DNA of 64,000 nucleotides, from assembly GCA_049512935.1 (NCBI GenBank), contig JBEKWR010000003.1:64001-128000 (forward strand). The letters are read 5' to 3'. Position numbers and translations under genes: made by a program. The notes beneath the pieces were generated by a model. It was given only the letters and a program-made list of their open reading frames with translations, was not told where the DNA came from and did no database searches. Position 1 is the stretch's first letter; each line of letters starts with the position of its first letter. Shown piece after piece: positions 1-64,000 of the stretch. This stretch comes from Candidatus Bathyarchaeia archaeon. GTDB lineage: Archaea > Thermoproteota > Bathyarchaeia > Bathyarchaeales > Bathycorpusculaceae.

Positions 1-575
1 AAGGTTCCAAGGTTACGGTTGTTTATCCCGATCAAGTCAGCTTCAGACTTCACCGCTTCGCGGAACTCGGCTTCGGTGTGGGTTTCAAGCAGAACCTCAA
101 GACCCAGCACGTGGGCGCCAGCCACCATTTCGTCAAGGGTTTTTTCAGTGTAACCCCTGTCAAAGAGCGTTTTAATCAGCAGAACCGCGTCGGCGCCCAT
201 TTTTTTTGCGGCGTAAACCTGCACGGGGCTAAGCACGATGTCTTTCATGATGACGGGAACATCCACCGCTTCTCGAGCCGCCGCTAAAGCCTCCAGTGAA
301 CCGTTGAACTGTTTCGGCTCAGTCAACACGGACACGGCTACTGCCCCGCCCCTCTGCATTTCCCGCGCAACCTCCCCCGCGTTAACGTTTTCACGTATGA
401 CGCCTGCCGATGGAGAAGCCGATTTAATTTCGCCAATGATTGCCGCGGCTTTGCACTCTAAGATTGCCTTGCGCAGGCTGAGGCGCTTGCTCTCCGCTGC
501 TTTTGCCGCTTCGTAGTATTCGCTTTCGATGGTTATTTGCGCGACGCGCGCCAAAACGTCAAAGTAGTCACTCAT
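1..575 (-). CDS. trpC: indole-3-glycerol phosphate synthase (3' end outside window)
   Basis: Manual translation from ATG at 575: MSDYFDVLAR...AIIGEIKSASPSAG...SVLTEP...LMKDI; overlaps trpD stop; not in ORF track because it runs off the edge. Confidence 0.92.
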   Translation of the reverse strand, partial: MSDYFDVLARVAQITIESEYYEAAKAAESKRLSLRKAILECKAAAIIGEIKSASPSAGVIRENVNAGEVAREMQRGGAVAVSVLTEPKQFNGSLEALAAAREAVDVPVIMKDIVLSPVQVYAAKKMGADAVLLIKTLFDRGYTEKTLDEMVAGAHVLGLEVLLETHTEAEFREAVKSEADLIGINNRNLGT

Positions 576-1629
576 ACTTGGCTTCCAACTCCTCAAGCTT
601 CGCTAGGCTTCCGCCTGAAGCCGCAACCAACGCTTTAAGCTTCCCATACGCCGCCCCGCTTTCGATTGATTCACGGGCTAACTCCATGCCCCCCAAGAAA
701 TCCTCCGCTTTCCCGCCAACGATTATTCCCGCGGCGCTGTTGACGAGCACAAACTCGGTTTTCAGGTCATCAACCGCAAGGTTGCCGCTCAGAATTCTGA
801 AGAAGGTTTCAACGCCTTCATCAACGGTTGCCACTTTCAAGTCGGCGACTCGTGCGCGCTTAACTCCAAAGTCGCTGGGCGCGGCTTCGAACTCCACGAC
901 TTCGCCGTCCTTTAGCCACGCAATCAGGGTCTTTCCAACGGTTGAAACCTCGTCTAACCCATCTAAGCCGTGGACAACCATGGCTTCCTCGCAGCCCAGC
1001 CGACGCAGCGCATAAGCCAGCGGGGCGGTTAGTTTGGGGTCGTAGACGCCGAGCAGCTGCGCGTTGGCTGACGCGGGGTTGGTTAACGGTCCGAGGACGT
1101 TGAATACGGTGCGTATGCCTATTTCCCGTCTGGTTTCAGCTGCGAACTTCATTGCTGGGTGGAACGATGGCGCAAACATGAAGCCTACCCCGACCTTCTC
1201 AATCATGCACTTAACCGCCTCAGGCTCCAGATACAGGTTGAAACCGAGTTTTTCCAGCACATCCGCGCTTCCACTCTTGCTGGTCACCGACCTGTTCCCG
1301 TGCTTGGCAACCGCGACGCCTGCTCCCGCGACGACGAAGGCGGCTGCCGTGCTCACGTTGAAGGTTTTTATTTTGTCTCCGCCTGTCCCGCACGTGTCAA
1401 CGAGGCGACCTTTCACGTGGGGGTGAATTTGGCTGCTGTGCTCGCGCATTACCGCGGCGAAGGCGATAAGCTCCTCGACTGCTTCGCCCTTCATTCTCAG
1501 CGCGGTCAGGAAAGCGGCTGTCTGCGAGTTTGTCGCTTTTCCCGACATGACTTCACGCATGATTTCGCCCGACTCGCTGCTGGTGAGGCTGCAGCCTTCA
1601 ATGAGTTTCTGGATGCCTTCCCGAATCAA
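568..1629 (-). CDS. trpD: anthranilate phosphoribosyltransferase
   Basis: DTCGTGGD, KHGNRSVTSKSGSADVLE, GLDEVS motifs; trp operon context. Confidence 0.97.
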   Translation of the reverse strand: MIREGIQKLIEGCSLTSSESGEIMREVMSGKATNSQTAAFLTALRMKGEAVEELIAFAAVMREHSSQIHPHVKGRLVDTCGTGGDKIKTFNVSTAAAFVVAGAGVAVAKHGNRSVTSKSGSADVLEKLGFNLYLEPEAVKCMIEKVGVGFMFAPSFHPAMKFAAETRREIGIRTVFNVLGPLTNPASANAQLLGVYDPKLTAPLAYALRRLGCEEAMVVHGLDGLDEVSTVGKTLIAWLKDGEVVEFEAAPSDFGVKRARVADLKVATVDEGVETFFRILSGNLAVDDLKTEFVLVNSAAGIIVGGKAEDFLGGMELARESIESGAAYGKLKALVAASGGSLAKLEELEAKYE

Positions 1630-2213
1630 AGCCGCCTAGCCTCCAAAAAGTTCCTGATTATGAGTTTGCCGTCTTCGCAGAGGATGGATTCAGGATGGAA
1701 CTGCACGCCGTCAATCGGGTACTTAACGTGGCGGACGCCCATGATTTCTCCGTCGTCAAGGCACTCAGCTGAGATTTCAAGGCATTTAGGAATCGAGCAT
1801 CGTTCTCCAGCAAGCGAGTGGTACCGCGTTGCAGTGAACGGGTTGCGCACGCCTGCGAAGATGCCTTTCTGGTCGTGTTTTATCGTGCAGGTTTTTCCAT
1901 GCATGAGCCTTTGCGCGTGGACGATTTTTCCGCCGTAAGCGTAGATTATTCCTTGGTGACCAAGGCAAACTCCCAAAGTTGGAATCGTGTGGCTCATGGT
2001 CTGAAGGATCCTTGTGCAGACGCCAAAGTACCGCTCGTCCTCAGGCGTGCCTGGACCGGGAGAAATCACAATCCTCTCGGGTTTAAGCTCCGCCAGCTGC
2101 GCCAACGACACCTTGTCGTTTCGGAAAACCACGGGTTCCCCACCAAGTTCACCTATGTACTGGGCAAGGTTGTAGACGAACGAGTCGTAATTGTCGATGA
2201 CGAGCACCTTCAC
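1626..2213 (-). CDS. trpG: anthranilate synthase component II (glutamine amidotransferase)
   Basis: IDNYDSF, SPGPG, GVCLGHQ, QFHPES. Confidence 0.96.
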   Translation of the reverse strand: MKVLVIDNYDSFVYNLAQYIGELGGEPVVFRNDKVSLAQLAELKPERIVISPGPGTPEDERYFGVCTRILQTMSHTIPTLGVCLGHQGIIYAYGGKIVHAQRLMHGKTCTIKHDQKGIFAGVRNPFTATRYHSLAGERCSIPKCLEISAECLDDGEIMGVRHVKYPIDGVQFHPESILCEDGKLIIRNFLEARRL

Positions 2214-3655
2214 TGCTGTGCGCCTCCAGCCTTCTCCAGCGCCTGCATCAACGCCTTCGCCTTATGCTCGGTTTCAAACCACTCTTGCTCAGGCACCGAA
2301 TCAGCCACAATGCCGCCGCCCGCCTGAATGTAAGCTTGGTTCTTGTCAGCGAACAACGTGCGAATTGTTATGGCAAAGTCCGCGTTGCCGTTGTAGGAAA
2401 AATACCCCACGGCGCCAGCGTAAGGCCCCCGCCTGACAGGTTCCAGTTCATCGATGATTTCCATGGCACGCACCTTCGGCGCTCCAGAAACGGTTCCCGC
2501 TGGAAAAACAGCCCGCAACGCGTCGTAGCTTTGAAGGTCGTCTCTCAGTTCGCCCACGACTCGGGACACGATGTGCTGAACGTGGCTGTACTGGTGAACC
2601 TTCATGAACTCAGGCACGTGAACGCTTCCGTACTTGCTGATTCTTCCCACGTCGTTGCGTGCCAAATCAACAAGCATCACGTGCTCGGCGCGCTCCTTAG
2701 GGTCGGCAAGCAACTCGCAAACTAACCTGCCGTTTTCATTGGGGTCTTCAGCCACGGGTCTTGTGCCCGCGATCGGGAAGGTTTCCACGGTTCTGTTTTC
2801 AACCCTGACAAGCATCTCGGGGCTGGCTCCGACGATCTGCCTTTCGCCCGACTTGTAAAAAAACATGTATGGCGAAGGGTTGATGGCTCTCAAAGCCTGA
2901 TAGAACGGGATCAGGTTGCCTTTAACTTGGAACTGGAACCGTTTGGACGGGACAACCTGGAAAATGTCCCCTGCCGTTATGTACTTCTTCGCCTTTTCAA
3001 CCGCCGCCTCATAAGCTTCTTTCTTAATGTTCACCTTAGGCTGCGTGAAAGAAAAATGCTCCGCGTCGGCTGGCTGCCTGAGAAGGTTTTCAACTTCGGG
3101 GAGACGGTTCTCGCCGCGGTAGTAGTAGAACGCCTGCTTTTTTACGTGGTTGAAGATGAAGCCATCGTCGAAAATGCCCATTTCCAAGTCGGGGAAGCAA
3201 AGGTCGTCCCTGCTGTTCTGCGGCAGCTGCTCCCAGTAGCGGACAGAGTCGTAGGAAACGTATCCGACTGCTCCGCCGACGAATCTGAACTCGCTGTTTG
3301 GAACCGCTTGGTCTTTGAGTAGGCGCTCTAAGGTTTGGAGGGGGTCGCATGTTTCTTCAGTGTCTGTCTCGTGGGTTTGTTCGTTTCTGATTTTGGCTTT
3401 CCCGTTTTTCACGGTGAAGGTTACTTTTGGGTCGTACCCGATGAACGAGTATTGTGCGAGTTTTTTTGGTCCTTCGATTGATTCTAGAAGGTAGGCTGTT
3501 TGGTGGTTTTTTTGTAGTTTTGAGAAGATTTCGAGGGGTTGCGCATTCAGGGTGATTTTCTTGATTTTTAGGGGATTATCTGGCTTGGTTTGTGTGGCTG
3601 TTATGCCAAAGGCAATTCCCCATTGCGATTCGTGCTCCGTACGGTTCAGAAGCAT
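2210..3655 (-). CDS. trpE: anthranilate synthase component I
   Basis: LLES, NPSPYM, PIAGTRP, KERAEHVMLVDLARND, GTVSGAPK; true start uncertain. Confidence 0.95.
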   Translation of the reverse strand: MLLNRTEHESQWGIAFGITATQTKPDNPLKIKKITLNAQPLEIFSKLQKNHQTAYLLESIEGPKKLAQYSFIGYDPKVTFTVKNGKAKIRNEQTHETDTEETCDPLQTLERLLKDQAVPNSEFRFVGGAVGYVSYDSVRYWEQLPQNSRDDLCFPDLEMGIFDDGFIFNHVKKQAFYYYRGENRLPEVENLLRQPADAEHFSFTQPKVNIKKEAYEAAVEKAKKYITAGDIFQVVPSKRFQFQVKGNLIPFYQALRAINPSPYMFFYKSGERQIVGASPEMLVRVENRTVETFPIAGTRPVAEDPNENGRLVCELLADPKERAEHVMLVDLARNDVGRISKYGSVHVPEFMKVHQYSHVQHIVSRVVGELRDDLQSYDALRAVFPAGTVSGAPKVRAMEIIDELEPVRRGPYAGAVGYFSYNGNADFAITIRTLFADKNQAYIQAGGGIVADSVPEQEWFETEHKAKALMQALEKAGGAQQ

Positions 3656-3698
3656 ACGTTGATGTATTATTTAAGGCTTATCTGCACAAAAACGTACA

Positions 3699-4028
3699 TT
3701 AAGGCTTGGGCTTAAGCACAGCACTCATCCACTCCAAATACGCCTTCGACCCGTCAACAATCGGCAGCGCCAAAACCTCAGGAACCTCGTAGCTATGCAA
3801 ACGCTTAACCCGTTCAGCAACCTCCCCAAACAGGTCCATCCGCGACTTCATAACCACCAAGCATTCCGCAGCCCTCTCCGTCTGACCACCCCAGTGAAAA
3901 AACGACGTAACTGGACTAACGATGTTAGCGCAGGCGATAAGGCGTTCCTTCAAAAGCATCTGCGAAATTCTTTCCGCCTCTTCCTTATCCTTCGCCGTAA
4001 CAAGAATGACTATGTATTCACTCAACAC
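3699..4028 (-). CDS. cutA: divalent-cation tolerance protein CutA
   Basis: LIACANI, HSYEVPE, YLEW motifs. Confidence 0.93.
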   Translation of the reverse strand: MLSEYIVILVTAKDKEEAERISQMLLKERLIACANIVSPVTSFFHWGGQTERAAECLVVMKSRMDLFGEVAERVKRLHSYEVPEVLALPIVDGSKAYLEWMSAVLKPKP

Positions 4029-4158
4029 TTTTCACCAAGTCAAAGTTGGTTTTTACCAATAAAAACTTGCATGTTTTCCAAAAATTCAGTTTTTCCCGTA
4101 GCGGGTGCTTAAGACATTTAAATTCCCGTTAAGTATTACTTGCAGTGAGGGAACGCTT

Positions 4159-4659
4159 TTGAAAGAGGAGCAGTTTAAAGTTTTAAAGACGTTAAGTGAA
4201 GCCACAAGCCGCATGGATCTGAATGCGTTTGCTGAAAAAGTCGGCCTGACCCCGAACCAGGCAATACTTCAGATTCAAGAACTGGCAAAAGAGGGCTTTC
4301 TGCAGAGGGTCGGAGGCGGGTACGGCATAACTCAGAAGGGGAAAGCAGCCCTTAAAGCCTTCACGCCTGTTCCGAGGGAGAACGGGTTCCATTTTTACTA
4401 CGGTATCGATCAGCCATCGGAGTTCATCGCTGAGTCGCCTGAACAGTTTTACAACTTTATCAAACAAGTCAGAGTCGAATCTATTGAATTCCACCTTTAC
4501 CGGGGCGACTTCAAAAACTGGCTCAACGACGTCCTAAAAGATACTGAGGTTGCCAGCGAATTCGAGCGCGCTAGGGCTGCCGATTTGGAGGGTGAAACTC
4601 TTAGATCGGAACTCTTGAAGCTGCTTGACGCAAAGTACGGGATAGAAGGGTTGGCTTAG
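4159..4659 (+). CDS. winged-helix protein fused to DUF5752-like domain
   Basis: N-terminal wHTH (ELAKEGFL...YGITQKGKAAL); C-terminal FHFY...SIEFHLYRGDFKNWL; TTG start after GAGGGA. Confidence 0.7.
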   Translation: MKEEQFKVLKTLSEATSRMDLNAFAEKVGLTPNQAILQIQELAKEGFLQRVGGGYGITQKGKAALKAFTPVPRENGFHFYYGIDQPSEFIAESPEQFYNFIKQVRVESIEFHLYRGDFKNWLNDVLKDTEVASEFERARAADLEGETLRSELLKLLDAKYGIEGLA

Positions 4660-4665
4660 CTTCGG

Positions 4666-5115
4666 TTACTGGTTAAGCTTAATCCACCATTCGGGAACGC
4701 GGGCGTCTTTGGCGCTATCCCAAGAGTCAAAGGGCTTTATGTCTAAGACTGGCGTGCCATTGTAAGCGTCTAAACCGCGGACAGTTAGAATGTTGCCTTC
4801 AACCTTTAGCAGCTCAACAAGCGTTAAGCCGATGGGGTTCGGTCGCAGGTTGGTTCTAAGCGCGAAAACCCCCAGCAAAGGCATGTCCATTCTGCCTCTA
4901 GGATGCAACTTTAGAGCCCGATGCTGGCTGGTTACTTCGTTGAGCCAGAAAAGCACAAACACGTGCGAAAAGCCTTCGACGCCGTCCAAGGCTTCAACCA
5001 GCTCGGAATTAAGAATTATTTTTGAAATTCTTGACTTGTCTTTAACCTCGTTGCCGACCGCGTCGGTTTTAACGTGACCGATTGGGCTTAAAACGATCTG
5101 CTGTTGAGAAGACAT
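4666..5115 (-). CDS. tsaA: tRNA m6t6A37 methyltransferase TrmO/TsaA
   Basis: GVFALRTNLRPNPIGLT, GLDAYNGTPVLDIKP. Confidence 0.9.
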   Translation of the reverse strand: MSSQQQIVLSPIGHVKTDAVGNEVKDKSRISKIILNSELVEALDGVEGFSHVFVLFWLNEVTSQHRALKLHPRGRMDMPLLGVFALRTNLRPNPIGLTLVELLKVEGNILTVRGLDAYNGTPVLDIKPFDSWDSAKDARVPEWWIKLNQ

Positions 5116-5196
5116 CGGTTGCTCCGCTCAATAATCCAGTGAAGCCGAAACTATATAAGCGTTCGATGGGTAGGACGGAACGGTGGCGTCGGCGCT

Positions 5197-5448
5197 TTGC
5201 CCTTCGTCGAAGACCTTTCGAGGCTTCCAAGCTTCGTAATTGTGGTATGCATGGTAGCTTTCTTTCTCTCGTTTGGTTTACTCTCAAACATCATCGACAA
5301 TGAGGGCGTCCTGTATAACCTCGGGCAGGGCGCATTCATTTCGGTAGTGACTGGCGCAGCATTGTACTTTGCAAGGTATCTAAGCAGGCGAAGAGCCGCT
5401 AATAGGGTTAAATTGCAACCGATAACTCCCAAAGAAACTTCAATCTAA
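5197..5448 (+). CDS. small two-TM membrane protein
   Basis: Two hydrophobic segments and basic tail; TATA-like CTATATAA upstream. Confidence 0.6.
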   Translation: MPFVEDLSRLPSFVIVVCMVAFFLSFGLLSNIIDNEGVLYNLGQGAFISVVTGAALYFARYLSRRRAANRVKLQPITPKETSI

Positions 5449-5473
5449 ACCTGCAAAACGTATTATTCTTTCG

Positions 5474-6178
5474 TTGAGTAACAAGTTTACTATGTTGCGT
5501 ATTGGTCACAGAGGCGCTCGGGCTTACGCGCCAGAAAACACGATTGCAAGTTTTAGGAAAGCGCTGGAAATCGGCGCTGACGCGGTTGAACTGGACGTGA
5601 GGAAAACCAAAGACAACCAGCTTGTTGTCATTCACGACGCGGATGTTAAGCGGACAACTGACGGCGAAGGCTTGGTAAGTGAGCTTACGCTCAAAGAAAT
5701 CAAGGGTTTTAACGCTGAGGGCGGCGAGAAAATTCCGACGTTTGAGGAAGCGCTGGATTTTCTGGATAAGAAGGTCAAGGTTTTTGTTGAGTTGAAGGAA
5801 GACGGGCTTGAAAAGCAGATGCTCGATGTCATTTGTGATATGGGTTTGGAGAAGAACGTTGTACTCGTTTCTTTCTTGGAGGATGCGCTCAGGAAAGTCC
5901 GAGAGCTCAATGCTGAAGTAGAGACGGGGTTAATTTACGCGAAGCATAAGAACCCGCTGAAAGCCGCGCTCGAATTGAAAGCCAACTACTTGGTTGCTCT
6001 CTACAGGTTCATGCACACGGCTAACGTTGAGAAAGCTCACGAGAACGGGTTAAAAGTGGTAGTTTGGACCATAAACACCTTGGAGGAAGCCGAGCAGTAC
6101 GCCGCAAAAGGCGTTGACGGCATAACAAGCGACAAGCCAGACATACTCGCGCATATCAAGCCAAAGCCTAGTGCATAG
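5474..6178 (+). CDS. glpQ: glycerophosphodiester phosphodiesterase
   Basis: GHRG..APENT, ELDV, VIHD, ELK, WTIN, GITSD. Confidence 0.92.
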   Translation: MSNKFTMLRIGHRGARAYAPENTIASFRKALEIGADAVELDVRKTKDNQLVVIHDADVKRTTDGEGLVSELTLKEIKGFNAEGGEKIPTFEEALDFLDKKVKVFVELKEDGLEKQMLDVICDMGLEKNVVLVSFLEDALRKVRELNAEVETGLIYAKHKNPLKAALELKANYLVALYRFMHTANVEKAHENGLKVVVWTINTLEEAEQYAAKGVDGITSDKPDILAHIKPKPSA

Positions 6179-7094
6179 CCAGCGACGCTTTCAAAACCCG
6201 CTCAATCTTCTCCGTTTCAACGCGGCTGTCATCGTTCAGCGGCGTCAAACGTATTTCAGCGGCTGATTTCACCCCGAAACCCAGCTCTGCCGCCCGCTTG
6301 AGTTGGTCTTGCTCAAAAATTTCTGCTTCGCCCACTTTGCCTTTGGCACCGTACATTTTGAGAATCGCGACTCCAACCGCGTCGATGGCTACCCGGTCTC
6401 GGCTTGCAAGCAGAAGGTTCGGCTCAACCAAATTTCCCTTGTCGGGACCGCCCGTCACGAAGGCTTTTATCCCGTCCATCAGAACGAAATCCAGGTTGTA
6501 GTTGTTGTTTATTTCCGCAATCATCTTGCGCTGGTTCGGCGAGCCGTGCAGTTCCCACATGTAATCGTAAATGCCGCCTGGAACCCTTTTAGCGACCAAG
6601 CCCACAGAATTCTTCAGCGACATGGTGAAGTGACCGCCGAACCTATGCGTTTTCAAGCAGCACGTCTGCACCACCTTGTCAGCGTCATGAAAGACTTTAG
6701 CCATGTAAAACCCCCTAATCCAATGGGTCCCTTCCTTCTCGACTTTTACCCAGTCGTCCTTGCCTGCGTCGTTTAAGACGACCGCCTTGAATCCCAGCTC
6801 ATTTGAAAGGGCCAAAACGCCCATTTCCTGGAGAACCCGTTCGGTGTCGCCCATGCCGCTGCGTTCAGCCAAAGTTACGCCGCTCGCCCCCGCTTTCTTT
6901 AAGCCTTGCACAATGGCTCTTAACGTGTCAAGATGCGTCGAGGCTGGGAACGGGTCGGCACTGTTGTAGTTAGCCTTCAAAGCCACCGCCCTGCCCGAGT
7001 AGTCGCCTAAATCAAACTTCTCAAGCAGCGCGGAAACGCCCGTTGCTCTATCCGTGGTTTTTAGAACAAAAACTTCGCCCGAAGAATTAGCCAT
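6168..7094 (-). CDS. DUF362 family protein
   Basis: VALKAN, LKTH...TMSLKNSVG, DRVAIDA motifs. Confidence 0.82.
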   Translation of the reverse strand: MANSSGEVFVLKTTDRATGVSALLEKFDLGDYSGRAVALKANYNSADPFPASTHLDTLRAIVQGLKKAGASGVTLAERSGMGDTERVLQEMGVLALSNELGFKAVVLNDAGKDDWVKVEKEGTHWIRGFYMAKVFHDADKVVQTCCLKTHRFGGHFTMSLKNSVGLVAKRVPGGIYDYMWELHGSPNQRKMIAEINNNYNLDFVLMDGIKAFVTGGPDKGNLVEPNLLLASRDRVAIDAVGVAILKMYGAKGKVGEAEIFEQDQLKRAAELGFGVKSAAEIRLTPLNDDSRVETEKIERVLKASLAMH

Positions 7095-7219
7095 AAAACC
7101 CGCTCCATAAAAACATAAAAGGGCTGGTCAGTTATTAGTTTTTCATTGCTTCAGGCTGCAACAACAAGACCGCAAGCTCTATATTATCCTGTGAAGCCAT
7201 TTTCAAAAGCAAACCGTGC

Positions 7220-7297
7220 GGGTCCGTAGCTCAGTCAGGCTAGAGCATCGGACTCTTAATCCGAGGGTCGCGGGTTCAATTCCCGTCGGACCCGCCA
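7220..7297 (+). tRNA. tRNA-Lys (anticodon CTT), CCA encoded, no intron
   Basis: Acceptor GGGTCCG/CGGACCC, D-arm GCTC/GAGC, anticodon loop CT-CTT-AA, T-arm GGTTCAA. Confidence 0.96.
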
Positions 7298-7438
7298 TCA
7301 TATGTACAAAGAAATACTAGCCTTTTTTCTATTCTGTCTTTTTTCCTCAGCGGATGCTTGCGTTATAGTTTGTCGCTTAGGCAGGAAGAGAAGCCTTTCC
7401 TGAATGTGGTTCGACGTTGACATCCTTTGTATCTACGG

Positions 7439-9004
7439 CTATGCTGTAATGTTCTGCTTTAGCAAAATTAATCTACCTTTAAGTGTTCCAGCAGTGGTCA
7501 TAAAAAGTAATACAATGCTACCATCTTTACCACATGTGACCGCTGTTTTGATTGCTTCTTTCAGGTCACTTGTACCTAACCAAGTACTCTTTAAATTGGG
7601 AATTTCTCTTTGCTTAAGGCTGTCAACTTTTATTGCGATTATGTCGGGATGCCGTTTCATACCATCGTTTATTGGGTTTGAAAGACTGTATGAGCTTAAG
7701 TTCTTTACTTCCACTGTCTTGGCATTAATGATTAAATCTGGATTTTTTCCAGGTTTTCCAAACTGTACTTTAAATCCATAATTGTTTGCTATTCTTGCAA
7801 GTCTACACTCCCAAGATACATTCGAAAGATATTCTCTTAGACTCTCAAGTTTGATGATGCCTTTCCACGGATTTTTGTCTTTTAGTTTTTCAAATTCTCT
7901 CAAATTGCCTCTAATTTCACGTCCGAATTCTTCAGTTTTAGGTATTGTATCAATTCCACTTAAATCGAGTTGATGCAGGTCAACAATTAGAGAAAAAAAG
8001 AATACATCTTTGCCTCTTTCAATTCCCGATGCTAGTAGTACAGATAATGAACAGGCTTCAAGTGCCATCTGTAAATCTACCTCACTGACGTTTATCTTTT
8101 TTAGTAGCCAATTCCATGAATCCAAAACATCTTGGACATTTTTTGCACCAAAAAAGGAAGGGCTATACAGAATGTGACTTAAGCCGACGAAATTGCCATC
8201 TGTCTTTAAGCCGAATGAACCAAAGTTTACACGAATGCTTCCCTCTTCAATTCTGAAAAGTTTTCCGATACTAAATTTAGCTACTTCTTTCCCCTCATCA
8301 TCTAGAATGATATCTGGAAAGGTTTGATTCATCGCTTTCAAAATATTCTCCCGAAGTTGCTCTTCTGCTTTCCAACCTTCACTAGATTTTTGTAAGAAAC
8401 TTAGTTTAAAATTTTGTGGGTCTGTCCCAATTAAAGCCAAGAATCTTAACAGTATCATATTTTCAATAATGCCATCATCCGCAATTTCTTTTCTAAAATG
8501 CCCAAGTCTAAACAGATAGATGCCTATCAACTCTTTGACCAGCATAGCTAGCATTGTGAAGTCAATTGCAATGGTTGCTGTTTTGCCAGATTGATTCAAT
8601 TGTTCGACTGCTTCCTTGAAAAGTTCTTCAGTCTTTCTTTCACTCATCAAAATAACGTTGTCAAACCCAATGAATCCTTCTAAAATATTCATTCTTTCTG
8701 TTTCTGGAAACCGTTCCAAAATCGCTTTCTTTCTAAAAGTCTCTCTAACATAGACATTTAAATAGTTAATTTCTGGCGATTCAGCTTTTGTCTCATTTGA
8801 TTTGAGACTAACAGGGTCTAATAGAGTTATTATTTCCGAATATTTGTTCCATTCGTCATCATTTAGAAGTAGCCATCTAATTGCGGGCTCATCAAAAACC
8901 TCAGATGTGATTGAATCATTATTCACATATTCCAAGGTTATCAATTCACTCCCAATAAAATGCCACAATCCTGCAGGGATGAATATGCTTTTTACCATGT
9001 GCAC
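7439..9004 (-). CDS. hypothetical protein with C-terminal PD-(D/E)XK nuclease-like domain
   Basis: 521 aa, AT-rich; WE...NPDLIINAKTVEVK fits E...PD-x8-EVK. Confidence 0.7.
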   Translation of the reverse strand: MHMVKSIFIPAGLWHFIGSELITLEYVNNDSITSEVFDEPAIRWLLLNDDEWNKYSEIITLLDPVSLKSNETKAESPEINYLNVYVRETFRKKAILERFPETERMNILEGFIGFDNVILMSERKTEELFKEAVEQLNQSGKTATIAIDFTMLAMLVKELIGIYLFRLGHFRKEIADDGIIENMILLRFLALIGTDPQNFKLSFLQKSSEGWKAEEQLRENILKAMNQTFPDIILDDEGKEVAKFSIGKLFRIEEGSIRVNFGSFGLKTDGNFVGLSHILYSPSFFGAKNVQDVLDSWNWLLKKINVSEVDLQMALEACSLSVLLASGIERGKDVFFFSLIVDLHQLDLSGIDTIPKTEEFGREIRGNLREFEKLKDKNPWKGIIKLESLREYLSNVSWECRLARIANNYGFKVQFGKPGKNPDLIINAKTVEVKNLSSYSLSNPINDGMKRHPDIIAIKVDSLKQREIPNLKSTWLGTSDLKEAIKTAVTCGKDGSIVLLFMTTAGTLKGRLILLKQNITA

Positions 9005-9180
9005 ACCTTATGGATTCTATAACTCTGTTTCAGCTATAAATTTTGAGCTAGTGCGTTATATTTAAGAAACCTGTCGCGTTCGCTAATAATTTAATTTTTA
9101 TAAAGTGTTCTTGTTGATAGGATTGTATTTCGTTTAGGCAACTCTGGGGAAAGGGGTAAGCTTACTTCACCCCACCCAGG

Positions 9181-9401
9181 GCTGCTGGGCTTGCCATCAG
9201 ACCCAAAACACAAGTAAACCGCATCGAACAAATCAAAGAAATCATACGGGCATGGGGAGCAAACCCTGAAGAAATCCCTATCCAAAGACGCAGTAATCAG
9301 AGGCAAAATCACAGAAACAACGACCCAGACGCAAAACCATTAGCTCTCGATTCTTGCAAAAACAACTCAAACAGATTATCCGTAAGGCGGCTTCGGGATG
9401 A
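9181..9401 (+). pseudogene. remnant resembling the C-terminal tail of archaeal tyrosine integrases
   Basis: AAGLAIRPKTQVNRIEQIKEIIRAWGANPEEI/LSKDAVIRG...QNH*LSILAK/QLKQIIRKAASG*; two frameshifts and one stop; family link from recall only. Confidence 0.55.
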
Positions 9402-9440
9402 CCCAACTACCTAGTACCTTTTCGCATATATGTAGACTAG

Positions 9441-9457
9441 TCCCGTCGAACCCGCCA
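9441..9457 (+). repeat. attR-like copy of tRNA-Lys 3' end
   Basis: TCCCGTCGAACCCGCCA versus TCCCGTCGGACCCGCCA at 7281-7297. Confidence 0.85.
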
Positions 9458-9507
9458 ATCCAAAAAATTGTGAAACCTTAAACCAGACAATATGTTTAAC
9501 AAAGTGT

Positions 9508-9729
9508 ATGACAAAAACGGTTTGCGTTCGAATCTCCGAAGAAGAAAAGCGTCAACTTCAGAAGTATGGCAAGCTCTCAGACGTGTTAAGGGAAGCTGTA
9601 GAGCTTTATCTAAACGCCAAGAAGTCCGACGGGTTACTCCAGAAACTAGCAGATTTGCAAGCAAAGAATCCAATAAAAACCACAATTGAGGAAGAAGTGA
9701 GCTTAATCAGAGAAGATAGAAACCGCTAA
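9508..9729 (+). CDS. ribbon-helix-helix VapB-like antitoxin (no toxin adjacent)
   Basis: TVCVRISEEEK...LSDVLREAVE; C-terminal LIREDR typical of archaeal VapB-like proteins. Confidence 0.7.
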   Translation: MTKTVCVRISEEEKRQLQKYGKLSDVLREAVELYLNAKKSDGLLQKLADLQAKNPIKTTIEEEVSLIREDRNR

Positions 9730-9775
9730 TCTGAAAAGAAAAAGAGCGGATAACCTTGGCGTGTTGAAGCTTTTT

Positions 9776-10705
9776 CTAAAGTCGACGTGGTTTTTGTGGA
9801 GGTTGGCTTCTCGGCGCGTTTGGGTTGGTTTTGGTTTCGGTGTTTAGGAGCTGCTTTAGTCGCCAGACTAATACATCTCTGTCGTTGGGTTGCTGTGTCC
9901 ACAGTTCACGGTATTCTCTGAATTGTTGCCCCGTGATTTTCCCTTTTGACTGCAGTTCGCCCAGCAGCCTCACGAATCCTCTTAGCTCCGTTTGCTCGTT
10001 GGTTTCCACGTTAACCGTTTTTCCCTCGTCTGTTTGGGTTGCGGCTGGTTCTTTATCAGGCGGCGGATAGGTGTTGTAGAGGAAACGAGTGAAATACGTG
10101 ATTTCCCAAGACCTCGTTATTGGCAAGTTGTCCTTGGCTTGTAACAGTTCAGCCGTGTAAAATGCGTATTCCGCTCCAAGTGAGTAGTATTTGGCTCCGC
10201 TGCTCGGGGCATCGGTCGTTCGGTTAACGAAATGCTTTAGGTGTTGGGTGCTAAAGATCGGCACGACGGTTTTGCTTTCGTAGTTGAAGCAAAATATGGT
10301 TTTTTTGGCTAGGTGCTTATCGTTGCCTAAACCGTTTATTTTTTCCCAGGGCGCATCCACTTTCTGAGCTAAAGACTTGTTTTTATCCACAGCGACATGG
10401 AGCAAACTCTTGAAGTCGCCGAGTTGCAGCCTGATATTTCGGTAAACATTAGCGTTCTGGATTGTAAGGTGCCCAATTGGGTTGAGGAAATACACTAAGT
10501 AACGGAAGAATTCGCCTATTTCGTTTGAATCAGGCTTGAAGATTTTGTCAGGGTCCAGCCAATCTATTGACTGCGGGTTTTCGGCGAAGGGGAATTTTAC
10601 TCTAAACTCCTTGAGCGACTCAAGCGCGTTACCGACTTCACGCTTGATTAACCCGTTTTTGTCGTAGGCGTTTGCCCGTTCAAGCATTAAGTTACTTCGA
10701 GACAT
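9776..10705 (-). CDS. hypothetical protein
   Basis: 309-aa ORF with host-like codon pattern; GLG-containing helix-hairpin-like segment. Confidence 0.75.
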   Translation of the reverse strand: MSRSNLMLERANAYDKNGLIKREVGNALESLKEFRVKFPFAENPQSIDWLDPDKIFKPDSNEIGEFFRYLVYFLNPIGHLTIQNANVYRNIRLQLGDFKSLLHVAVDKNKSLAQKVDAPWEKINGLGNDKHLAKKTIFCFNYESKTVVPIFSTQHLKHFVNRTTDAPSSGAKYYSLGAEYAFYTAELLQAKDNLPITRSWEITYFTRFLYNTYPPPDKEPAATQTDEGKTVNVETNEQTELRGFVRLLGELQSKGKITGQQFREYRELWTQQPNDRDVLVWRLKQLLNTETKTNPNAPRSQPPQKPRRL

Positions 10706-10831
10706 TTTTAGCCATACCTTATTGCTAAATGGCTAATAAGAACGTTGCAGCCTCGAAGGCAATATCACTTCTTAGAAGGAGAATAAGACCCGCTGAACCT
10801 GAATGCTTTCTTGCAGTCAAATGGCTTGCTT

Positions 10832-11455
10832 TCAAGTTATGTTGCTTTGTCTCTCCCATATCCGTCGGATAAAGTGCAGAAACAAGGGCACCATCCAGAG
10901 TATGAACCTGAGGGGGATGCTTGTTTCGCTGTTTATCGGTACCGCCCAACTCCAAAAGAACGGTATGACTGAGATAAAAAAGAATGCTGCTCCGACTATC
11001 TGCGAATTTCTCATCGCTGCATAGTGGTGAAGCAGCTCTTCTGGTCTTTTCTTGTCTGATAAAATGGAGTTGGCAAGCAGCGAAAGGATTACAAATAGCC
11101 CTCCGAGGTCTACAGCATAAAGCGTCGAAACGTCCATTGTCGGAATCTTGGAAAAAAGTTCGTTAAACAGGAAGGGTTCAATGGAAACCAAGAATAGGAG
11201 CACAAGGTTGAGTTGAACTTGTATTCGTTTTTCGATGCGTACGTTTGACATGGTGCTGGTGTACGTGTACCAGACGCTTATGAGTATGAAAAAACTAAAC
11301 GCAAAATATCCTATAGACTTGAGCAAGTCCGAAAAGTTGCTTGGAGCATTCCCGATCAAGGTGAGCGCGCCTATGGAGAGGGCTAACCCGAAAATCAAGT
11401 CGGAGAGCGTTTCTATGCGGGATTTCGGAGTTGATCGTTCTTTTTCCTCAGCCAA
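10832..11455 (-). CDS. TMEM175/DUF1211 family potassium channel
   Basis: SRIETLSDLIFGLALSI matches the TM1 RxxxFSDxxF motif; about 6 TM segments. Confidence 0.8.
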   Translation of the reverse strand: MAEEKERSTPKSRIETLSDLIFGLALSIGALTLIGNAPSNFSDLLKSIGYFAFSFFILISVWYTYTSTMSNVRIEKRIQVQLNLVLLFLVSIEPFLFNELFSKIPTMDVSTLYAVDLGGLFVILSLLANSILSDKKRPEELLHHYAAMRNSQIVGAAFFFISVIPFFWSWAVPINSETSIPLRFILWMVPLFLHFIRRIWERQSNIT

Positions 11456-11552
11456 AGCGTTAACCTCACGTTGCAGGTATAATTTGTTTTAAGCAGAATA
11501 TAGCTTTAAGCATTCAAGCGCTAACACAAATGCACAAGTTTTTTAGAAAAAG

Positions 11553-11945
11553 TTAATGAAGCGCCAAACTTAGCGTCAAGACAACGAGGACAAAGAGCGT
11601 TATGAAAACGTACTTACGGTTCTTTTCCAGCGCGAAATAGACGACGGACGTTATTGCTCGGATGTAGGGTGTCAACATCAGGATTATGAGCCCCAGCGTC
11701 ATGAACAGGATGGCGTTTTGTGCCCCGAACAAGTGTTGGGTTTGGTAGATTATGAAGGCGAAAAAGTCTTTTCCGTTGATAAAAACGGTTGGGTTCTGTG
11801 AAATCTGCACGTTGCCGTGGGTTCCGTAGTAGAGGGTTATCCCTATGGCTTCCAGGATGACGCTTACGACGACGCCCACTATCAACAGGTAGCTTATGGC
11901 GGTTTCCAGCTTGTTTTCGCCGCTGCCTACGTCCTGCTGACTCAT
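11553..11945 (-). CDS. DUF1634 family membrane protein
   Basis: LGLIILMLTPYIR motif; usual partner downstream of TSUP. Confidence 0.8.
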   Translation of the reverse strand: MSQQDVGSGENKLETAISYLLIVGVVVSVILEAIGITLYYGTHGNVQISQNPTVFINGKDFFAFIIYQTQHLFGAQNAILFMTLGLIILMLTPYIRAITSVVYFALEKNRKYVFITLFVLVVLTLSLALH

Positions 11946-12769
11946 AGAGCGGTCACTCCTTTGTAGAGCATCTGAATAATCAGCAGGACGACAATCACAA
12001 GGAACAGGATTTTTAGGTTTCTGTCGTGAATCCGATTCAGCATTCTTCCGCCGGCCACGGCGCCGATTGTTACGCCTACTGCCATGGGCGCCATCAACGT
12101 CAGGTTTAGCAGTCCTGAAAAAAGGTAGACGCTTACGCCTGCCAGCGCGGTCATGCCTATGATGAAGTTGCTGGTGGCGGTTGACACTTTTGCGGGTACC
12201 TTGAGGACTTTTTCGTGGACGATGACTTTGAAGGCTCCCGCCCCGATCCCAAGCATCCCCGCCGCTATCCCAGCCACAAACATTCCCAAGCCGCCCAGCA
12301 GCGAATTTGTGCCCTTGTACTTTACCACTTTGTCATGTGCCTGATCATAGTAGCTTCCCTCAAGCCCAAGCCACTTGGAAAGCCCATCCTGCTTTTCAGG
12401 CGGCACATACTTGTTGAAGCTGCTTCTGATGTTGATGAAAGAAGTGAGGAGGAAAGCGGCGAACAAGAAATAGAGGAAAACAGGCGCGATAAGCACGGTT
12501 ATGGTTGCTCCCACTATGGCGCCGATGATGGTGAACATTTCAAGGTACATGGCAAGCTTGATGTTGGCGATTCGTTCCTTCACGTAAGTTGAGGCTGAAC
12601 CGCTCGACGTGGCTATGATAGCCACCATGCCGCATGCCACTGCCTCCTTAACGGGGAAACCCGCGAAAACCAAGATAGGTGTCAGGATGCTGGCGCCGCC
12701 TAGACCCGTCAGCGAGCCGACTAAGCCGACAGCGACGGATATCAACAGCAGAGTAACCATGTCAAGCAA
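11942..12769 (-). CDS. TauE/SafE (TSUP) family transporter
   Basis: GSLTGLGGA and GMLGIGAG repeats, STATSNF. Confidence 0.88.
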   Translation of the reverse strand: MLDMVTLLLISVAVGLVGSLTGLGGASILTPILVFAGFPVKEAVACGMVAIIATSSGSASTYVKERIANIKLAMYLEMFTIIGAIVGATITVLIAPVFLYFLFAAFLLTSFINIRSSFNKYVPPEKQDGLSKWLGLEGSYYDQAHDKVVKYKGTNSLLGGLGMFVAGIAAGMLGIGAGAFKVIVHEKVLKVPAKVSTATSNFIIGMTALAGVSVYLFSGLLNLTLMAPMAVGVTIGAVAGGRMLNRIHDRNLKILFLVIVVLLIIQMLYKGVTAL

Positions 12770-12931
12770 CGTTTCTTCCCGCCTTTAATTCTGAGGATTC
12801 GAGTAATTAAATGCATACAATTCGGGTTGCACAGCCCGCGGCAACAAAATCTTTTGGCGATATTGCAGGGTTATTTTGCTGCTTGAATTCTTGATTCGGC
12901 TATTCTTGACGAAGACCCTTTGTATCGACCG

Positions 12932-13225
12932 TTATTCGATCATTTTAGGCTCTTTTCTGGCTGTTGATAGATTATTCTTATCCCAAAGCTGGTTGCTTAA
13001 ATGCTGAAGGGTGACGGAGTCAATGTCGACATCTTTAAGCAATCCTTCGATACCTTTGATTGGATCCCCTTCAAAAGTTGGGGTCTCCTTCTGGCAGGTG
13101 ACCCAGTTTAGTATGGCTTCTTCTGCAGCCTTGCTTAATGCTCCCTTTCCACAACCGAACTTTTTCAAGGCGGTTTCTCTGAATCTGCGCTCAAGCTTCG
13201 GGTCAATCTGGACTCTAAGCGACAT
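12932..13225 (-). CDS. RHH antitoxin-like protein (no toxin adjacent)
   Basis: LRVQIDPKLERRFR...KGALSKAAEEAI, C-terminal DSVTLQH. Confidence 0.65.
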   Translation of the reverse strand: MSLRVQIDPKLERRFRETALKKFGCGKGALSKAAEEAILNWVTCQKETPTFEGDPIKGIEGLLKDVDIDSVTLQHLSNQLWDKNNLSTARKEPKMIE

Positions 13226-13281
13226 CGCTATATTACCCTGCTATTAAATTGCTGAATTGCCATAAATCTCTTTTTGGCGAA

Positions 13282-14892
13282 TTAAGTTTTGATTTGTTTG
13301 AATTCTTCTCTTGTCTTCATTTGCCGCCGCTTCAGGTTGTAGCCGAGCGAGAAGTCATGCGCTGCGTCACGGATTTTTCTAAGCAGAAGCATCATTCGGC
13401 TGTTCTTGTCGAAGATTCTCGGCGTTGAGTCGTCTGGCAAATAAATCTCTTCGTGCTCCTTCGCTAACCCGATGACGGGTAGGTTTAAGCCGAGGGTTTG
13501 CAGAGCCGTTTTTGCCGCTCCAACTTGTCCAGGTCCGCCGTCGATGAGAACCATGTCGGGCAGCGGGCTTTTTTCTTCAACTAGCCGCTTGTATCTGCGT
13601 GCCACTACCTCGTTGACGGCTGCGAAGTCGTCCTGTCCCGTGAAGGTTTTAATTTTGAATCGGCGGTAGTTTTTCTTGTCTGGCTTCGCGTCGCGGAAGC
13701 TGACCATGCCTGAAACCACGTGCTCCTGCCCCAGGTTTGAAACGTCGAAGCACTCGATTGTACGCGGCAGCGCTGGGAGGTTGAGTTCGTTTTGTAAATC
13801 GACCAGTGCGCTGTCAACTTCCAACGTTGATTCAAGGTTTTTCTCTGCCAGCTGGACCAACGCGAGTTTGTCGGCTTTTCTGGGAATGATCAACGAGACT
13901 GGGGCATACCGTTTTGTCGATAGGAATTCTTCAAGAGCCTTTTTTTCCTGTGGTTCTTGCCAGACGGGCTTGTTCAGGAGGATTTCTCGGGGTATTCGGT
14001 TGCTTGTGTAGTAGGCTTTGAGGAATTCCTGTTCAACCTGTGGCTGAAGGTCGACGGTGAACTGTTTTTTCCCCAGCAAAACGCCTTTGCGAACCCCCAT
14101 TTGTACAGCGAGCATTTTGTCGCCGACCTGCTTGAACGCCAAGATGTCTTGGTCGAACCGCCGCTCGTTATCCACGATCTGGTGTTCCGTTACAAGCCTG
14201 ATGGAAGCCATTTGATTGCGTAGCTCCAGAGCGGTCTCATATTTCTGTTCTTGGGCGGCTTGCTGCATCTGGGCGTCGAGCTGTTTTATCGTTTGCTGGT
14301 AGTTTCCGTTTAGGAAAGACCGTGCCTGCTTGATTTGCTCGGCGTATTGTTCGGCGGTGACTTTTCCTATGCATGGGGCGGTGCAGAGGTGGATGTGGTA
14401 GTTTAGGCAGGCGCGTTTGTGCATGGTTTTGCAGGTGCGCAGCTTGAACACGCGGACGACGAGGCGTTGAAGGTCTTGCCGTATGAAGCCCTCGGTGTAG
14501 GGTCCGAACGATTCGAGTTTGCGTGAGACTTTGCGGCTGGTCATTATCCTCGGGTAAGGCTCCCGTGTAAGCGAGATGTACGCGAAGGTTTTTGCGTCTT
14601 TGAGGTCGATGTTGTACTTGGGCGTGTGCTGCTTAACCAGCTTGTTCTCTAAAAGCAGGGCTTCAACCTCGTTGTTGACGATTATCCAGTCGATGCCTCG
14701 GATTCTGGAAACCAGCTGCCGTGTTTTCGCGGGTTGGTCTTTATTTAAGAAGTAGCTTTTGACGCGGGAACGAAGGCTCTTCGCTTTGCCGATGTAGAGA
14801 ATTTCGCCCTGATCATCTTTGAACAGGTAGACTCCAGGGTTAGTCGGCATGTCGGAGGCTTTGAAATCTGACGGGGATTTTATTTGAATCAT
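13282..14892 (-). CDS. uvrC: excinuclease ABC subunit C (no C-terminal HhH domain)
   Basis: GIY-YIG (PGVY...YIGKAK), Cys cluster, UVR coil, ECFDVS, LIDGG, IRDAAH. Confidence 0.95.
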   Translation of the reverse strand: MIQIKSPSDFKASDMPTNPGVYLFKDDQGEILYIGKAKSLRSRVKSYFLNKDQPAKTRQLVSRIRGIDWIIVNNEVEALLLENKLVKQHTPKYNIDLKDAKTFAYISLTREPYPRIMTSRKVSRKLESFGPYTEGFIRQDLQRLVVRVFKLRTCKTMHKRACLNYHIHLCTAPCIGKVTAEQYAEQIKQARSFLNGNYQQTIKQLDAQMQQAAQEQKYETALELRNQMASIRLVTEHQIVDNERRFDQDILAFKQVGDKMLAVQMGVRKGVLLGKKQFTVDLQPQVEQEFLKAYYTSNRIPREILLNKPVWQEPQEKKALEEFLSTKRYAPVSLIIPRKADKLALVQLAEKNLESTLEVDSALVDLQNELNLPALPRTIECFDVSNLGQEHVVSGMVSFRDAKPDKKNYRRFKIKTFTGQDDFAAVNEVVARRYKRLVEEKSPLPDMVLIDGGPGQVGAAKTALQTLGLNLPVIGLAKEHEEIYLPDDSTPRIFDKNSRMMLLLRKIRDAAHDFSLGYNLKRRQMKTREEFKQIKT

Positions 14893-17786
14893 GCAGGCTG
14901 CTTCACTGCCAACCCTATTTCTTCCCGCGGGCGGTTAAGAATTTTCTGCAAAAACCTTCCAGTGTGGCACCCCTCGACCTGCGCGACTTCTTCAGGGGTT
15001 CCCTGCGCAAGAAGTTCCCCTCCCGCAGCTCCGCCTTCAGGACCCAAATCGATGAGGTAATCGCAGCTTTTTATCACATCGAGGTTGTGTTCGATGATGT
15101 AGACGGTGTTGCCGTTGCCAACCAGCCGATTCAGCACCCTGATGAGGCGCTTCGTATCGTCGAAATGCAGCCCCGTGGTCGGCTCGTCAAGCATGTAAAC
15201 GACGTGTCCCGTCTTGTTTTTGCTAAGTTCACGCGTGATTTTGATGCGTTGGCTTTCTCCGCCTGACAGTGTGGTTGAGCTTTGCCCAAGTTTAATGTAG
15301 CCTAAACCTACGTCTAGAAGTGTGGTCAGTTTGCGTGAGAGTCGTGGCGTGTTCTCGAAGAACTTGGCTGCTTCCTCAACCGTCATATCCAACACTTCAG
15401 CGATGTTCTTGCCTTTGAAGAGGACGCTTAGGGTTTCCTTGTTGTACCGTTTGCCTTTGCAGTCGCTGCATTGCACGTAGACATCGGGCAGAAAGTTCAT
15501 TTCTATGCGTAGGACGCCGTCGCCCTGGCAGGTTTCGCATCTGCCGCCTTTCACGTTGAAGCTGAAGCGTCCCTCTTTGTAGCCGCGGGCTTTCGCCTCT
15601 TTGGTTGACGCGAAGATGCGTCTTATTTCGTCGAAGAGCTTGGTGTAGGTGGCTGGGTTGCTTCTCGGTGTCCTGCCAATTGGGTCTTGGTCGATGACTA
15701 TGACGTTGTGGACCATCGGCGGAATGTCGATTGACTCGTGTTTGCCGACTTTATCGATTTTCTCCCCAAAGATCTGCCGAAGCTTGGGAATCACGGTTAA
15801 ATTCATCAGCGTGCTTTTGCCCGAGCCTGAAACCCCTGTGACTCCGCAGAGCACGCCCAGCGGCAGTTGCAGGTTGAGGCATTTTAGGTTGTTTTCTTCT
15901 GCGCCTTTCACGGTGATGTAGCCGACGGGTTTGCGCCTTGACTCGGGCACATCGATTTTGAGTTCGCCTGACAGGTACTTGCCCGTGAGGCTTCGCTTGT
16001 TAGCCATGATTTCTTCAGGCGGTCCTTCAGCGACGACGTGTCCTCCGTGGACTCCTGCGCCGGGTCCCATGTCAATGATGTAGTCGGCTTTCCGTATGGT
16101 TTCCTCGTCATGCTCGACGACGATTAGCGTGTTGCCCAGGTCGCGCAGCCGATGAAGCGTGCTGATGAGTTTAGCGTTGTCCCGCTGGTGCAAGCCGATG
16201 CTGGGTTCATCAAGAATGTAGAGGACGCCCATGAGATTGCTGCCTATCTGCGTGGCTAAGCGGATTCTCTGCGCTTCGCCGCCGCTAAGTGTCCGCGCCG
16301 CACGGCTAAGCGACAGGTAGCCTAAACCAACGTTCTTCAAGAAACCCAGCCGCTCATTGACTTCCTTGAGCACCTGTTTGGCAATTGCTAGTTCTTTTTC
16401 GGTGAGTTGCGCTGGCAGGTTGTGGAAGAATTCAACCGCCTCTTCAATCGACAGGTCAGTTGCGTCGATTATGCTTTTATCCATAATTTTTACTGCGAGA
16501 ACGACGGGCTGCAGTTTCTTTCCTTTGCAGGCGTTGCAGGGTCGGGATGTCATGAATTTTTCGATGTCTTCTTTTCGCCATTCGCTCTCAGTCTGGCGAT
16601 AGAGCCTTGCCGTCTGCGGGATTATGCCTTCCCAGCCTTCGCGCATCCACATGTTAGCGCCGTTTGACCAGTGACCGTTGAGGGGTTCTCTGTCGCCGTA
16701 AAGGAGCACGTGCAGCTGCTGCTCTGTGAAATCTTTTATCGGTGTGAAAACGTCGAATCCGTGTTTTTTACCGACCGTTGCTATCTGCTGCGCGCGCCAG
16801 CTAAGGTCCATGCTGCCGTAAATCGCTAAAGCGCCATCCATGATGGATAAGTCTTTGTTTGGGATAACTTTGTCTGGGGATATTTCGGTTATTTCGCCTA
16901 AGCCGTGGCAGGTTGGGCAGGCGCCGAAAGGCGAGTTGAAGCTGAACATTCGCGGCTCAAGGCTTTCAAAAACGATTTCGGGGTGATTTGGGCATGCTCC
17001 GAAGGTGCTGTACATCGTTTCATCTTCGAACCGTTCAAGCTCTTTTTTCTCTGTTTGAGCCTTTTCGGCGTCGATGACAATCATTGTTCCCTTGCCCACC
17101 TGAAGAGCCTGCTCCACCGCTTCAGAAATTCGAGAATGCTCCTCATCAACAATTTTTACTGTGTCGATGACGGCTTCAATCCAGTGCTTCTCGTACCGCA
17201 CCAGCTTAACTTCTTCCTTTATGGCGTCGGAATCGTAGATTTTCTGGTCTACCCGTATCTTGGTGTACCCCTGCTTCTTGAGGTCGTCGAAAACCTGCTC
17301 GTGCGTGCCTTTTATACCGCGGATGACTGGGGCAAGGAAAGTCAAGGTTTTCTTTTTTTCAACCATGATAAGGCTGGTGATGTTTTCTGGGCTCTGCGGG
17401 TGAATTGAACTGCCGCAGATGGGGCAGTGATGTGTGCCGATGCGGGCGAAAAGAAGCCTCAGGTAATCGTAGATTTCCGTGACGGTTCCAACGGTTGAAC
17501 GGGGGTTTTTGCTGGTGCTTTTCTGCTCAATTGAGATGGCTGGAGACAATCCTTCGATGGAGTCAACATCGGGTTTATCCATCAAGCCGAGGAACTGCCG
17601 TGCGTAAGCGGATAGGCTCTCAACGTACCTGCGCTGTCCCTCCGCGTAGATGGTGTCGAAGGCAAGAGTGGATTTTCCTGAGCCAGAAAGCCCAGTGATA
17701 ACTATGAACTTGTTTCTGGGCAATTCCACGTCGATGTTTTTGAGGTTATGCTCTCTTGCACCCTTAACTGAGATGCTGTCTCTCAT
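14889..17786 (-). CDS. uvrA: excinuclease ABC subunit A
   Basis: Two Walker A (GLSGSGKS, GVSGSGKS), LSGGEAQRI, Zn fingers. Confidence 0.98.
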   Translation of the reverse strand: MRDSISVKGAREHNLKNIDVELPRNKFIVITGLSGSGKSTLAFDTIYAEGQRRYVESLSAYARQFLGLMDKPDVDSIEGLSPAISIEQKSTSKNPRSTVGTVTEIYDYLRLLFARIGTHHCPICGSSIHPQSPENITSLIMVEKKKTLTFLAPVIRGIKGTHEQVFDDLKKQGYTKIRVDQKIYDSDAIKEEVKLVRYEKHWIEAVIDTVKIVDEEHSRISEAVEQALQVGKGTMIVIDAEKAQTEKKELERFEDETMYSTFGACPNHPEIVFESLEPRMFSFNSPFGACPTCHGLGEITEISPDKVIPNKDLSIMDGALAIYGSMDLSWRAQQIATVGKKHGFDVFTPIKDFTEQQLHVLLYGDREPLNGHWSNGANMWMREGWEGIIPQTARLYRQTESEWRKEDIEKFMTSRPCNACKGKKLQPVVLAVKIMDKSIIDATDLSIEEAVEFFHNLPAQLTEKELAIAKQVLKEVNERLGFLKNVGLGYLSLSRAARTLSGGEAQRIRLATQIGSNLMGVLYILDEPSIGLHQRDNAKLISTLHRLRDLGNTLIVVEHDEETIRKADYIIDMGPGAGVHGGHVVAEGPPEEIMANKRSLTGKYLSGELKIDVPESRRKPVGYITVKGAEENNLKCLNLQLPLGVLCGVTGVSGSGKSTLMNLTVIPKLRQIFGEKIDKVGKHESIDIPPMVHNVIVIDQDPIGRTPRSNPATYTKLFDEIRRIFASTKEAKARGYKEGRFSFNVKGGRCETCQGDGVLRIEMNFLPDVYVQCSDCKGKRYNKETLSVLFKGKNIAEVLDMTVEEAAKFFENTPRLSRKLTTLLDVGLGYIKLGQSSTTLSGGESQRIKITRELSKNKTGHVVYMLDEPTTGLHFDDTKRLIRVLNRLVGNGNTVYIIEHNLDVIKSCDYLIDLGPEGGAAGGELLAQGTPEEVAQVEGCHTGRFLQKILNRPREEIGLAVKQPA

Positions 17787-17861
17787 AACGAAACCAGTTT
17801 CCTTCTCCGCTTCTCGTAAACTTAACCTGTTTAGGCAGGATGGATTAGAACCTTTTTGCTC

Positions 17862-19826
17862 CTAACTCCAAGTTTTCTGGGTTTCACCCTCGTTTTCCAC
17901 CTTCTTTGTCAACGCCAGATTCAGCTCCGCAATCGTGTCCCTAAGTTCAATGGCGCGTTCGAAGTCAAGTTTCTCGGCGGCTTTCCTCATCTGCGCGTCA
18001 AGCTCAATTATCTGGCGCTGAATGTCTGACTTCGGCAGGTGCTTTACACCCTTAATCTTGCCCTCCTTAAGCGACACGCTCTTCACTATCGTCTTAGGCG
18101 TGATGCCGTGGATTTGGTTGTAGCGTTTCTGGAAGGCGCGCCTGTAATTCGTAATTTCCATCGCCCGCTTGATCGACGCTGTCTCCACGTCGGCGTAAAG
18201 GAAGACTTTGCCGTTGACGTTTCTTGCTGCTCGCCCGATGGTTTGGATGAGGCTTCGCTCGTCCCGCAGAAAACCCTCCTTGTCAGCGTCCAAAATGAAG
18301 ATGGTGGCGACCTCTGGGATGTCTAAGCCTTCACGCAGCAGGTTTATGCCTACTAAAATGTCGAAGTCGCCCACGCGCAGTTGCCGCACAAGTTCTATGC
18401 GGTCTAAGCTTTCGATGTCTGAGTGCATGTATCTTACGCGGAAGCCTTCTTTGACAAGGTAATCCGCAAGGTCTTCAGCCATCCGTTTCGTAAGCGTCGT
18501 GATTAGGATGCGGTCGCCGCGCTCGATGGTTTTCTTAGCTTCAGCCATCAGGTGCTGCATCTGCCCAGCGATCGGGTGAAGCTCCACTTCAGGGTCTAAA
18601 AGACCCGTTGGACGCGTGATGAGTTCGACGGGTGGGCCGCTCTTTTCCAGCTCGTACTCGGCTGGGGTCGCGGAGGCGAAGAGGACTTTGCCCATTTTTC
18701 CCTCAAACTCCTCAAACCTTAAGGGTCTGTTGTCGAGGGCGCTGGGAAGTCGGAAGCCGAAGTCTACGAGGTTCTTTTTTCTTGAGTAGTCACCGTTGTA
18801 CATCGCGTGTGCCTGCGGAATCGTCTGGTGGCTCTCGTCGATGATGAGCAGGTAATCTTTGGGGAAGTAATCCATCAGTGTGAACGGCGGCTCGCCTGGT
18901 CTGCGCCCGTCAAAGTGCCTGCTGTAGTTCTCCATGCCTGCGCAGAAGCCGATTTCCCGTATCATCTCCAAATCGTAGTTTGTCCGTTGCTTTAGCCTTT
19001 GAGCCTCAAGCGGCGGCAGATCGGGAAGCCTCTGCTCTAACTCCTGCTTGATATGCTCAAGCGCGAGTGCATGCTTCTCTTCGGGAACAACGTACTGGCG
19101 TGCAGGGTAAAGAGTAAGCTTGTCAACTGTGACTTTGACGTCGCCTGTTATGTGGTTGACTTCTTTAAGTTTGCCAACCGTGTTTGCGTCGAGTTCAACC
19201 CGTAAAATATCGTTCTCGTAGGAGGGCACGATGTCCACTGAGTTGCCTCGCACGCGGAACCTGCCAGGCTCAAGCACCATGTCACATCGTTCGTACTGCA
19301 TGTCAACCAGCGCATGGATCAGGTCTTGCCTTGAAATTTGCTTTCCAACCGCCAAGTCCAGCGCCATTTTTCTGAAGTCGTCCGGGTTTCCAAGGCTGTA
19401 GATGCAGCTTATGCTGGCGACTATTATGGTGTCGTTTCGGCTGACCAGGCTGGAGACAGCGTGCATACGCATCTTCTCGATTTCCTCGTTCACGTCAGAG
19501 TCTTTTTCAATGTACATGTCCTGCGCTGGCAAGTACGATTCAGGCTGATAGAAATCGTAGAAGCTGATGAAGTATTCAACGCGGTTGTTCGGGAAGTAGG
19601 ATTTCAACTCGGCATAGAGCTGCGCTGCCAAAATCTTGTTGTGCGAGATTATCAGGGTTGGCTTTTGCAGGCGGTTGATCACGTTAGCCATGACAAACGT
19701 CTTTCCTGAACCAGTCAAGCCCAGAAGCGTCTGCTTATCCTTCGTTGCGAAGTTGCTTACGAGTTGGTCGACGGCTTTTTCCTGACCGGGAGAAATCTTA
19801 AAAGGCGCATTTAGCTCGAACTGCAT
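17862..19826 (-). CDS. uvrB: excinuclease ABC subunit B
   Basis: GLTGSGKT, YQPESY, DESH, NLLREGLD, UVR C-terminus; ATG at 19826 follows GGAGAG. Confidence 0.97.
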   Translation of the reverse strand: MQFELNAPFKISPGQEKAVDQLVSNFATKDKQTLLGLTGSGKTFVMANVINRLQKPTLIISHNKILAAQLYAELKSYFPNNRVEYFISFYDFYQPESYLPAQDMYIEKDSDVNEEIEKMRMHAVSSLVSRNDTIIVASISCIYSLGNPDDFRKMALDLAVGKQISRQDLIHALVDMQYERCDMVLEPGRFRVRGNSVDIVPSYENDILRVELDANTVGKLKEVNHITGDVKVTVDKLTLYPARQYVVPEEKHALALEHIKQELEQRLPDLPPLEAQRLKQRTNYDLEMIREIGFCAGMENYSRHFDGRRPGEPPFTLMDYFPKDYLLIIDESHQTIPQAHAMYNGDYSRKKNLVDFGFRLPSALDNRPLRFEEFEGKMGKVLFASATPAEYELEKSGPPVELITRPTGLLDPEVELHPIAGQMQHLMAEAKKTIERGDRILITTLTKRMAEDLADYLVKEGFRVRYMHSDIESLDRIELVRQLRVGDFDILVGINLLREGLDIPEVATIFILDADKEGFLRDERSLIQTIGRAARNVNGKVFLYADVETASIKRAMEITNYRRAFQKRYNQIHGITPKTIVKSVSLKEGKIKGVKHLPKSDIQRQIIELDAQMRKAAEKLDFERAIELRDTIAELNLALTKKVENEGETQKTWS

Positions 19827-19936
19827 TGTTTCTCTCCACAAACTGACAAGAAATGACCCTACAAGTTGAACTAATAAGGCTTTTTCTAAAACCACTCCTT
19901 ATCTCCAAGATGACTCAGTCTTCTGATAACAAGAAT

Positions 19937-20587
19937 TTACGGTAGAGGGATTCCGCCAATCCACACTGGGACAATCTGGAAACTTGTTATCTCCATTTTA
20001 CTTGTTGTTGCTAAATAAATAGAAATAGTTGCCGTCTCCCCGCCGTTTAGGCCCGCAAATGACAATGAGTCTGGTGGGAGTCCCACCTGAGTTAAATCAG
20101 TTGCGTTAATTTCATTGTTGCCGCTAAATATTTTTGCGGTCAAGAAAACATAGGCGAAAGCTGGAGTTGGATTATTCAGGAACTGGGCGGGCGGTGGGTA
20201 CTGTGCCGAGTAATCGTTGCGTACGGTGACGTTTATGATGACGCATGGTTCCCCTTTTTCAACAACTGGCGGACCACCTTGTTGACCCATGGCGCTGCGG
20301 GTGGGGTAAGGATAGAAACCGGAACTTAAGTTTGTGGAAACGACAAAAATTCTGGTGATGTTGCCCCTGAATGATAGGTAGTAGCCAGATGCGGGTTGAA
20401 CTTTTCCAATAACTGGTTTTACGGCTTGAGGCAGCGAATTACGCGAGATTTCGGGTATGACCCAGAATGCAGACAACAATATTGTTGCAACTGCTATTAA
20501 TGCCGCTAAGACTACGAGTTTTTTCTTTAGGCTAAAATGATTCAAACTGTTTTCTGGGTTCTTCATCACTGAATCCTTATTTTTCAA
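19937..20587 (-). CDS. membrane-anchored secreted hypothetical protein
   Basis: KKK plus hydrophobic helix near N-terminus, then beta-rich domain with NxS/T sequons. Confidence 0.7.
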   Translation of the reverse strand: MKNKDSVMKNPENSLNHFSLKKKLVVLAALIAVATILLSAFWVIPEISRNSLPQAVKPVIGKVQPASGYYLSFRGNITRIFVVSTNLSSGFYPYPTRSAMGQQGGPPVVEKGEPCVIINVTVRNDYSAQYPPPAQFLNNPTPAFAYVFLTAKIFSGNNEINATDLTQVGLPPDSLSFAGLNGGETATISIYLATTSKMEITSFQIVPVWIGGIPLP

Positions 20588-20697
20588 ATCTTTTAAGGCT
20601 ATACATTAGAACAGCGCGTTCAAGCGAGATACTAAAGTTGAAATTTTTCTGTGAAGGCAGTTTACCAAAGATCGATGAACTTCTGCAAAAGCTGGAC

Positions 20698-20934
20698 CTA
20701 AAAAGGCCGCGTCTTTTCAGGGCGTCTTCCGGAAAGCAAGACAAAAACAAGACCCAACACCACTAGAACGATGCTGAGTACGTCGAAAATTATCAGTCTG
20801 TTAGTACTTTTTATGTAGTTAAAATGGTAAAGCAGGGACGAAAGAGTCAGAAAGAACACTCCGATAATTATGATTATTAATCCCTGCAAGAGCGACTTTG
20901 TCGGCATCTTAACATCACCAAGCCATAACAGCAA
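20698..20934 (-). CDS. small two-TM membrane protein
   Basis: Two hydrophobic helices; GGTGAT before internal ATG (MPTKS). Confidence 0.55.
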   Translation of the reverse strand: MLLWLGDVKMPTKSLLQGLIIIIIGVFFLTLSSLLYHFNYIKSTNRLIIFDVLSIVLVVLGLVFVLLSGRRPEKTRPF

Positions 20935-21064
20935 TTATTCCTGCTTAGAATTGAATGAATCCCTTCCGTTTTAGCTTTTCGAAACCGCTGTTTTTGCCGC
21001 CGATCCCTTTCATTTACCCGATATTGAACGAAGAAGCCGTTGACTGGGTACTCGGCCTTTTTTC

Positions 21065-21358
21065 TTACACGACTTTTAGTGTGCCGAATTTGCCTGCGTT
21101 TAGCTGGATTTCGCCTTTGAAGCTGGTTATGTAGCCGTTGTCGATTTTTATGTTGTCGCCAACGTTAACCATGTCGATCTGCTCGTTCCACAGTGTCAGC
21201 TTGATGCTGCCCGTCTCGTCCGCAACCACGGCGTCGACGATGCGGTAAGTTTCATCTTTAAAACGTGATTTGACTTCTCTCGGGTCGCCTTTTTCAACAA
21301 CTTTCGCTTCAACGCTAACCCGTTTCATCCCATTCTGCAAATCCTTAATAGCTGTCAA
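21065..21358 (-). CDS. ssb: single OB-fold ssDNA-binding protein (crenarchaeal-type SSB)
   Basis: VADETGSIKLTLW, GDNIKIDNGYIT.FKG.IQLN.GK. Confidence 0.85.
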   Translation of the reverse strand: MTAIKDLQNGMKRVSVEAKVVEKGDPREVKSRFKDETYRIVDAVVADETGSIKLTLWNEQIDMVNVGDNIKIDNGYITSFKGEIQLNAGKFGTLKVV

Positions 21359-21497
21359 TTTGAGTCACCCTAAACAGTAAATTTCCCGCTTCAGATTTTC
21401 ACTTCCAGAATTTGTGCCCTTCAATCATATAAATCTTGCCTTAACCCCGCTTAAGCGCGTGGAAAAAGGGGAAAAAAGGGTGAAGCGGCGGCTTATC

Positions 21498-22778
21498 TTA
21501 GATTGGGATGCTGAACAGCAGCAGCAAGAATATTGTGAGGCCGACGCTGACGCCTGCGATCCCAATTCTCTTCGTCATCGAGAACGCCGGGTTAATGTGG
21601 CCTATTATGACGGTGCATAAGTAACCCAGCCAGACGTACGAAATGACGAACAGCGCCAAGACGAGGGTGCTGAAGCCAGAGGTCGCCGAAAGGACAGCGT
21701 TAACAGCCGCTTGGGACTGTGCTGACAGTAAACCCACCATCTGCGACGGGTAGGATATTGCGCCGAGGATGGTTGGTGCACTGCCAATCGACGCGTCATA
21801 GGGAAAGTAAAGATTGTTCAGCGTGAACGTGGCGAGGAAACCGACCAAGGCTCGGACAACCATCACAAACATTGCGAAAGCCACGGCAACGAACAGCGGC
21901 TTCCACGTGAGCGGCGCTTTGAACGCTTTAAACAGCAGGTAGATTAGTCCTGTCAAGAGCAGCCAAGTGAAAATGAACTGCAGAGAATATGCCTCCAGGA
22001 AGCTTGCTGAAGCCACGGCGCCTTCAAATGACAGGGGCGACTCGTACTGCCCGCGGAAGAACAACCCGCCTATGCGGATTGTTATGTTCGAGTCGGCTGG
22101 GTAGGTGAAGTCCAGTTTTATAGCCGTGATGTTTCCCCAGTTTGGAGCGCCGTTGGTTGTCCAGCCTTGGCTTGCGGGTCCAAGCGGGATGGTTAGGTTT
22201 TGCCAGACGTTGATTAAAGACGTGGTCGACAGGGAAGAGGTTAACTGGTAATTGTAATAGTTTGAGTCGTTAAGCGAGTACAGGGTTAAAGTTGCGCTCT
22301 GAGGAACCGTCTGAGGCGACACCAACTTTAGGGTCATGGAAAGGTTCTCAAAACCGTTGGGGGCGCAGTTAACGTTAAAGAGGTCCTGCAGGGTGGCAGA
22401 GGCGCTGTTTGCGTTCGGCGCGTCGATTTCTAAGCTGCTGGGACCCTTAGTGTTAGTGTAGTTTGTGAACAGATTGTAGTATCCTATGCTTGACCCAGCG
22501 TAAACTGTGTAGTTGAAGTAGTCTGCGTAATTGTTGCTTAAGCTGACGCCTGTGCTGTTGGTCCACAACGTAGCGTTGGTGTACTGTGCCAACTCGCCGA
22601 TGGACGGCGTTGTGTTTTCCACTTGGGTTTTGGCAAACTGAACGTATTCAAAGCCGAACTGCAAGCCGAGGAACAGTACGAAAACGAGAAGCACTCCAAG
22701 ATACTTGGGGTTCTCAATTATCTTTTTGAAGGCTTTCACGGGTGTGTAAAGTACTTGCGCCATGTCGTCTAGAATCAA
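21498..22778 (-). CDS. Yip1-like membrane protein with large extracellular insert
   Basis: VLYTP.KAFK.I.ENP Yip1-type start, about 200-aa N/S/T-rich insert, 4 C-terminal TMs. Confidence 0.7.
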   Translation of the reverse strand: MILDDMAQVLYTPVKAFKKIIENPKYLGVLLVFVLFLGLQFGFEYVQFAKTQVENTTPSIGELAQYTNATLWTNSTGVSLSNNYADYFNYTVYAGSSIGYYNLFTNYTNTKGPSSLEIDAPNANSASATLQDLFNVNCAPNGFENLSMTLKLVSPQTVPQSATLTLYSLNDSNYYNYQLTSSLSTTSLINVWQNLTIPLGPASQGWTTNGAPNWGNITAIKLDFTYPADSNITIRIGGLFFRGQYESPLSFEGAVASASFLEAYSLQFIFTWLLLTGLIYLLFKAFKAPLTWKPLFVAVAFAMFVMVVRALVGFLATFTLNNLYFPYDASIGSAPTILGAISYPSQMVGLLSAQSQAAVNAVLSATSGFSTLVLALFVISYVWLGYLCTVIIGHINPAFSMTKRIGIAGVSVGLTIFLLLLFSIPI

Positions 22779-22830
22779 TCTTTTGACTTCCTCGCTATGT
22801 CAGTTCCGTGGTGATTTATTTAAGTATTTG

Positions 22831-24339
22831 TCACATTCCCATTTTGAGCCGTCGATACGTCGTGTAATCCACGTACTCTATGAACGGGTTCTCAGCTTGG
22901 AATTTAACATTGACCTTCTGGTGCTTTCGCTTGTCGATAAGCTGGCTTGTGGTTCTAAGCAGGTACGCGTCGCTTCCAGCGCCTGAACCGTAGCTGCCGA
23001 CCAAGATAAGTTCTTCAGGCTTTGCAACGTCAAGCACCGACGCTAAACCCACGGGCACGCAGCCGGAGTAGGTGTTGCCGAACTTGTTAATCTGAAGCGC
23101 GGGCAAGTACTGCTCTTCCTTAAACCCAAGCTCCTTAGCCATCCTGACTGGGAACACTGGGTTAGGCTGATGAGCAACGAAGTAGGCTAAGTCGCTTGCT
23201 TTAAGGTTGAAACGCTCCATAAGCTTGCAGGTTGCCTTGCGAACATGCTTAAAATACGCGGGGTCACCAGTGAATCTTCCGCCATGACTCGGGAACTGTT
23301 CGCCGTCTCTGCGCCAGAAATCAGGCGTGTCAGACGTGCAGCTGTACCATCCCTCCACCTGAGCGATCACGTCGTTTTTCCCGAAAATGAAGGCGGCGCC
23401 GCCGTAGCCGACAAACGTGTCCAGTTCGCCGCCTGGGCAGCCTCTGGGCGCAGCTTGCGCGTTATCCGCGCCGATAGCCATGGCGTATTCTATGCCCGAG
23501 CGTGGGTAACTAACAAGGGAACAGGCGTCCTTATACATGCTTGTAGCCGCCTTGCAGGCAAACTCGGTGTCGACCGCGTCGACGCCTTGGACGTCGCCGT
23601 CTTCTTCGCCGAGCTTAAGAACCTGAGCTACCTTCGCCGCGATAGGCTTAACTGAGTACGGGTTGGATTCTGAGCCGACGTAGACTTTTCCGATCAGTTT
23701 GCTGTCGACGCCTGAGTGGACCAGCGCCATTTTTCCAGCCTCCACCGACGCGGTCACTGAGTCTTCGTCGAGGAAGGGGACGGCTCGCTCCAGCTCGGCT
23801 TCTTTTATTCTGAACCTTGAAATGTAAACGCCATAGCCCACGACTCCTGGCACGTCGTACTCCTTGGTGGGTGCCACAACCTTGTACTCTTGATGCGGGT
23901 AATACTCGTCGGCTAAAGTGAAAGCCAAGGAGATCGTTGGGATAACATCGCTTTTGCTCACGGAGTAGCGCCTGCGGAAGCGGGGAACAACCTCTCTTCC
24001 CTCAAGGTTCGACAAGTCAACCTCTTTGCCGTCGCAGATTAACTGGTCAGTCAGCCTTGCTGGCACGCGGATTTTGCCGTCGTGAAAAGAAACAATCCCG
24101 TAAACGAAGTTCGAGAGCTTCATGAACTTGTTGGTGGGTTCGTTGACGAAGGTGCATAACTCCAGTTTTCCCTTGTCATAAAACAGGTCGATGCTGTCCA
24201 TTTTTCCGTAGCTTTTTCTGCCGCAGTTGCTGCAGTAATCGCGGACTTCAAAGTATTCTTTGCCGCAGCATTGGCATCGGCTTGCCCGTAACCTGTCACC
24301 TAAATAAGAAACCCGCCGCTCTATCGGTTCACTGCTCAA
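22831..24339 (-). CDS. DUF35 (Zn-ribbon/OB)-HMG-CoA synthase fusion
   Basis: N-terminal CQCCG...CSNCG plus OB region; HMGCS GSES, EFACKAA, HQPN, GNTYSG, SYGSGAGSD. Confidence 0.9.
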   Translation of the reverse strand: MSSEPIERRVSYLGDRLRASRCQCCGKEYFEVRDYCSNCGRKSYGKMDSIDLFYDKGKLELCTFVNEPTNKFMKLSNFVYGIVSFHDGKIRVPARLTDQLICDGKEVDLSNLEGREVVPRFRRRYSVSKSDVIPTISLAFTLADEYYPHQEYKVVAPTKEYDVPGVVGYGVYISRFRIKEAELERAVPFLDEDSVTASVEAGKMALVHSGVDSKLIGKVYVGSESNPYSVKPIAAKVAQVLKLGEEDGDVQGVDAVDTEFACKAATSMYKDACSLVSYPRSGIEYAMAIGADNAQAAPRGCPGGELDTFVGYGGAAFIFGKNDVIAQVEGWYSCTSDTPDFWRRDGEQFPSHGGRFTGDPAYFKHVRKATCKLMERFNLKASDLAYFVAHQPNPVFPVRMAKELGFKEEQYLPALQINKFGNTYSGCVPVGLASVLDVAKPEELILVGSYGSGAGSDAYLLRTTSQLIDKRKHQKVNVKFQAENPFIEYVDYTTYRRLKMGM

Positions 24340-25556
24340 TCTTTCCTCTCTCCTAAAATAGTGACGTAAGCCTTAGTTCCGAAGCCTTCAAACTCCGAAA
24401 CGCAGCCGCTCTTCGGTAAGCCGCCGTCAACGTTGACTTGACGCGTCCCAGCTTGCCCTTTCAGTTGGCGGTAAATCTCAAAAATCTGAGCCCCGCCAGT
24501 GGCGCCAAACGGGTTCCCATCCGCTTTTAACCCGCCGTCAGTGTTAACGTAAAGTTGCCTACCGTTCACTTCATAGAAGTGCTTGTTGCCCAGGTAGCTT
24601 TCGTAAATGCTTTTCCAAGCCTCTCCAGGCTTGCAGAAGCCCAAGTCCTCAAGGGAAACAAGCTCCATCACTGTTGACTGATCGTTTATTTCGATGACTT
24701 GAATGTCAGACAGGGCGGTCTTCGCCATCTGCGCGGCGTTCTTCATCGCGATTTCAGCCGCGACAAAACGAGACAGGTCCTCCCTTGCAGTGTAGTTCAG
24801 ATAGTCAGTTGCTGAAGTGCAGGCGAGAACGTGAACTGGGCTGTCGCACAGCTTTTTGGCTGCCGCCTCACTCATGAGAACCAACGCGGAAGCGCCGTCA
24901 GAAATCGGGGCGAAATCGAACATGCCCAAGGGCTTCTGCGCGGTTTTCCTCGCGTTTAGAACTTGCTGAACCGTGATTGCCCTCTGGTACTGCGCGTACT
25001 TGTTTTTGGTTGCGTTCGCGTGGTTCTTAACCGAAACCTGCGCCAAGGCAATGTTGAGTTTGTCAAGATTTTCGCCCGTTACATGATGCGCTTTAATGTA
25101 GGCTCTCAGCATCAACTCATGGTTGGATTCAGGCGTGCCGCCTGCATAGTAACTCCATGGATCCTCCAGAAGCATGAGGTCGTCGCGTATTTTGTCCCAG
25201 CGATCCGTCATTTTTTCTATGCCGCCGACCAGAACGGTGTCGTAGACTCCAGCCTGAATCGCGTGGCAAGCCGTCAACAAGGCAGCGCTGAAAGATCGGG
25301 TTGTCTCCATGGGCACATGAAGCTCAGTGAGCTCCGAGAGAAAACCCTCTTCCAAACCCAGCTTGTTCGTGATTGGGAGAAAACAGTCTGACATGTAGCA
25401 GGCTTCAAGGTCTTTGCGTTCGATGCCGCACTCGTTTGAAGCGGCAAGCCAAGCTTCCTCAATGAGCTTCTCAGGTTCTTTGCCGTAGTGCTCCCCAAAC
25501 TTGGTTCTGCCCACAGCAACTATGACCGGTCGGTTTTGCAAGACAAGACCTTCCAT
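24336..25556 (-). CDS. thiolase-fold protein with degenerate active site
   Basis: GRTKFG, VGGIEKM, KNHANA, PISDGASA, GGLK..G.P.GATG scaffold; start ATG 25556 or TTG 25541. Confidence 0.88.
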   Translation of the reverse strand: MEGLVLQNRPVIVAVGRTKFGEHYGKEPEKLIEEAWLAASNECGIERKDLEACYMSDCFLPITNKLGLEEGFLSELTELHVPMETTRSFSAALLTACHAIQAGVYDTVLVGGIEKMTDRWDKIRDDLMLLEDPWSYYAGGTPESNHELMLRAYIKAHHVTGENLDKLNIALAQVSVKNHANATKNKYAQYQRAITVQQVLNARKTAQKPLGMFDFAPISDGASALVLMSEAAAKKLCDSPVHVLACTSATDYLNYTAREDLSRFVAAEIAMKNAAQMAKTALSDIQVIEINDQSTVMELVSLEDLGFCKPGEAWKSIYESYLGNKHFYEVNGRQLYVNTDGGLKADGNPFGATGGAQIFEIYRQLKGQAGTRQVNVDGGLPKSGCVSEFEGFGTKAYVTILGERKD

Positions 25557-25936
25557 TTTACAGTAGCACTTAACATTTTCTGGAAAGGCTATTAAGGGTT
25601 TGCCATTTCTCGCACAAAATACGCCTGAAAGGCGATTAACCAATATACCGAGCGAGGCAACTCTCATCAGCTTGCGATTGCTTGGGGAAAGTAAAGGCTT
25701 GTTCGCTGGTCTTCCGCAGCGGGTAGACGGCGTGTTTTACAGGTGCGAGTACATAAACCAATGCGGCAAGGTCACGCGTCAATGTTGGCAAGGCGGAAAC
25801 AGCTACTGCAGCGAATACAAAAAGAGTGTCAGCCAAAAAAAGAAGAAAAAACTAAGCAGCCGCAAGAAATTGGGTATGTTCCGCAACTGGGAACTTTTTT
25901 AAGCAAATCACAACATATTCCCTTCGAGGCTGAGAA

Positions 25937-26935
25937 ATGTTCGTAGACTCAATCGACATCAAAGAATTCAGAGGCATAGAACACTGCAAAACTCCGCTTT
26001 CACTTTCCAAATTCACAGTATTAATCGGCAGAAACAACTCGGGAAAATCTTCAGTTCTGGAAGCGCTCTCTCTTCTTCCTCATCCATCGAATACACTTGC
26101 TTATACCAGTCAAAATAGATTGGGCTTTGTCGAAAAGCTGCACGGCGGAAGAACATCGATGGTTTACGGATATTCTGGCACTTCAACAATCACATATAAT
26201 CTCAAAGGTAAAATTTGGACGCTACATGTCAGCGATAATGAAAATTCTAGTGCCAGTTTAGAAATCGATGGCGTTTCTACCAGCGATATTTATGGACAAA
26301 TCGCAAACGCTCTCAATATAACCAAACTGGGTGATTTTATTTCAAAAATAAATGATGAAGTTTTCTTTATTCCTACAGATAGTACTTTTGTTGATTCGAT
26401 GTTTTCTAAGCTTAACACAGAACAATACCGTAATATTGTTACAAAAAGTGGTGCTAACGTTAATGTCGCAAAAGAACTTGTTAACAAATGTGTAGATGAT
26501 AAGTACACGGAAATCCTATTTGCACCTGACTTAAGTGCTAGGAAAGAACGAGGTGAAGGAAGGTCACCACTGTACGTGAAGGTTAAAGACTTGGGCGCCG
26601 GGATTGAGAAAACGGTGATAATAACACTTTGGCTTGAAGCACAAAAACCTTCTCTTGTTCTTTGGGACGATTTCGAGGGTTCAGCTCACCCAGCTCTGAT
26701 TAAAGTTCTGCTTGAATGGCTTAGCAAAAAACCGTGGCAGGTGGTTATGTCAACGCATAGTATTGACGTTTTAACCAGTTTACTTGAAGTCCGCCCAAAA
26801 GAAACAAAAGTTATCCAACTAAAGAAGACTGATTCTGATGTTTTGCTTCATGAGGATTTGACTTTAGAGCAATTGGAAGATGTAGTAGAAACCAGCCAAG
26901 ACCCACGAAAACTCGTCGATTTCTTAAAACTCTAG
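25937..26935 (+). CDS. ABC-type (AAA_15/AAA_21, OLD-like) ATPase
   Basis: GRNNSGKS, DLGAG signature, LWDDFE..AHP, STHS. Confidence 0.88.
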   Translation: MFVDSIDIKEFRGIEHCKTPLSLSKFTVLIGRNNSGKSSVLEALSLLPHPSNTLAYTSQNRLGFVEKLHGGRTSMVYGYSGTSTITYNLKGKIWTLHVSDNENSSASLEIDGVSTSDIYGQIANALNITKLGDFISKINDEVFFIPTDSTFVDSMFSKLNTEQYRNIVTKSGANVNVAKELVNKCVDDKYTEILFAPDLSARKERGEGRSPLYVKVKDLGAGIEKTVIITLWLEAQKPSLVLWDDFEGSAHPALIKVLLEWLSKKPWQVVMSTHSIDVLTSLLEVRPKETKVIQLKKTDSDVLLHEDLTLEQLEDVVETSQDPRKLVDFLKL

Positions 26936-26949
26936 TTCAAAGTGATAAA

Positions 26950-27602
26950 ATGCGCCCAATCAACGATTTCGGAAGAACAATGCGTGCCGAATTAGTCACT
27001 GTGGCGTTGACTGGGGACGGAAAGACTGAAGCCAACATATTGAGAGCGATGGCTGAAAGGTACAATGGTGCAGAGCATGCATTAAAACTCCCTGAAAACA
27101 TAGCCCTTCTTGGGCATGGAAATAGAAAAACCGAACACTTGACAGGCTACTCAACACTTCGAGCCGTCCAAACCTACGTAACCAAATTTGGTTTTGCCAA
27201 GTTTGTATTTCTTATGGATGTTGAACACGTTGAAACACCAAAAAATATGTGCTCTGAAATATCTGAACGGTTAAAGGCGTTGGGTTTTAGCTCGCCTAAT
27301 ATTGAAATTTTAACTAGCCAAGCTTTTTTGGTATCATGTAACCTCGGATCTAATGAAGTCTCAATTCATGTGGTAATTGCGGGAAAAAGAAGTGTGTCGA
27401 GGAAAATATAGCGGTGTTAATTCGTCTTGAATACGGAGTTCAGGTTTCACCTCGCGAGCATGATGTTCATGTTTTTCTAAAAGAGCACAGAATAGACCTC
27501 TATGGGCTAATCAAAAACTCAAACATCAACAACCTAAGAACAGCCTTCAAAGATTTAATCTCAGTATTTGAAAAAATCGAAGAGCTAAATTTAAAGAACT
27601 AG
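26950..27602 (+). pseudogene. TOPRIM-like (DUF3226/OLD-type) partner split by a -1 frameshift
   Basis: ALTGDGKTE and FLMDVE; frame continues in -1 from G GGA AAA (27381) as KKCVEENIAVLIRLEY to 27602. Confidence 0.6.
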
Positions 27603-27609
27603 TAAATTC

Positions 27610-29004
27610 CTATGACCCATGGTTTATTTCGCTTATCGTTAGCTGACGCTTGAGGGTTTTGACGAGGTTTAGCAGGTTTCTGCTTAACTCGATTGGGTAA
27701 ACAGGCGCGTCCGTTAGAGCCTTGTACTCCTCTGGGAACTCGGACAGGTTCTTGGCGGCGTTAGCTCGAATTTGCTCAAGCGAAGGAAGAGCATATGTTA
27801 ATTTGCCTTTTTCCATTACTTTAACCAGCAGCGGTTCAGCCTCAAATTTTTCATCTGCCAAAGTAATCATGTCTTTCTCAAGCTTTCCCTCGGCGTCCCT
27901 GAAACGGTAAACTTGTTTTCTGCCTGGAAGCGTGATTTTGTCCTTGCTGAGCTTCATAATGGGCGTAAAATCGCCGTCAGCTCTCATGGTTTCGCAGAGC
28001 TTGTAGATCACGTCAAGGTAGGGTCTGTCGGCTGATGTGCCCATTTTGGTGCCTACTCCGAACGAATCGATCCGCGCGCCCTTGCCAAGCAGCTCTTCTA
28101 TTTTGAACTCATCTAGGTCGCCGCTGGCAAAGATTTTAACGTAATCCAAGCCTTGAGCGTCAAGGAGCTTTCGGATTCTTTTGCTCGTTTTGGTCATGTC
28201 GCCGCTGTCCAAACGAACGCCGCCCAGCTTGCAACCCTTCTTCTCAAGCTCTTTGGCTATGACGGCGGCTTTTTCCGCGCCTGAAATGTCGTCGTAAGTG
28301 TCTATCAGCAGCGTTGACTTGTCGGGGAACGTTTCGGTGAAAGCTCGGAACGCGTCGATCTCCTTCGGGTACGACATGATGAAAGAGTGCGCCATGGTTC
28401 CGAAAACTGGGATGCCGTAAACCTTCCCTGCCAAAACGTTGCTTGTGCCCTGGCAACCTGCGATGTAGCTGCTACGCGCCACCTTCATCCCAGCGTCGAT
28501 GCCTTGCTCCCTTCTCAACCCAAACTCAATCACCGGCTTACCCTTAGCCGCATGAACTACCCGCGAGGCTTTAGTGGCTATCATGGTTTGTAGATTGACG
28601 GTGTTAAGCAGGAAAGTCTCCATGAGCTGCGCCTCAATTATGGGGGCGGTAACTCGGATTAAGGGTTCATTGGGAAAAGCCAGCGAGCCTTCTGGGACAG
28701 CCCACACTTCACCCGTAAACCTAAAGCCGCGCATGTAATCCAGAAAATCCCTGTTGAAACCCTGCGTTTTAAGGTAACCCAGATGTTCCTCGGTGAACTT
28801 GATGTTTTGGAGGTACTGGAGACTCTGCTCGAGACCCGCGAAGAGGAAGTATGAGCGGTTTTCGGGCAGTCGCCTGATGAAAAGGTCAAAGGTGGCTGGT
28901 TCAAAGTTTTTGTTGTCAAAGTAGCTTGCGCACATGGTTAACTCGTAAAAATCCGTGAACAAGCTCATGTTTTCCTCTTTTAGAAAGTTAAGAAAAGAGT
29001 TCAT
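27610..29004 (-). CDS. pncB: nicotinate phosphoribosyltransferase
   Basis: TDFYELTM, EFGLRR, GTMAHS, LIDTYD, RLDSGD, GVGT. Confidence 0.95.
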   Translation of the reverse strand: MNSFLNFLKEENMSLFTDFYELTMCASYFDNKNFEPATFDLFIRRLPENRSYFLFAGLEQSLQYLQNIKFTEEHLGYLKTQGFNRDFLDYMRGFRFTGEVWAVPEGSLAFPNEPLIRVTAPIIEAQLMETFLLNTVNLQTMIATKASRVVHAAKGKPVIEFGLRREQGIDAGMKVARSSYIAGCQGTSNVLAGKVYGIPVFGTMAHSFIMSYPKEIDAFRAFTETFPDKSTLLIDTYDDISGAEKAAVIAKELEKKGCKLGGVRLDSGDMTKTSKRIRKLLDAQGLDYVKIFASGDLDEFKIEELLGKGARIDSFGVGTKMGTSADRPYLDVIYKLCETMRADGDFTPIMKLSKDKITLPGRKQVYRFRDAEGKLEKDMITLADEKFEAEPLLVKVMEKGKLTYALPSLEQIRANAAKNLSEFPEEYKALTDAPVYPIELSRNLLNLVKTLKRQLTISEINHGS

Positions 29005-29210
29005 GCGTTATTAGAGAATAGGCTTGCGATTTAATTCTTTCTAGCAACGCCATCTTCTGAACGCTTAGCAAAAGCTTTAACCGTTTTAGCGGCAGCCTCA
29101 AAGAAGAACTCTCAAGAATGGGCGTAATCCCTTAAGGCAGACTTAATTCCCTTCTGCGCCTATTGCAGGTTCCTCACAAAGAAGAACAGAGACAGCCTAA
29201 TTTACGTCGA

Positions 29211-29239
29211 TTGTTGTTGATGTTGTTGTTGATGAAACA
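29211..29239 (-). repeat. 29-bp CAA-rich element, copy 1
   Basis: Reverse complement TGTTTCATCAACAACAACATCAACAACAA identical to 35307-35335. Confidence 0.85.
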
Positions 29240-29334
29240 ATATTTTTCTGGAAATCATCTAACAGAGATGACCGTACAACTTCTCTCTTCTTAAAACACC
29301 TTCATAAATGAAGCACAAAACCCAAAAAAGAGGT

Positions 29335-30183
29335 CTATAAGCCAAGAACTAAGTATATCAGGCCGCTGGCTATCGCTATTATTCCCAGCGCCGCCGTCAA
29401 GTAAGTAATCTTTTGTTTTCCAGCAAATTTGATTAGGAAATCGATGAGGAACAGGCTGATAATGGTGGAAGTGACTATCGCCACGATTAAGCCTATCACA
29501 CCTATTGGAGCGATGGAAGCAGCCACGTTCGCTTTGCTCGCAACTAAAGTTAATCCGAAAGCACCCGCCGCCGCGAAAATCCCAGCGGTAAACGACAGCC
29601 TGAACGCTTCATCTGGCTCAATGCCAAGCAGAAGCATTGCGCTGGTCGTGATTCCAGACCTGCTGACGCCTGGCAACGCCGATATGCCCTGAGTTACCCC
29701 GACGATCACGTAGTCTTTTATGGTAAGGTTCTGCAGTTTTCGGGCAGTGACCCCCTTCTCAAGCCTCTTCTTCGAGTACCTTATGAGCGCCGCGTCGCCT
29801 ATGAGGACTAAGCCTATTATGAGCATGGGCACACCAACGGCAATCCCCGTGATCGAATCCGCGATAAGGTACAGTGGAGCGGCGATGACGGCGGTAATCA
29901 CTGTGACGACTAGAATGTAAAAGAAAAGTTTGCGTTTCATCTCGTCCTTAGAGCCTGCCAGCACCTGCACAAGCTTGAGCATGTCTTTCCTGAAATAGAT
30001 TATCGCAGCCGCCAACGTGCCGATTTCCATGAACAGGCCGAAAGTGTAGGCCTGCTGAAACGTCAGCTTCAGAAGGTAAGTTGAAGAAACGATTATCTGG
30101 GTTTTGCTGCTTATGGGAAGCCACTCTGAGACACCCTGAATGATCCCTAATATTATCGAATAGAGCAGTTGGATAAGAGTCAT
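29335..30183 (-). CDS. uppP: undecaprenyl-diphosphate phosphatase (BacA/UppP)
   Basis: GIIQGVSEWLPISS and ALPGVSRSG motifs. Confidence 0.9.
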   Translation of the reverse strand: MTLIQLLYSIILGIIQGVSEWLPISSKTQIIVSSTYLLKLTFQQAYTFGLFMEIGTLAAAIIYFRKDMLKLVQVLAGSKDEMKRKLFFYILVVTVITAVIAAPLYLIADSITGIAVGVPMLIIGLVLIGDAALIRYSKKRLEKGVTARKLQNLTIKDYVIVGVTQGISALPGVSRSGITTSAMLLLGIEPDEAFRLSFTAGIFAAAGAFGLTLVASKANVAASIAPIGVIGLIVAIVTSTIISLFLIDFLIKFAGKQKITYLTAALGIIAIASGLIYLVLGL

Positions 30184-30268
30184 GGCAGTTCAGCTTAGAA
30201 CTTCAGGAAAGGGCTCGGTGTAATAAAAGTTTTAGGGTTAAATCCCAAGCTAGCTTATTGCAGAGCTT

Positions 30269-31465
30269 TCAAAGCAAAGAAAATATTCCAAGTAGTCCGC
30301 CTGCAACTACTATGAGTGCTGCTGCCCAGAAGGCTATTTTCTCGTATTTTTTGAATTGGTTTCCGTTCATGACTTCTTTTTTCGTTACGAGCCTGCCCAG
30401 AAAGTACAGGGAAGGTATGAGGACCAGTGGAAAGATGAACATCATGTTAAGCATAAGCTGGATGTAACCGCTAACAACAGCCACGATGACTATGGCAGGA
30501 ACAGCTTCAAGGGCGTATATCTCGAGGAAGTTTGCTCTTGAATTAGGTCCAGATGAACGTCCTGTTGCTTCCAAAACTCCCCAAGCTGAGCCAAGGGACA
30601 CCACCACGAGGGCTAAGAAACCTGCGAATATGAATCCCAACCCCATTATGGGTTCAGCGTAGCTGCCGAAAACAGGCAGTGCCTTCGTTAACTCGCTGAC
30701 GTTGATCAGTTTGTCTCCGCTGAAAACGTTTAGCCCGACCACGACAAGTATAATCATTAGTATTTCGGAAACCACGGCACCGATCAAGGTCTCCAACCGC
30801 TCGTTTTTGAGGTCTTTAACCTGCTTGTGCCGTCGGGAATCCGCGCCTGAGTGGAAGTAAAGCATCCAGGGCATGATGACTGCGCCGACGCTGGCTGCAA
30901 GCAGGTACGCGAAGGATGGGTTGCCGTAAGGCTGAAGGGGCGAAAGACCGAGCGAAACAAACAACCCGAAGTTTACGTGGAAGACAAACGTTGAGCTTAC
31001 GATCGCGATCATGAGCAGGAAGCTTACTGGTATGAGCATTTTTTCAGCTTGGTGATATTGCCGCCCAAAAATTATCAGCGTGTGGATTCCGAAAACGATG
31101 ATAAGGCCCAGGATTACTGGGAAGCCTATGAGGGCGAAGCCGATGGCGATTCCCGCGTACTGAGCAACATACTCCAAAAAATCGCTTAAACCCATCGGAA
31201 TCGCAGCCATCACCGCGGCTTTCTTCCCAAAATTGTTCCTAATCTGCTCCCCAAGCCCCTTTCCTGACGCAATTCCCAAACGTCCCGCAGCATCCTGAAT
31301 TATAAAAAGCGGGAAAATGAGGACTGTGAGAATGAAGATCATTCGGTAACCCCAAGTTGCGCCCGCCTGGAGACCAGTGATGATGGAGGCGACGTCCACG
31401 TCAGCTATCATAACTATCCATGCAGGTCCAAAGTTTCTTAGCCAATCGCTGACTTTCTGGTTCAT
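30269..31465 (-). CDS. mntH: NRAMP family divalent metal transporter
   Basis: GPAWIVMIADVD, GAVIMPW; divergent from DtxR-family regulator. Confidence 0.82.
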   Translation of the reverse strand: MNQKVSDWLRNFGPAWIVMIADVDVASIITGLQAGATWGYRMIFILTVLIFPLFIIQDAAGRLGIASGKGLGEQIRNNFGKKAAVMAAIPMGLSDFLEYVAQYAGIAIGFALIGFPVILGLIIVFGIHTLIIFGRQYHQAEKMLIPVSFLLMIAIVSSTFVFHVNFGLFVSLGLSPLQPYGNPSFAYLLAASVGAVIMPWMLYFHSGADSRRHKQVKDLKNERLETLIGAVVSEILMIILVVVGLNVFSGDKLINVSELTKALPVFGSYAEPIMGLGFIFAGFLALVVVSLGSAWGVLEATGRSSGPNSRANFLEIYALEAVPAIVIVAVVSGYIQLMLNMMFIFPLVLIPSLYFLGRLVTKKEVMNGNQFKKYEKIAFWAAALIVVAGGLLGIFSLL

Positions 31466-31479
31466 GACTCCTGTCTCAC

Positions 31480-31529
31480 TTAGGAGTACCTAAATTGTAA
31501 CTAGAATATAATCATTTAGGTGTGCCTAA
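31480..31529. promoter_or_regulatory. two DtxR/MntR-type operators TTAGG-N4-CCTAA
   Basis: TTAGGAGTACCTAA (31480-31493) and TTAGGTGTGCCTAA (31516-31529) flanking a TATA-like element. Confidence 0.8.
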
Positions 31530-31610
31530 GTCTCTTACTTCAAAAAACCAAATCAGCAAAGCCAAATCGCGAAGTCAAAACTTATATGACAATCAACAAT
31601 AATCTATTAA

Positions 31611-32033
31611 GTGATGCTAATGTGCATCTCAGAAAGCGTTGAAGAATACTTAGAGACCCTCTGGAAGTCAGAGGAACACGGCGAAAAACTTGCGCACCTA
31701 ACCTGGATAGCAGATCATTTGGGAATAGCCGCGCCGAGCGCTCTGGAAATGCTGAAAAAGCTGGAAAAAGAAGGGCTCGTAGTTTACAAGGTACGGCAAG
31801 GTATTGAACTTACCGACAATGGAAGAGCAATAGCCAGAAGGATCGTTCGGGCTCACAGATTAACTGAGGTGCTGATGAAGGAAACGCTGAAAACCGACAT
31901 TCGTGAGGAAACGGTCTGCGGAATGGAGCACCACATGGACGAAGAATTCATGGATGCCCTGTGCACACTGCTGAAGCATCCGACAAAATGTCCGCATGGA
32001 CGACCCATCCCAAAAGGAAAATGTTGCCCATAA
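31611..32033 (+). CDS. mntR: DtxR/MntR family metal-dependent regulator
   Basis: EEYLE, HRL.E, CGMEH, CPHGRPIP. Confidence 0.9.
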   Translation: MMLMCISESVEEYLETLWKSEEHGEKLAHLTWIADHLGIAAPSALEMLKKLEKEGLVVYKVRQGIELTDNGRAIARRIVRAHRLTEVLMKETLKTDIREETVCGMEHHMDEEFMDALCTLLKHPTKCPHGRPIPKGKCCP

Positions 32034-32186
32034 AAAAGGAATTCTGTTTTTCAAGGTTCTACCATAAATTACATGGCTCTTTTTTCCGCTTCTTAACTTA
32101 TCACTTTTCTGAACTGGTAAAGCGCGGTTTTTATTGCGAATCCTTTTTGTTTACCTCCTCAGCATAATTACCTTTAAGGGAAAATT

Positions 32187-33053
32187 GTGCCGTTAATCAC
32201 GAAGTTTGACCCGTGGCAAAGCGGCTTGTGCACTTGTCCGCCGAAGCTAACGTTTAACCCTTACACGGGATGCGACCACCAATGCATCTACTGCTACGCC
32301 TCCAGCTACATCCCCAACTTCCGCGATTGCAGACCAAAAAAGGACCTGCTAGCCACGTTGAAGCGGGAGGCGGCGAAGCTTAAGGGCGAAACCATTTCGC
32401 TGTGCAACTCTTCGGACCCTTACCCGCGTGCGGAAGCGTCTGAAGGTTTGACTAGGCGATGCCTCGAAATCCTCGCTGAAAGCAACTGCAAAATTCAAAT
32501 CATCACCAAAAGCAACTTGGTGGCTAGGGATGATGATCTGCTCAGCAAGGTTCCGTCAACCGTCGCGTTGACCGTCACGACCGAAGACGACCATTTAGCG
32601 AGGCTTATCGAGCCCTTTGCTCCTCTGCCTTCAGAGCGTCTTAGGGCGGCTCAGGACTTGATAAAAGCAGGCATACCCGTCTCAGTGCGGTTAGACCCCA
32701 TCATACCCCTCGTGAATGACCAGCCAGAGGGACTTATCGCGGATTTGGCATGCATAGGCGTCAAGCATCTGACGTGTTCCACTTACAAGGCTAGACCAGA
32801 CAATTGGATGCGGCTCACCCGAGCCATGCCCCAAGTGGCAGAGAAGCTGAAGCCGCTCTATTTCCAGCAGGGCGAAAAAATCGGCGGCAGCACGCTTTTG
32901 CCAAAGGCGCTCAGGTTCAAGCTTCTTAAGAACATGCGAGACTTGGCTTTGGCTCAGGGGATGAAGTTTGGGGTTTGCAGGGAAGGCTTAACCGAGTTGA
33001 ACACTGCGGCCTGTGACGGGTCATGGCTCATGCCTAAGGCGAAGGGGGCTTAG
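32187..33053 (+). CDS. radical SAM protein, SplB-like
   Basis: NPYTGCDHQCIYCYA, SDPYP, ITKS, RLDPIIP. Confidence 0.88.
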   Translation: MPLITKFDPWQSGLCTCPPKLTFNPYTGCDHQCIYCYASSYIPNFRDCRPKKDLLATLKREAAKLKGETISLCNSSDPYPRAEASEGLTRRCLEILAESNCKIQIITKSNLVARDDDLLSKVPSTVALTVTTEDDHLARLIEPFAPLPSERLRAAQDLIKAGIPVSVRLDPIIPLVNDQPEGLIADLACIGVKHLTCSTYKARPDNWMRLTRAMPQVAEKLKPLYFQQGEKIGGSTLLPKALRFKLLKNMRDLALAQGMKFGVCREGLTELNTAACDGSWLMPKAKGA

Positions 33054-33058
33054 CGTAC

Positions 33059-34162
33059 ATGCAGAACCGCGTGGTCATGCTTGTTGACTTTGACTATTTC
33101 TTTGCGCAATGCGAAGAGCTCCGCAACCCAGCTATCAAAGACAAACCCGTTGTGGTCGGCGTCTACTCGGGACGCACCGAGGAAAGCGGCGCCGTCAGCA
33201 CCAGCAACTACATAGCCCGAAAATACGCTGTCAAATCAGGTATGCCGCTGTTTATGGCTAAACGTAAGCTTGAGGGCACCGACGCGGTTTTCCTGCCTGT
33301 TGACCACGAGTACTACGAGCAAATTAGCAACCGCATAATGCAGATTCTCCGTGGCTATGCTACCAGCCTTGAGCAGGTCAGCGTTGACGAGGCTTACCTG
33401 GACGTTACGGAGCAGGTGCAAGGCAGCTTTGAGAAGGCAAGGGATTACGCTCAAAAAATAAAGGCTGAAGTCAAAAGCCAAGTTGGCATTTCTTTCTCCG
33501 TCGGCGTGGGCGCGAACAAGCTTGTAGCCAAGATTGCCTGTGACAGCCAGAAACCTGACGGCTTAACGATCGTGTTGCCTGAAGAAGCAAAGGGTTTTCT
33601 TGCGCCGTTAGCTGTTGATCGGCTCTTAGGCGTCGGGAAAAAGACTTCGGCGGTTATGGAATCTTTGGGCATCAAAACCATCGGTGACTTGGCAGGTTAC
33701 GATGTGCAAAGACTTATAGCCATTTGGGGCAAAATTCTCGGCATTTACTTCCACAACGCAGCCAACGCTATTGACAACGACCCCGTTCAGGAGCAGGGCG
33801 AGGCTGAATCCATAAGCCGAATCGGCACGCTAAAGCAGGATTCCCGTGATTTAGCGTTTGTTTTGCAGAAAACCGACGAGTTAACCGAAGACGTGGCGAA
33901 AGATGTTGCGGAGAAGAATTTGAGTTTCAAGCAGGTGTCGATTTACGTGGTTCTGACTGATTTAAGCAGCAAAAGCAGGTCAGTAACGCTTGAGCAGCCC
34001 GCCAAAGATAAAGAAACAATAAAGAGGAATGTTAAGGAGCTTCTCGGCAAATTCTTAAGCGAATCCCCGCTTGAAGTGCGAAGGGTCGGCGTCAGAGTGT
34101 CAGGCTTCAGCAGGGAAGAGCCAAGGCAAAAACAACTGACAAGTTTCTTTCAAGCAGGTTAA
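33059..34162 (+). CDS. dinB: Y-family DNA polymerase IV
   Basis: VDFDYFFAQ, SNYIAR, SVDEAYLD, KLVAKIA, KPDG, GVG.K. Confidence 0.95.
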   Translation: MQNRVVMLVDFDYFFAQCEELRNPAIKDKPVVVGVYSGRTEESGAVSTSNYIARKYAVKSGMPLFMAKRKLEGTDAVFLPVDHEYYEQISNRIMQILRGYATSLEQVSVDEAYLDVTEQVQGSFEKARDYAQKIKAEVKSQVGISFSVGVGANKLVAKIACDSQKPDGLTIVLPEEAKGFLAPLAVDRLLGVGKKTSAVMESLGIKTIGDLAGYDVQRLIAIWGKILGIYFHNAANAIDNDPVQEQGEAESISRIGTLKQDSRDLAFVLQKTDELTEDVAKDVAEKNLSFKQVSIYVVLTDLSSKSRSVTLEQPAKDKETIKRNVKELLGKFLSESPLEVRRVGVRVSGFSREEPRQKQLTSFFQAG

Positions 34163-34216
34163 ATCAGAAAAAAGCTTTTAGTCCGTGAATGAGCATTTAG
34201 ATTTGGGGTCAAATTC

Positions 34217-34813
34217 TTGTCCTGTGAGAAACCAAGTAAGAAAAAGCTGCCGCCTAATCAAGAAGTTACCGCTCGGCTTCTGCGTTGGGGCATCGACCAT
34301 CCGGGGATAACCTCCAGTAACCCCCAGCTTAAGCTTGAAACCTACACGTTGACGATCGACGGCGAAGTGGAAAACCCAGTCGTGCTCAGTTGGAACGACT
34401 TCATGAAGTTGCCGAAAACCGTTTCGACCAGCGATTTCCACTGTGTTGAGGGCTGGAGCGTTTTGGACTGCAAATGGGAGGGCGTAACAATCCGCGCGAT
34501 TGTACAACTTGTTAAACCGAAAGCGGAGGCTAAAGCCGTGACTTTTGAATCGGCTGACTCGTACACAACTTCGCTTTTCCGCGAGGAACTCAGCGGCGAC
34601 GACGTGCTCTTAGCTTACAAGCTTAACGACCGAGTGCTTGAAGAAGGCTACGGCTTCCCAGTGCGCCTCGTGGTTCCCAGCAAATACGCCTATAAGAGCG
34701 CTTTGTGGGTGGTGCATCTTCAGTTTACCCGCGGCAAAGCGTTGGGTTTCTGGGAGCGTCGGGGCTACAGTGACAGCGCGGACGTGTGGAAAAACGACCG
34801 TTTTAGGCGATAA
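34217..34813 (+). CDS. sulfite oxidase-family molybdopterin catalytic subunit (MsrP-like, no signal peptide)
   Basis: DFHCVEGWS, GFPVRLVVP.KYAYKS, GFWERRGY. Confidence 0.88.
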   Translation: MSCEKPSKKKLPPNQEVTARLLRWGIDHPGITSSNPQLKLETYTLTIDGEVENPVVLSWNDFMKLPKTVSTSDFHCVEGWSVLDCKWEGVTIRAIVQLVKPKAEAKAVTFESADSYTTSLFREELSGDDVLLAYKLNDRVLEEGYGFPVRLVVPSKYAYKSALWVVHLQFTRGKALGFWERRGYSDSADVWKNDRFRR

Positions 34814-34960
34814 ACAATTAATTGTTACGTATGCAACACTTTACATATCAATTAGTTTTGTTCGATAAACTTCGAACATGTAAGAATAATTCCTCTGAAG
34901 CAGGACAACGTTTATAAGGTTGCTTTGATAACGCTTTGGACTCATCAAGAGGTAAAAAAT

Positions 34961-35122
34961 ATGTCTCAGGAAAATAAGCTCGCAAGGCACAGCCAAAACT
35001 GCAAAGTAGCTGCTAGCATGCCAGAATGCATAGTTGTAGCAGCCGACGTCAGCAGTGCAAAGGTTCCTTCACAGAAAAGAAAGGAACAAGCTGAGCCAAC
35101 CCTGTACCTAAAAAGAATTTGA
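34961..35122 (+). CDS. small hypothetical protein (53 aa)
   Basis: TTTATAA box near 34911 and GAGGT 8 nt before ATG. Confidence 0.45.
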   Translation: MSQENKLARHSQNCKVAASMPECIVVAADVSSAKVPSQKRKEQAEPTLYLKRI

Positions 35123-35306
35123 AACTTCTTTTCTCAACATTGCGCATTCGCAAGCAGCTTAGCGCTTAAAAGAAATTAACGCAGCGTTGAGCTTGCTGTT
35201 GATTTTGCTGTTGGAAAATAATGTTTCTTACAGCCGAAAAAACGTTGGCTACAGTTAAGGCTAAGTTGTTCGGCTCAAGTTGAGTTTTTTTGGAATATAA
35301 GGAAAA

Positions 35307-35335
35307 TGTTTCATCAACAACAACATCAACAACAA
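35307..35335 (+). repeat. 29-bp CAA-rich element, copy 2 (degenerate copies at 35193-35213 minus and 35385-35416 plus)
   Basis: Exact inverted match to 29211-29239. Confidence 0.85.
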
Positions 35336-35573
35336 CGGCAGCTGGTCTGAGGGGCTAGTTCTTTCGGTTTGCGGCAAAACCAATTGTGTCATCATCATCT
35401 TCATCATTAACAACAATGCAACTTTTACGCTCTTTCTGGGTTGCCCGCAAATCAAAAGGTCTATGTGCGCAAAAAGTCACTTGCTAATCTTCTTTAACAG
35501 GAAACATTCTGTTGCGCTTTAAATCTTTTATACTTGATTACTCATCGGCTTAAAGCGGCAAGAAGGCAAAAAA

Positions 35574-36020
35574 ATGGATTACACCGAGGCTAAACTTGGA
35601 AGGGTCTTCATTCTTAGGCTTCGCCATGGCGAACGCATTCATGAAGTCATTGAAAAATTCGCCTCTGAAAAGAAGGTTTCCAGCGCATTATGCTTCTTTG
35701 TAGGCGGCGCGGAAGACAAGAGCAAGGTTGTCGTGGGACCGAAAGACGGCGAGGCGCTTCCTCCCATACCCATGGTAACACTGCTTAAGGGAGTTCATGA
35801 AAGCTGCGGCGTCGGGACAATCTTCGTTGACGAGGAAGGCAAACCGAAACTTCACATGCACGCCAGTTTCGGAAGAAACGACGCTGCGGTTACGGGATGC
35901 GTGCGGTTGGGCGTTGATGTTTGGCAGATTGGCGAAGTCGTCATTTTGGAGCTTGGTGACGCTTCGGCTAAACGGGTTAAGGATAAGAAAACGGGTTTTG
36001 AACTTTTAGACGTAGGCTAA
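35574..36020 (+). CDS. PPC/DUF296 domain protein
   Basis: LRL.HGE, GTIF, LHMHASFG. Confidence 0.85.
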   Translation: MDYTEAKLGRVFILRLRHGERIHEVIEKFASEKKVSSALCFFVGGAEDKSKVVVGPKDGEALPPIPMVTLLKGVHESCGVGTIFVDEEGKPKLHMHASFGRNDAAVTGCVRLGVDVWQIGEVVILELGDASAKRVKDKKTGFELLDVG

Positions 36021-36022
36021 GA

Positions 36023-37684
36023 TTACGTTTGAGTTTGGTTGAAGCGTACCAGAAAGAGCCGTTCGGGCATTTGACCGAAGAAAGGCTGGTCTGTTGGTAC
36101 GCCGAACCTTCCCGTGCTGTAAATCATGGCTAGGATGTCGGCGTAGGTTAAGGTGGTGTTGTAGAACGGCATTGTTGACCCGTAATCGTACAGGATTATG
36201 TATTTGACGTTGCGTTGTTCGCATAGGCTTACGAACTGGGTTATGTTGAAGTCAGGTGTGAAAGTGTCAACGGCAAGTTCTGGGTACTGCCAAATCTGGT
36301 TTTCAGACATGTTTGCAGGCATGTAAAACCAAAACATGTCCTGGTAGAAACTGTTGGAGGCGCAGATGATGACTGCCGACTGGTTTTGATCCAAGTGACC
36401 CGCCAAATAGTTCGTTGTGGCTTGAATGGGAATGCTAACCTCATCTCTAGCAGTCATCTCATAGGCGTTGTAACTGCTGTAAGCGATCGCGGATGCGGCG
36501 AGGAAAATGAAGGAGGCTGCTGCAAGTTTCTTGGTTCGAACCCCGCTGAGACCTGTCAAGTTGGGTTTCCAAGAGCGTACTTTCCCGTACAGAAAAACAA
36601 TGAAGCTGGCGGCTGACATGGCTAAGATTGGGAAAAGTACGTCTACGTAACGCCATTGTCTGTCTGGGATCAGAGTGAAGAAGGTGTAGATTGCTATGAA
36701 CCACGTAAAGAGAAAGACATCTTGCTTTTTTCTCCTGTAAGCGAACAATCCTAAACCGCAAAGGCCAAGCGCCATTATGGGCAGCGAGACTGGGTTAACG
36801 GGGATGCCGTTAAAAGGCGCAGTCATTTCAATCAGGTAGTAAACTGGGATGAAAAACCTGTTGCTGTAGGAAGGCCTGTTTTGTCCGCCAACTTGCACGA
36901 CGTAAAGGATGGTTTGAAACTTTGACGACCCGCTGAATTGGTAAATCATCAAAAACCAAGGTGCCACCACCAAAAGCGCTATTAGAACTATGACTATCAG
37001 CTTTGTTACGCTTATTTTCAGTCTTTTTCTGCAAAGAAACAGAATGCTCACGAGCATTGCGAGGGCTGCAACCAAAATCTGGTACTTCGCAAGGATGCCG
37101 ATGCCTAAGGCTAACCCGCATAAGACAAGCGCTTTGTTGCTGTTGTTTGTGATCCACGTGTAAAAAAGAAACATCACTAACGAGAAAAAGAATATGAGCA
37201 CCGTTTCCAGCAGCGTTACTCTTGAAACCCAGACGAACCCGGGCATCGTGGCAAGCAGAACGCTTGCGATCAAGCCGTTTCGGGGTCCGTACGCTTTCTT
37301 GGCAAACTCGAACACAACCCACACGGCGAGCAAAGCAAAAGTTACGGAAACCAGCCTTCCAGCTGTTGTGCTTACGCCGAAAACCTCTAGGTAGCCCGCA
37401 GTTATTAAGTCAAAAAAAGGCGGGTAGTAGCCGTTTATCGACAGGTAATTGTATGTGTTTCCCCGAGTTAGAAGCAAGCCGCCGTAAAGGTGAGGCATCT
37501 CGTCCCATTGCGGCGACATGTAGCCTAAGCTTAGGGTCAGAAGGTAAGCGTAGACCACGACGAAAGCCAAGAAAGCCAGCCGCCACTTATTGGCTTTAAC
37601 TGCACGTTTCAGCCGAGATGCTGCAGAATTGCTGCCTGACTGTGGCGTCGCATCTTGCGCTGTGTCTGGTTGTTTAATGGTCAG
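36023..37684 (-). CDS. GT-C (ArnT/PMT family) membrane glycosyltransferase
   Basis: WDE, YYPP, LAKY, RY motifs, many TMs; frame open to a CTG at 37684 preceded by GAGAGG. Confidence 0.85.
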   Translation of the reverse strand: MTIKQPDTAQDATPQSGSNSAASRLKRAVKANKWRLAFLAFVVVYAYLLTLSLGYMSPQWDEMPHLYGGLLLTRGNTYNYLSINGYYPPFFDLITAGYLEVFGVSTTAGRLVSVTFALLAVWVVFEFAKKAYGPRNGLIASVLLATMPGFVWVSRVTLLETVLIFFFSLVMFLFYTWITNNSNKALVLCGLALGIGILAKYQILVAALAMLVSILFLCRKRLKISVTKLIVIVLIALLVVAPWFLMIYQFSGSSKFQTILYVVQVGGQNRPSYSNRFFIPVYYLIEMTAPFNGIPVNPVSLPIMALGLCGLGLFAYRRKKQDVFLFTWFIAIYTFFTLIPDRQWRYVDVLFPILAMSAASFIVFLYGKVRSWKPNLTGLSGVRTKKLAAASFIFLAASAIAYSSYNAYEMTARDEVSIPIQATTNYLAGHLDQNQSAVIICASNSFYQDMFWFYMPANMSENQIWQYPELAVDTFTPDFNITQFVSLCEQRNVKYIILYDYGSTMPFYNTTLTYADILAMIYSTGRFGVPTDQPFFGQMPERLFLVRFNQTQT

Positions 37685-37866
37685 CCTCTCTCCCTATGGA
37701 AAAGCATTATTTCAAACCACGTAAAAAAGCGTTTGTTAAATCCCGCTTTTATCCTCTAAAGCTGTTAGAGTGATGCTTCGGTTTTTTGCCAAAAGAGTCT
37801 TATGGTAGGTGCAGAAGATGTAATGGAAACCAAACATGCCTTAAAGAGTTGGCAAGTGCCGAAACT

Positions 37867-38565
37867 ATGAAATTGTCAATCGTAATACCAGCGTACAACG
37901 AGGAAAAAAGGATTAGGCACACTTTGGAGTGTTTGGTTGAACGATTCAACGGTTCCTGCGAAATCATAGTCGTGTCAGAAAGTACCGATAAAACGAATGA
38001 CATCGTAAACGAATTTTCCAAGACTTCAGGGGTCGTCAAGCTTTTAGCGTCACCCAAAAGGCTCGGGAAGGGCGGAGCCTTCAAAAAAGGCGTTAGAAAC
38101 TCACGCGGCGAAATTGTCATGCTGCTTGATTCAGATCTTCCTGTTCCAGTTTCAGACGTTGAGAAGCTGGCTTCCTGCGTGGAAGACGTTGATGTTGCTG
38201 TCGCTTCAAGAGAGGTTTATGGGGCAAAAATTTTGGTTGAACGTCCCCCCGCGAGAGTGTTTGCGAGTAAGGCTTTCTCCCTGTTTTTCAATGCCTTGTT
38301 CAACCTTAACGTGAAGGATACTCAATGCGGTTGTAAAGCCTTCAAAAGGGAAGCGCTACAAAACGTTCTTTTCACCGTTGAAAGCGACGGTTTTGAGTTT
38401 GATGCCGAGTTGCTGTGGAAATGCAAGAAAAAAGGCTACTCTATAAAAGAGGTGCCTGTGACTTGGAGTTACACGACTGCCTCAAAACTTAACCTCGGAG
38501 AGGACACTTTGAAAATGGCGCTGGATGTTCTAAAGCTTTGGGTAAAAACGCGCACCGTCGCGTAA
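37867..38565 (+). CDS. GT2 dolichyl-phosphate hexosyltransferase
   Basis: SIVIPAYNE, GKGGA, LDSD, DTQCG.K, FDAEL, EVPVTW. Confidence 0.9.
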   Translation: MKLSIVIPAYNEEKRIRHTLECLVERFNGSCEIIVVSESTDKTNDIVNEFSKTSGVVKLLASPKRLGKGGAFKKGVRNSRGEIVMLLDSDLPVPVSDVEKLASCVEDVDVAVASREVYGAKILVERPPARVFASKAFSLFFNALFNLNVKDTQCGCKAFKREALQNVLFTVESDGFEFDAELLWKCKKKGYSIKEVPVTWSYTTASKLNLGEDTLKMALDVLKLWVKTRTVA

Positions 38566-38635
38566 AAGACTTAGAGCGGATTAAAGAACGTGCCGATTGA
38601 AATTAAAAGAAAAAAGAAGTTTTGTGTTGCTGGGT

Positions 38636-39946
38636 CTATATGAAGTGGACTTTTAGGGCGTGTGTTGAGCAGGAGATGCATGGGTCGTAGGCTCTGACGA
38701 GCATTTCCAAGGTGAGCTCGATTTCTTTTTCTGATTTGTCAAGAATCTTGGGTAGCAGCGCTTTTAGGTCTAATTCGATGTTGCCGTGGTTTTGATTTGT
38801 CGGGATTATGCAGTTGGCTTTAGTGCAGTATCCTTTGTCATTGTAAGTATAGTCATGGAACAAGATGCCTCTTGGGACTTCGACAGCGCCGATGCCGCGT
38901 CCAGCTTTAACTTTGATTTCTGGCTTATTGTATTCTGGTTGACTCTTCAAGCCTGCAGATTCCAGTTCATCGATGAGTTTGATTGAATCTTCCAAGCTGT
39001 GAACAACTTCTACAAGCTGCGCAATGCTGTTCATGAATGGGTTATGGCATACTGGTTTGAGGTCGAACATTTCCGCTGTCTGCTTAGCCATCGGTGAAAG
39101 CTTTTCGTAGTTCAGGTTCAATCTAGCAAGCGCCCCGACCATGTAAGATTCACGGGCGTGTTTTGCGCGTTTGGCGGTGGAGTATGGAACGATGTACTCG
39201 TTTGTGTATGATAGGTACTCGTTTACAGGCGCTATTCCTGTGTCGGTGGAGCTAAGCTTTCCGTCGTACAATGCATACTCGTTAGGGCTGGTTAAACCGA
39301 TGAATTCTGTTTCCCTTGTAAAATCAGGCAGTTTACCCGCTAAAGCCTTGATTAAACCTGCGACAGCTTGAACGTCTGGGGCAGATTCTTTCAGTTTCTG
39401 TCTAATAGCTGTTAACTCGTTTATTGATGGGATTTTTGAGAAGCCGCCAGGTAGAAGCCTTTGAGGGTGCGTGGTTCTGCCGCAAAGCAAATTAGACATT
39501 TCATTTGCTAGCCGATGCAAGCGCAGAACAGTTTTTACTTCTTTGGGGTTTGAAGCTGCAATTGGAATAACTGAACCCACACCCATCAGGTCGGGCAGGA
39601 CCAAGAAGCCTAAATGCAGAATGTGGCTTTGCAGGTTTTCACCGTGAAGCGCCAGTTTCCTTAGTTTCAGGTCTTGCTCGCTTATTTGGATGCCCATGGC
39701 TGTCTCAGTTGCTTTGAGCGATGCGAGCGTGTGGCCTATTGAGCAGATTCCGCAGATCCTAGACGTTATATGGTGCAGTTCGCTGTACTGGCGACCTACA
39801 ACCATCGCTTCAAAGAATCTTGGCGCTTCAGGTATTGCCCACTCGCATTTTTCTACCGTTCCTTCACGGACATTTACGTATATGTCACCGTGTCCTTCAA
39901 CTCGGGTAATATAGTGCACTTTCAGGTTTAAGTTCTGGTTTTTCAT
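38636..39946 (-). CDS. hydA: group 3b [NiFe]-hydrogenase large subunit
   Basis: TRVEGHG, PRFFE, RICGIC, DPCISCSTH. Confidence 0.9.
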   Translation of the reverse strand: MKNQNLNLKVHYITRVEGHGDIYVNVREGTVEKCEWAIPEAPRFFEAMVVGRQYSELHHITSRICGICSIGHTLASLKATETAMGIQISEQDLKLRKLALHGENLQSHILHLGFLVLPDLMGVGSVIPIAASNPKEVKTVLRLHRLANEMSNLLCGRTTHPQRLLPGGFSKIPSINELTAIRQKLKESAPDVQAVAGLIKALAGKLPDFTRETEFIGLTSPNEYALYDGKLSSTDTGIAPVNEYLSYTNEYIVPYSTAKRAKHARESYMVGALARLNLNYEKLSPMAKQTAEMFDLKPVCHNPFMNSIAQLVEVVHSLEDSIKLIDELESAGLKSQPEYNKPEIKVKAGRGIGAVEVPRGILFHDYTYNDKGYCTKANCIIPTNQNHGNIELDLKALLPKILDKSEKEIELTLEMLVRAYDPCISCSTHALKVHFI

Positions 39947-40680
39947 TTTCGTCTCTCCTGCCAACCAAAGTATAAACTAAACTTGCTAACTGCATCATCA
40001 ACTGTTAAGCCATATTTGATTAAGACTTCTTTTTCAGAATTCTCGTTAGGGTTATCTACCAAGCCTCGGCATCCCCAACATATCGTTCCTTCGTTGACGC
40101 AGCAGGAATCGCATCCTGCTCTTGTGACTGGCCCGACGCAGAATTGTCCCCTTTCGAAGGCACAGATATTTTCGTTCTTTTTGCATTCAACGCATACGGG
40201 GTAAGTGGGTATATCGGGTTTCTTTCCAAGCAACAACGATTTAACAACGCTGAGAAACTCTTCCTTGGTCATCGGGCACCCATACACGTAGGCATCTACA
40301 GGTATCACGGAGTCTATTGGCCTAGCGGCATAAGTATCAAATAGTCTTGCGCTGTCACCGTAAACGGTTTTTTTAACTTCGTCCAGTTCCTTGTAGTTTT
40401 TCAGCGAGTTTATTCCGCCGATAGCGGCGCATGAGCCGATGGCGACAACTACCTTAGCGTTTTTTCTTATTTGCTTTAGTCTATCTTCGTCTTGAAGTCG
40501 AGTGCATGACCCTTCTACGAAGGCTATGTCATAATTGTCGCTGTGTTCTTTCATGACTTCTCTAAAGCTCACAACTTCCACTTGATCAAGAAGGGCCAGT
40601 ATTTCTTCTTCCAAATTGGCGATTTGCAGCTCGTCACCCTCGCAGCCAGCAAAATCAAAGAAAGCTACTTTCGGCTTCAC
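39943..40680 (-). CDS. hydD: group 3b [NiFe]-hydrogenase small subunit
   Basis: GSCA, GCP, CVEC, C.GPVTRAGC, CWGCRG. Confidence 0.9.
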   Translation of the reverse strand: MKPKVAFFDFAGCEGDELQIANLEEEILALLDQVEVVSFREVMKEHSDNYDIAFVEGSCTRLQDEDRLKQIRKNAKVVVAIGSCAAIGGINSLKNYKELDEVKKTVYGDSARLFDTYAARPIDSVIPVDAYVYGCPMTKEEFLSVVKSLLLGKKPDIPTYPVCVECKKNENICAFERGQFCVGPVTRAGCDSCCVNEGTICWGCRGLVDNPNENSEKEVLIKYGLTVDDAVSKFSLYFGWQERRK

Positions 40681-40682
40681 CT

Positions 40683-42599
40683 TTAAAGCGCCTCCGGGAT
40701 TCCCCTGATTTTTGAATAATTAAACACGGGTCCATCCTTGCAAACATAGACTTGGTTGATCTGGCAGTGACCACATCTTCCAACTCCACACTTCATTCTT
40801 CTCTCCAAAGACATGATTATGTGATCGTCGGGAACGTTTCGTTTTTTTAAGTCAGCAATGACGAACTTGTACATGATTGGTGGACCGCAAATTACAGCGT
40901 ACGTTTTTTCGGGATCAAACTTTATTTGAGGAATAAGCGTTGTTATCACACCTATATTTGCCGACCAAGTTTCGGTTTCAGGGCAACTGTCGACTGTAGG
41001 CTTGAATTCTACGTCGTCTCTCTCGGCTAGTGCAAGAAGTTCATCAGCAAAAAGCAGATCCTTTGGCTCCTTACAGCCATAAAGCAAAATTACCTGGCCA
41101 TAGTCTTTTCGGTTATCAAGAACGTAATTGAATAATGACCGCAGCGGTGCAAGTCCCAGGCCGCCTGCCACAAAAAGCAGGTCTTTGCCTTTCAAGAATT
41201 CTGCATCAAATCCGTTTCCAAACGGTCCTCTTATTCCCACTTTGTCTCCGGCGTTAAGCGTGTGCAACTTCGTTGTTACGTTGCCTAGTTTACGAACGCA
41301 TATTTCAAACGTTTCTTTCTTTGTTGGCGGCGACGAAATGGAAATTGGCGCTTCGCCTATTCCAAAAACCGAAACTTCAACGAATTGTCCTGGTTTGTGA
41401 CCCAGAACCGAGCCATCGTCCAATTTGATTTCAAACAACGTTTCATTAGCCGTCATAGGCTGTTTCCTTACGATTGTTGCAAGCATAGGAACAAAGTCTA
41501 TGTTGCCTTCAGTTTGAATTTTAACTTCAGGCGTTGATACAGCAGTCACTTGCACGCCACTGTTCTGGTTTTCATGGTACATGTCATTGAAAAGATTGAC
41601 TGGGTTGGCAATGTTAGGAAGACAGTTCGAGGAGCACCGCCCGCAACCTACACACGAAACGAATCCGAATCGATCAAACAGATACTTGCCTTTCTTAAAG
41701 TATCTATGTCTATATCTGGTCGGTCTTGTTGGGCGGAAATTTTCACCTGAACTGATTTTCGCAAAATCTTCGATTAAGCATCCATCCCAAGTTCTCACTC
41801 GTTCGCCCTGTTCAAGGGACAAGTCAGGATTATCTTTAATATCAAAGCAGTAGCATGTGGGGCAAACAAGGACGCAGGAGCCGCAAGCTAAACATTTCTC
41901 AGAATGTTTCTCCCAGAAAGAACTGTCTCCGTAAAATTTACTCAGCATTTCAGGAATTAATTCTGGTGGAAGATCCAGCTTTTGTTGTGTCATCGCCATT
42001 ATTTCCCGCTTTTTCTGGCCGACCAGCTGGGTGTCTCTTGCAAGCGCATTATCAACGTTTTTTGCATACTTATCCAGGAGTGCCTCGCCTTTTTCCGAAC
42101 CAATACTGATGGCATACCTGTTTCCAAGATCCGTGAGCATAAGGTCATAGCCATACTCTACTGTGGCGCTGCCCATGTAATCTGCAAAGCACCATTTTGA
42201 CATTTTCACAATATTAACGCCGATAATTATCGATGCTTCCCGTTTTTCAAAATAGTACGGGTCTGATTTTGTTTCGCTAAAGACTTCATCCATGTGAAGA
42301 AGGGCTACTATATCATATGGGTGAACGCCGACTAGCACCATGGGCTTGATTTCAGATGGGCTTTTAGCAGAAAAACTCTTTCCCACATTATAAGTCACTA
42401 AAGTTTCTCTTTGGGGAAAGAAATACTTCTTAGGCGGAAGAAGAGTAACGTCATAATCCATTCGCAGTTCACTGGCAGACTCTAAAGGCCCGAAAGCGAA
42501 TTTATTGCCTTTCGCTTTGACACCTATAACGTTCAAAGATTCATCTTTTATCATGGAGTTGACAAAAAGAGCAAAGTTTTCTTTTGATATTATACGCAT
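40683..42599 (-). CDS. fused sulfhydrogenase beta (4Fe-4S) and gamma (FAD/NADP) subunits
   Basis: CLACGSC..VCPTCYC and CVGCGRC...C, then PGQF, GEAPISI, GPFG, GGLG, CGPP, CGVGRCGHC in one ORF. Confidence 0.9.
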   Translation of the reverse strand: MRIISKENFALFVNSMIKDESLNVIGVKAKGNKFAFGPLESASELRMDYDVTLLPPKKYFFPQRETLVTYNVGKSFSAKSPSEIKPMVLVGVHPYDIVALLHMDEVFSETKSDPYYFEKREASIIIGVNIVKMSKWCFADYMGSATVEYGYDLMLTDLGNRYAISIGSEKGEALLDKYAKNVDNALARDTQLVGQKKREIMAMTQQKLDLPPELIPEMLSKFYGDSSFWEKHSEKCLACGSCVLVCPTCYCFDIKDNPDLSLEQGERVRTWDGCLIEDFAKISSGENFRPTRPTRYRHRYFKKGKYLFDRFGFVSCVGCGRCSSNCLPNIANPVNLFNDMYHENQNSGVQVTAVSTPEVKIQTEGNIDFVPMLATIVRKQPMTANETLFEIKLDDGSVLGHKPGQFVEVSVFGIGEAPISISSPPTKKETFEICVRKLGNVTTKLHTLNAGDKVGIRGPFGNGFDAEFLKGKDLLFVAGGLGLAPLRSLFNYVLDNRKDYGQVILLYGCKEPKDLLFADELLALAERDDVEFKPTVDSCPETETWSANIGVITTLIPQIKFDPEKTYAVICGPPIMYKFVIADLKKRNVPDDHIIMSLERRMKCGVGRCGHCQINQVYVCKDGPVFNYSKIRGIPEAL

Positions 42600-42872
42600 T
42601 TCATCGCTTCCAGATTGCTGAGAATAAGCAATTTTTTTTTGTAATAGTACATGAAAAGGTAAAGATGCACATATAATTCTTTTCCTAAAAAAGGACTATC
42701 TACCGAAAAACGTGTTTGAGCAGTCCAAAACCAAACGAATTATTTACGGTCAAGATCAAGTTTTGTGGCTAATTGCCTTAGAAACATCGTCTATCTGCCC
42801 TTTAGACTTTTATACTAGGATTTCTGTAGTGGTGCGGTGTGGTTCCATTGAATTTAAAGGAGGATCAAACCA

Positions 42873-43361
42873 TTGTCTGAAATGGACCAGAGACGTTCAA
42901 CGTTGGAAAAAGTTTTGAAAGAACACAATTACCAAGAAAGCGCTCTTTTAGAAATACTGCATCGCGCCCAAGAAATTTACGGCTATTTAGATAAGGATTT
43001 GCTTATGGACATTTCTGGGTCGCTTAACATTCCGCCGAGCCATGTTTACGGCGTAGCAACTTTCTACAGCTTCTTCAAATTTAAACAGCCCGGGCAACAC
43101 ATCGTCACTGGTTGCTTAGGAACCGCTTGCTACGTGAAAGAAGTTGAACAGATTTTTGAGGCTGTTGAAAAAGAATTTAACGTCAAACGCGGCGGAGAAA
43201 CTTCAGATGGAAAGCTTTCCCTTCTTGTCACGCGGTGCATCGGCGCGTGCGCTATGGCACCGAACGTCGTGATTGATGATGACGTGGTGGGTAGAGCCAC
43301 AAAAGAAATAGTTATTGCAAGAATAAAGGCTGTTCTTGGAGGGATTAAACCTGAAAGTTGA
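42873..43361 (+). CDS. hoxE: Hox diaphorase 2Fe-2S subunit
   Basis: GVATFY, CLGTAC, CIGAC. Confidence 0.88.
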   Translation: MSEMDQRRSTLEKVLKEHNYQESALLEILHRAQEIYGYLDKDLLMDISGSLNIPPSHVYGVATFYSFFKFKQPGQHIVTGCLGTACYVKEVEQIFEAVEKEFNVKRGGETSDGKLSLLVTRCIGACAMAPNVVIDDDVVGRATKEIVIARIKAVLGGIKPES

Positions 43362-44997
43362 TGATATTCAAAAAATAGCTGAGCATGAAATTGATTTTCA
43401 AAGGGCATACAAGTACCGGATTAATGTTTGCTGCTCAAGCGGATGCGTTCCTTTCGGAGCGCTCAAAGTCCTGAAAGCTTTCGAAGATGCGGTTAAGGAG
43501 TTAGGCGTGGACAAGGAATGCAAAGTTGCACGCACAGGCTGCATCGGCACATGCTCTGTCGGTCCCGCAGTTTTGATTGAGCCCGGTGACTACCTTTACC
43601 AGAGCGTTACCCCTGAAGCTGTGAGGGAGATTGTCCGTGACCACATAGTTCTCGATTTACCAGTAAAAGAAATGCTTTACAAGAATGAGGCGTACTTCAA
43701 AAAGCAGCATCGGCTTGTTTTAAGGAACGCTGGAAAAATTGACCCCCTGAGAATTCAAGATTACATTTCTGCAGGCGGCTACTCCGCAATTGCTAAGTGC
43801 TTAACATCCATGACTCCGCAAGCCGTAATCGCTGAGGTGGTGGCTAGCGGTCTTCGAGGCAGAGGCGGCGCAGGCTTCCCAACAGGGCAAAAATGGACTT
43901 TAGTATCAAGGGCGCAGAACACTCCCAAGTACATAGTTGCCAACCTCGACGAAGGAGACCCAGGCGTATTCGCAAACCGAACCTTGGCAGAAGCTGACCC
44001 GCACGCCATCATCGAAGGCATGCTTATTGCCGCATTCGCGATCGGCGCGGAAAAAGGCTACATTTACATTAGGTCCGAGTACCCGTTAGCCATCCAAACC
44101 TTGGTGAAGGCTATCGCTCAGGCAAAGGCAATGTCACTTCTCGGCGACAACATCTTAGAAACCAACTTTAAATTCGACCTTGAACTCCGATTTGGCGCAG
44201 GCGCGTTTGTCGCAGGAGAAGAAACAGCAATTCTCGCCTCAGTGGAGGGACAAAGAGCTATGCCTCGTCCGCGTCCACCGTACCCGGCGAACTCTGGTTT
44301 ATGGAAGAAACCCACGCTTATCCAGAACGTTGAAACATTCGCAAACATACCTCAAATCATACAAAACGGGGGCGCATGGTTCGCGAAAACAGGCACTCCG
44401 AAATGCGCGGGAACCAAATGCTTCTCGCTTACGGGTAAAGTTAACAATCCAGGCTTAATTGAAGTGCCGATGGGAATCACGCTGAGAGAAGTCGTGTTCG
44501 AAATCGGCGGCGGCGTGGCTGAAGGAAGGAAATTCAAGGCTGTCCTAGTGGGCGGACCCTCAGGCGGCTGCCTACCTGACACGTTGCTGGACCTCCCAAT
44601 TGACTATGAGTCACTGACGAAGGCTGGAGCAATCATGGGCTCAGGCGGCATCGTAGTGCTTGACGACGAATCATGCATGGTTGACACGGCTAGGTTCTTC
44701 ACTGACTTCTGCGTTGAAGAATCATGCGGCAAATGCACGCCCTGCCGAGCTGGCTTAGCCCGAGTCAAAGAAATATATGACCAAATTTCAACGGGCAACG
44801 GCAAAATGGACGACATCGCCACTCTGGAGAAGGCAGGGGTCTACATTCGAGATGCGAGCCTTTGCGGTCTGGGGCAAACAGCGCCTAACCCGGTTCTGAC
44901 TACGCTTCGGTACTTCAAAGATGAGTACGTTAAACACATCGTTGAAAAGAAATGTGAAGCAGGTAAATGCTTCAAGAAGCATGGGGAGGAGGAATAA
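43351..44997 (+). CDS. hoxF: Hox diaphorase FMN/NAD subunit
   Basis: GRGGAGF, DEGDPG, GEET, ESCGKCTPC, CGLG; N-terminal 2Fe-2S domain; probable CTG start after GGAGGG. Confidence 0.9.
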   Translation: MKVDDIQKIAEHEIDFQRAYKYRINVCCSSGCVPFGALKVLKAFEDAVKELGVDKECKVARTGCIGTCSVGPAVLIEPGDYLYQSVTPEAVREIVRDHIVLDLPVKEMLYKNEAYFKKQHRLVLRNAGKIDPLRIQDYISAGGYSAIAKCLTSMTPQAVIAEVVASGLRGRGGAGFPTGQKWTLVSRAQNTPKYIVANLDEGDPGVFANRTLAEADPHAIIEGMLIAAFAIGAEKGYIYIRSEYPLAIQTLVKAIAQAKAMSLLGDNILETNFKFDLELRFGAGAFVAGEETAILASVEGQRAMPRPRPPYPANSGLWKKPTLIQNVETFANIPQIIQNGGAWFAKTGTPKCAGTKCFSLTGKVNNPGLIEVPMGITLREVVFEIGGGVAEGRKFKAVLVGGPSGGCLPDTLLDLPIDYESLTKAGAIMGSGGIVVLDDESCMVDTARFFTDFCVEESCGKCTPCRAGLARVKEIYDQISTGNGKMDDIATLEKAGVYIRDASLCGLGQTAPNPVLTTLRYFKDEYVKHIVEKKCEAGKCFKKHGEEE

Positions 44998-44999
44998 AC

Positions 45000-45710
45000 G
45001 TGAGCGCACCCAACACTTTGAAACTTAAGATTGACGGTGTCGAAGTTTCAGTTCCTGAAGGCACCACTATCCTGGAAGCGGCTAAATCCAATGGCATCAT
45101 AATTCCAACGTTATGCTCGCTTGAAGGTTTAATCCCTTACGGCGGCTGCCGACTATGCCTCGTTGAAATCAGCGGCTCACCAAAGCTTTTCCCTGCGTGC
45201 ACCACGCCCGTTGGACCTAACATGGAAATCACAACCAAGTCGGAGAGGCTTAAAGATTGCCGCAAGATGGCTGTTCAACTGCTGATGTCCGAGCGGGTTC
45301 ACATATGCTCGGTCTGTGTTGCTAACGATCACTGCGAACTGCAAGCCATGGCTAAGGAGCTTGGAGTTGACCATGTGATGTTTGAGAGGAACTGGACTCG
45401 TGACCCCGTCGATTCCACTCATGACTTCTTGGTCATTGATAGGAACAGGTGCATTCTATGTACCCGTTGCATTCGTGTCTGCGACCAGATTGAAGGCGTC
45501 CACACGCTTGACCTTAAGCTGCGGGGGAAGGACACTGAGGTAATTATGGATCTTGATGAGCACTGGGCGAATTCTTGCTCATGCACATCCTGCCGCAAAT
45601 GCGCGAAGGTCTGCCCTGTGGGAGCCATATACATCGAGGGAGAACCCATTGACCATACTAAGCGTAAAGATATCGCCGAGTTCATCTTGGCGAGGAGGCA
45701 ACGCAAATGA
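45000..45710 (+). CDS. hoxU: Hox diaphorase Fe-S subunit
   Basis: PTLC, CRLC, H.C..C, CILCTRC...C, CTSCRKC...CP. Confidence 0.9.
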   Translation: MSAPNTLKLKIDGVEVSVPEGTTILEAAKSNGIIIPTLCSLEGLIPYGGCRLCLVEISGSPKLFPACTTPVGPNMEITTKSERLKDCRKMAVQLLMSERVHICSVCVANDHCELQAMAKELGVDHVMFERNWTRDPVDSTHDFLVIDRNRCILCTRCIRVCDQIEGVHTLDLKLRGKDTEVIMDLDEHWANSCSCTSCRKCAKVCPVGAIYIEGEPIDHTKRKDIAEFILARRQRK

Positions 45711-46249
45711 CCGCGAACGCGAAGGTTAGAGTCGCCACGGTTTGGCTTAGCGGCTGCGCAGGCTGTCACATGTCGTTCCTAGATCAAGACGAGCGGCTTG
45801 TGGATCTAGCTCAGAAAATCCAGCTGGTTTACAGCCCCATCGCCGATGTGAAGGAGTTTCCAGAAAACGTTGATGTCACGCTCATCGAAGGCGCGATTGC
45901 GAACGAAGAGCAGCTTCACATGCTTCAGAAGGTGAGAGCCCGAACCAAAGTCTTGATATCGCTCGGCGACTGCGCGGTGACGGGAAACGTGGCTGCACTG
46001 AGAAACTCGTGGCGCCACAGCGATCGAGCCGTGCTGGAGCGGGCGTACAAGCAGAAGTCTGATTTGAACGCTGCGATCCCAACTGATGTGCCGAAGCTTC
46101 TGATTAAGGCTCGTCCACTGCATGAAGCCGTCAAAGTTGACTTCTACATACCGGGATGCCCGCCGCACGCGGACCTGATCAACTACGTGATAACCGAATT
46201 GCTGGCAGGTAAGACGCCAAGAATGGAGGGTAAAACAAAATATGGTTAA
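45707..46249 (+). CDS. hoxY: group 3d hydrogenase small subunit
   Basis: GCAGCHMS, GDCA, PGCPP; 180 aa single-cluster type. Confidence 0.9.
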   Translation: MTANAKVRVATVWLSGCAGCHMSFLDQDERLVDLAQKIQLVYSPIADVKEFPENVDVTLIEGAIANEEQLHMLQKVRARTKVLISLGDCAVTGNVAALRNSWRHSDRAVLERAYKQKSDLNAAIPTDVPKLLIKARPLHEAVKVDFYIPGCPPHADLINYVITELLAGKTPRMEGKTKYG

Positions 46250-47687
46250 AGAAGAAAAAGACAGCAAGCAAATCGTAATCAGCCCCATCACCAGAATAGA
46301 GGGGCACGCTCAAGTATCCATCTGCCTAAACAACGATGATTCCGTCAAAGAAGCAAGGTTCCAGGTTGTTGACTTCAGAGGCTTCGAAAAATTCACTGAA
46401 GGGCGACCTTTCTACGAGATGCCCAGCATAACGTCCCGAGCCTGCGGAATCTGCCCAGTGAGCCACCTGCTTGCTTCTGCCAAAGCTTGCGACGCCATCG
46501 TCGGAGTTAGCCCGCCACCCGCCGCCATAAAACTGCGCCGCTTAATGCACATGGGACAGATGATTCAGTCGCACGCATTGAACTTCTATTATCTCTCTGC
46601 GCCTGACCTGATGCTTGGCTTCGACTCTGACCCAGCGGCAAGAAACGTTTTCGGGCTTATAGAGAAGGATCCGAAGCTGGCGTTGCAGGGTGTTAAGCTT
46701 CGAAAGTTCGGTCAAGAAATAATCGAGAAGATCGCTGGCAAGCGGGTACATTCAAGCGAGTGGATTCTTCCAGGCGGAGCCAAATGGCCTCTGAGCAGGG
46801 AAAAAGCGGATTATTTGAAGTGTAATTTGCCTGAGGCGCTTGACGGTGCGGAAAAGACGCTTGCACTCTACAAGGAGTGGCTGAAGAACTTTGATGAGGA
46901 AGTGGAGAACTTCGGGAATTTCCCAAGCTACTACATGGGTCTGGTAACTCCGACGGGTGGGCTTGAACACTACGACGGCACGTTGACCATTATGGACAAG
47001 GACGGCAAAGTCGTTGCGCAGTGCGTTGACCCGACAACTTACAGCGACTTCATAGGTGAAGCTGTTGAACCCTACTCGTTCATGAAGTTCCCGTACTTCA
47101 AAGCGGTCGGGTACCCAGACGGTTTCTATCGTGTCGGACCCTTAGCGCGAATGAACGTTGCGTCACACTGCGGCACGCCTCTTGCAGACTTGGAGCTTAA
47201 GGAGTTCAAGAAGTTGGGCAGGAACGGCGTTGTCCAAAGCACCTTCCATTACCACTACGCGCGGCTGATTGAGTTGCTGTTCTGCGTTGAAAAGGCGAAG
47301 GAGCTGCTGGAAGACCCAGAGATTCTCTCCGAGCACGTTACGTCGAAGGCTTTGGTGAACCATTACGAGGGCGTCGGCGTGGCTGAGGCGCCAAGAGGCA
47401 CCCTTATTCATCATTACAAGGTCGACAAGGAAGGCATGATAACTTGGAACAACATGATCATCGCGACGGAGCACAACAACATCGCCTACAACAGGGCGGT
47501 AACTCAGGTTGCAAAGAAGTACGTGAAGGCGAAGACGCTTGAGGAAGGCATGCTTAACCGCGTTGAAGCCGTAATCCGCGCTTTCGACCCGTGCCTGAGC
47601 TGCGCGACCCACGCGGTCGGTCAGATGCCGCTGGACATAAAACTGTTCGACGCCGACGGCAAGCTGGTTGACCGCAAGGTCAGGTAA
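46242..47687 (+). CDS. hoxH: group 3d hydrogenase large subunit
   Basis: [29 protein letters not shown] plus C-terminal extension. Confidence 0.92.
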
Positions 47688-47875
47688 GCCGCTCTCCTTT
47701 TCCTCTTTCTTTTCAACCATTTTTACAATGGGTTTTTGTTGTAAATAGTAGACCCCCTCCCCTCTGTCAGCTTGATTTGACGGGGCTTGCTTCTTGTTGG
47801 TTTTTTGGTTCTGACTAAAATCCATGCAGAATCAACTGCCGCGAAACGCATGAAAGGGAGGTTTTTTCGGCTTGA

Positions 47876-47895
47876 GTTTTGGAATATTCCAAAAC
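47876..47895. repeat. perfect 20-bp palindrome
   Basis: GTTTTGGAATATTCCAAAAC in intergenic DNA. Confidence 0.8.
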
Positions 47896-48020
47896 ATTTT
47901 TTTGGAAATACAGCAATCCCGATTTTCGGATAGCAATCTCTGCTGCACAACACCTCAAGCGGCTCATGCGTCTCGCATCAAAGCTTTTAAGCCCACAACT
48001 CACAGTAGCATGCGGTACCT

Positions 48021-48608
48021 ATGGGATTCCTAAAGAAGCTGGAAGAGCATTTAGTCGCTCCAAAAGCAGACGTCAACCTGCAACTCACCGACCAATACGC
48101 CGTCTTGGGCGACAATTTGGAAGGAATGTTCACGGTTACGCCGCACGAAGACATAGAGGCAGATGAAATCCGCTGCGAAATCAAATGCACGGAAACCGCG
48201 CAGGTCACGCGAACCGAGTATGACCCTGCGCTCAAGATGGTGGTTAAGCGGCAAGTAACCGAAAATCGGGTTCTCTACCAAGCAAAACCCCCATGCAACC
48301 CAGCCACCCATCTAGCTAACGGCGTCAGCAACGCCTTTAGGTTCAGCGTAGGCATCCCCGCTGGTGCACGCCCAACCTTCATGTCCGCAGGCGACACGGT
48401 TCAGTGGGAAATCAAAGGAGTCGTCGCCGTCCACGGAAGACCCGACGTAACCACCAAAGAGATTCAGTTCCAAGTCATACCGCAAAACGAAAAACCAGCA
48501 AACGAACCGCCAGAAGCACGGCTTGTCGCATGCCAATACTGCCAAACGGAAATGCCTGAAACCACGCTTACCTGCCCAAACTGCGGAGCAAGAAGAACCG
48601 CCCAATAA
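48021..48608 (+). CDS. arrestin/SpoOM-like beta-sandwich protein with C-terminal zinc ribbon
   Basis: LGD.LEG, F.V.IP...PT, WEIKGVV...GRPD; CQYC...CPNC. Confidence 0.7.
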   Translation: MGFLKKLEEHLVAPKADVNLQLTDQYAVLGDNLEGMFTVTPHEDIEADEIRCEIKCTETAQVTRTEYDPALKMVVKRQVTENRVLYQAKPPCNPATHLANGVSNAFRFSVGIPAGARPTFMSAGDTVQWEIKGVVAVHGRPDVTTKEIQFQVIPQNEKPANEPPEARLVACQYCQTEMPETTLTCPNCGARRTAQ

Positions 48609-48631
48609 ACCATAATTTCCCATATTTCCCG

Positions 48632-48860
48632 ATGCCAAGAGGAGCCATCATAAAGAATTCTGAATGCACAATCCACATCATGTTCAAAGGCAGATGGACA
48701 CAGAAGTTCCGAAGGGAAGCGGATGGCTGAAAAGAATACAGCCAGAACGGCACAGTTCGCCCATGCACCGCGGAACAGTTCATCTCCCCATATCCTTCCT
48801 CCCTTGGCTGGAATTTAAGGACCAGACGTCACGGTCAAAGCCGCGCACGATTCAAAAACC
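48632..48860 (+). pseudogene. decayed small hypothetical gene
   Basis: MPRGAII...FRREADG*KEYSQNGTVRPCTAEQFIS/HILPPLAGI*GPDVTVK; two stops and one frameshift. Confidence 0.35.
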
Positions 48861-49113
48861 AAGTCGTAGATATGTGGTGCGACCTATATAACGAGAAAAA
48901 ATTACTTCAAAACGTCCCCTTTTCTTTCTGAGCGATTGTGTTTACGTTGCAGAAGATTGTTTCAAACCCGCTCTTTTTGTTGTAATGTCTCCATTCTCCA
49001 CGCTTCTATTTTTGCCCTGTTGACCTTTCTTAGGAATTTTTTAATCAGTACGTATTTTGCGTTAAACCCCAAATTATTTATAGGTGTTACAAAGCGTTAT
49101 AACATGGAGAACC

Positions 49114-49551
49114 ATGTCTGTAAACATGACGTGTAAAGATTTCATTTTGGCAACTGTTCTCAATTCTGGAGGCACTTTTGAATCAGCCACAAAATTGCAG
49201 AAATTAGCTTTTCTTTCAATCTATGAAAATGGAATGGAATGTTTCGCTGAATTCCATTGGCATTATTACGGGCCATTCTCCAGAGAGTTGGAAGATGCAA
49301 TAGAAGACTTGAAGCGAGAAGAATTGTTGGTTGAGCAATCATTAAACCGAACCAGTTACTCTGGAAACGAGTACACAGTAAAAAAGCTCAGTCTTACACC
49401 TAGGGGAAAGGCCGTTGCCAGTATTATAATAACTGAAATGAGCGCAAAAAACAAGGCAGCTCTAGATGATACGATGGATGAATATGGCAGTAAGCCCTTA
49501 AGCAAGATACTTGAGTATGTATACAATGCATATAATCCAGAAGATCTGTAG
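49114..49551 (+). CDS. Panacea/DUF4065-like winged-helix antitoxin
   Basis: TKLQKLAFL, F.W.YYGPFSREL, LTPRG. Confidence 0.78.
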   Translation: MSVNMTCKDFILATVLNSGGTFESATKLQKLAFLSIYENGMECFAEFHWHYYGPFSRELEDAIEDLKREELLVEQSLNRTSYSGNEYTVKKLSLTPRGKAVASIIITEMSAKNKAALDDTMDEYGSKPLSKILEYVYNAYNPEDL

Positions 49552-49563
49552 GCGGGGATTTTT

Positions 49564-50130
49564 GTGCAACTAATTGAACTGCAGGGTTTGCTTCAAGACT
49601 ACTCCTTGCATTACTTTGTCAGCACGTCCAGGGTCCTTGAGGTAGACGAGAAGCGACTAATTTGCGACACTGAAAAATCATTGACCTCTGAAGTAAGAAA
49701 TTATTTGTCGAATTTGACTGACTTAATAACCCATACACATGAATTTGTCAGCGAGAATGCTCTAAGTGTGCGTTCTTACCTATCAAGACTAATAGGAACT
49801 GCTGAATCGCTAAAAACATTGGTGCAACAATGCGAAGATACGTCAAATGTTTTTGAAAGTGAGCTAAAATGGGTTAAAGCCTTGGCTGTTCGAGGAATGA
49901 TTACGATATTGAATAATATCGTTCAAGAACTATCAATTGTAAGAAACCAATTAAAGAATTCGCGACTTGTGAGGAAAGCCAGAGATAAGGTTTGCATGAT
50001 TATCTGGGAAAAAATCCCACAAATATTTAACATTTTATCCATAATGATTGGAATCGAGATGGGCCAGTCTTCGCCATCTGAGATCGTTGATGCGATAGGC
50101 AATGGTCTTGTTATTTCCGAGATAACTTAG
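49564..50130 (+). CDS. hypothetical alpha-helical protein
   Basis: 188-aa AT-rich ORF between antitoxin-like and PIN-like genes. Confidence 0.7.
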   Translation: MQLIELQGLLQDYSLHYFVSTSRVLEVDEKRLICDTEKSLTSEVRNYLSNLTDLITHTHEFVSENALSVRSYLSRLIGTAESLKTLVQQCEDTSNVFESELKWVKALAVRGMITILNNIVQELSIVRNQLKNSRLVRKARDKVCMIIWEKIPQIFNILSIMIGIEMGQSSPSEIVDAIGNGLVISEIT

Positions 50131-50140
50131 AGGCAAATAG

Positions 50141-50929
50141 ATGACCAATGAGCTGAAATTCGTTCCTGACTCCCAAATTATCTATCCTAGCATTTTCTTG
50201 GCTTCAAGTACGAAAATCAGCTTCCGTGCTTGTCAATATAGGGATTGCTTTAATATTTTAAAAGAGCATTACAACTATGTAATTTTACCCGCAAGCAAAA
50301 GTGATTTCAGCACCCTTATCCTAAAGAAATTTCGCAGATTTCTTGAAATTGTCGAAAATGAAATCTCAAAAGCTAGACAAAATAAGTCTACGGAAATAGA
50401 GTTTTACAAAAAGACCTACGGCCTGTTGAAAAGTTTAGATGCTTTCGGTAAAAGTTTAGGCGATTTGCTTCTATTCTGGGATGCTAACAAAGAAATCTTT
50501 TGGTCATTCGTTTCTTTAGATTACGTTCTAACGCAAACCAGAATGACAAACATGACGCTTGAAAAAATGGCCGAGTTTTCCAAAATATGTAGAGGTCATG
50601 AGGAACAGTTCAGCGAAGAAGAGGCAAGCTTGAGTCAAGGTCTTTACCTTGTAATAAAAGAAGCCAGAGATAAAAAGTTAGTAACTAGCTTTGCCAATGA
50701 CGCCGACTTGTTGATTCTTGCGGACTGTTTTGTTTACAAAAATATGCGATTCTTTGAAGGCTTCATGTATTTGGTTACAGGGGATGATGGCTTACACAGA
50801 ATTGCTGAAGAAATTGTGAAAAAGCCAAAAACCATTTTCCCCGATGATTTTACGGATACAGACAGATACGTGGGCTTTGAGCCATTAAAACCTGATTTAT
50901 TCCTTACTCGATTCAAAAAGCCGAAATAG
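50141..50929 (+). CDS. divergent PIN-domain-like protein
   Basis: FVPDSQII, NDADLLILAD, YLVTGDDGL acidic motifs in PIN order. Confidence 0.62.
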   Translation: MTNELKFVPDSQIIYPSIFLASSTKISFRACQYRDCFNILKEHYNYVILPASKSDFSTLILKKFRRFLEIVENEISKARQNKSTEIEFYKKTYGLLKSLDAFGKSLGDLLLFWDANKEIFWSFVSLDYVLTQTRMTNMTLEKMAEFSKICRGHEEQFSEEEASLSQGLYLVIKEARDKKLVTSFANDADLLILADCFVYKNMRFFEGFMYLVTGDDGLHRIAEEIVKKPKTIFPDDFTDTDRYVGFEPLKPDLFLTRFKKPK

Positions 50930-50993
50930 CTGTTTATGTCTGTTGGTTAGACACAAACTGAGTTTTTTGTTCAACATCCCCCTACTTATGGGA

Positions 50994-52289
50994 TTACGAC
51001 GTTTCTTGACGCAGTGTTTCTCTACGGCTCTGTGTCACAGCAATGGCAATAGAAAGCACAGCGAGGAACGGGGGCAGGATTACTAGCACTGGAAACTCTG
51101 GAACAAGAGTTGAAGTTGCCTGATTTGTCTCATTCGTTGTGGCGTACATTAAGACGGCGGTGTAGCGTGCGCCCGAGGCTGTGCGGTAGCTGATGTGTGG
51201 GTTGCCGCTGGCGTCTAATGCTAGCCAGCAGGGTCCATTGGCTGAAGTGTTTGAGCTTATGGTTTGAATGTTCCACGCGCTGCCTGAATAGGAGGCATAC
51301 ATGGGAACTCCGTCTGAATTGATGTAGCAGAAGTGGGGGTTACCATGCGAGTCTAAAACCAACTGGCCGACTGGATTGTCATCTCCTAAGCTGACCTTTG
51401 AAGCCACGGTCTGCGAAATCCAAACAGTACCGTTGAAACTGGCATAAAGTATTGTGCTAAGAGTGGTTGAGTTTTGGTAAGGCTGCGTGTAAATGAAGTG
51501 CGGATAGCCCTTAGAATCGACAACCACGTTTCCGAGATTAGCTGATGAGGGAGGCAACGGAATAGTTTGGGTATTCCAACTTGAGTTTTGGTATTTTGCA
51601 AGCTTGATAGCGCTGGAATTGGACGTTAAGCTATACATTATGTACGGCGTATTGTTTGAGCCCAACGCGAAAGAAAACGTTGAAAAACTGTCGTTCATGT
51701 TACTGTATATGGTTTGGGTAGTCCAGCTTGTCCCTGTCCAGCTTGCATAATCCAACGCGCTGCCTAACCAAGTTACACCATATTGCAATTCAACGCCAGT
51801 AGTGTAAGCGATGTGTGGATTGCCAGATGAATCCAATGCGAGCGCTGCAGAACCTGCGTAAGATATGCCCGTGTTTTGGATGTCCCAGCCATTTCCGTTC
51901 CAACTAGCAATCTTTAAAGGGTCAATTGGAGCCCCAAGAGGGCTTGTATTATACAATATATGTGGGTAACCGTTTGCATCGAAAACAAGACTGAAAACAA
52001 CGAAAACATAACCCGAGCCATCAACAGTTTGGTTGATCCAACCTGAACCGTTACTGCTTGTGTAAATCAAAGAATTTGTGCCAGAGGGAAAATCCATGTA
52101 GGCTATGTGGGTGACATTGTTTGAATCTACTGCAATGGGGCAACCGCCGCCAGCCCACGCATCTTCATCCAAAGTTTGAACGTTCCAAGCCTGTTCAGAC
52201 TTGGCTGAAACCGCCGATGGCAAAACGGCTAACGAAATCAGGAACGAGGCGATAAGAATTGAAGCGTAAGTTTTGCTTCTGTTGCTCAT
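50994..52289 (-). CDS. secreted beta-propeller surface protein with PEF-CTERM-like anchor
   Basis: Signal peptide; repeats LALDSSGNPHI.Y...YASW.G.SW; VPEFP-TM-RR tail. Confidence 0.85.
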   Translation of the reverse strand: MSNRSKTYASILIASFLISLAVLPSAVSAKSEQAWNVQTLDEDAWAGGGCPIAVDSNNVTHIAYMDFPSGTNSLIYTSSNGSGWINQTVDGSGYVFVVFSLVFDANGYPHILYNTSPLGAPIDPLKIASWNGNGWDIQNTGISYAGSAALALDSSGNPHIAYTTGVELQYGVTWLGSALDYASWTGTSWTTQTIYSNMNDSFSTFSFALGSNNTPYIMYSLTSNSSAIKLAKYQNSSWNTQTIPLPPSSANLGNVVVDSKGYPHFIYTQPYQNSTTLSTILYASFNGTVWISQTVASKVSLGDDNPVGQLVLDSHGNPHFCYINSDGVPMYASYSGSAWNIQTISSNTSANGPCWLALDASGNPHISYRTASGARYTAVLMYATTNETNQATSTLVPEFPVLVILPPFLAVLSIAIAVTQSRRETLRQETS

Positions 52290-52313
52290 GGCTTCTATTA
52301 GAAAGGTCTGTTG

Positions 52314-52368
52314 TTAAAAGGTTATTCGTTAAGGGTTCTTGACTGGTTTTAGTCAAGTTTTTTTGACT
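52314..52368 (-). promoter_or_regulatory. 55-bp conserved upstream cassette, copy A
   Basis: TTAAAAGGTTATTCGTTAAGGGTTC-TTGACT-N6-AGTCAA-N6-TTGACT. Confidence 0.85.
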
Positions 52369-52394
52369 TAACTCAAAGTCGCTCTACGAGAAAT

Positions 52395-53390
52395 TTACGT
52401 TCGGGTGCTTCTTTGCCGCATCATTGCAATGACTCCAGCCAACGCGCCGATAACAAATGCCATTATAGCGATGACGGCAATCACGGCGACGAGCCATCCT
52501 TGAACGTCGAGTCCGCTGCCCTTGGGTTGGGTGAGCGCTTGCGGCGCATTGGCTGTTGTTGTTGGAGTTGCGGTTGGGTTCTGTGTGGGGGTGGCTGTTG
52601 TGGTTTCGTTTTCGGGTGTGACTTGTGTTACTTGGCAGTTCGAGCAGTTGGTGTCGTTGTATGCTGGGGTCATCGTGATTTGCCAAGGGCAGCTTGTGCA
52701 GGAACTATCTGAGGAGAAGGCATCCGTGGGCAGTATAATGCTGACTTTCTGTGTTGCGCCATCTGCGGTTTGCTCGTGGAAGCTGAGCAGGATCGGGTAG
52801 GGCGGGTAATCCTCGTTGACCATAAGGAAGTACTGGCTGGGGTAGGGTGAACCCGAGTTCGGCGGCGGATCTTGGACGATGCCGTAGTGAATTGTGCAGT
52901 TGGGCAGTTGATACGTGAAGGTCCCGATGAAGTACGAGGCGACTTGGGGAGACGCGGTCGGACTGGGCGCCGGGGTGGAAGAGGGGAATCCGCCGTTTAG
53001 CCAGTGCATCGTGATCTGCGTGGGGAAGCCGGTGCATCCTATCGAGGTGGAGAATCCGTCGGTCGGCAAAGTCATGGTCATGTTCTGCACTGCGCCTGAT
53101 CTGTCTGCTTCGAGGAAACAGATCTGGATCGGCTGGGGCGGGTAGTCTTCGTAAACCACGATGTTGTAGGCGTATGGGTTAATGGCGTCGGCGTCGGGCG
53201 GAGGCATCTGTATAATCGTATAGTTTAACGCGTAGCCAGGCAGCGTGTAGGTGTAGACTGGGCCGACTTGGTTTGGCTCTATCGGAGGTGAATACGCCGA
53301 GGCAAAACTTGTCGCGAGAAGTGCGGTGGCAAAGAGCAGAAGGGCTGTGGCGGTTGCGGTTTTGATGTTTTTAGTCATGGCTACCAACAA
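52395..53390 (-). CDS. secreted surface protein with two tandem copies of an unrecognised domain
   Basis: Signal peptide, duplicated EDYPP...LPTD.FS....C...P.QITM domain, P/T linker, TM and basic tail. Confidence 0.82.
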   Translation of the reverse strand: MLVAMTKNIKTATATALLLFATALLATSFASAYSPPIEPNQVGPVYTYTLPGYALNYTIIQMPPPDADAINPYAYNIVVYEDYPPQPIQICFLEADRSGAVQNMTMTLPTDGFSTSIGCTGFPTQITMHWLNGGFPSSTPAPSPTASPQVASYFIGTFTYQLPNCTIHYGIVQDPPPNSGSPYPSQYFLMVNEDYPPYPILLSFHEQTADGATQKVSIILPTDAFSSDSSCTSCPWQITMTPAYNDTNCSNCQVTQVTPENETTTATPTQNPTATPTTTANAPQALTQPKGSGLDVQGWLVAVIAVIAIMAFVIGALAGVIAMMRQRSTRT

Positions 53391-53412
53391 TGCTGCATGG
53401 CGCTGGAACGCT

Positions 53413-53467
53413 ATAAAAACGTGTTCGTTAAGGTTTCTTGACCACTGTTAGTCAACATTTCTTGACT
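53413..53467 (-). promoter_or_regulatory. 55-bp conserved upstream cassette, copy B
   Basis: ATAAAAACGTGTTCGTTAAGGTTTC-TTGACC-N6-AGTCAA-N6-TTGACT. Confidence 0.85.
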
Positions 53468-53619
53468 GACTCTTTGAATGCAAAGAGTGGCATACACTTG
53501 CTAAGGAAAAGGACTGTTGCCTTCCATTGACTTAACTTATCGGTTTTTCGATGCCTAAGTATCGCGGCAGCAGAGATTACGCGCTAGCTGAGCTCCCAAG
53601 GGCGTCCAAGCTAATCACT

Positions 53620-55308
53620 CTACAACTCGGGGAGGCGGCTCTTTGCTCTTGTCGTCTTTGTTATTAATTTAAGCACAACTAAAAGTGTTGCCGCGGTGGC
53701 TACGCCACCAGCTACTCCATAGATTACTTCCAAAAGTGAACTTGACTGCGCAGATGTTCGGCTAGGTGAAATTGTTGGATTTGGCGATGAAGAGGTTTTA
53801 GTGAAGACAATGTCTATTTGATGCGTGCTGAAATGCGTTGAAAACCACACGTAGTAGTTGTCGCCATCTTGTGTGTACCCTTGGATTGAGGCTGGCTGAC
53901 CATCGATGTAGACTATTGGTGTGGTTCCGTTGAGAACTGCACTTATTGGGATAGTTATGTTACCGAAACCCATGGTCCCGCTTTCCCCAGTTACAGTAAA
54001 AGACACAGTTGTTGAGTTGTTAGGTTGGTTTGTTGTGATTGTTACATTGGATATTTGGGCGCTTGTTATGTTTCCGCTGATTGCAAGGTCGATTGTTGAG
54101 CCATTGTCTGTTGTGGCGGGCAAAGTTGTTGATGATATTGGCGGTGTTGATGAGGGTGTAGGTGAAGAAGCAGCCGCGCCCAGAGCATAAATGTTGTCAG
54201 AATCAGACCCTAAGTAAACTACCCCGTCAACAACAGCAGGAGACGAAATAACACCAAAATAAGTGGCATTCCAGAGTTGGTCACCGTTAGAGGCATCCAA
54301 AGCGTAAATTGAACCGCATTGACCGCCAACGTAGACTGCTCCGCCGGCGATAACAGGAGAAGCAGAAATATTGGCGGCAACAGTGCAATTCCAGATTTGC
54401 GAACCGCTGGAAGCATCCAAGGCATAAACGTGTCCTGACATTGACGCGATGTAAGCTATGCCGTTAAAAACAGCAGGAGAACCCTCAACGTCAGTGCCAA
54501 AAGAGTAACTCCAGATTTCAGCGCCGCTAGCAGCGTTCAAAGCATAAGCTATGCCTTGCTCAACTGAGCCTCCGTACACTCCGTAGACTACGCCGTTAAC
54601 CACAATAGGAGACGACCAAACATAGGCGCCGCCAGTAGAATAACTCCAAAGTTTTGCGCCATCGGCAGCATTCAAAGCATAAATGGCGCCGTCATCAAAT
54701 GAGCCTATATAGACAACATTAGCGACAACGGCAGGCGACGAAACAACGCCGCTGAGGGGGTAGCTCCAGAGCCTTGCACCGTTATTAGCATTCAAAGCAT
54801 AAAGGTTGCCGTCCTCGGAGCCCACGTAGACTACACCGTTAACAACAGCAGGAGACGAATAAACGGAGGCGCCGGTGGAGTAATTCCAAAGTTTAGCACC
54901 GTTAGCCGCATTTAAAGCATAAACGTTGTCATCAAATGAGCCAATGTAAACTACGCCATCAACAACAGCGGGCGATGACCGCACCACGCCGCCAGTGGTA
55001 TAGCTCCAAAGCACCACGCCGTTGGTCGCGTTTAAAGCGTAGACGTTGCCGTCATCCGCGCCTGTGTAAACCACGCCATTAACAACTGCAGGAGACGAAT
55101 CAAACTGATCGCTCTGATGGATGTCATTTTCACCGCCGTTGTAATCCCAAAGTATAGCGGGAGAAAGCGGCGGATTCCCTGTTCCAACGTTGCTGTGAGA
55201 AGGACCCGCGCCGTACATTGCCCAGTCTGCCTTTGCAAACGGGATCAAAATCAAGCTGAAAAGAAAAATAAAGCAGACAATTCCTGTCAAAACGCTTAAC
55301 CTGTTCAT
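53620..55308 (-). CDS. secreted PQQ-like beta-propeller repeat protein
   Basis: Signal peptide, about 8 SSPAVVNGVVY.GS.D.N.YALNA..G..LW repeats, THFSTH domain, C-terminal TM. Confidence 0.92.
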   Translation of the reverse strand: MNRLSVLTGIVCFIFLFSLILIPFAKADWAMYGAGPSHSNVGTGNPPLSPAILWDYNGGENDIHQSDQFDSSPAVVNGVVYTGADDGNVYALNATNGVVLWSYTTGGVVRSSPAVVDGVVYIGSFDDNVYALNAANGAKLWNYSTGASVYSSPAVVNGVVYVGSEDGNLYALNANNGARLWSYPLSGVVSSPAVVANVVYIGSFDDGAIYALNAADGAKLWSYSTGGAYVWSSPIVVNGVVYGVYGGSVEQGIAYALNAASGAEIWSYSFGTDVEGSPAVFNGIAYIASMSGHVYALDASSGSQIWNCTVAANISASPVIAGGAVYVGGQCGSIYALDASNGDQLWNATYFGVISSPAVVDGVVYLGSDSDNIYALGAAASSPTPSSTPPISSTTLPATTDNGSTIDLAISGNITSAQISNVTITTNQPNNSTTVSFTVTGESGTMGFGNITIPISAVLNGTTPIVYIDGQPASIQGYTQDGDNYYVWFSTHFSTHQIDIVFTKTSSSPNPTISPSRTSAQSSSLLEVIYGVAGGVATAATLLVVLKLITKTTRAKSRLPEL

Positions 55309-55375
55309 TTTAAATCCCTTCTTGCCTTCTTTTGCTCCGCTCTGAATCGCATGTATGCTGTTAAGATTGGTTTGG

Positions 55376-55430
55376 TTAAAAGGCTATCCGTAAAGGTTTC
55401 TTGACTGATTTTAGTCAACATTTCTTGACT
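55376..55430 (-). promoter_or_regulatory. 55-bp conserved upstream cassette, copy C
   Basis: TTAAAAGGCTATCCGTAAAGGTTTC-TTGACT-N6-AGTCAA-N6-TTGACT. Confidence 0.85.
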
Positions 55431-56059
55431 GAGCCGCATCAAACAGGTTTATGGATGCACTTCAGAAAAATATCGATAATTTTTTTTCGTGTTAAGGCTC
55501 GCTATGGGCAATCGTTTTGGCGCTATATTGTTTCTGATATAGCAGTGCATGTGAACTAAACTTATAAGCAAAAAAGGAGCGTTAAGATAACTTGCCGTTC
55601 GAAATGTCCGAACGTGAGAGAGGGGGAGCGTCACGAACCAAGGCGATGATGGTAGGGAAGAAAGAAAGTACCGAATCGATATCGGAGCTTTTGGAAGCAT
55701 CAGCGTTGAAGCGCCCACTAAAAAGGAGTGTTTGGAGCTTTTCAAGGAAGTTACGCGGACAAGGCGTGATTCAAGGATAGAAGAAGCGATAAGATAACCG
55801 GTTTTACCAGTGCACGAGCAAAGCATTGTGTCGACAACCCATTTTTGTACGGTTTCTACGGTGAAAACCCGAGAATTCTAATCAGCTAAGCATCCAGCTG
55901 GCGAAAAAACGGCAGTTAACGTGCCAGAACCCTTTAAAATAACAAGACTTGAAATATGGGCGAATATCCTTTGGGTTTACTTAACCTTTAAATGGTTGAC
56001 TTGGACATTTTGGGTAAATAAGCACGTATGGTGCTTCCTACCAGTCAGGTGGATTATGC

Positions 56060-56620
56060 ATGACTGAGACAGCTGTGGTAAGTCCTTCAGGCAAAGAACC
56101 GATCAAAGCGTCTGAGCTAGACCCCAAGTTCAAGTACGAACTGCTCAAGATGCATGGAAGCGAAAAAATCCTCAAATGCTTCCAGTGTGGAACATGCACC
56201 TCTGACTGTCCCGTAGCAAGGTACAGCGACAGTTACCGCCCGAGAACCCTCATCCACATGGCTCAACTCGGCTTGAAAGACCGAGTGCTTAAAAGCGACA
56301 CTTTATGGCTTTGTGCGGCGTGCTTCACCTGCACTGACCGTTGCCCCCAAGATGTCGAAGTGGCAAGCGTAATTCGCGTTTTCAGAAACTTAGCCGTCGA
56401 AAACGGCTGCATACCCCAAGTCTTCAAAGATCAAACCGCAAGCCTGCTTGAATCAGGCTACGCCTACAAGATTCCCGATTTAAGAATAAAAAAACGCGAA
56501 TCCCAAGGGCTTCCGCCCCTGCCGAAAGGCAACTGCGAAAACGTCAAGAAGGCGCTTAAAGGCGTGAAATTTATAGAATCCGTCCAGAAACCCGCAGGAG
56601 GACAGCCCAATGGGCAATAA
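56060..56620 (+). CDS. hdrC: heterodisulfide reductase subunit C
   Basis: CFQCGTC...CP and WLCAACFTC..RCP. Confidence 0.92.
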   Translation: MTETAVVSPSGKEPIKASELDPKFKYELLKMHGSEKILKCFQCGTCTSDCPVARYSDSYRPRTLIHMAQLGLKDRVLKSDTLWLCAACFTCTDRCPQDVEVASVIRVFRNLAVENGCIPQVFKDQTASLLESGYAYKIPDLRIKKRESQGLPPLPKGNCENVKKALKGVKFIESVQKPAGGQPNGQ

Positions 56621-57503
56621 GTTCCTGCTTTTCCTCGGCTGCGCCATCCCTTACCGCGTTTCAGCCTACGAGATTTCCGCTCGGAAAGTTCTGGCTAAGC
56701 TCGGCGTTGAGCTGGTTGAGATGCCTGAGTTCAACTGCTGCGGTTTACCTTTCGACCCAGTCAGTCATGAAACCATGCTTGTTTTGGCGGCGAAAAACTT
56801 GGCGCTGGCGGAACGGGAAGGACTCAACATTCTCACGCTTTGCCCAGGCTGCGCTGGCTCACTCAAGAAAACTAACAAGATCCTCAAAGAAGACAAAGCT
56901 CTGAAAGAGGAAATTAACAGTCACCTGAGAGAGGTCGGGTTGGAGTTCAAAGGAACCGTTGAGGCAAAGCATCTTTTGCAGTTTCTGAAGGAAGATGTCG
57001 GCGTGGAAAAAATCAAGGCGTCCGTCACCAGACCGCTCAGCATGCTTAAGGTTGCTGAACACAACGGCTGCCACATTCTGAGGCCTAAAGAGTACATCGG
57101 CTTTGACGACCCAGAGGACCCGCAGACACTAAAAATGCTTATCGAAGCAACTGGAGCAACCTGCCTCGACTACATCGACGAAACCGAATGCTGCGGAGCC
57201 CCAAGCGTAGGAGTCAGCGACAAAATCGCCCTGCAGCTCGCAAGAGACAAGCTTAACCACGTTAAAATGGTTGAAGCGCAAGCGCTAATCACAATCTGCC
57301 CATTCTGCCACATAATGTACGACACAAACGAGCTAAGAATAGAGAAAACGTTTAATGAAACCTATGGCATTCCCATACTCCACTACCCACAATTACTCGG
57401 CTTAGCAATGGGGTTAACCCCTGAAGAGTTAGCCTTCGGCGAACTCCGAGTAAACGCATCAAAAATAATAAAGCAAGTAACCGAGTGTGTGAACAAACCA
57501 TGA
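56610..57503 (+). CDS. hdrB: heterodisulfide reductase subunit B
   Basis: Two CCG domains (GC..NCCG..CPGC; HNGCH..ECCG..CPFC). Confidence 0.93.
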   Translation: MGNKFLLFLGCAIPYRVSAYEISARKVLAKLGVELVEMPEFNCCGLPFDPVSHETMLVLAAKNLALAEREGLNILTLCPGCAGSLKKTNKILKEDKALKEEINSHLREVGLEFKGTVEAKHLLQFLKEDVGVEKIKASVTRPLSMLKVAEHNGCHILRPKEYIGFDDPEDPQTLKMLIEATGATCLDYIDETECCGAPSVGVSDKIALQLARDKLNHVKMVEAQALITICPFCHIMYDTNELRIEKTFNETYGIPILHYPQLLGLAMGLTPEELAFGELRVNASKIIKQVTECVNKP

Positions 57504-58489
57504 GCAAAAGCAAGTTAAAAATAGCCTTTTACTGGGCTGCAAGCTGCGGCGGCTGCGAGATAGCCGTCTTAGACATAAACGAGAAAATCCTTGACGTAGT
57601 GCAAATAGCCGACGTGGTTTTCTGGCCAGTAGCCTTAGACATCAAGTACAAAGATGTTGAGGAGATGGCTGACAAGTACATTGACATAACATTCTTTAAC
57701 GGTTCAATACGCAACAGCGAACAGGAACATATGGCTAAGCTGCTGAGGCAAAAATCCAAAACCTTGGTCGCCTTCGGCTCATGCGCCCACCAAGGAAGCG
57801 TACCTGGACTGGCAAACCTCAACGACAAACAAGAGATCTTCGACCAAGTCTACATAAAAGATTTGTCAAACGTGAACCCGCAGGCGGTTGAGCCTCAGAC
57901 TGTAACCCACGTTAAAGAAGGCACACTTAAAATCCCAGAGTTCTACGACACAGTAAAAACTTTGGCGCAGACAGTCGACGTAGACTATTACCTGCCAGGC
58001 TGCCCACCGCCGGTTAAACTGATCGCGGGCGCAATAGACGCCATAGCAAGCGGCACACTGCCGCCCAAAGGCTCAGTGCTCGCGCCCCTCAAAGCCGTGT
58101 GTGACGAGTGCCCAAGAAAACGAGAAAACAAGAAAATCGGCAAAATCTACCGCGTCTACGAGAAAACCCCAGAGCCAGAAAAGTGCCTGCTTGAACAAGG
58201 CATCCTCTGCATGGGACTTGCAACCAGAAGCGGCTGCGGCGCCCAATGCTTAAACGTTGACATGCCCTGCACAGGCTGCGGCGGACCAGCCCCGAACGTG
58301 CCCGACCAGGGAGCGGCGATGATTTCCGCTTTGGCTTCGATTCTCGGTTACGACGGTGAACCGGGCAAAACCACGTACACCGAAAAAGAGGTTGAGGAAC
58401 TGCTGAGCCAGGTGAAGGACACTGTTGGCACCTTCTACATGTACAGTTTACCAGCATCTATCCTGAAACGAAAGGTGATTAAAAAATGA
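57500..58489 (+). CDS. mvhG: group 3c hydrogenase small subunit
   Basis: SCGGC, FGSCA, PGCPP, CDEC, CLL.QG..CMG..T..GC, CTGC. Confidence 0.9.
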   Translation: MSKSKLKIAFYWAASCGGCEIAVLDINEKILDVVQIADVVFWPVALDIKYKDVEEMADKYIDITFFNGSIRNSEQEHMAKLLRQKSKTLVAFGSCAHQGSVPGLANLNDKQEIFDQVYIKDLSNVNPQAVEPQTVTHVKEGTLKIPEFYDTVKTLAQTVDVDYYLPGCPPPVKLIAGAIDAIASGTLPPKGSVLAPLKAVCDECPRKRENKKIGKIYRVYEKTPEPEKCLLEQGILCMGLATRSGCGAQCLNVDMPCTGCGGPAPNVPDQGAAMISALASILGYDGEPGKTTYTEKEVEELLSQVKDTVGTFYMYSLPASILKRKVIKK

Positions 58490-59940
58490 AAGAAATAGTA
58501 ATAGACCCGATCACGCGTCTTGAAGGACACGGAAACGTATCCATATTCCTAAACGACCAGGGCGAAGTAGAAAACGCCTACCTCAAAGTTCCTGAGCTGC
58601 GAGGATTCGAGAAGTTCTGCATCGGCAGAAAAGCCGAGCTTATGCCGCAGTTAACCACGAGAATCTGCGGTGTCTGCCCAGTGGCGCACCACTTCGCGGC
58701 AACAAAAGCCTTAGACGCGGCATTCAACGTTGAACCGCCCTCAGCTGCAAAGAAGCTTCGGGAGCTAATGTACAGCGCCTACTACATCTACGACCACACA
58801 CTGCACTTCTACTACCTCGGCGGACCAGACTTCATAGTTGGACCAGACGCGCCGCCGGAAAAACGCAACATCCTAGGCGTCATCGAAAAAGTCGGGATGC
58901 CAGTTGCGAAAGAAGTCATAAAGCATCGGGCTTACGGGCAAAAAATGACCGAAATCATCGGCGGAAAAGCAACCCACCCCGTCTGCGGATTGCCAGGCGG
59001 AATCAGCAAGCCTCTTAGTGAAGAGAACAGGCAAGAAATTGAGAAAATGGCGACCTCATGCGTTAGCTTCGCCCAGTTTACCCTTGATATTTTCCACAAA
59101 ATCGTTTTAGGCAACACCAAGTACGTTGACCTGATCTTGAGCCAAGCCTACACCATGCCAACCTACTACATGGGCACAGTTGACGAGAACAACAAGGTCA
59201 ACTTCTACGACGGCAAAATCCGCGTGGTCGACCCATCAGGCAAAGAATTCGTCAAGTTCGAAGCAAAAGACTACCTAAACCACATCGGCGAACACGTCGA
59301 GGAATGGACGTACAGCAAGTTCCCGTACCTCAAAGCCGTCGGCTGGAAAGGACAAGTTCCAGGCAAAGACAGCGGCATCTACCGTGTCGGTCCACTGGCG
59401 CGACTGAACGCTTCAGACGGAATGGCAACACCGTTGGCGCAGGCAGAATACGAGGTCATGTACAAGACACTTGGCGGCAAACCGGTCCACAGCACCTTGG
59501 CTTTCCATTGGGCACGCTTAATCGAGCTGCTCTACGCTACGGAAAGAACGATGGAGCTTGTTAAGGACCCAGAAATCACCAGCACAAACGTCCGCAACAA
59601 GCCAGGAGAACCAGGCGAAGGCGTGGGCATAACCGAGGCGGCACGCGGCACACTCATTCACCACTACGTCCTCGACAAGGACGCTCTCGTCAAAGACGTA
59701 AACCTCATCGTCGCCACAACCAACAACTACCCAGCAATCTGCATGAGCATACGCGACGCAGCTAAAGGCTTAATCCACGGCGGCAAAGTCGACCAAGGCA
59801 TACTTAACATGGTTGAGATGGCTTTCAGAGCCTACGACCCGTGCTTCGGATGCGCAACACACAACGCAATCGGGCAAATGCCACTGACCGTTGAAGTCTA
59901 CAACGCCGACAAAAAGCTAATCAGCTCAGTAAGCCGATAA
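58486..59940 (+). CDS. mvhA: group 3c hydrogenase large subunit
   Basis: TRLEGHG, ELRGFEKF, RICGVC, DPCFGCATH. Confidence 0.92.
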   Translation: MKEIVIDPITRLEGHGNVSIFLNDQGEVENAYLKVPELRGFEKFCIGRKAELMPQLTTRICGVCPVAHHFAATKALDAAFNVEPPSAAKKLRELMYSAYYIYDHTLHFYYLGGPDFIVGPDAPPEKRNILGVIEKVGMPVAKEVIKHRAYGQKMTEIIGGKATHPVCGLPGGISKPLSEENRQEIEKMATSCVSFAQFTLDIFHKIVLGNTKYVDLILSQAYTMPTYYMGTVDENNKVNFYDGKIRVVDPSGKEFVKFEAKDYLNHIGEHVEEWTYSKFPYLKAVGWKGQVPGKDSGIYRVGPLARLNASDGMATPLAQAEYEVMYKTLGGKPVHSTLAFHWARLIELLYATERTMELVKDPEITSTNVRNKPGEPGEGVGITEAARGTLIHHYVLDKDALVKDVNLIVATTNNYPAICMSIRDAAKGLIHGGKVDQGILNMVEMAFRAYDPCFGCATHNAIGQMPLTVEVYNADKKLISSVSR

Positions 59941-60066
59941 ACCAGCCCTGCTTAAGGGCAACCCATTCATCCATTTTTTTGGATTCTCAACTATTTCTGA
60001 AGAATGCTAAGGCACTCAATATCAACGAAAAAACGCAGGCTTTTTTTGATGCTGCTGGTTTTCGAG

Positions 60067-60321
60067 TTAAGTCGCTTTTTTGTTTTGTGCTTCAGCGTAC
60101 CTGCCGATTTCGTACCCGCCGTACACACCTAGCAGCACGATTGCGGTTATACCCAAGAACAGTGGCGCTACTTGACTGGATTCTAAAATGGTTAACCCGT
60201 GACTCGTAACGCCTAAAGTGTAACTGTAAAGGCTCAAGACCAAAACAAGAGCAAAAATCACGCATAGAAGTCCAACAAAGAAGTATTTGAACCTCGGCCT
60301 TCCAACTGATGTTACCACCAT
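60067..60321 (-). CDS. small two-TM membrane protein
   Basis: Two hydrophobic segments. Confidence 0.55.
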   Translation of the reverse strand: MVVTSVGRPRFKYFFVGLLCVIFALVLVLSLYSYTLGVTSHGLTILESSQVAPLFLGITAIVLLGVYGGYEIGRYAEAQNKKAT

Positions 60322-60428
60322 TCTCTTTACCCCTTTGTTACATTGTTGCGGTCACAATTTAAGCTCTTCCACTTAACAAGCCTTATATGCGCTTGCAATC
60401 GAATACAGCTTTACAGGCTGATTCAAAA

Positions 60429-60905
60429 ATGAAGAGTCTCGTTGTTTTCTACTCCCGAACAGGCAACGCCCGCTTCGTCGCCCAAACCATAGCGGCGCAA
60501 ATCGGAGCGGACATTGAAGAAGTCATCGACCAAAAAAAGCGGGGCGGCGTCATCGGCTTCCTAGGCGGCGGCTCCGACGCTAGACGCGGAAAAGAAACCG
60601 AAATAGGTCCCACCCAAAAATCACCCGCTGACTACGACCTGATAATCGTTGGAACTCCCATTTGGGCTGGAAGACCATCTCCTGCCATCACCACTTACCT
60701 GCGGAAAAACGACCTTTCGGGAAAGAAGGTTGCCGTTTTCTTCGTGCAAGGCGGCAAAAACAAATCTCAGGGAGTAAAGCAAACCATGGCGTTAGTTCCC
60801 AACTCGAATTACTTGGGAGCGCTTTCGCTGGTTAATGCTTTGAAAGATAAAGAGGACTCGGAAAAACAAATCGAGCAATGGTGCAAAATCCTGACTGCAA
60901 CTTAA
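60429..60905 (+). CDS. flavodoxin family protein
   Basis: YSRTGNA, GTPIW, GKKVAVF. Confidence 0.88.
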   Translation: MKSLVVFYSRTGNARFVAQTIAAQIGADIEEVIDQKKRGGVIGFLGGGSDARRGKETEIGPTQKSPADYDLIIVGTPIWAGRPSPAITTYLRKNDLSGKKVAVFFVQGGKNKSQGVKQTMALVPNSNYLGALSLVNALKDKEDSEKQIEQWCKILTAT

Positions 60906-60991
60906 GCGGCTGCGAATCCCCGTTGCCAGCGTGAAACCCGAATGTTTTAGGGTAAACCCTTATGTGCCGTCACAGCCCTATGTTTTGAACG

Positions 60992-61357
60992 TTGATTCCG
61001 ATGCAGCCGCAACCGCCTAACCCTGAACACAAGAGAATGAAGCGTGAGAAGAAAACCATAGGCTACATGGTTGACATCTACTGCAGAAACCACCATGGCA
61101 CCCACGGCGACCTCTGCGCTGAATGCAAAGAGTTCAAGGAGTACGCGTTTTTGCGGCTGGACAAGTGCCCCTTTCAAGACAAGAAAAGCACCTGCGGCAA
61201 ATGCCTCATCCACTGCTACCGCCCAGACATGAAACAGAAAGTCAAAACCGTCATGCGCTACTCAGGACCAAGAATGCTTCTGTACCACCCAACCTTGGCG
61301 CTACACCACGCATGGGACAGCCACCGAAAACCGCCCAAAATCGCAAAAAAAGTGTAA
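60992..61357 (+). CDS. YgbA-like Cys-rich protein
   Basis: REKKTI..M..IYC, C.EC, RL.KCP, C.KC..HCY, VMRYSGPRM. Confidence 0.85.
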   Translation: MIPMQPQPPNPEHKRMKREKKTIGYMVDIYCRNHHGTHGDLCAECKEFKEYAFLRLDKCPFQDKKSTCGKCLIHCYRPDMKQKVKTVMRYSGPRMLLYHPTLALHHAWDSHRKPPKIAKKV

Positions 61358-61365
61358 ACGGACTT

Positions 61366-61392
61366 GGCGTCAGCAACTATCACTTTATTCAT
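61366..61392 (-). pseudogene. 9-codon stub of a PIN (DUF3368-type) toxin
   Basis: ATG overlaps antitoxin TGA (ATGA); MNKVIVADA then loses PIN character. Confidence 0.45.
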
Positions 61393-61607
61393 CGAAGTTC
61401 TTCTTCCAGCTCCTCTTCAGTAATGTTAGTGAATGACGCATTGTGTTTTCCAAGTTCATAATTAAAGTCGATCAGAGTCAACCCTGCCAGTTTAGCCGCC
61501 TGACCAATCGAAATCTTTCGTTCTTTGTAGAGCATTATAGCTAAGTAAAGTTTGAGTTCCTTCTCGCCGACATCACCTATTAAGGCTTTAGGAAGCTTGA
61601 GCTCCAA
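61389..61607 (-). CDS. UPF0175 family antitoxin-like HTH protein
   Basis: LAI.LY....ISIGQAAKLAG; EELEEE tail. Confidence 0.85.
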   Translation of the reverse strand: MELKLPKALIGDVGEKELKLYLAIMLYKERKISIGQAAKLAGLTLIDFNYELGKHNASFTNITEEELEEELR

Positions 61608-61720
61608 AGAAATCCACCTACTTTTTCAACGCTTCAACTTGTTAAAATACCTTGTTAAAATTTGCGGAAACAGATTTCTGGTGGTAAGCTTTTCAAGTCT
61701 CAAAGCATATTTTCTTTTCC

Positions 61721-62215
61721 ATGGTTCGAATGACTGAATCGATTAAGACTGAGCTGAAGAATTGGTTTGCTGACGCAAAAAGAACAGTTGTGGCGGGGAT
61801 CGGCAACCCTATCCGAACGGATGATTACGTCGGCTTAAGAATCGTTGAAGACCTCAAAGAAAAGCTGCCCGCGCGTGTTCTTCTGCTTGAGGCTGAGACG
61901 GTTCCCGAAAGCTACCTCTCCGACATAGAGGATTTCCAGCCGTCGCACGTGCTGTTGATCGACGCCGCCTTTTTGGGGTTAAACCCGGGCGACGCCTGCC
62001 TTTTGGACGCGGAGAAAATCGATGTTTCCTCGGCGGTTACGACGCACCTTTTGCCTCTTCGGGTCTTCTGCGAGTACGTTAAGCAGGCGACTGGCGCGAA
62101 AATCGGTTTGCTGCTGATCGAGCCGAAGAGCATGGAGTTCGGCGAGGGCTTAACCGCGCAAGTTAAAGCCTCGGCAGACCGCCTTGTGAAATTGCTGCTT
62201 GACTTGCTTTCTTAG
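61721..62215 (+). CDS. hycI: hydrogenase maturation endopeptidase (HycI-like)
   Basis: GIGNPIRTDDYVG, ETVPE, LIDAA, TTH. Confidence 0.88.
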   Translation: MVRMTESIKTELKNWFADAKRTVVAGIGNPIRTDDYVGLRIVEDLKEKLPARVLLLEAETVPESYLSDIEDFQPSHVLLIDAAFLGLNPGDACLLDAEKIDVSSAVTTHLLPLRVFCEYVKQATGAKIGLLLIEPKSMEFGEGLTAQVKASADRLVKLLLDLLS

Positions 62216-62371
62216 GCTTCTTTTCTTTTGAAAACGTAGTCGATGGTGAACCTGACCGAGCCGAGCGAGCAGTTTGCAAGGTGGTAATAAAGAGATGTGG
62301 TTGCTTCTGTGCTACAACTTCCGAGTTACGTTAATTAGCCAGTTTCAAGTTAGCATCTTTTGGGAAGCGTT

Positions 62372-62851
62372 ATGGCTGGAAAAGCGGTTATTGTTATGGG
62401 TTCAGAGCGGGATCTGGATTTTTCCCGTGGAATCGCCAAGTACCTTAAGATTTTGGGCGTGGATTACGAGTTTCGGGTTGCCTCTGCGCATAAGACGCCT
62501 GAGAAGGTGCTTGAGTTGATCAGGGAGTTCGAGGCTGAGAAGGTGGTTTACGTCACGGTTGCGGGTCGCTCGAACGCTCTTAGCGCCTTTATCGATGGGA
62601 ACTCGTCGAAACCCGTGATCGCTTGTCCCCCGTACTCTGAAACTTTCGGCGGAGCTGACATTTTCTCTTCGCTCAGAGTGCCAAGCGGCATAGGCTCCTT
62701 GGTGACAATCGAACCTGAAGGCGCAGCGATTGCCGCAGCCAAAATGCTTGCCTTAGAAGACGCCGCCGTAGCTGACAGCGTCAGGAACTATCAGGCTTCA
62801 AAGAAGGCTGAGCTTGAAAAAGCCAACGAGTCAGTTAAGAAACTAAAGTAA
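62372..62851 (+). CDS. purE: N5-CAIR mutase / AIR carboxylase
   Basis: MGS..D, ASAHKTPE, AGRSNAL, PVIACPP. Confidence 0.93.
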   Translation: MAGKAVIVMGSERDLDFSRGIAKYLKILGVDYEFRVASAHKTPEKVLELIREFEAEKVVYVTVAGRSNALSAFIDGNSSKPVIACPPYSETFGGADIFSSLRVPSGIGSLVTIEPEGAAIAAAKMLALEDAAVADSVRNYQASKKAELEKANESVKKLK

Positions 62852-62941
62852 CAGCTGTTTGAGCCTGCAATTCTTATATAAAGCGGTATAAGCTAAAATA
62901 GAATATTCTGCTAAGAGCAAGGTAACTTGGGGATAAAGGCT

Positions 62942-63994
62942 ATGGGTAGCGTGAAAGACCTCGAAGTAATCAAGACACCAACAGCTGAAGCCATGGGCAT
63001 CGGCAGGTTCCACTTTTCAGACCGTTACAGCGTTTTCGACTGGGGAGAAATGCCTGACCACATCGGAGCCAAAGGAGCCGCTCTCTGCCTCATGGGGGCA
63101 TACTGCTTTGAGCAGCTTGAGCGGAAAGGCGTTAAGACGCACTATCGGGGTTTGGTCGACACAAACGGAAGGGCGGTTAAGATCAAAGAAGTGAATCAAC
63201 CCACCAGCATCATGGAAGTCTGCTTGATTAACGTTTACAAACCGAAGATAACTGTGGAAGACGGCAAACTCGTGCATGACTACGCCGCGTATACGCCGCA
63301 ACTGAAGAACTGCCTGATTCCGCTGGAAATCATCTACCGAAACGGCTTGCCCGAAGGCTCATCAGTTTTCAAGCGGCTTCAAGAGGGGAAAATAAGTCTT
63401 AAAGATTTAGGATTAGACCATTACCCCGTGCCAGGCGAGCAGTTGGCGAAGCCGATTTTCGACGTCAGCACAAAACTGGAGGAAACTGACCGCTACGTTA
63501 CTTGGCAAGAAGCGCAGAAAATCGCTGGTTTAACCGATCAGGAACTTGGCAAGATCAAGGATTTGCTGCTCAAGGCAGATGAAACAATCAACGAGATGGC
63601 TTCGAAGGCTGGGCTGCGAAATGAAGATGGAAAAATCGAGTTGGCTTTCGATGATAAGAGGGAGCTCATGGTTGTTGACGTTGTCGGAACGCTTGACGAG
63701 TGCAGGTTCACCTATGGAGGCATGCACGTAAGCAAGGAAATTGCGAGGCAATTCTACAAGAAGACAAGCTGGTACGCCGATTTGGAGCAGGCCAAGAAAG
63801 AGGGCGAAGCCAGAGGCATAGAGGACTGGAAGTCTCTCTGTAAGTCGCAGCCGCCGAAACTGGACCCTAAGCTTAAAACTATTATAAGCGAAATGTACAT
63901 GGCTGCGGCGAACGAGATGACGGGGTACAAGTTGTTTAATGCGCCTTTGCTCTCGCAGGTTATAGCCGATTATAAATGTTACATGAAGGAATAA
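62942..63994 (+). CDS. purC: SAICAR synthetase
   Basis: GSVKD, FSDRYSVFD, PLE.IYRN, STK, DGKIE, DECR, SKE. Confidence 0.93.
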   Translation: MGSVKDLEVIKTPTAEAMGIGRFHFSDRYSVFDWGEMPDHIGAKGAALCLMGAYCFEQLERKGVKTHYRGLVDTNGRAVKIKEVNQPTSIMEVCLINVYKPKITVEDGKLVHDYAAYTPQLKNCLIPLEIIYRNGLPEGSSVFKRLQEGKISLKDLGLDHYPVPGEQLAKPIFDVSTKLEETDRYVTWQEAQKIAGLTDQELGKIKDLLLKADETINEMASKAGLRNEDGKIELAFDDKRELMVVDVVGTLDECRFTYGGMHVSKEIARQFYKKTSWYADLEQAKKEGEARGIEDWKSLCKSQPPKLDPKLKTIISEMYMAAANEMTGYKLFNAPLLSQVIADYKCYMKE

Positions 63995-64000
63995 AGAGAT

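Follow-up and report, generated by a model that had tools for sequence, protein, structure and literature searches.

A conserved promoter module that probably marks a cell-surface protein regulon across Bathyarchaeia

The promoter of the euryarchaeal archaellum (fla) is controlled by EarA via short repeated boxes upstream of the BRE. For the archaeal activators Ptr2 (Methanocaldococcus jannaschii), LysM and Ss-LrpB, the account given in PMC2995911 places a dimer site a few base pairs upstream of the BRE at a highly constrained position, with auxiliary sites further upstream and activation via contact with TBP; the characterised repressor that it offers as an example, LrpA, sits downstream of the TATA box. 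Here we describe an element present in three copies in a 64-kb window (the whole stretch of DNA analysed), which is probably a promoter module conserved across Bathyarchaeia, marking a class-wide cell-surface regulon and carrying predicted regulator half-sites. As in the Ptr2, LysM and Ss-LrpB examples of PMC2995911, a palindromic, dimer-type site lies a few base pairs upstream of the BRE, its position is tightly constrained relative to the promoter, another site is found further upstream, and the regulator's own gene can be a target, although for the module this regulator is a candidate only. Unlike in those systems, the half-site is TTGACT, the array consists of four hexamers with a 12-bp period in directional 24-bp units, the targets belong to the secreted and surface proteome rather than to metabolism, and the module is known here from sequence alone. 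Whereas Lrp/FFRP regulators combine an HTH with a RAM domain, Pfam finds no Lrp/RAM domain in the module's candidate factor, which contains three wHTH domains. The comparison suggests that the element resembles an Lrp-type promoter-proximal activator site in layout but lies outside the system of an Lrp/FFRP regulator. With the EarA-controlled promoter it shares several 6-bp boxes just upstream of the BRE/TATA of cell-surface genes; however, EarA serves one operon, whereas the module is found at many separate promoters and many protein families, and both the box sequence and the family of the candidate regulator differ.

A repeat-family search of the window returned three gapless copies, at 52313-52368, 53412-53467 (75% identical) and 55375-55430 (86%), reproducing within 1 nt the positions 52314-52368, 53413-53467 and 55376-55430 given in an earlier note on this DNA. 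The pattern AGTCAA-N6-TTGACT-N6-RGTCAA has exactly three matches in the window, all on the minus strand, and none in 100 dinucleotide shuffles; both 18-bp inverted pairs occur three times, against 0.26 and 0.24 occurrences expected in the window. Eight of the nine hexamers are exact, as the note had counted, the sole deviant being GGTCAA in the second copy. The note had also described a separate box downstream of the hexamers, GAA(A/C)CCTT(A/T)ACG(A/G)A. Its sequence stands, but it is not a separate box: GAAMCCTTWACGRA comprises a spacer and a degenerate fourth half-site, TT(A/T)ACG, in register with the internal 24-bp period. The element thus consists of two tandem 24-bp units (AGTCAA-GAAAnn-TTGACT) placed directly against the BRE/TATA, as follows.

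52313..52370, minus strand: composite promoter of gene 1 (pattern, repeat and period searches; nhmmer with the Bathyarchaeia site profile, E 2.3e-12)
52368-52363, 52356-52351 and 52344-52339, minus strand: gene 1 promoter hexamers AGTCAA, TTGACT and AGTCAA
52332-52327, minus strand: gene 1 promoter fourth half-site TTAACG, degenerate
52326-52321, minus strand: gene 1 promoter BRE-like A-rich stretch
52320-52313, minus strand: gene 1 promoter TATA, CTTTTAAC
53411..53469, minus strand: composite promoter of gene 2 (pattern, repeat and period searches; nhmmer E 3e-14)
53467-53462, 53455-53450 and 53443-53438, minus strand: gene 2 promoter hexamers AGTCAA, TTGACT and GGTCAA
53431-53426, minus strand: gene 2 promoter fourth half-site TTAACG
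53419-53412, minus strand: gene 2 promoter TATA, TTTTTATA
55374..55432, minus strand: composite promoter of gene 3 (pattern, repeat and period searches; nhmmer E 2e-16)
55430-55425, 55418-55413 and 55406-55401, minus strand: gene 3 promoter hexamers AGTCAA, TTGACT and AGTCAA
55394-55389, minus strand: gene 3 promoter fourth half-site TTTACG
55381-55374, minus strand: gene 3 promoter TATA, TTTTAACC

The first T of the TATA run falls at 52319, 53419 and 55381, downstream of fourth half-sites at 52332-52327, 53431-53426 and 55394-55389, respectively. A profile built from 108 sites in other genomes finds only these three matches in the window (E 2e-16 to 2e-12), the next best having an E of 0.76.

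Each copy lies upstream of its own minus-strand open reading frame.

50994..52289, minus strand: target gene 1, 431 aa, weakly matching BNR_4 and starting with a signal-peptide-like segment
52395..53378, minus strand: target gene 2, 327 aa from the ATG at 53378, with an in-frame TTG at 53390
53620..55308, minus strand: target gene 3, 562 aa, a PQQ-type beta-propeller protein with a signal-peptide-like start and a TM segment at the C-terminus
55305..55352, minus strand: uORF of 15 codons (MRFRAEQKKARRDLK*) in the gene 3 leader, with its ATG at 55352

That these genes are co-oriented and non-homologous, as had been claimed, agrees with our comparison (best E 0.14 in pairwise BLASTP), and a Kyte-Doolittle hydropathy heuristic finds a hydrophobic N-terminus and a C-terminal TM segment in all three proteins. 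By eye, the gene 1 product ends in VPEF, a TM segment and basic residues (SRR), and a homologue lies downstream of the same element in locus L032 of the scan described below. The gene 2 product, which has no Pfam or NCBIfam family match, starts with a signal-peptide-like segment and contains two internal repeats, a Thr/Pro-rich linker and, C-terminally, a TM segment. Homologues of gene 3 are found behind the same element at nine loci (L059, L039, L020, L027, L067, L002, L069, L055 and L034). The three window genes have nothing in common except the promoter module. The absence of an adjacent regulator also held, as no Pfam transcription factor lies beside the cluster, the nearest one found being a DtxR-type repressor at 31611-32030. 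Other window ORFs that look membrane-bound or secreted, such as 19937-20587 and 21498-22778, have no element, so the module does not mark all envelope proteins.

A TATA about 25 nt above the start had been noted for two genes; counted from where the T run of the TATA begins, the ATG is 30, 41 and 73 nt away in genes 1, 2 and 3, respectively. In gene 1 the ATG (52289) also lies 49 nt past the third hexamer, and among the three genes as annotated only this one appears clearly to fit a leaderless mRNA. For gene 2 the distance would shorten to 29 nt at the in-frame TTG. In gene 3 the leaderless position is held by the uORF, whose ATG lies 48 nt past the third hexamer, the usual leaderless start position of the module family, and whose TGA stop overlaps the gene 3 ATG as ATGA; the same overlapped mini-uORF layout is seen at L039, L085 and L099.

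The window derives from a Bathyarchaeia genome, its TrpE being 84-86% identical to proteins named Candidatus Bathyarchaeia archaeon. An exact-pattern scan of 185,579 species genomes (596 Gb), in which three perfect hexamers were required, matched at least 123 loci (the L-numbers), with ~35 expected by chance across all 596 Gb. Among the matches listed, 104 of the 123 loci carry Bathyarchaeota or Bathyarchaeia titles, representing at least 45 assemblies, a single one of which contributes as many as 11 loci; because perfect hexamers were required, these sites are a biased sample of the size and composition of the regulon. We compared 108 unique Bathyarchaeota/Bathyarchaeia-titled sites with 22 sites under other titles, again among the matches listed. 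At positions left free in the search, the 108 sites share TT ahead of the first hexamer (80 and 84 sites), G-A-A-A after it (98, 101, 101 and 98), TT.AC in the fourth half-site (102, 100, 105 and 97) and CTTTTA (84-100). The fourth half-site occupies +6..+11 past the third hexamer and ends ~7 bp from the TATA run. A TTTWW run starts 18-20 nt past the motif in 89 of 108 sites, as opposed to 5 of 22 under other titles; it begins at +19 in 69 sites, at +18 in 11 and at +20 in 9, and is missing from the expected place in 18. An ATG at +48..+51, which fits a leaderless mRNA, is found in 56 of 108 sites and in 0 of 22 under other titles. In every match the distal inverted pair is offset from the proximal one by 24 bp in the upstream direction, which is partly due to the design of the search, and the 24-bp period is also seen independently in the window copies. 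Longer arrays occur at L001, L004, L005 and L057, and at L016 and L111 one array serves two divergent genes.

This conservation bears on the simplest account of the three copies, namely that they arose by recent local duplication or belong to a small mobile element with an outward promoter and have no regulatory meaning. The copies do lie within 3.1 kb of each other and are 75-86% identical. However, their similarity ends at the element edges and is lowest at spacer positions, at least 45 assemblies retain the element with spacers and flanks that vary, no terminal repeats were seen, and apart from TT no flank is conserved upstream of the first hexamer. Conservation across sites and the three-site profile result already contradict such an origin, and we regard it as having next to no likelihood.

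The genes behind the module point to a surface-protein regulon instead. Among the matches listed, a signal-peptide-like start is seen in 82 of 99 downstream ORFs, leaving 17 without one, as opposed to 8 of 55 ORFs elsewhere in the window (Fisher p 5e-17), and a C-terminal TM segment in 39 of 64 full-length downstream ORFs, as called by a crude hydropathy rule rather than a trained predictor. The targets form 34 BLASTP sequence clusters. Of the 65 full-length ORFs that reach 100 aa, 60 were scanned with Pfam (omitting one duplicate and four under bacterial or Micrarchaeota titles), which returned PQQ propellers (6), NosD/beta-helix proteins (6), CarboxypepD_reg, BNR_4, NHL and Big; 38 of the 60 have no Pfam family. 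PEF-CTERM substrates of archaeosortases carry a C-terminal Pro-Glu-Phe motif, a TM helix and a basic cluster. P[ED]F occurs in 5 of 39 TM-bearing target C-termini, with several more VPEL by eye; an NCBIfam scan of the three window proteins gave no PEF-CTERM-type model at E<=0.01. The earlier suggestion of a regulator array defining a surface-protein regulon is thus strongly supported by comparison, the same array and TATA/start spacing recurring before many secreted or anchored families in at least 45 assemblies.

One of the non-secreted targets may be the regulator itself. Among the matches listed, a ~320-aa multi-wHTH protein is encoded behind the module in five assemblies (L019, L021, L080, L098 and L106). 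The link is circumstantial, with only these five of its genes seen next to the module, and through a scan that selected perfect sites. Aligned upstream of these five genes, conservation is confined to the array and BRE/TATA, and a long 5' leader follows the module. The protein carries a Cys4 motif at its N-terminus and three winged-helix domains, and it ends in a long helix; the AF2 model contains three wHTH domains, and four cysteines are invariant. Its Pfam matches are to wHTH families only (HTH_45, HTH_5, HTH_20, HTH_24, TrmB, HxlR, MarR_2, DUF7347 and HVO_A0261_N). It has 1201 homologues, and seven of the eight with an organism name are from Bathyarchaeia/ota; its gene is absent from the window. 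We tentatively suggest that the factor binding the array could be this conserved triple winged-helix protein, so far restricted to Bathyarchaeia, and that it could be autoregulated. The plant WRKY W-box is TTGAC(C/T), and the likeness to the module is limited to the hexamer core; the candidate factor is winged-helix only by Pfam, and we draw no relationship.

Based on this layout, we propose that each cassette would constitute a complete composite archaeal promoter, with an upstream array fused at a fixed distance to the BRE/TATA and, in the typical member, with the leaderless start codon also at a fixed distance from the array. Each 24-bp unit presents inverted TTGACT-type hexamers around a 6-bp spacer, the usual GAAA beginning of which renders the unit directional, and the promoter-proximal fourth hexamer, systematically degenerate (TTtACg), stops a few base pairs short of the BRE. 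We lean, by a little, toward a sequence-specific factor at the proximal site that would contact TBP/TFB and activate transcription, like the archaeal activators bound just upstream of the BRE; we infer this activating rather than repressing role from position alone. In the same regulon, the array could serve as the operator of a repressor, which as a multimer on the four half-sites would occlude or distort the TFB/TBP site, silencing the surface-protein genes until a signal frees the site. Protein bound at the fourth half-site, so near the TATA run, could clash with TFB at the BRE, the well-conserved TATA/BRE core is as expected of a promoter that fires unaided and may need no activator, and negative autoregulation could equally account for finding the module ahead of the wHTH gene. 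A repressor nonetheless seems unlikely, since the whole array lies upstream of the BRE and, in the examples of PMC2995911, it is the activators that bind there and LrpA that sits downstream of the TATA. It is also conceivable that the array is read by a lineage-specific TFB/TBP paralogue or a chromatin protein, as an extended core promoter for constitutive high expression. The rigid distance to the TATA and the co-conserved BRE/TATA sequence would be in keeping with this, and surface proteins commonly rank among those most highly expressed. However, a set of four separate hexamers that alternate in orientation at a 12-bp period is typical of helix-turn-helix factor sites, and the module also precedes the wHTH regulator gene rather than abundant structural proteins only, making an extended core promoter quite improbable.

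The earlier note had raised a further reading, an integron-style or tyrosine-recombinase site, and this one is not supported. The element would then be a site-specific recombination site (an integron attC/attI or a tyrosine-recombinase core) by which surface-gene cassettes are captured, stacked and excised. With such sites it shares short inverted arms (6-8 bp) around a 6-bp spacer and recurrence between stacked, unrelated, co-oriented genes; head-to-tail genes with their own copy each are found not only in the window but also in other genomes (L052/L053, L074, L035, L073, L094/L095, L107/L108 and L112/L113), and in one syntenic pair homology breaks at the TATA edge of the element. However, an integron site forms the 3' end of a promoterless cassette and bears no fixed relation to a promoter, whereas the module lies 5' of its gene and carries BRE/TATA at +18..+20 (89 of 108) and ATG at +48..+51 (56 of 108), spacing for which recombination has no need. 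Its arms are also very short, its spacers are directional, its conservation is asymmetric and reaches into the BRE/TATA, and an array is in some cases shared by two divergent genes. Pfam detected no integrase, recombinase or transposase domain in the 63 window ORFs scanned (10 at E<=0.01, 53 at E<=1e-5), and the same site is retained upstream of orthologues across species. Among 70 long loci there are six syntenic pairs at species level, of which four are colinear, one contains a homologous gene that has diverged fast (L012/L046) and one shows a swap of the gene body (L042/L077). We consider a recombination site highly improbable.

The swapped pair is nevertheless informative. Between L042 and L077, DNA homology is 81% over ~1.28 kb upstream, 84% in the module, 81% over the final ~120 nt of the target gene and 78% in the next gene, while the gene body between is non-homologous; the match breaks off at the 3' edge of the TATA and picks up again in the C-terminal anchor, the target proteins aligning only over their last 35 residues (63% identical). 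L112 and L042 are 90% identical along a 358-nt stretch that runs to the TATA edge; beyond it L112 continues into a different gene, with an L077-type N-terminus. It is possible, though doubtful, that the element is mainly a promoter and that the ~58-bp module and the C-terminal anchor region secondarily act as homology arms, between which ordinary homologous recombination or gene conversion would swap, delete or duplicate ectodomain bodies in tandem arrays; this would be compatible with the promoter-module explanation. In its favour are the replacement in L042/L077, the L042 flank joined to an L077-type N-terminus in L112, and, among the matches listed, 32 site pairs similar upstream only and 115 similar downstream only, numbers as expected of mosaic tandem arrays. 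Against this, replacement is seen in only one of six syntenic pairs, L012/L046 showing only fast divergence of a homologous gene; diversifying selection, together with genes being gained and lost, could produce such a pattern with no recombination at the module; and in the window only the promoter module is common to the three genes. A broader picture, which we regard as improbable, would have the surface proteome of Bathyarchaeia vary through exchangeable ectodomain cassettes framed by a 5' regulator-bound promoter module and a conserved 3' sorting anchor, the ~58-bp element being both the control point of a single master regulator, a new type of single-chain triple winged-helix factor reading the directional array of four half-sites, and a homology arm for ectodomain swaps between loci and lineages.

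Soils, peat and sediments harbour abundant Bathyarchaeia, whose gene regulation is poorly understood. A literature search on the motif returned nothing at the level of search results, and the module points to a previously undescribed surface-protein regulon together with a candidate regulator. It should allow surface-proteome genes to be listed directly in metagenome-assembled genomes, flag Bathyarchaeia contigs mis-binned into bacterial MAGs, and supply a specific DNA probe together with a named candidate protein for a first regulator-operator test in Bathyarchaeia. If the proximal site is indeed an activator site, the rule of archaeal activation from a site abutting the BRE would reach a new type of factor and a large regulon. 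Besides the wHTH protein, a 60-aa Cys-rich protein recurs about equally as a non-secreted target, in four assemblies (L038, L066, L086 and L110).

The three 55-bp copies placed by the earlier note are recovered by a repeat search as a three-member family of 56 nt with 75-86% identity, and an ORF on the minus strand follows each of them (genes 1, 2 and 3):

52313-52368 (-), repeat-family copy upstream of gene 1
50994-52289 (-), gene 1, 431 aa, weak BNR_4 match
53412-53467 (-), repeat-family copy upstream of gene 2
52395-53378 (-), gene 2, 327 aa, without a Pfam or NCBIfam family
55375-55430 (-), repeat-family copy upstream of gene 3
53620-55308 (-), gene 3, 562 aa, PQQ-type beta-propeller

The pattern AGTCAA-N6-TTGACT-N6-RGTCAA has three exact matches in the window, all on the minus strand, and none in 100 dinucleotide-preserving shuffles; it contains two 18-bp inverted pairs, and either one is present three times in the window against 0.24-0.26 expected. 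The second box that the earlier note described behind the hexamers is present, but it is not a separate box of its own. A pattern search matches it to the element itself 24 nt upstream, which makes the element two tandem 24-bp units and the second box a spacer followed by a degenerate fourth half-site, TT(A/T)ACG. Each unit is an inverted hexamer pair flanking a 6-bp spacer, and the two units are followed by an A-rich, BRE-like stretch and then by a TATA run. Rfam finds one tRNA only in the whole window, and the element matches no known RNA family. We rejected an origin by local duplication or from a mobile element, as only the hexamers, a GAAA and the BRE/TATA are conserved while the spacers vary and the flanks are unrelated; the resemblance to a W-box was also dismissed, as the coincidence of a single hexamer.

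The scan of related genomes that the earlier note called for was run with its exact pattern and three perfect hexamers required, against a species-representative genome collection (596 Gb). It returned at least 123 loci (L numbers below), mostly under Bathyarchaeia titles; chance alone would give about 35 in all 596 Gb. Bathyarchaeota or Bathyarchaeia titles account for 104 of the 123 loci listed, from at least 45 assemblies and with up to 11 listed loci per assembly. Because the scan selects perfect sites, and 2-kb flanks were available for 80 of the 123 listed loci, these counts are lower bounds on a biased sample. The consensus of the 108 unique sites in Bathyarchaeia-titled loci reads TT-AGTCAA-GAAAct-TTGACT-aAnnTt-AGTCAA-GAAAnc-TTtACg-AaaAnc-CTTTTAt. 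Only the three hexamers were fixed by the search, so the remaining conserved positions are independent evidence of constraint: the TT preceding the array (80 and 84 of 108 sites), the GAAA of the first spacer (98-101), the TT.AC of the fourth half-site (97-105) and CTTTTA (84-100). The conserved GAAA within the spacer also means that each unit is directional and not truly palindromic. A profile HMM built from the 108 sites recovers the three window sites (E 2e-16, 3e-14 and 2.3e-12) and finds nothing better than E 0.76 in the rest of the 64 kb. At two loci (L016 and L111), arrays with four perfect hexamers are shared by two divergent secreted-protein genes.

Some matches stand under bacterial titles. 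The full Bathyarchaeia-type architecture is found in MAGs titled Acidoferrum (L006), Limnocylindrales (L088 and L092) and Chloroflexia (L104); these MAGs probably include mis-binned Bathyarchaeia contigs or bear the wrong label. At L028, L045, L082, L109 and L115, in MAGs assigned to Paracaedibacteraceae, Binatia, Eisenbacteria and Gammaproteobacteria, another palindrome is repeated, TTAGTCAA-N6-TTGACTAAATTTAGTCAA..., whose spacers do not resemble those of the archaeal element; this is probably an unrelated bacterial operator. At L028, L082 and L109 it precedes ORFs that look alike, with a DP.L motif near the N-terminus.

Counting from the third hexamer, a TTTWW run starts at +18 to +20 in 89 of the 108 Bathyarchaeia-titled sites (at +19 in 69), versus 5 of 22 sites under other titles, and an ATG falls at +48 to +51 in 56 of 108 versus none of 22. 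A leaderless mRNA would place its ATG about 30 nt past the start of the TATA box, in line with this spacing. The window genes follow this spacing in part. The TATA box had been put about 25 nt above the start in two of them; counted from the T that opens the TATA run, the distance to the ATG is 30 nt in gene 1, 41 nt in gene 2 (29 nt to an in-frame TTG) and 73 nt in gene 3. The leader of gene 3 contains a 15-codon uORF (55305-55352, minus strand) whose ATG is at +48, the family's usual leaderless start position, and whose TGA overlaps the gene 3 ATG as ATGA. At L039, L085 and L099, uORFs of 3-5 codons show the same 4-nt overlap. This layout may represent termination-reinitiation coupling on a leaderless transcript.

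At 99 of the 108 sites an ORF was identified downstream, and by a hydropathy rule for signal peptides and TM segments 82 of the 99 have a signal-peptide-like N-terminus, against 8 of the 55 window ORFs that remain when the three targets are set aside (Fisher p 5e-17); with the targets counted in, the window figure is 11 of 58 gene-like ORFs. In this sample the motif thus stands, as expected, mostly upstream of signal-peptide-like proteins. Some of the sites with no ORF or a non-secreted one are truncated copies of the main secreted family. Among full-length ORFs (n=64), 53 are signal-peptide-like, 39 have a C-terminal TM segment and 38 have both. The 99 proteins fall into 34 BLASTP clusters, 27 of them singletons. 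The largest (31 members, without a Pfam family) often ends in a VPEF/VPEL-TM-RHRK C-terminus and carries a PSVPEFT-type motif just past the predicted signal-peptide cleavage site; the next two contain 17 members (NosD/beta-helix) and 10 members (PQQ propellers). The protein downstream of the module at L088 belongs to the main secreted family. Of the 65 full-length ORFs with 100 aa or more, 60 were run against Pfam, which leaves out one listed twice and four with bacterial or Micrarchaeota titles. Pfam assigned PQQ propellers (6), NosD/beta-helix (6), CarboxypepD_reg, BNR_4, NHL and Big domains, and no family to 38 of the 60.

The three window proteins agree with this picture and with their earlier description as non-homologous, co-oriented and surface-type. 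BLASTP detects no homology among them (best mutual E 0.14), all three are encoded on the minus strand, and by the same simple rule each has a hydrophobic N-terminal segment and a C-terminal TM segment. Homologues of genes 3 and 1 are found behind the same element in other species. Many target proteins, that of gene 1 among them (VPEF; 50994-51120), end in VPEF or VPEL, a TM helix and a basic cluster, a signal that we take to resemble the archaeosortase-type (PEF-CTERM) sorting signal; NCBIfam found no sorting-signal model in the three window proteins. By eye, the gene 2 protein has an internal unit of about 85 aa in two copies (…Y.LP…I.Q.PPP…EDYPP.PI…LPTD.FS…C…QITM…) followed by a Thr/Pro-rich linker.

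The earlier note had also proposed that the element is an integron-style recombination site through which surface-gene cassettes are stacked or shuffled. That proposal is not supported. No integrase, transposase or recombinase domain was found by Pfam among 63 scanned window ORFs; the element stands on the 5′ side of each gene, with the promoter inside it at a rigid spacing; and it is kept upstream of orthologues across species. Breaks in synteny at the element, which the proposal anticipated, were sought in inter-species pairs: among 70 long loci, four of the six syntenic pairs are colinear through it. One pair, L042 (CAWGMZ01) and L077 (CAVYHL01), stands apart. Homology between the two loci covers both flanks, the module and the last ~120 nt of the target gene, but the gene body between is unrelated, and the proteins align only over their final 35 residues (the VPEL-TM-RHRK anchor). 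L112 (CAWABA01) is 90% identical to L042 as far as the 3′ edge of the TATA box, beyond which it has a different gene. This pattern fits occasional replacement of the ectodomain body, with the promoter on one side and the anchor on the other both conserved. Such an exchange could come about by ordinary homologous recombination; L042 and L077 are a single inter-species case and not evidence for a dedicated system.

Because the hexamers are conserved and the spacers variable, we strongly infer that the array is a protein-binding site. Its position relative to the promoter suggests, less firmly, that it activates transcription. According to PMC2995911, Ptr2, LysM and Ss-LrpB, which activate transcription in archaea, have their binding site a few bp from the BRE, on its upstream side and at a highly constrained position, with auxiliary sites further upstream, and act through TBP contact; the repressor LrpA, as presented there, flanks the TATA box on its downstream side. 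By analogy to those activator sites, the element, also close to the BRE, is predicted to work in a similar manner, but it does not belong to their system, as its candidate factor has no Lrp/RAM domain. Repression through occlusion of the BRE is a live alternative to activation. The proposal of an activator array that defines a surface-protein regulon is strongly supported as to the regulon, as module, spacing and secreted-type targets recur in at least 45 Bathyarchaeia assemblies, whereas the activator role is argued from position.

The candidate factor comes from the non-secreted targets. Two conserved families make up 9 of the 17 non-secreted downstream ORFs. The first, a protein of ~320 aa with several winged-helix Pfam matches, is encoded behind the module in five assemblies (L019, L021, L080, L098 and L106). 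Conservation in the five aligned upstream regions is confined to the array and the BRE/TATA, a footprint suggesting that the gene is itself under the control of the element. At E<=1e-3, 1201 homologues of the family were found, mostly ~60% identical and annotated only as wHTH, ArsR or HxlR regulators, with seven of the eight organism-named matches from Bathyarchaeia/ota. Four cysteines (C28, C31, C39 and C43) are invariant in 30 aligned members. An AF2 model (pLDDT 76, pTM 0.60) predicts a helical Cys region at the N-terminus, three winged-helix domains and a long helix at the C-terminus. Searching the PDB with the regulator alignment gave weak single-domain wHTH matches only (Sso10a, HlyU, NolR; E 0.004-0.005), and Foldseek with the model gave nothing at E<=0.001, only single-wHTH or incidental matches; with no whole-chain match in the PDB, a solved template for the regulator's DNA-binding mode is absent. 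The second family, a Cys-rich protein of 60 aa whose sequence has a CxxC pair and, further on, HEEC, is encoded behind the module in four assemblies (L038, 1765-1944, minus strand; L110, 65-244, minus strand; L066; L086). Its Pfam matches are sub-threshold only (zf-RING-like and DUF2175), and it could be a cofactor or second regulator. With tblastn, neither family has a match in the window at E<=1e-3, so the regulator gene, if present in the genome, lies outside it.

Literature searches on this motif and on Bathyarchaeia promoters returned nothing in titles and abstracts. We regard the element as a promoter-proximal regulator array with its own regulon. It stands out for its class-wide conservation, the directional geometry of its four half-sites, a target set confined to the secreted and surface proteome, and a candidate regulator with three predicted winged-helix domains.

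In content the window is ordinary chromosome, with genes for Trp biosynthesis, UvrABC, hydrogenases, Hdr/Mvh-type subunits and glycosyltransferases. Proteins named Candidatus Bathyarchaeia archaeon match its TrpE with 84-86% identity, and seven of the ten organism-named matches in the TrpE search bear a Bathyarchaeia/ota name; a TrpE labelled Acidoferrum (P0154) is 77% identical to that of the window. The sole Pfam transcription factor among the 63 scanned window ORFs, a DtxR-type repressor, lies at 31611-32030, in agreement with the earlier remark that no regulator adjoins the gene cluster. Between the gene 3 promoter and an hdrC-like gene at 56060, a stretch of ~630 nt (55433-56059) has neither an Rfam match nor an ORF with a Pfam match; the 125-aa minus-strand ORF at 55449-55826 is without a family. 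Three gene sets encode NiFe-hydrogenase small and large subunits (38639-40680, 45707-47684 and 57485-59940); within the regions 38639-47684 and 56060-59940, one set adjoins hdrC/hdrB-like genes and another NuoE/F/G-like genes. The repeat search also matched 47077-47431 to 59309-59681.
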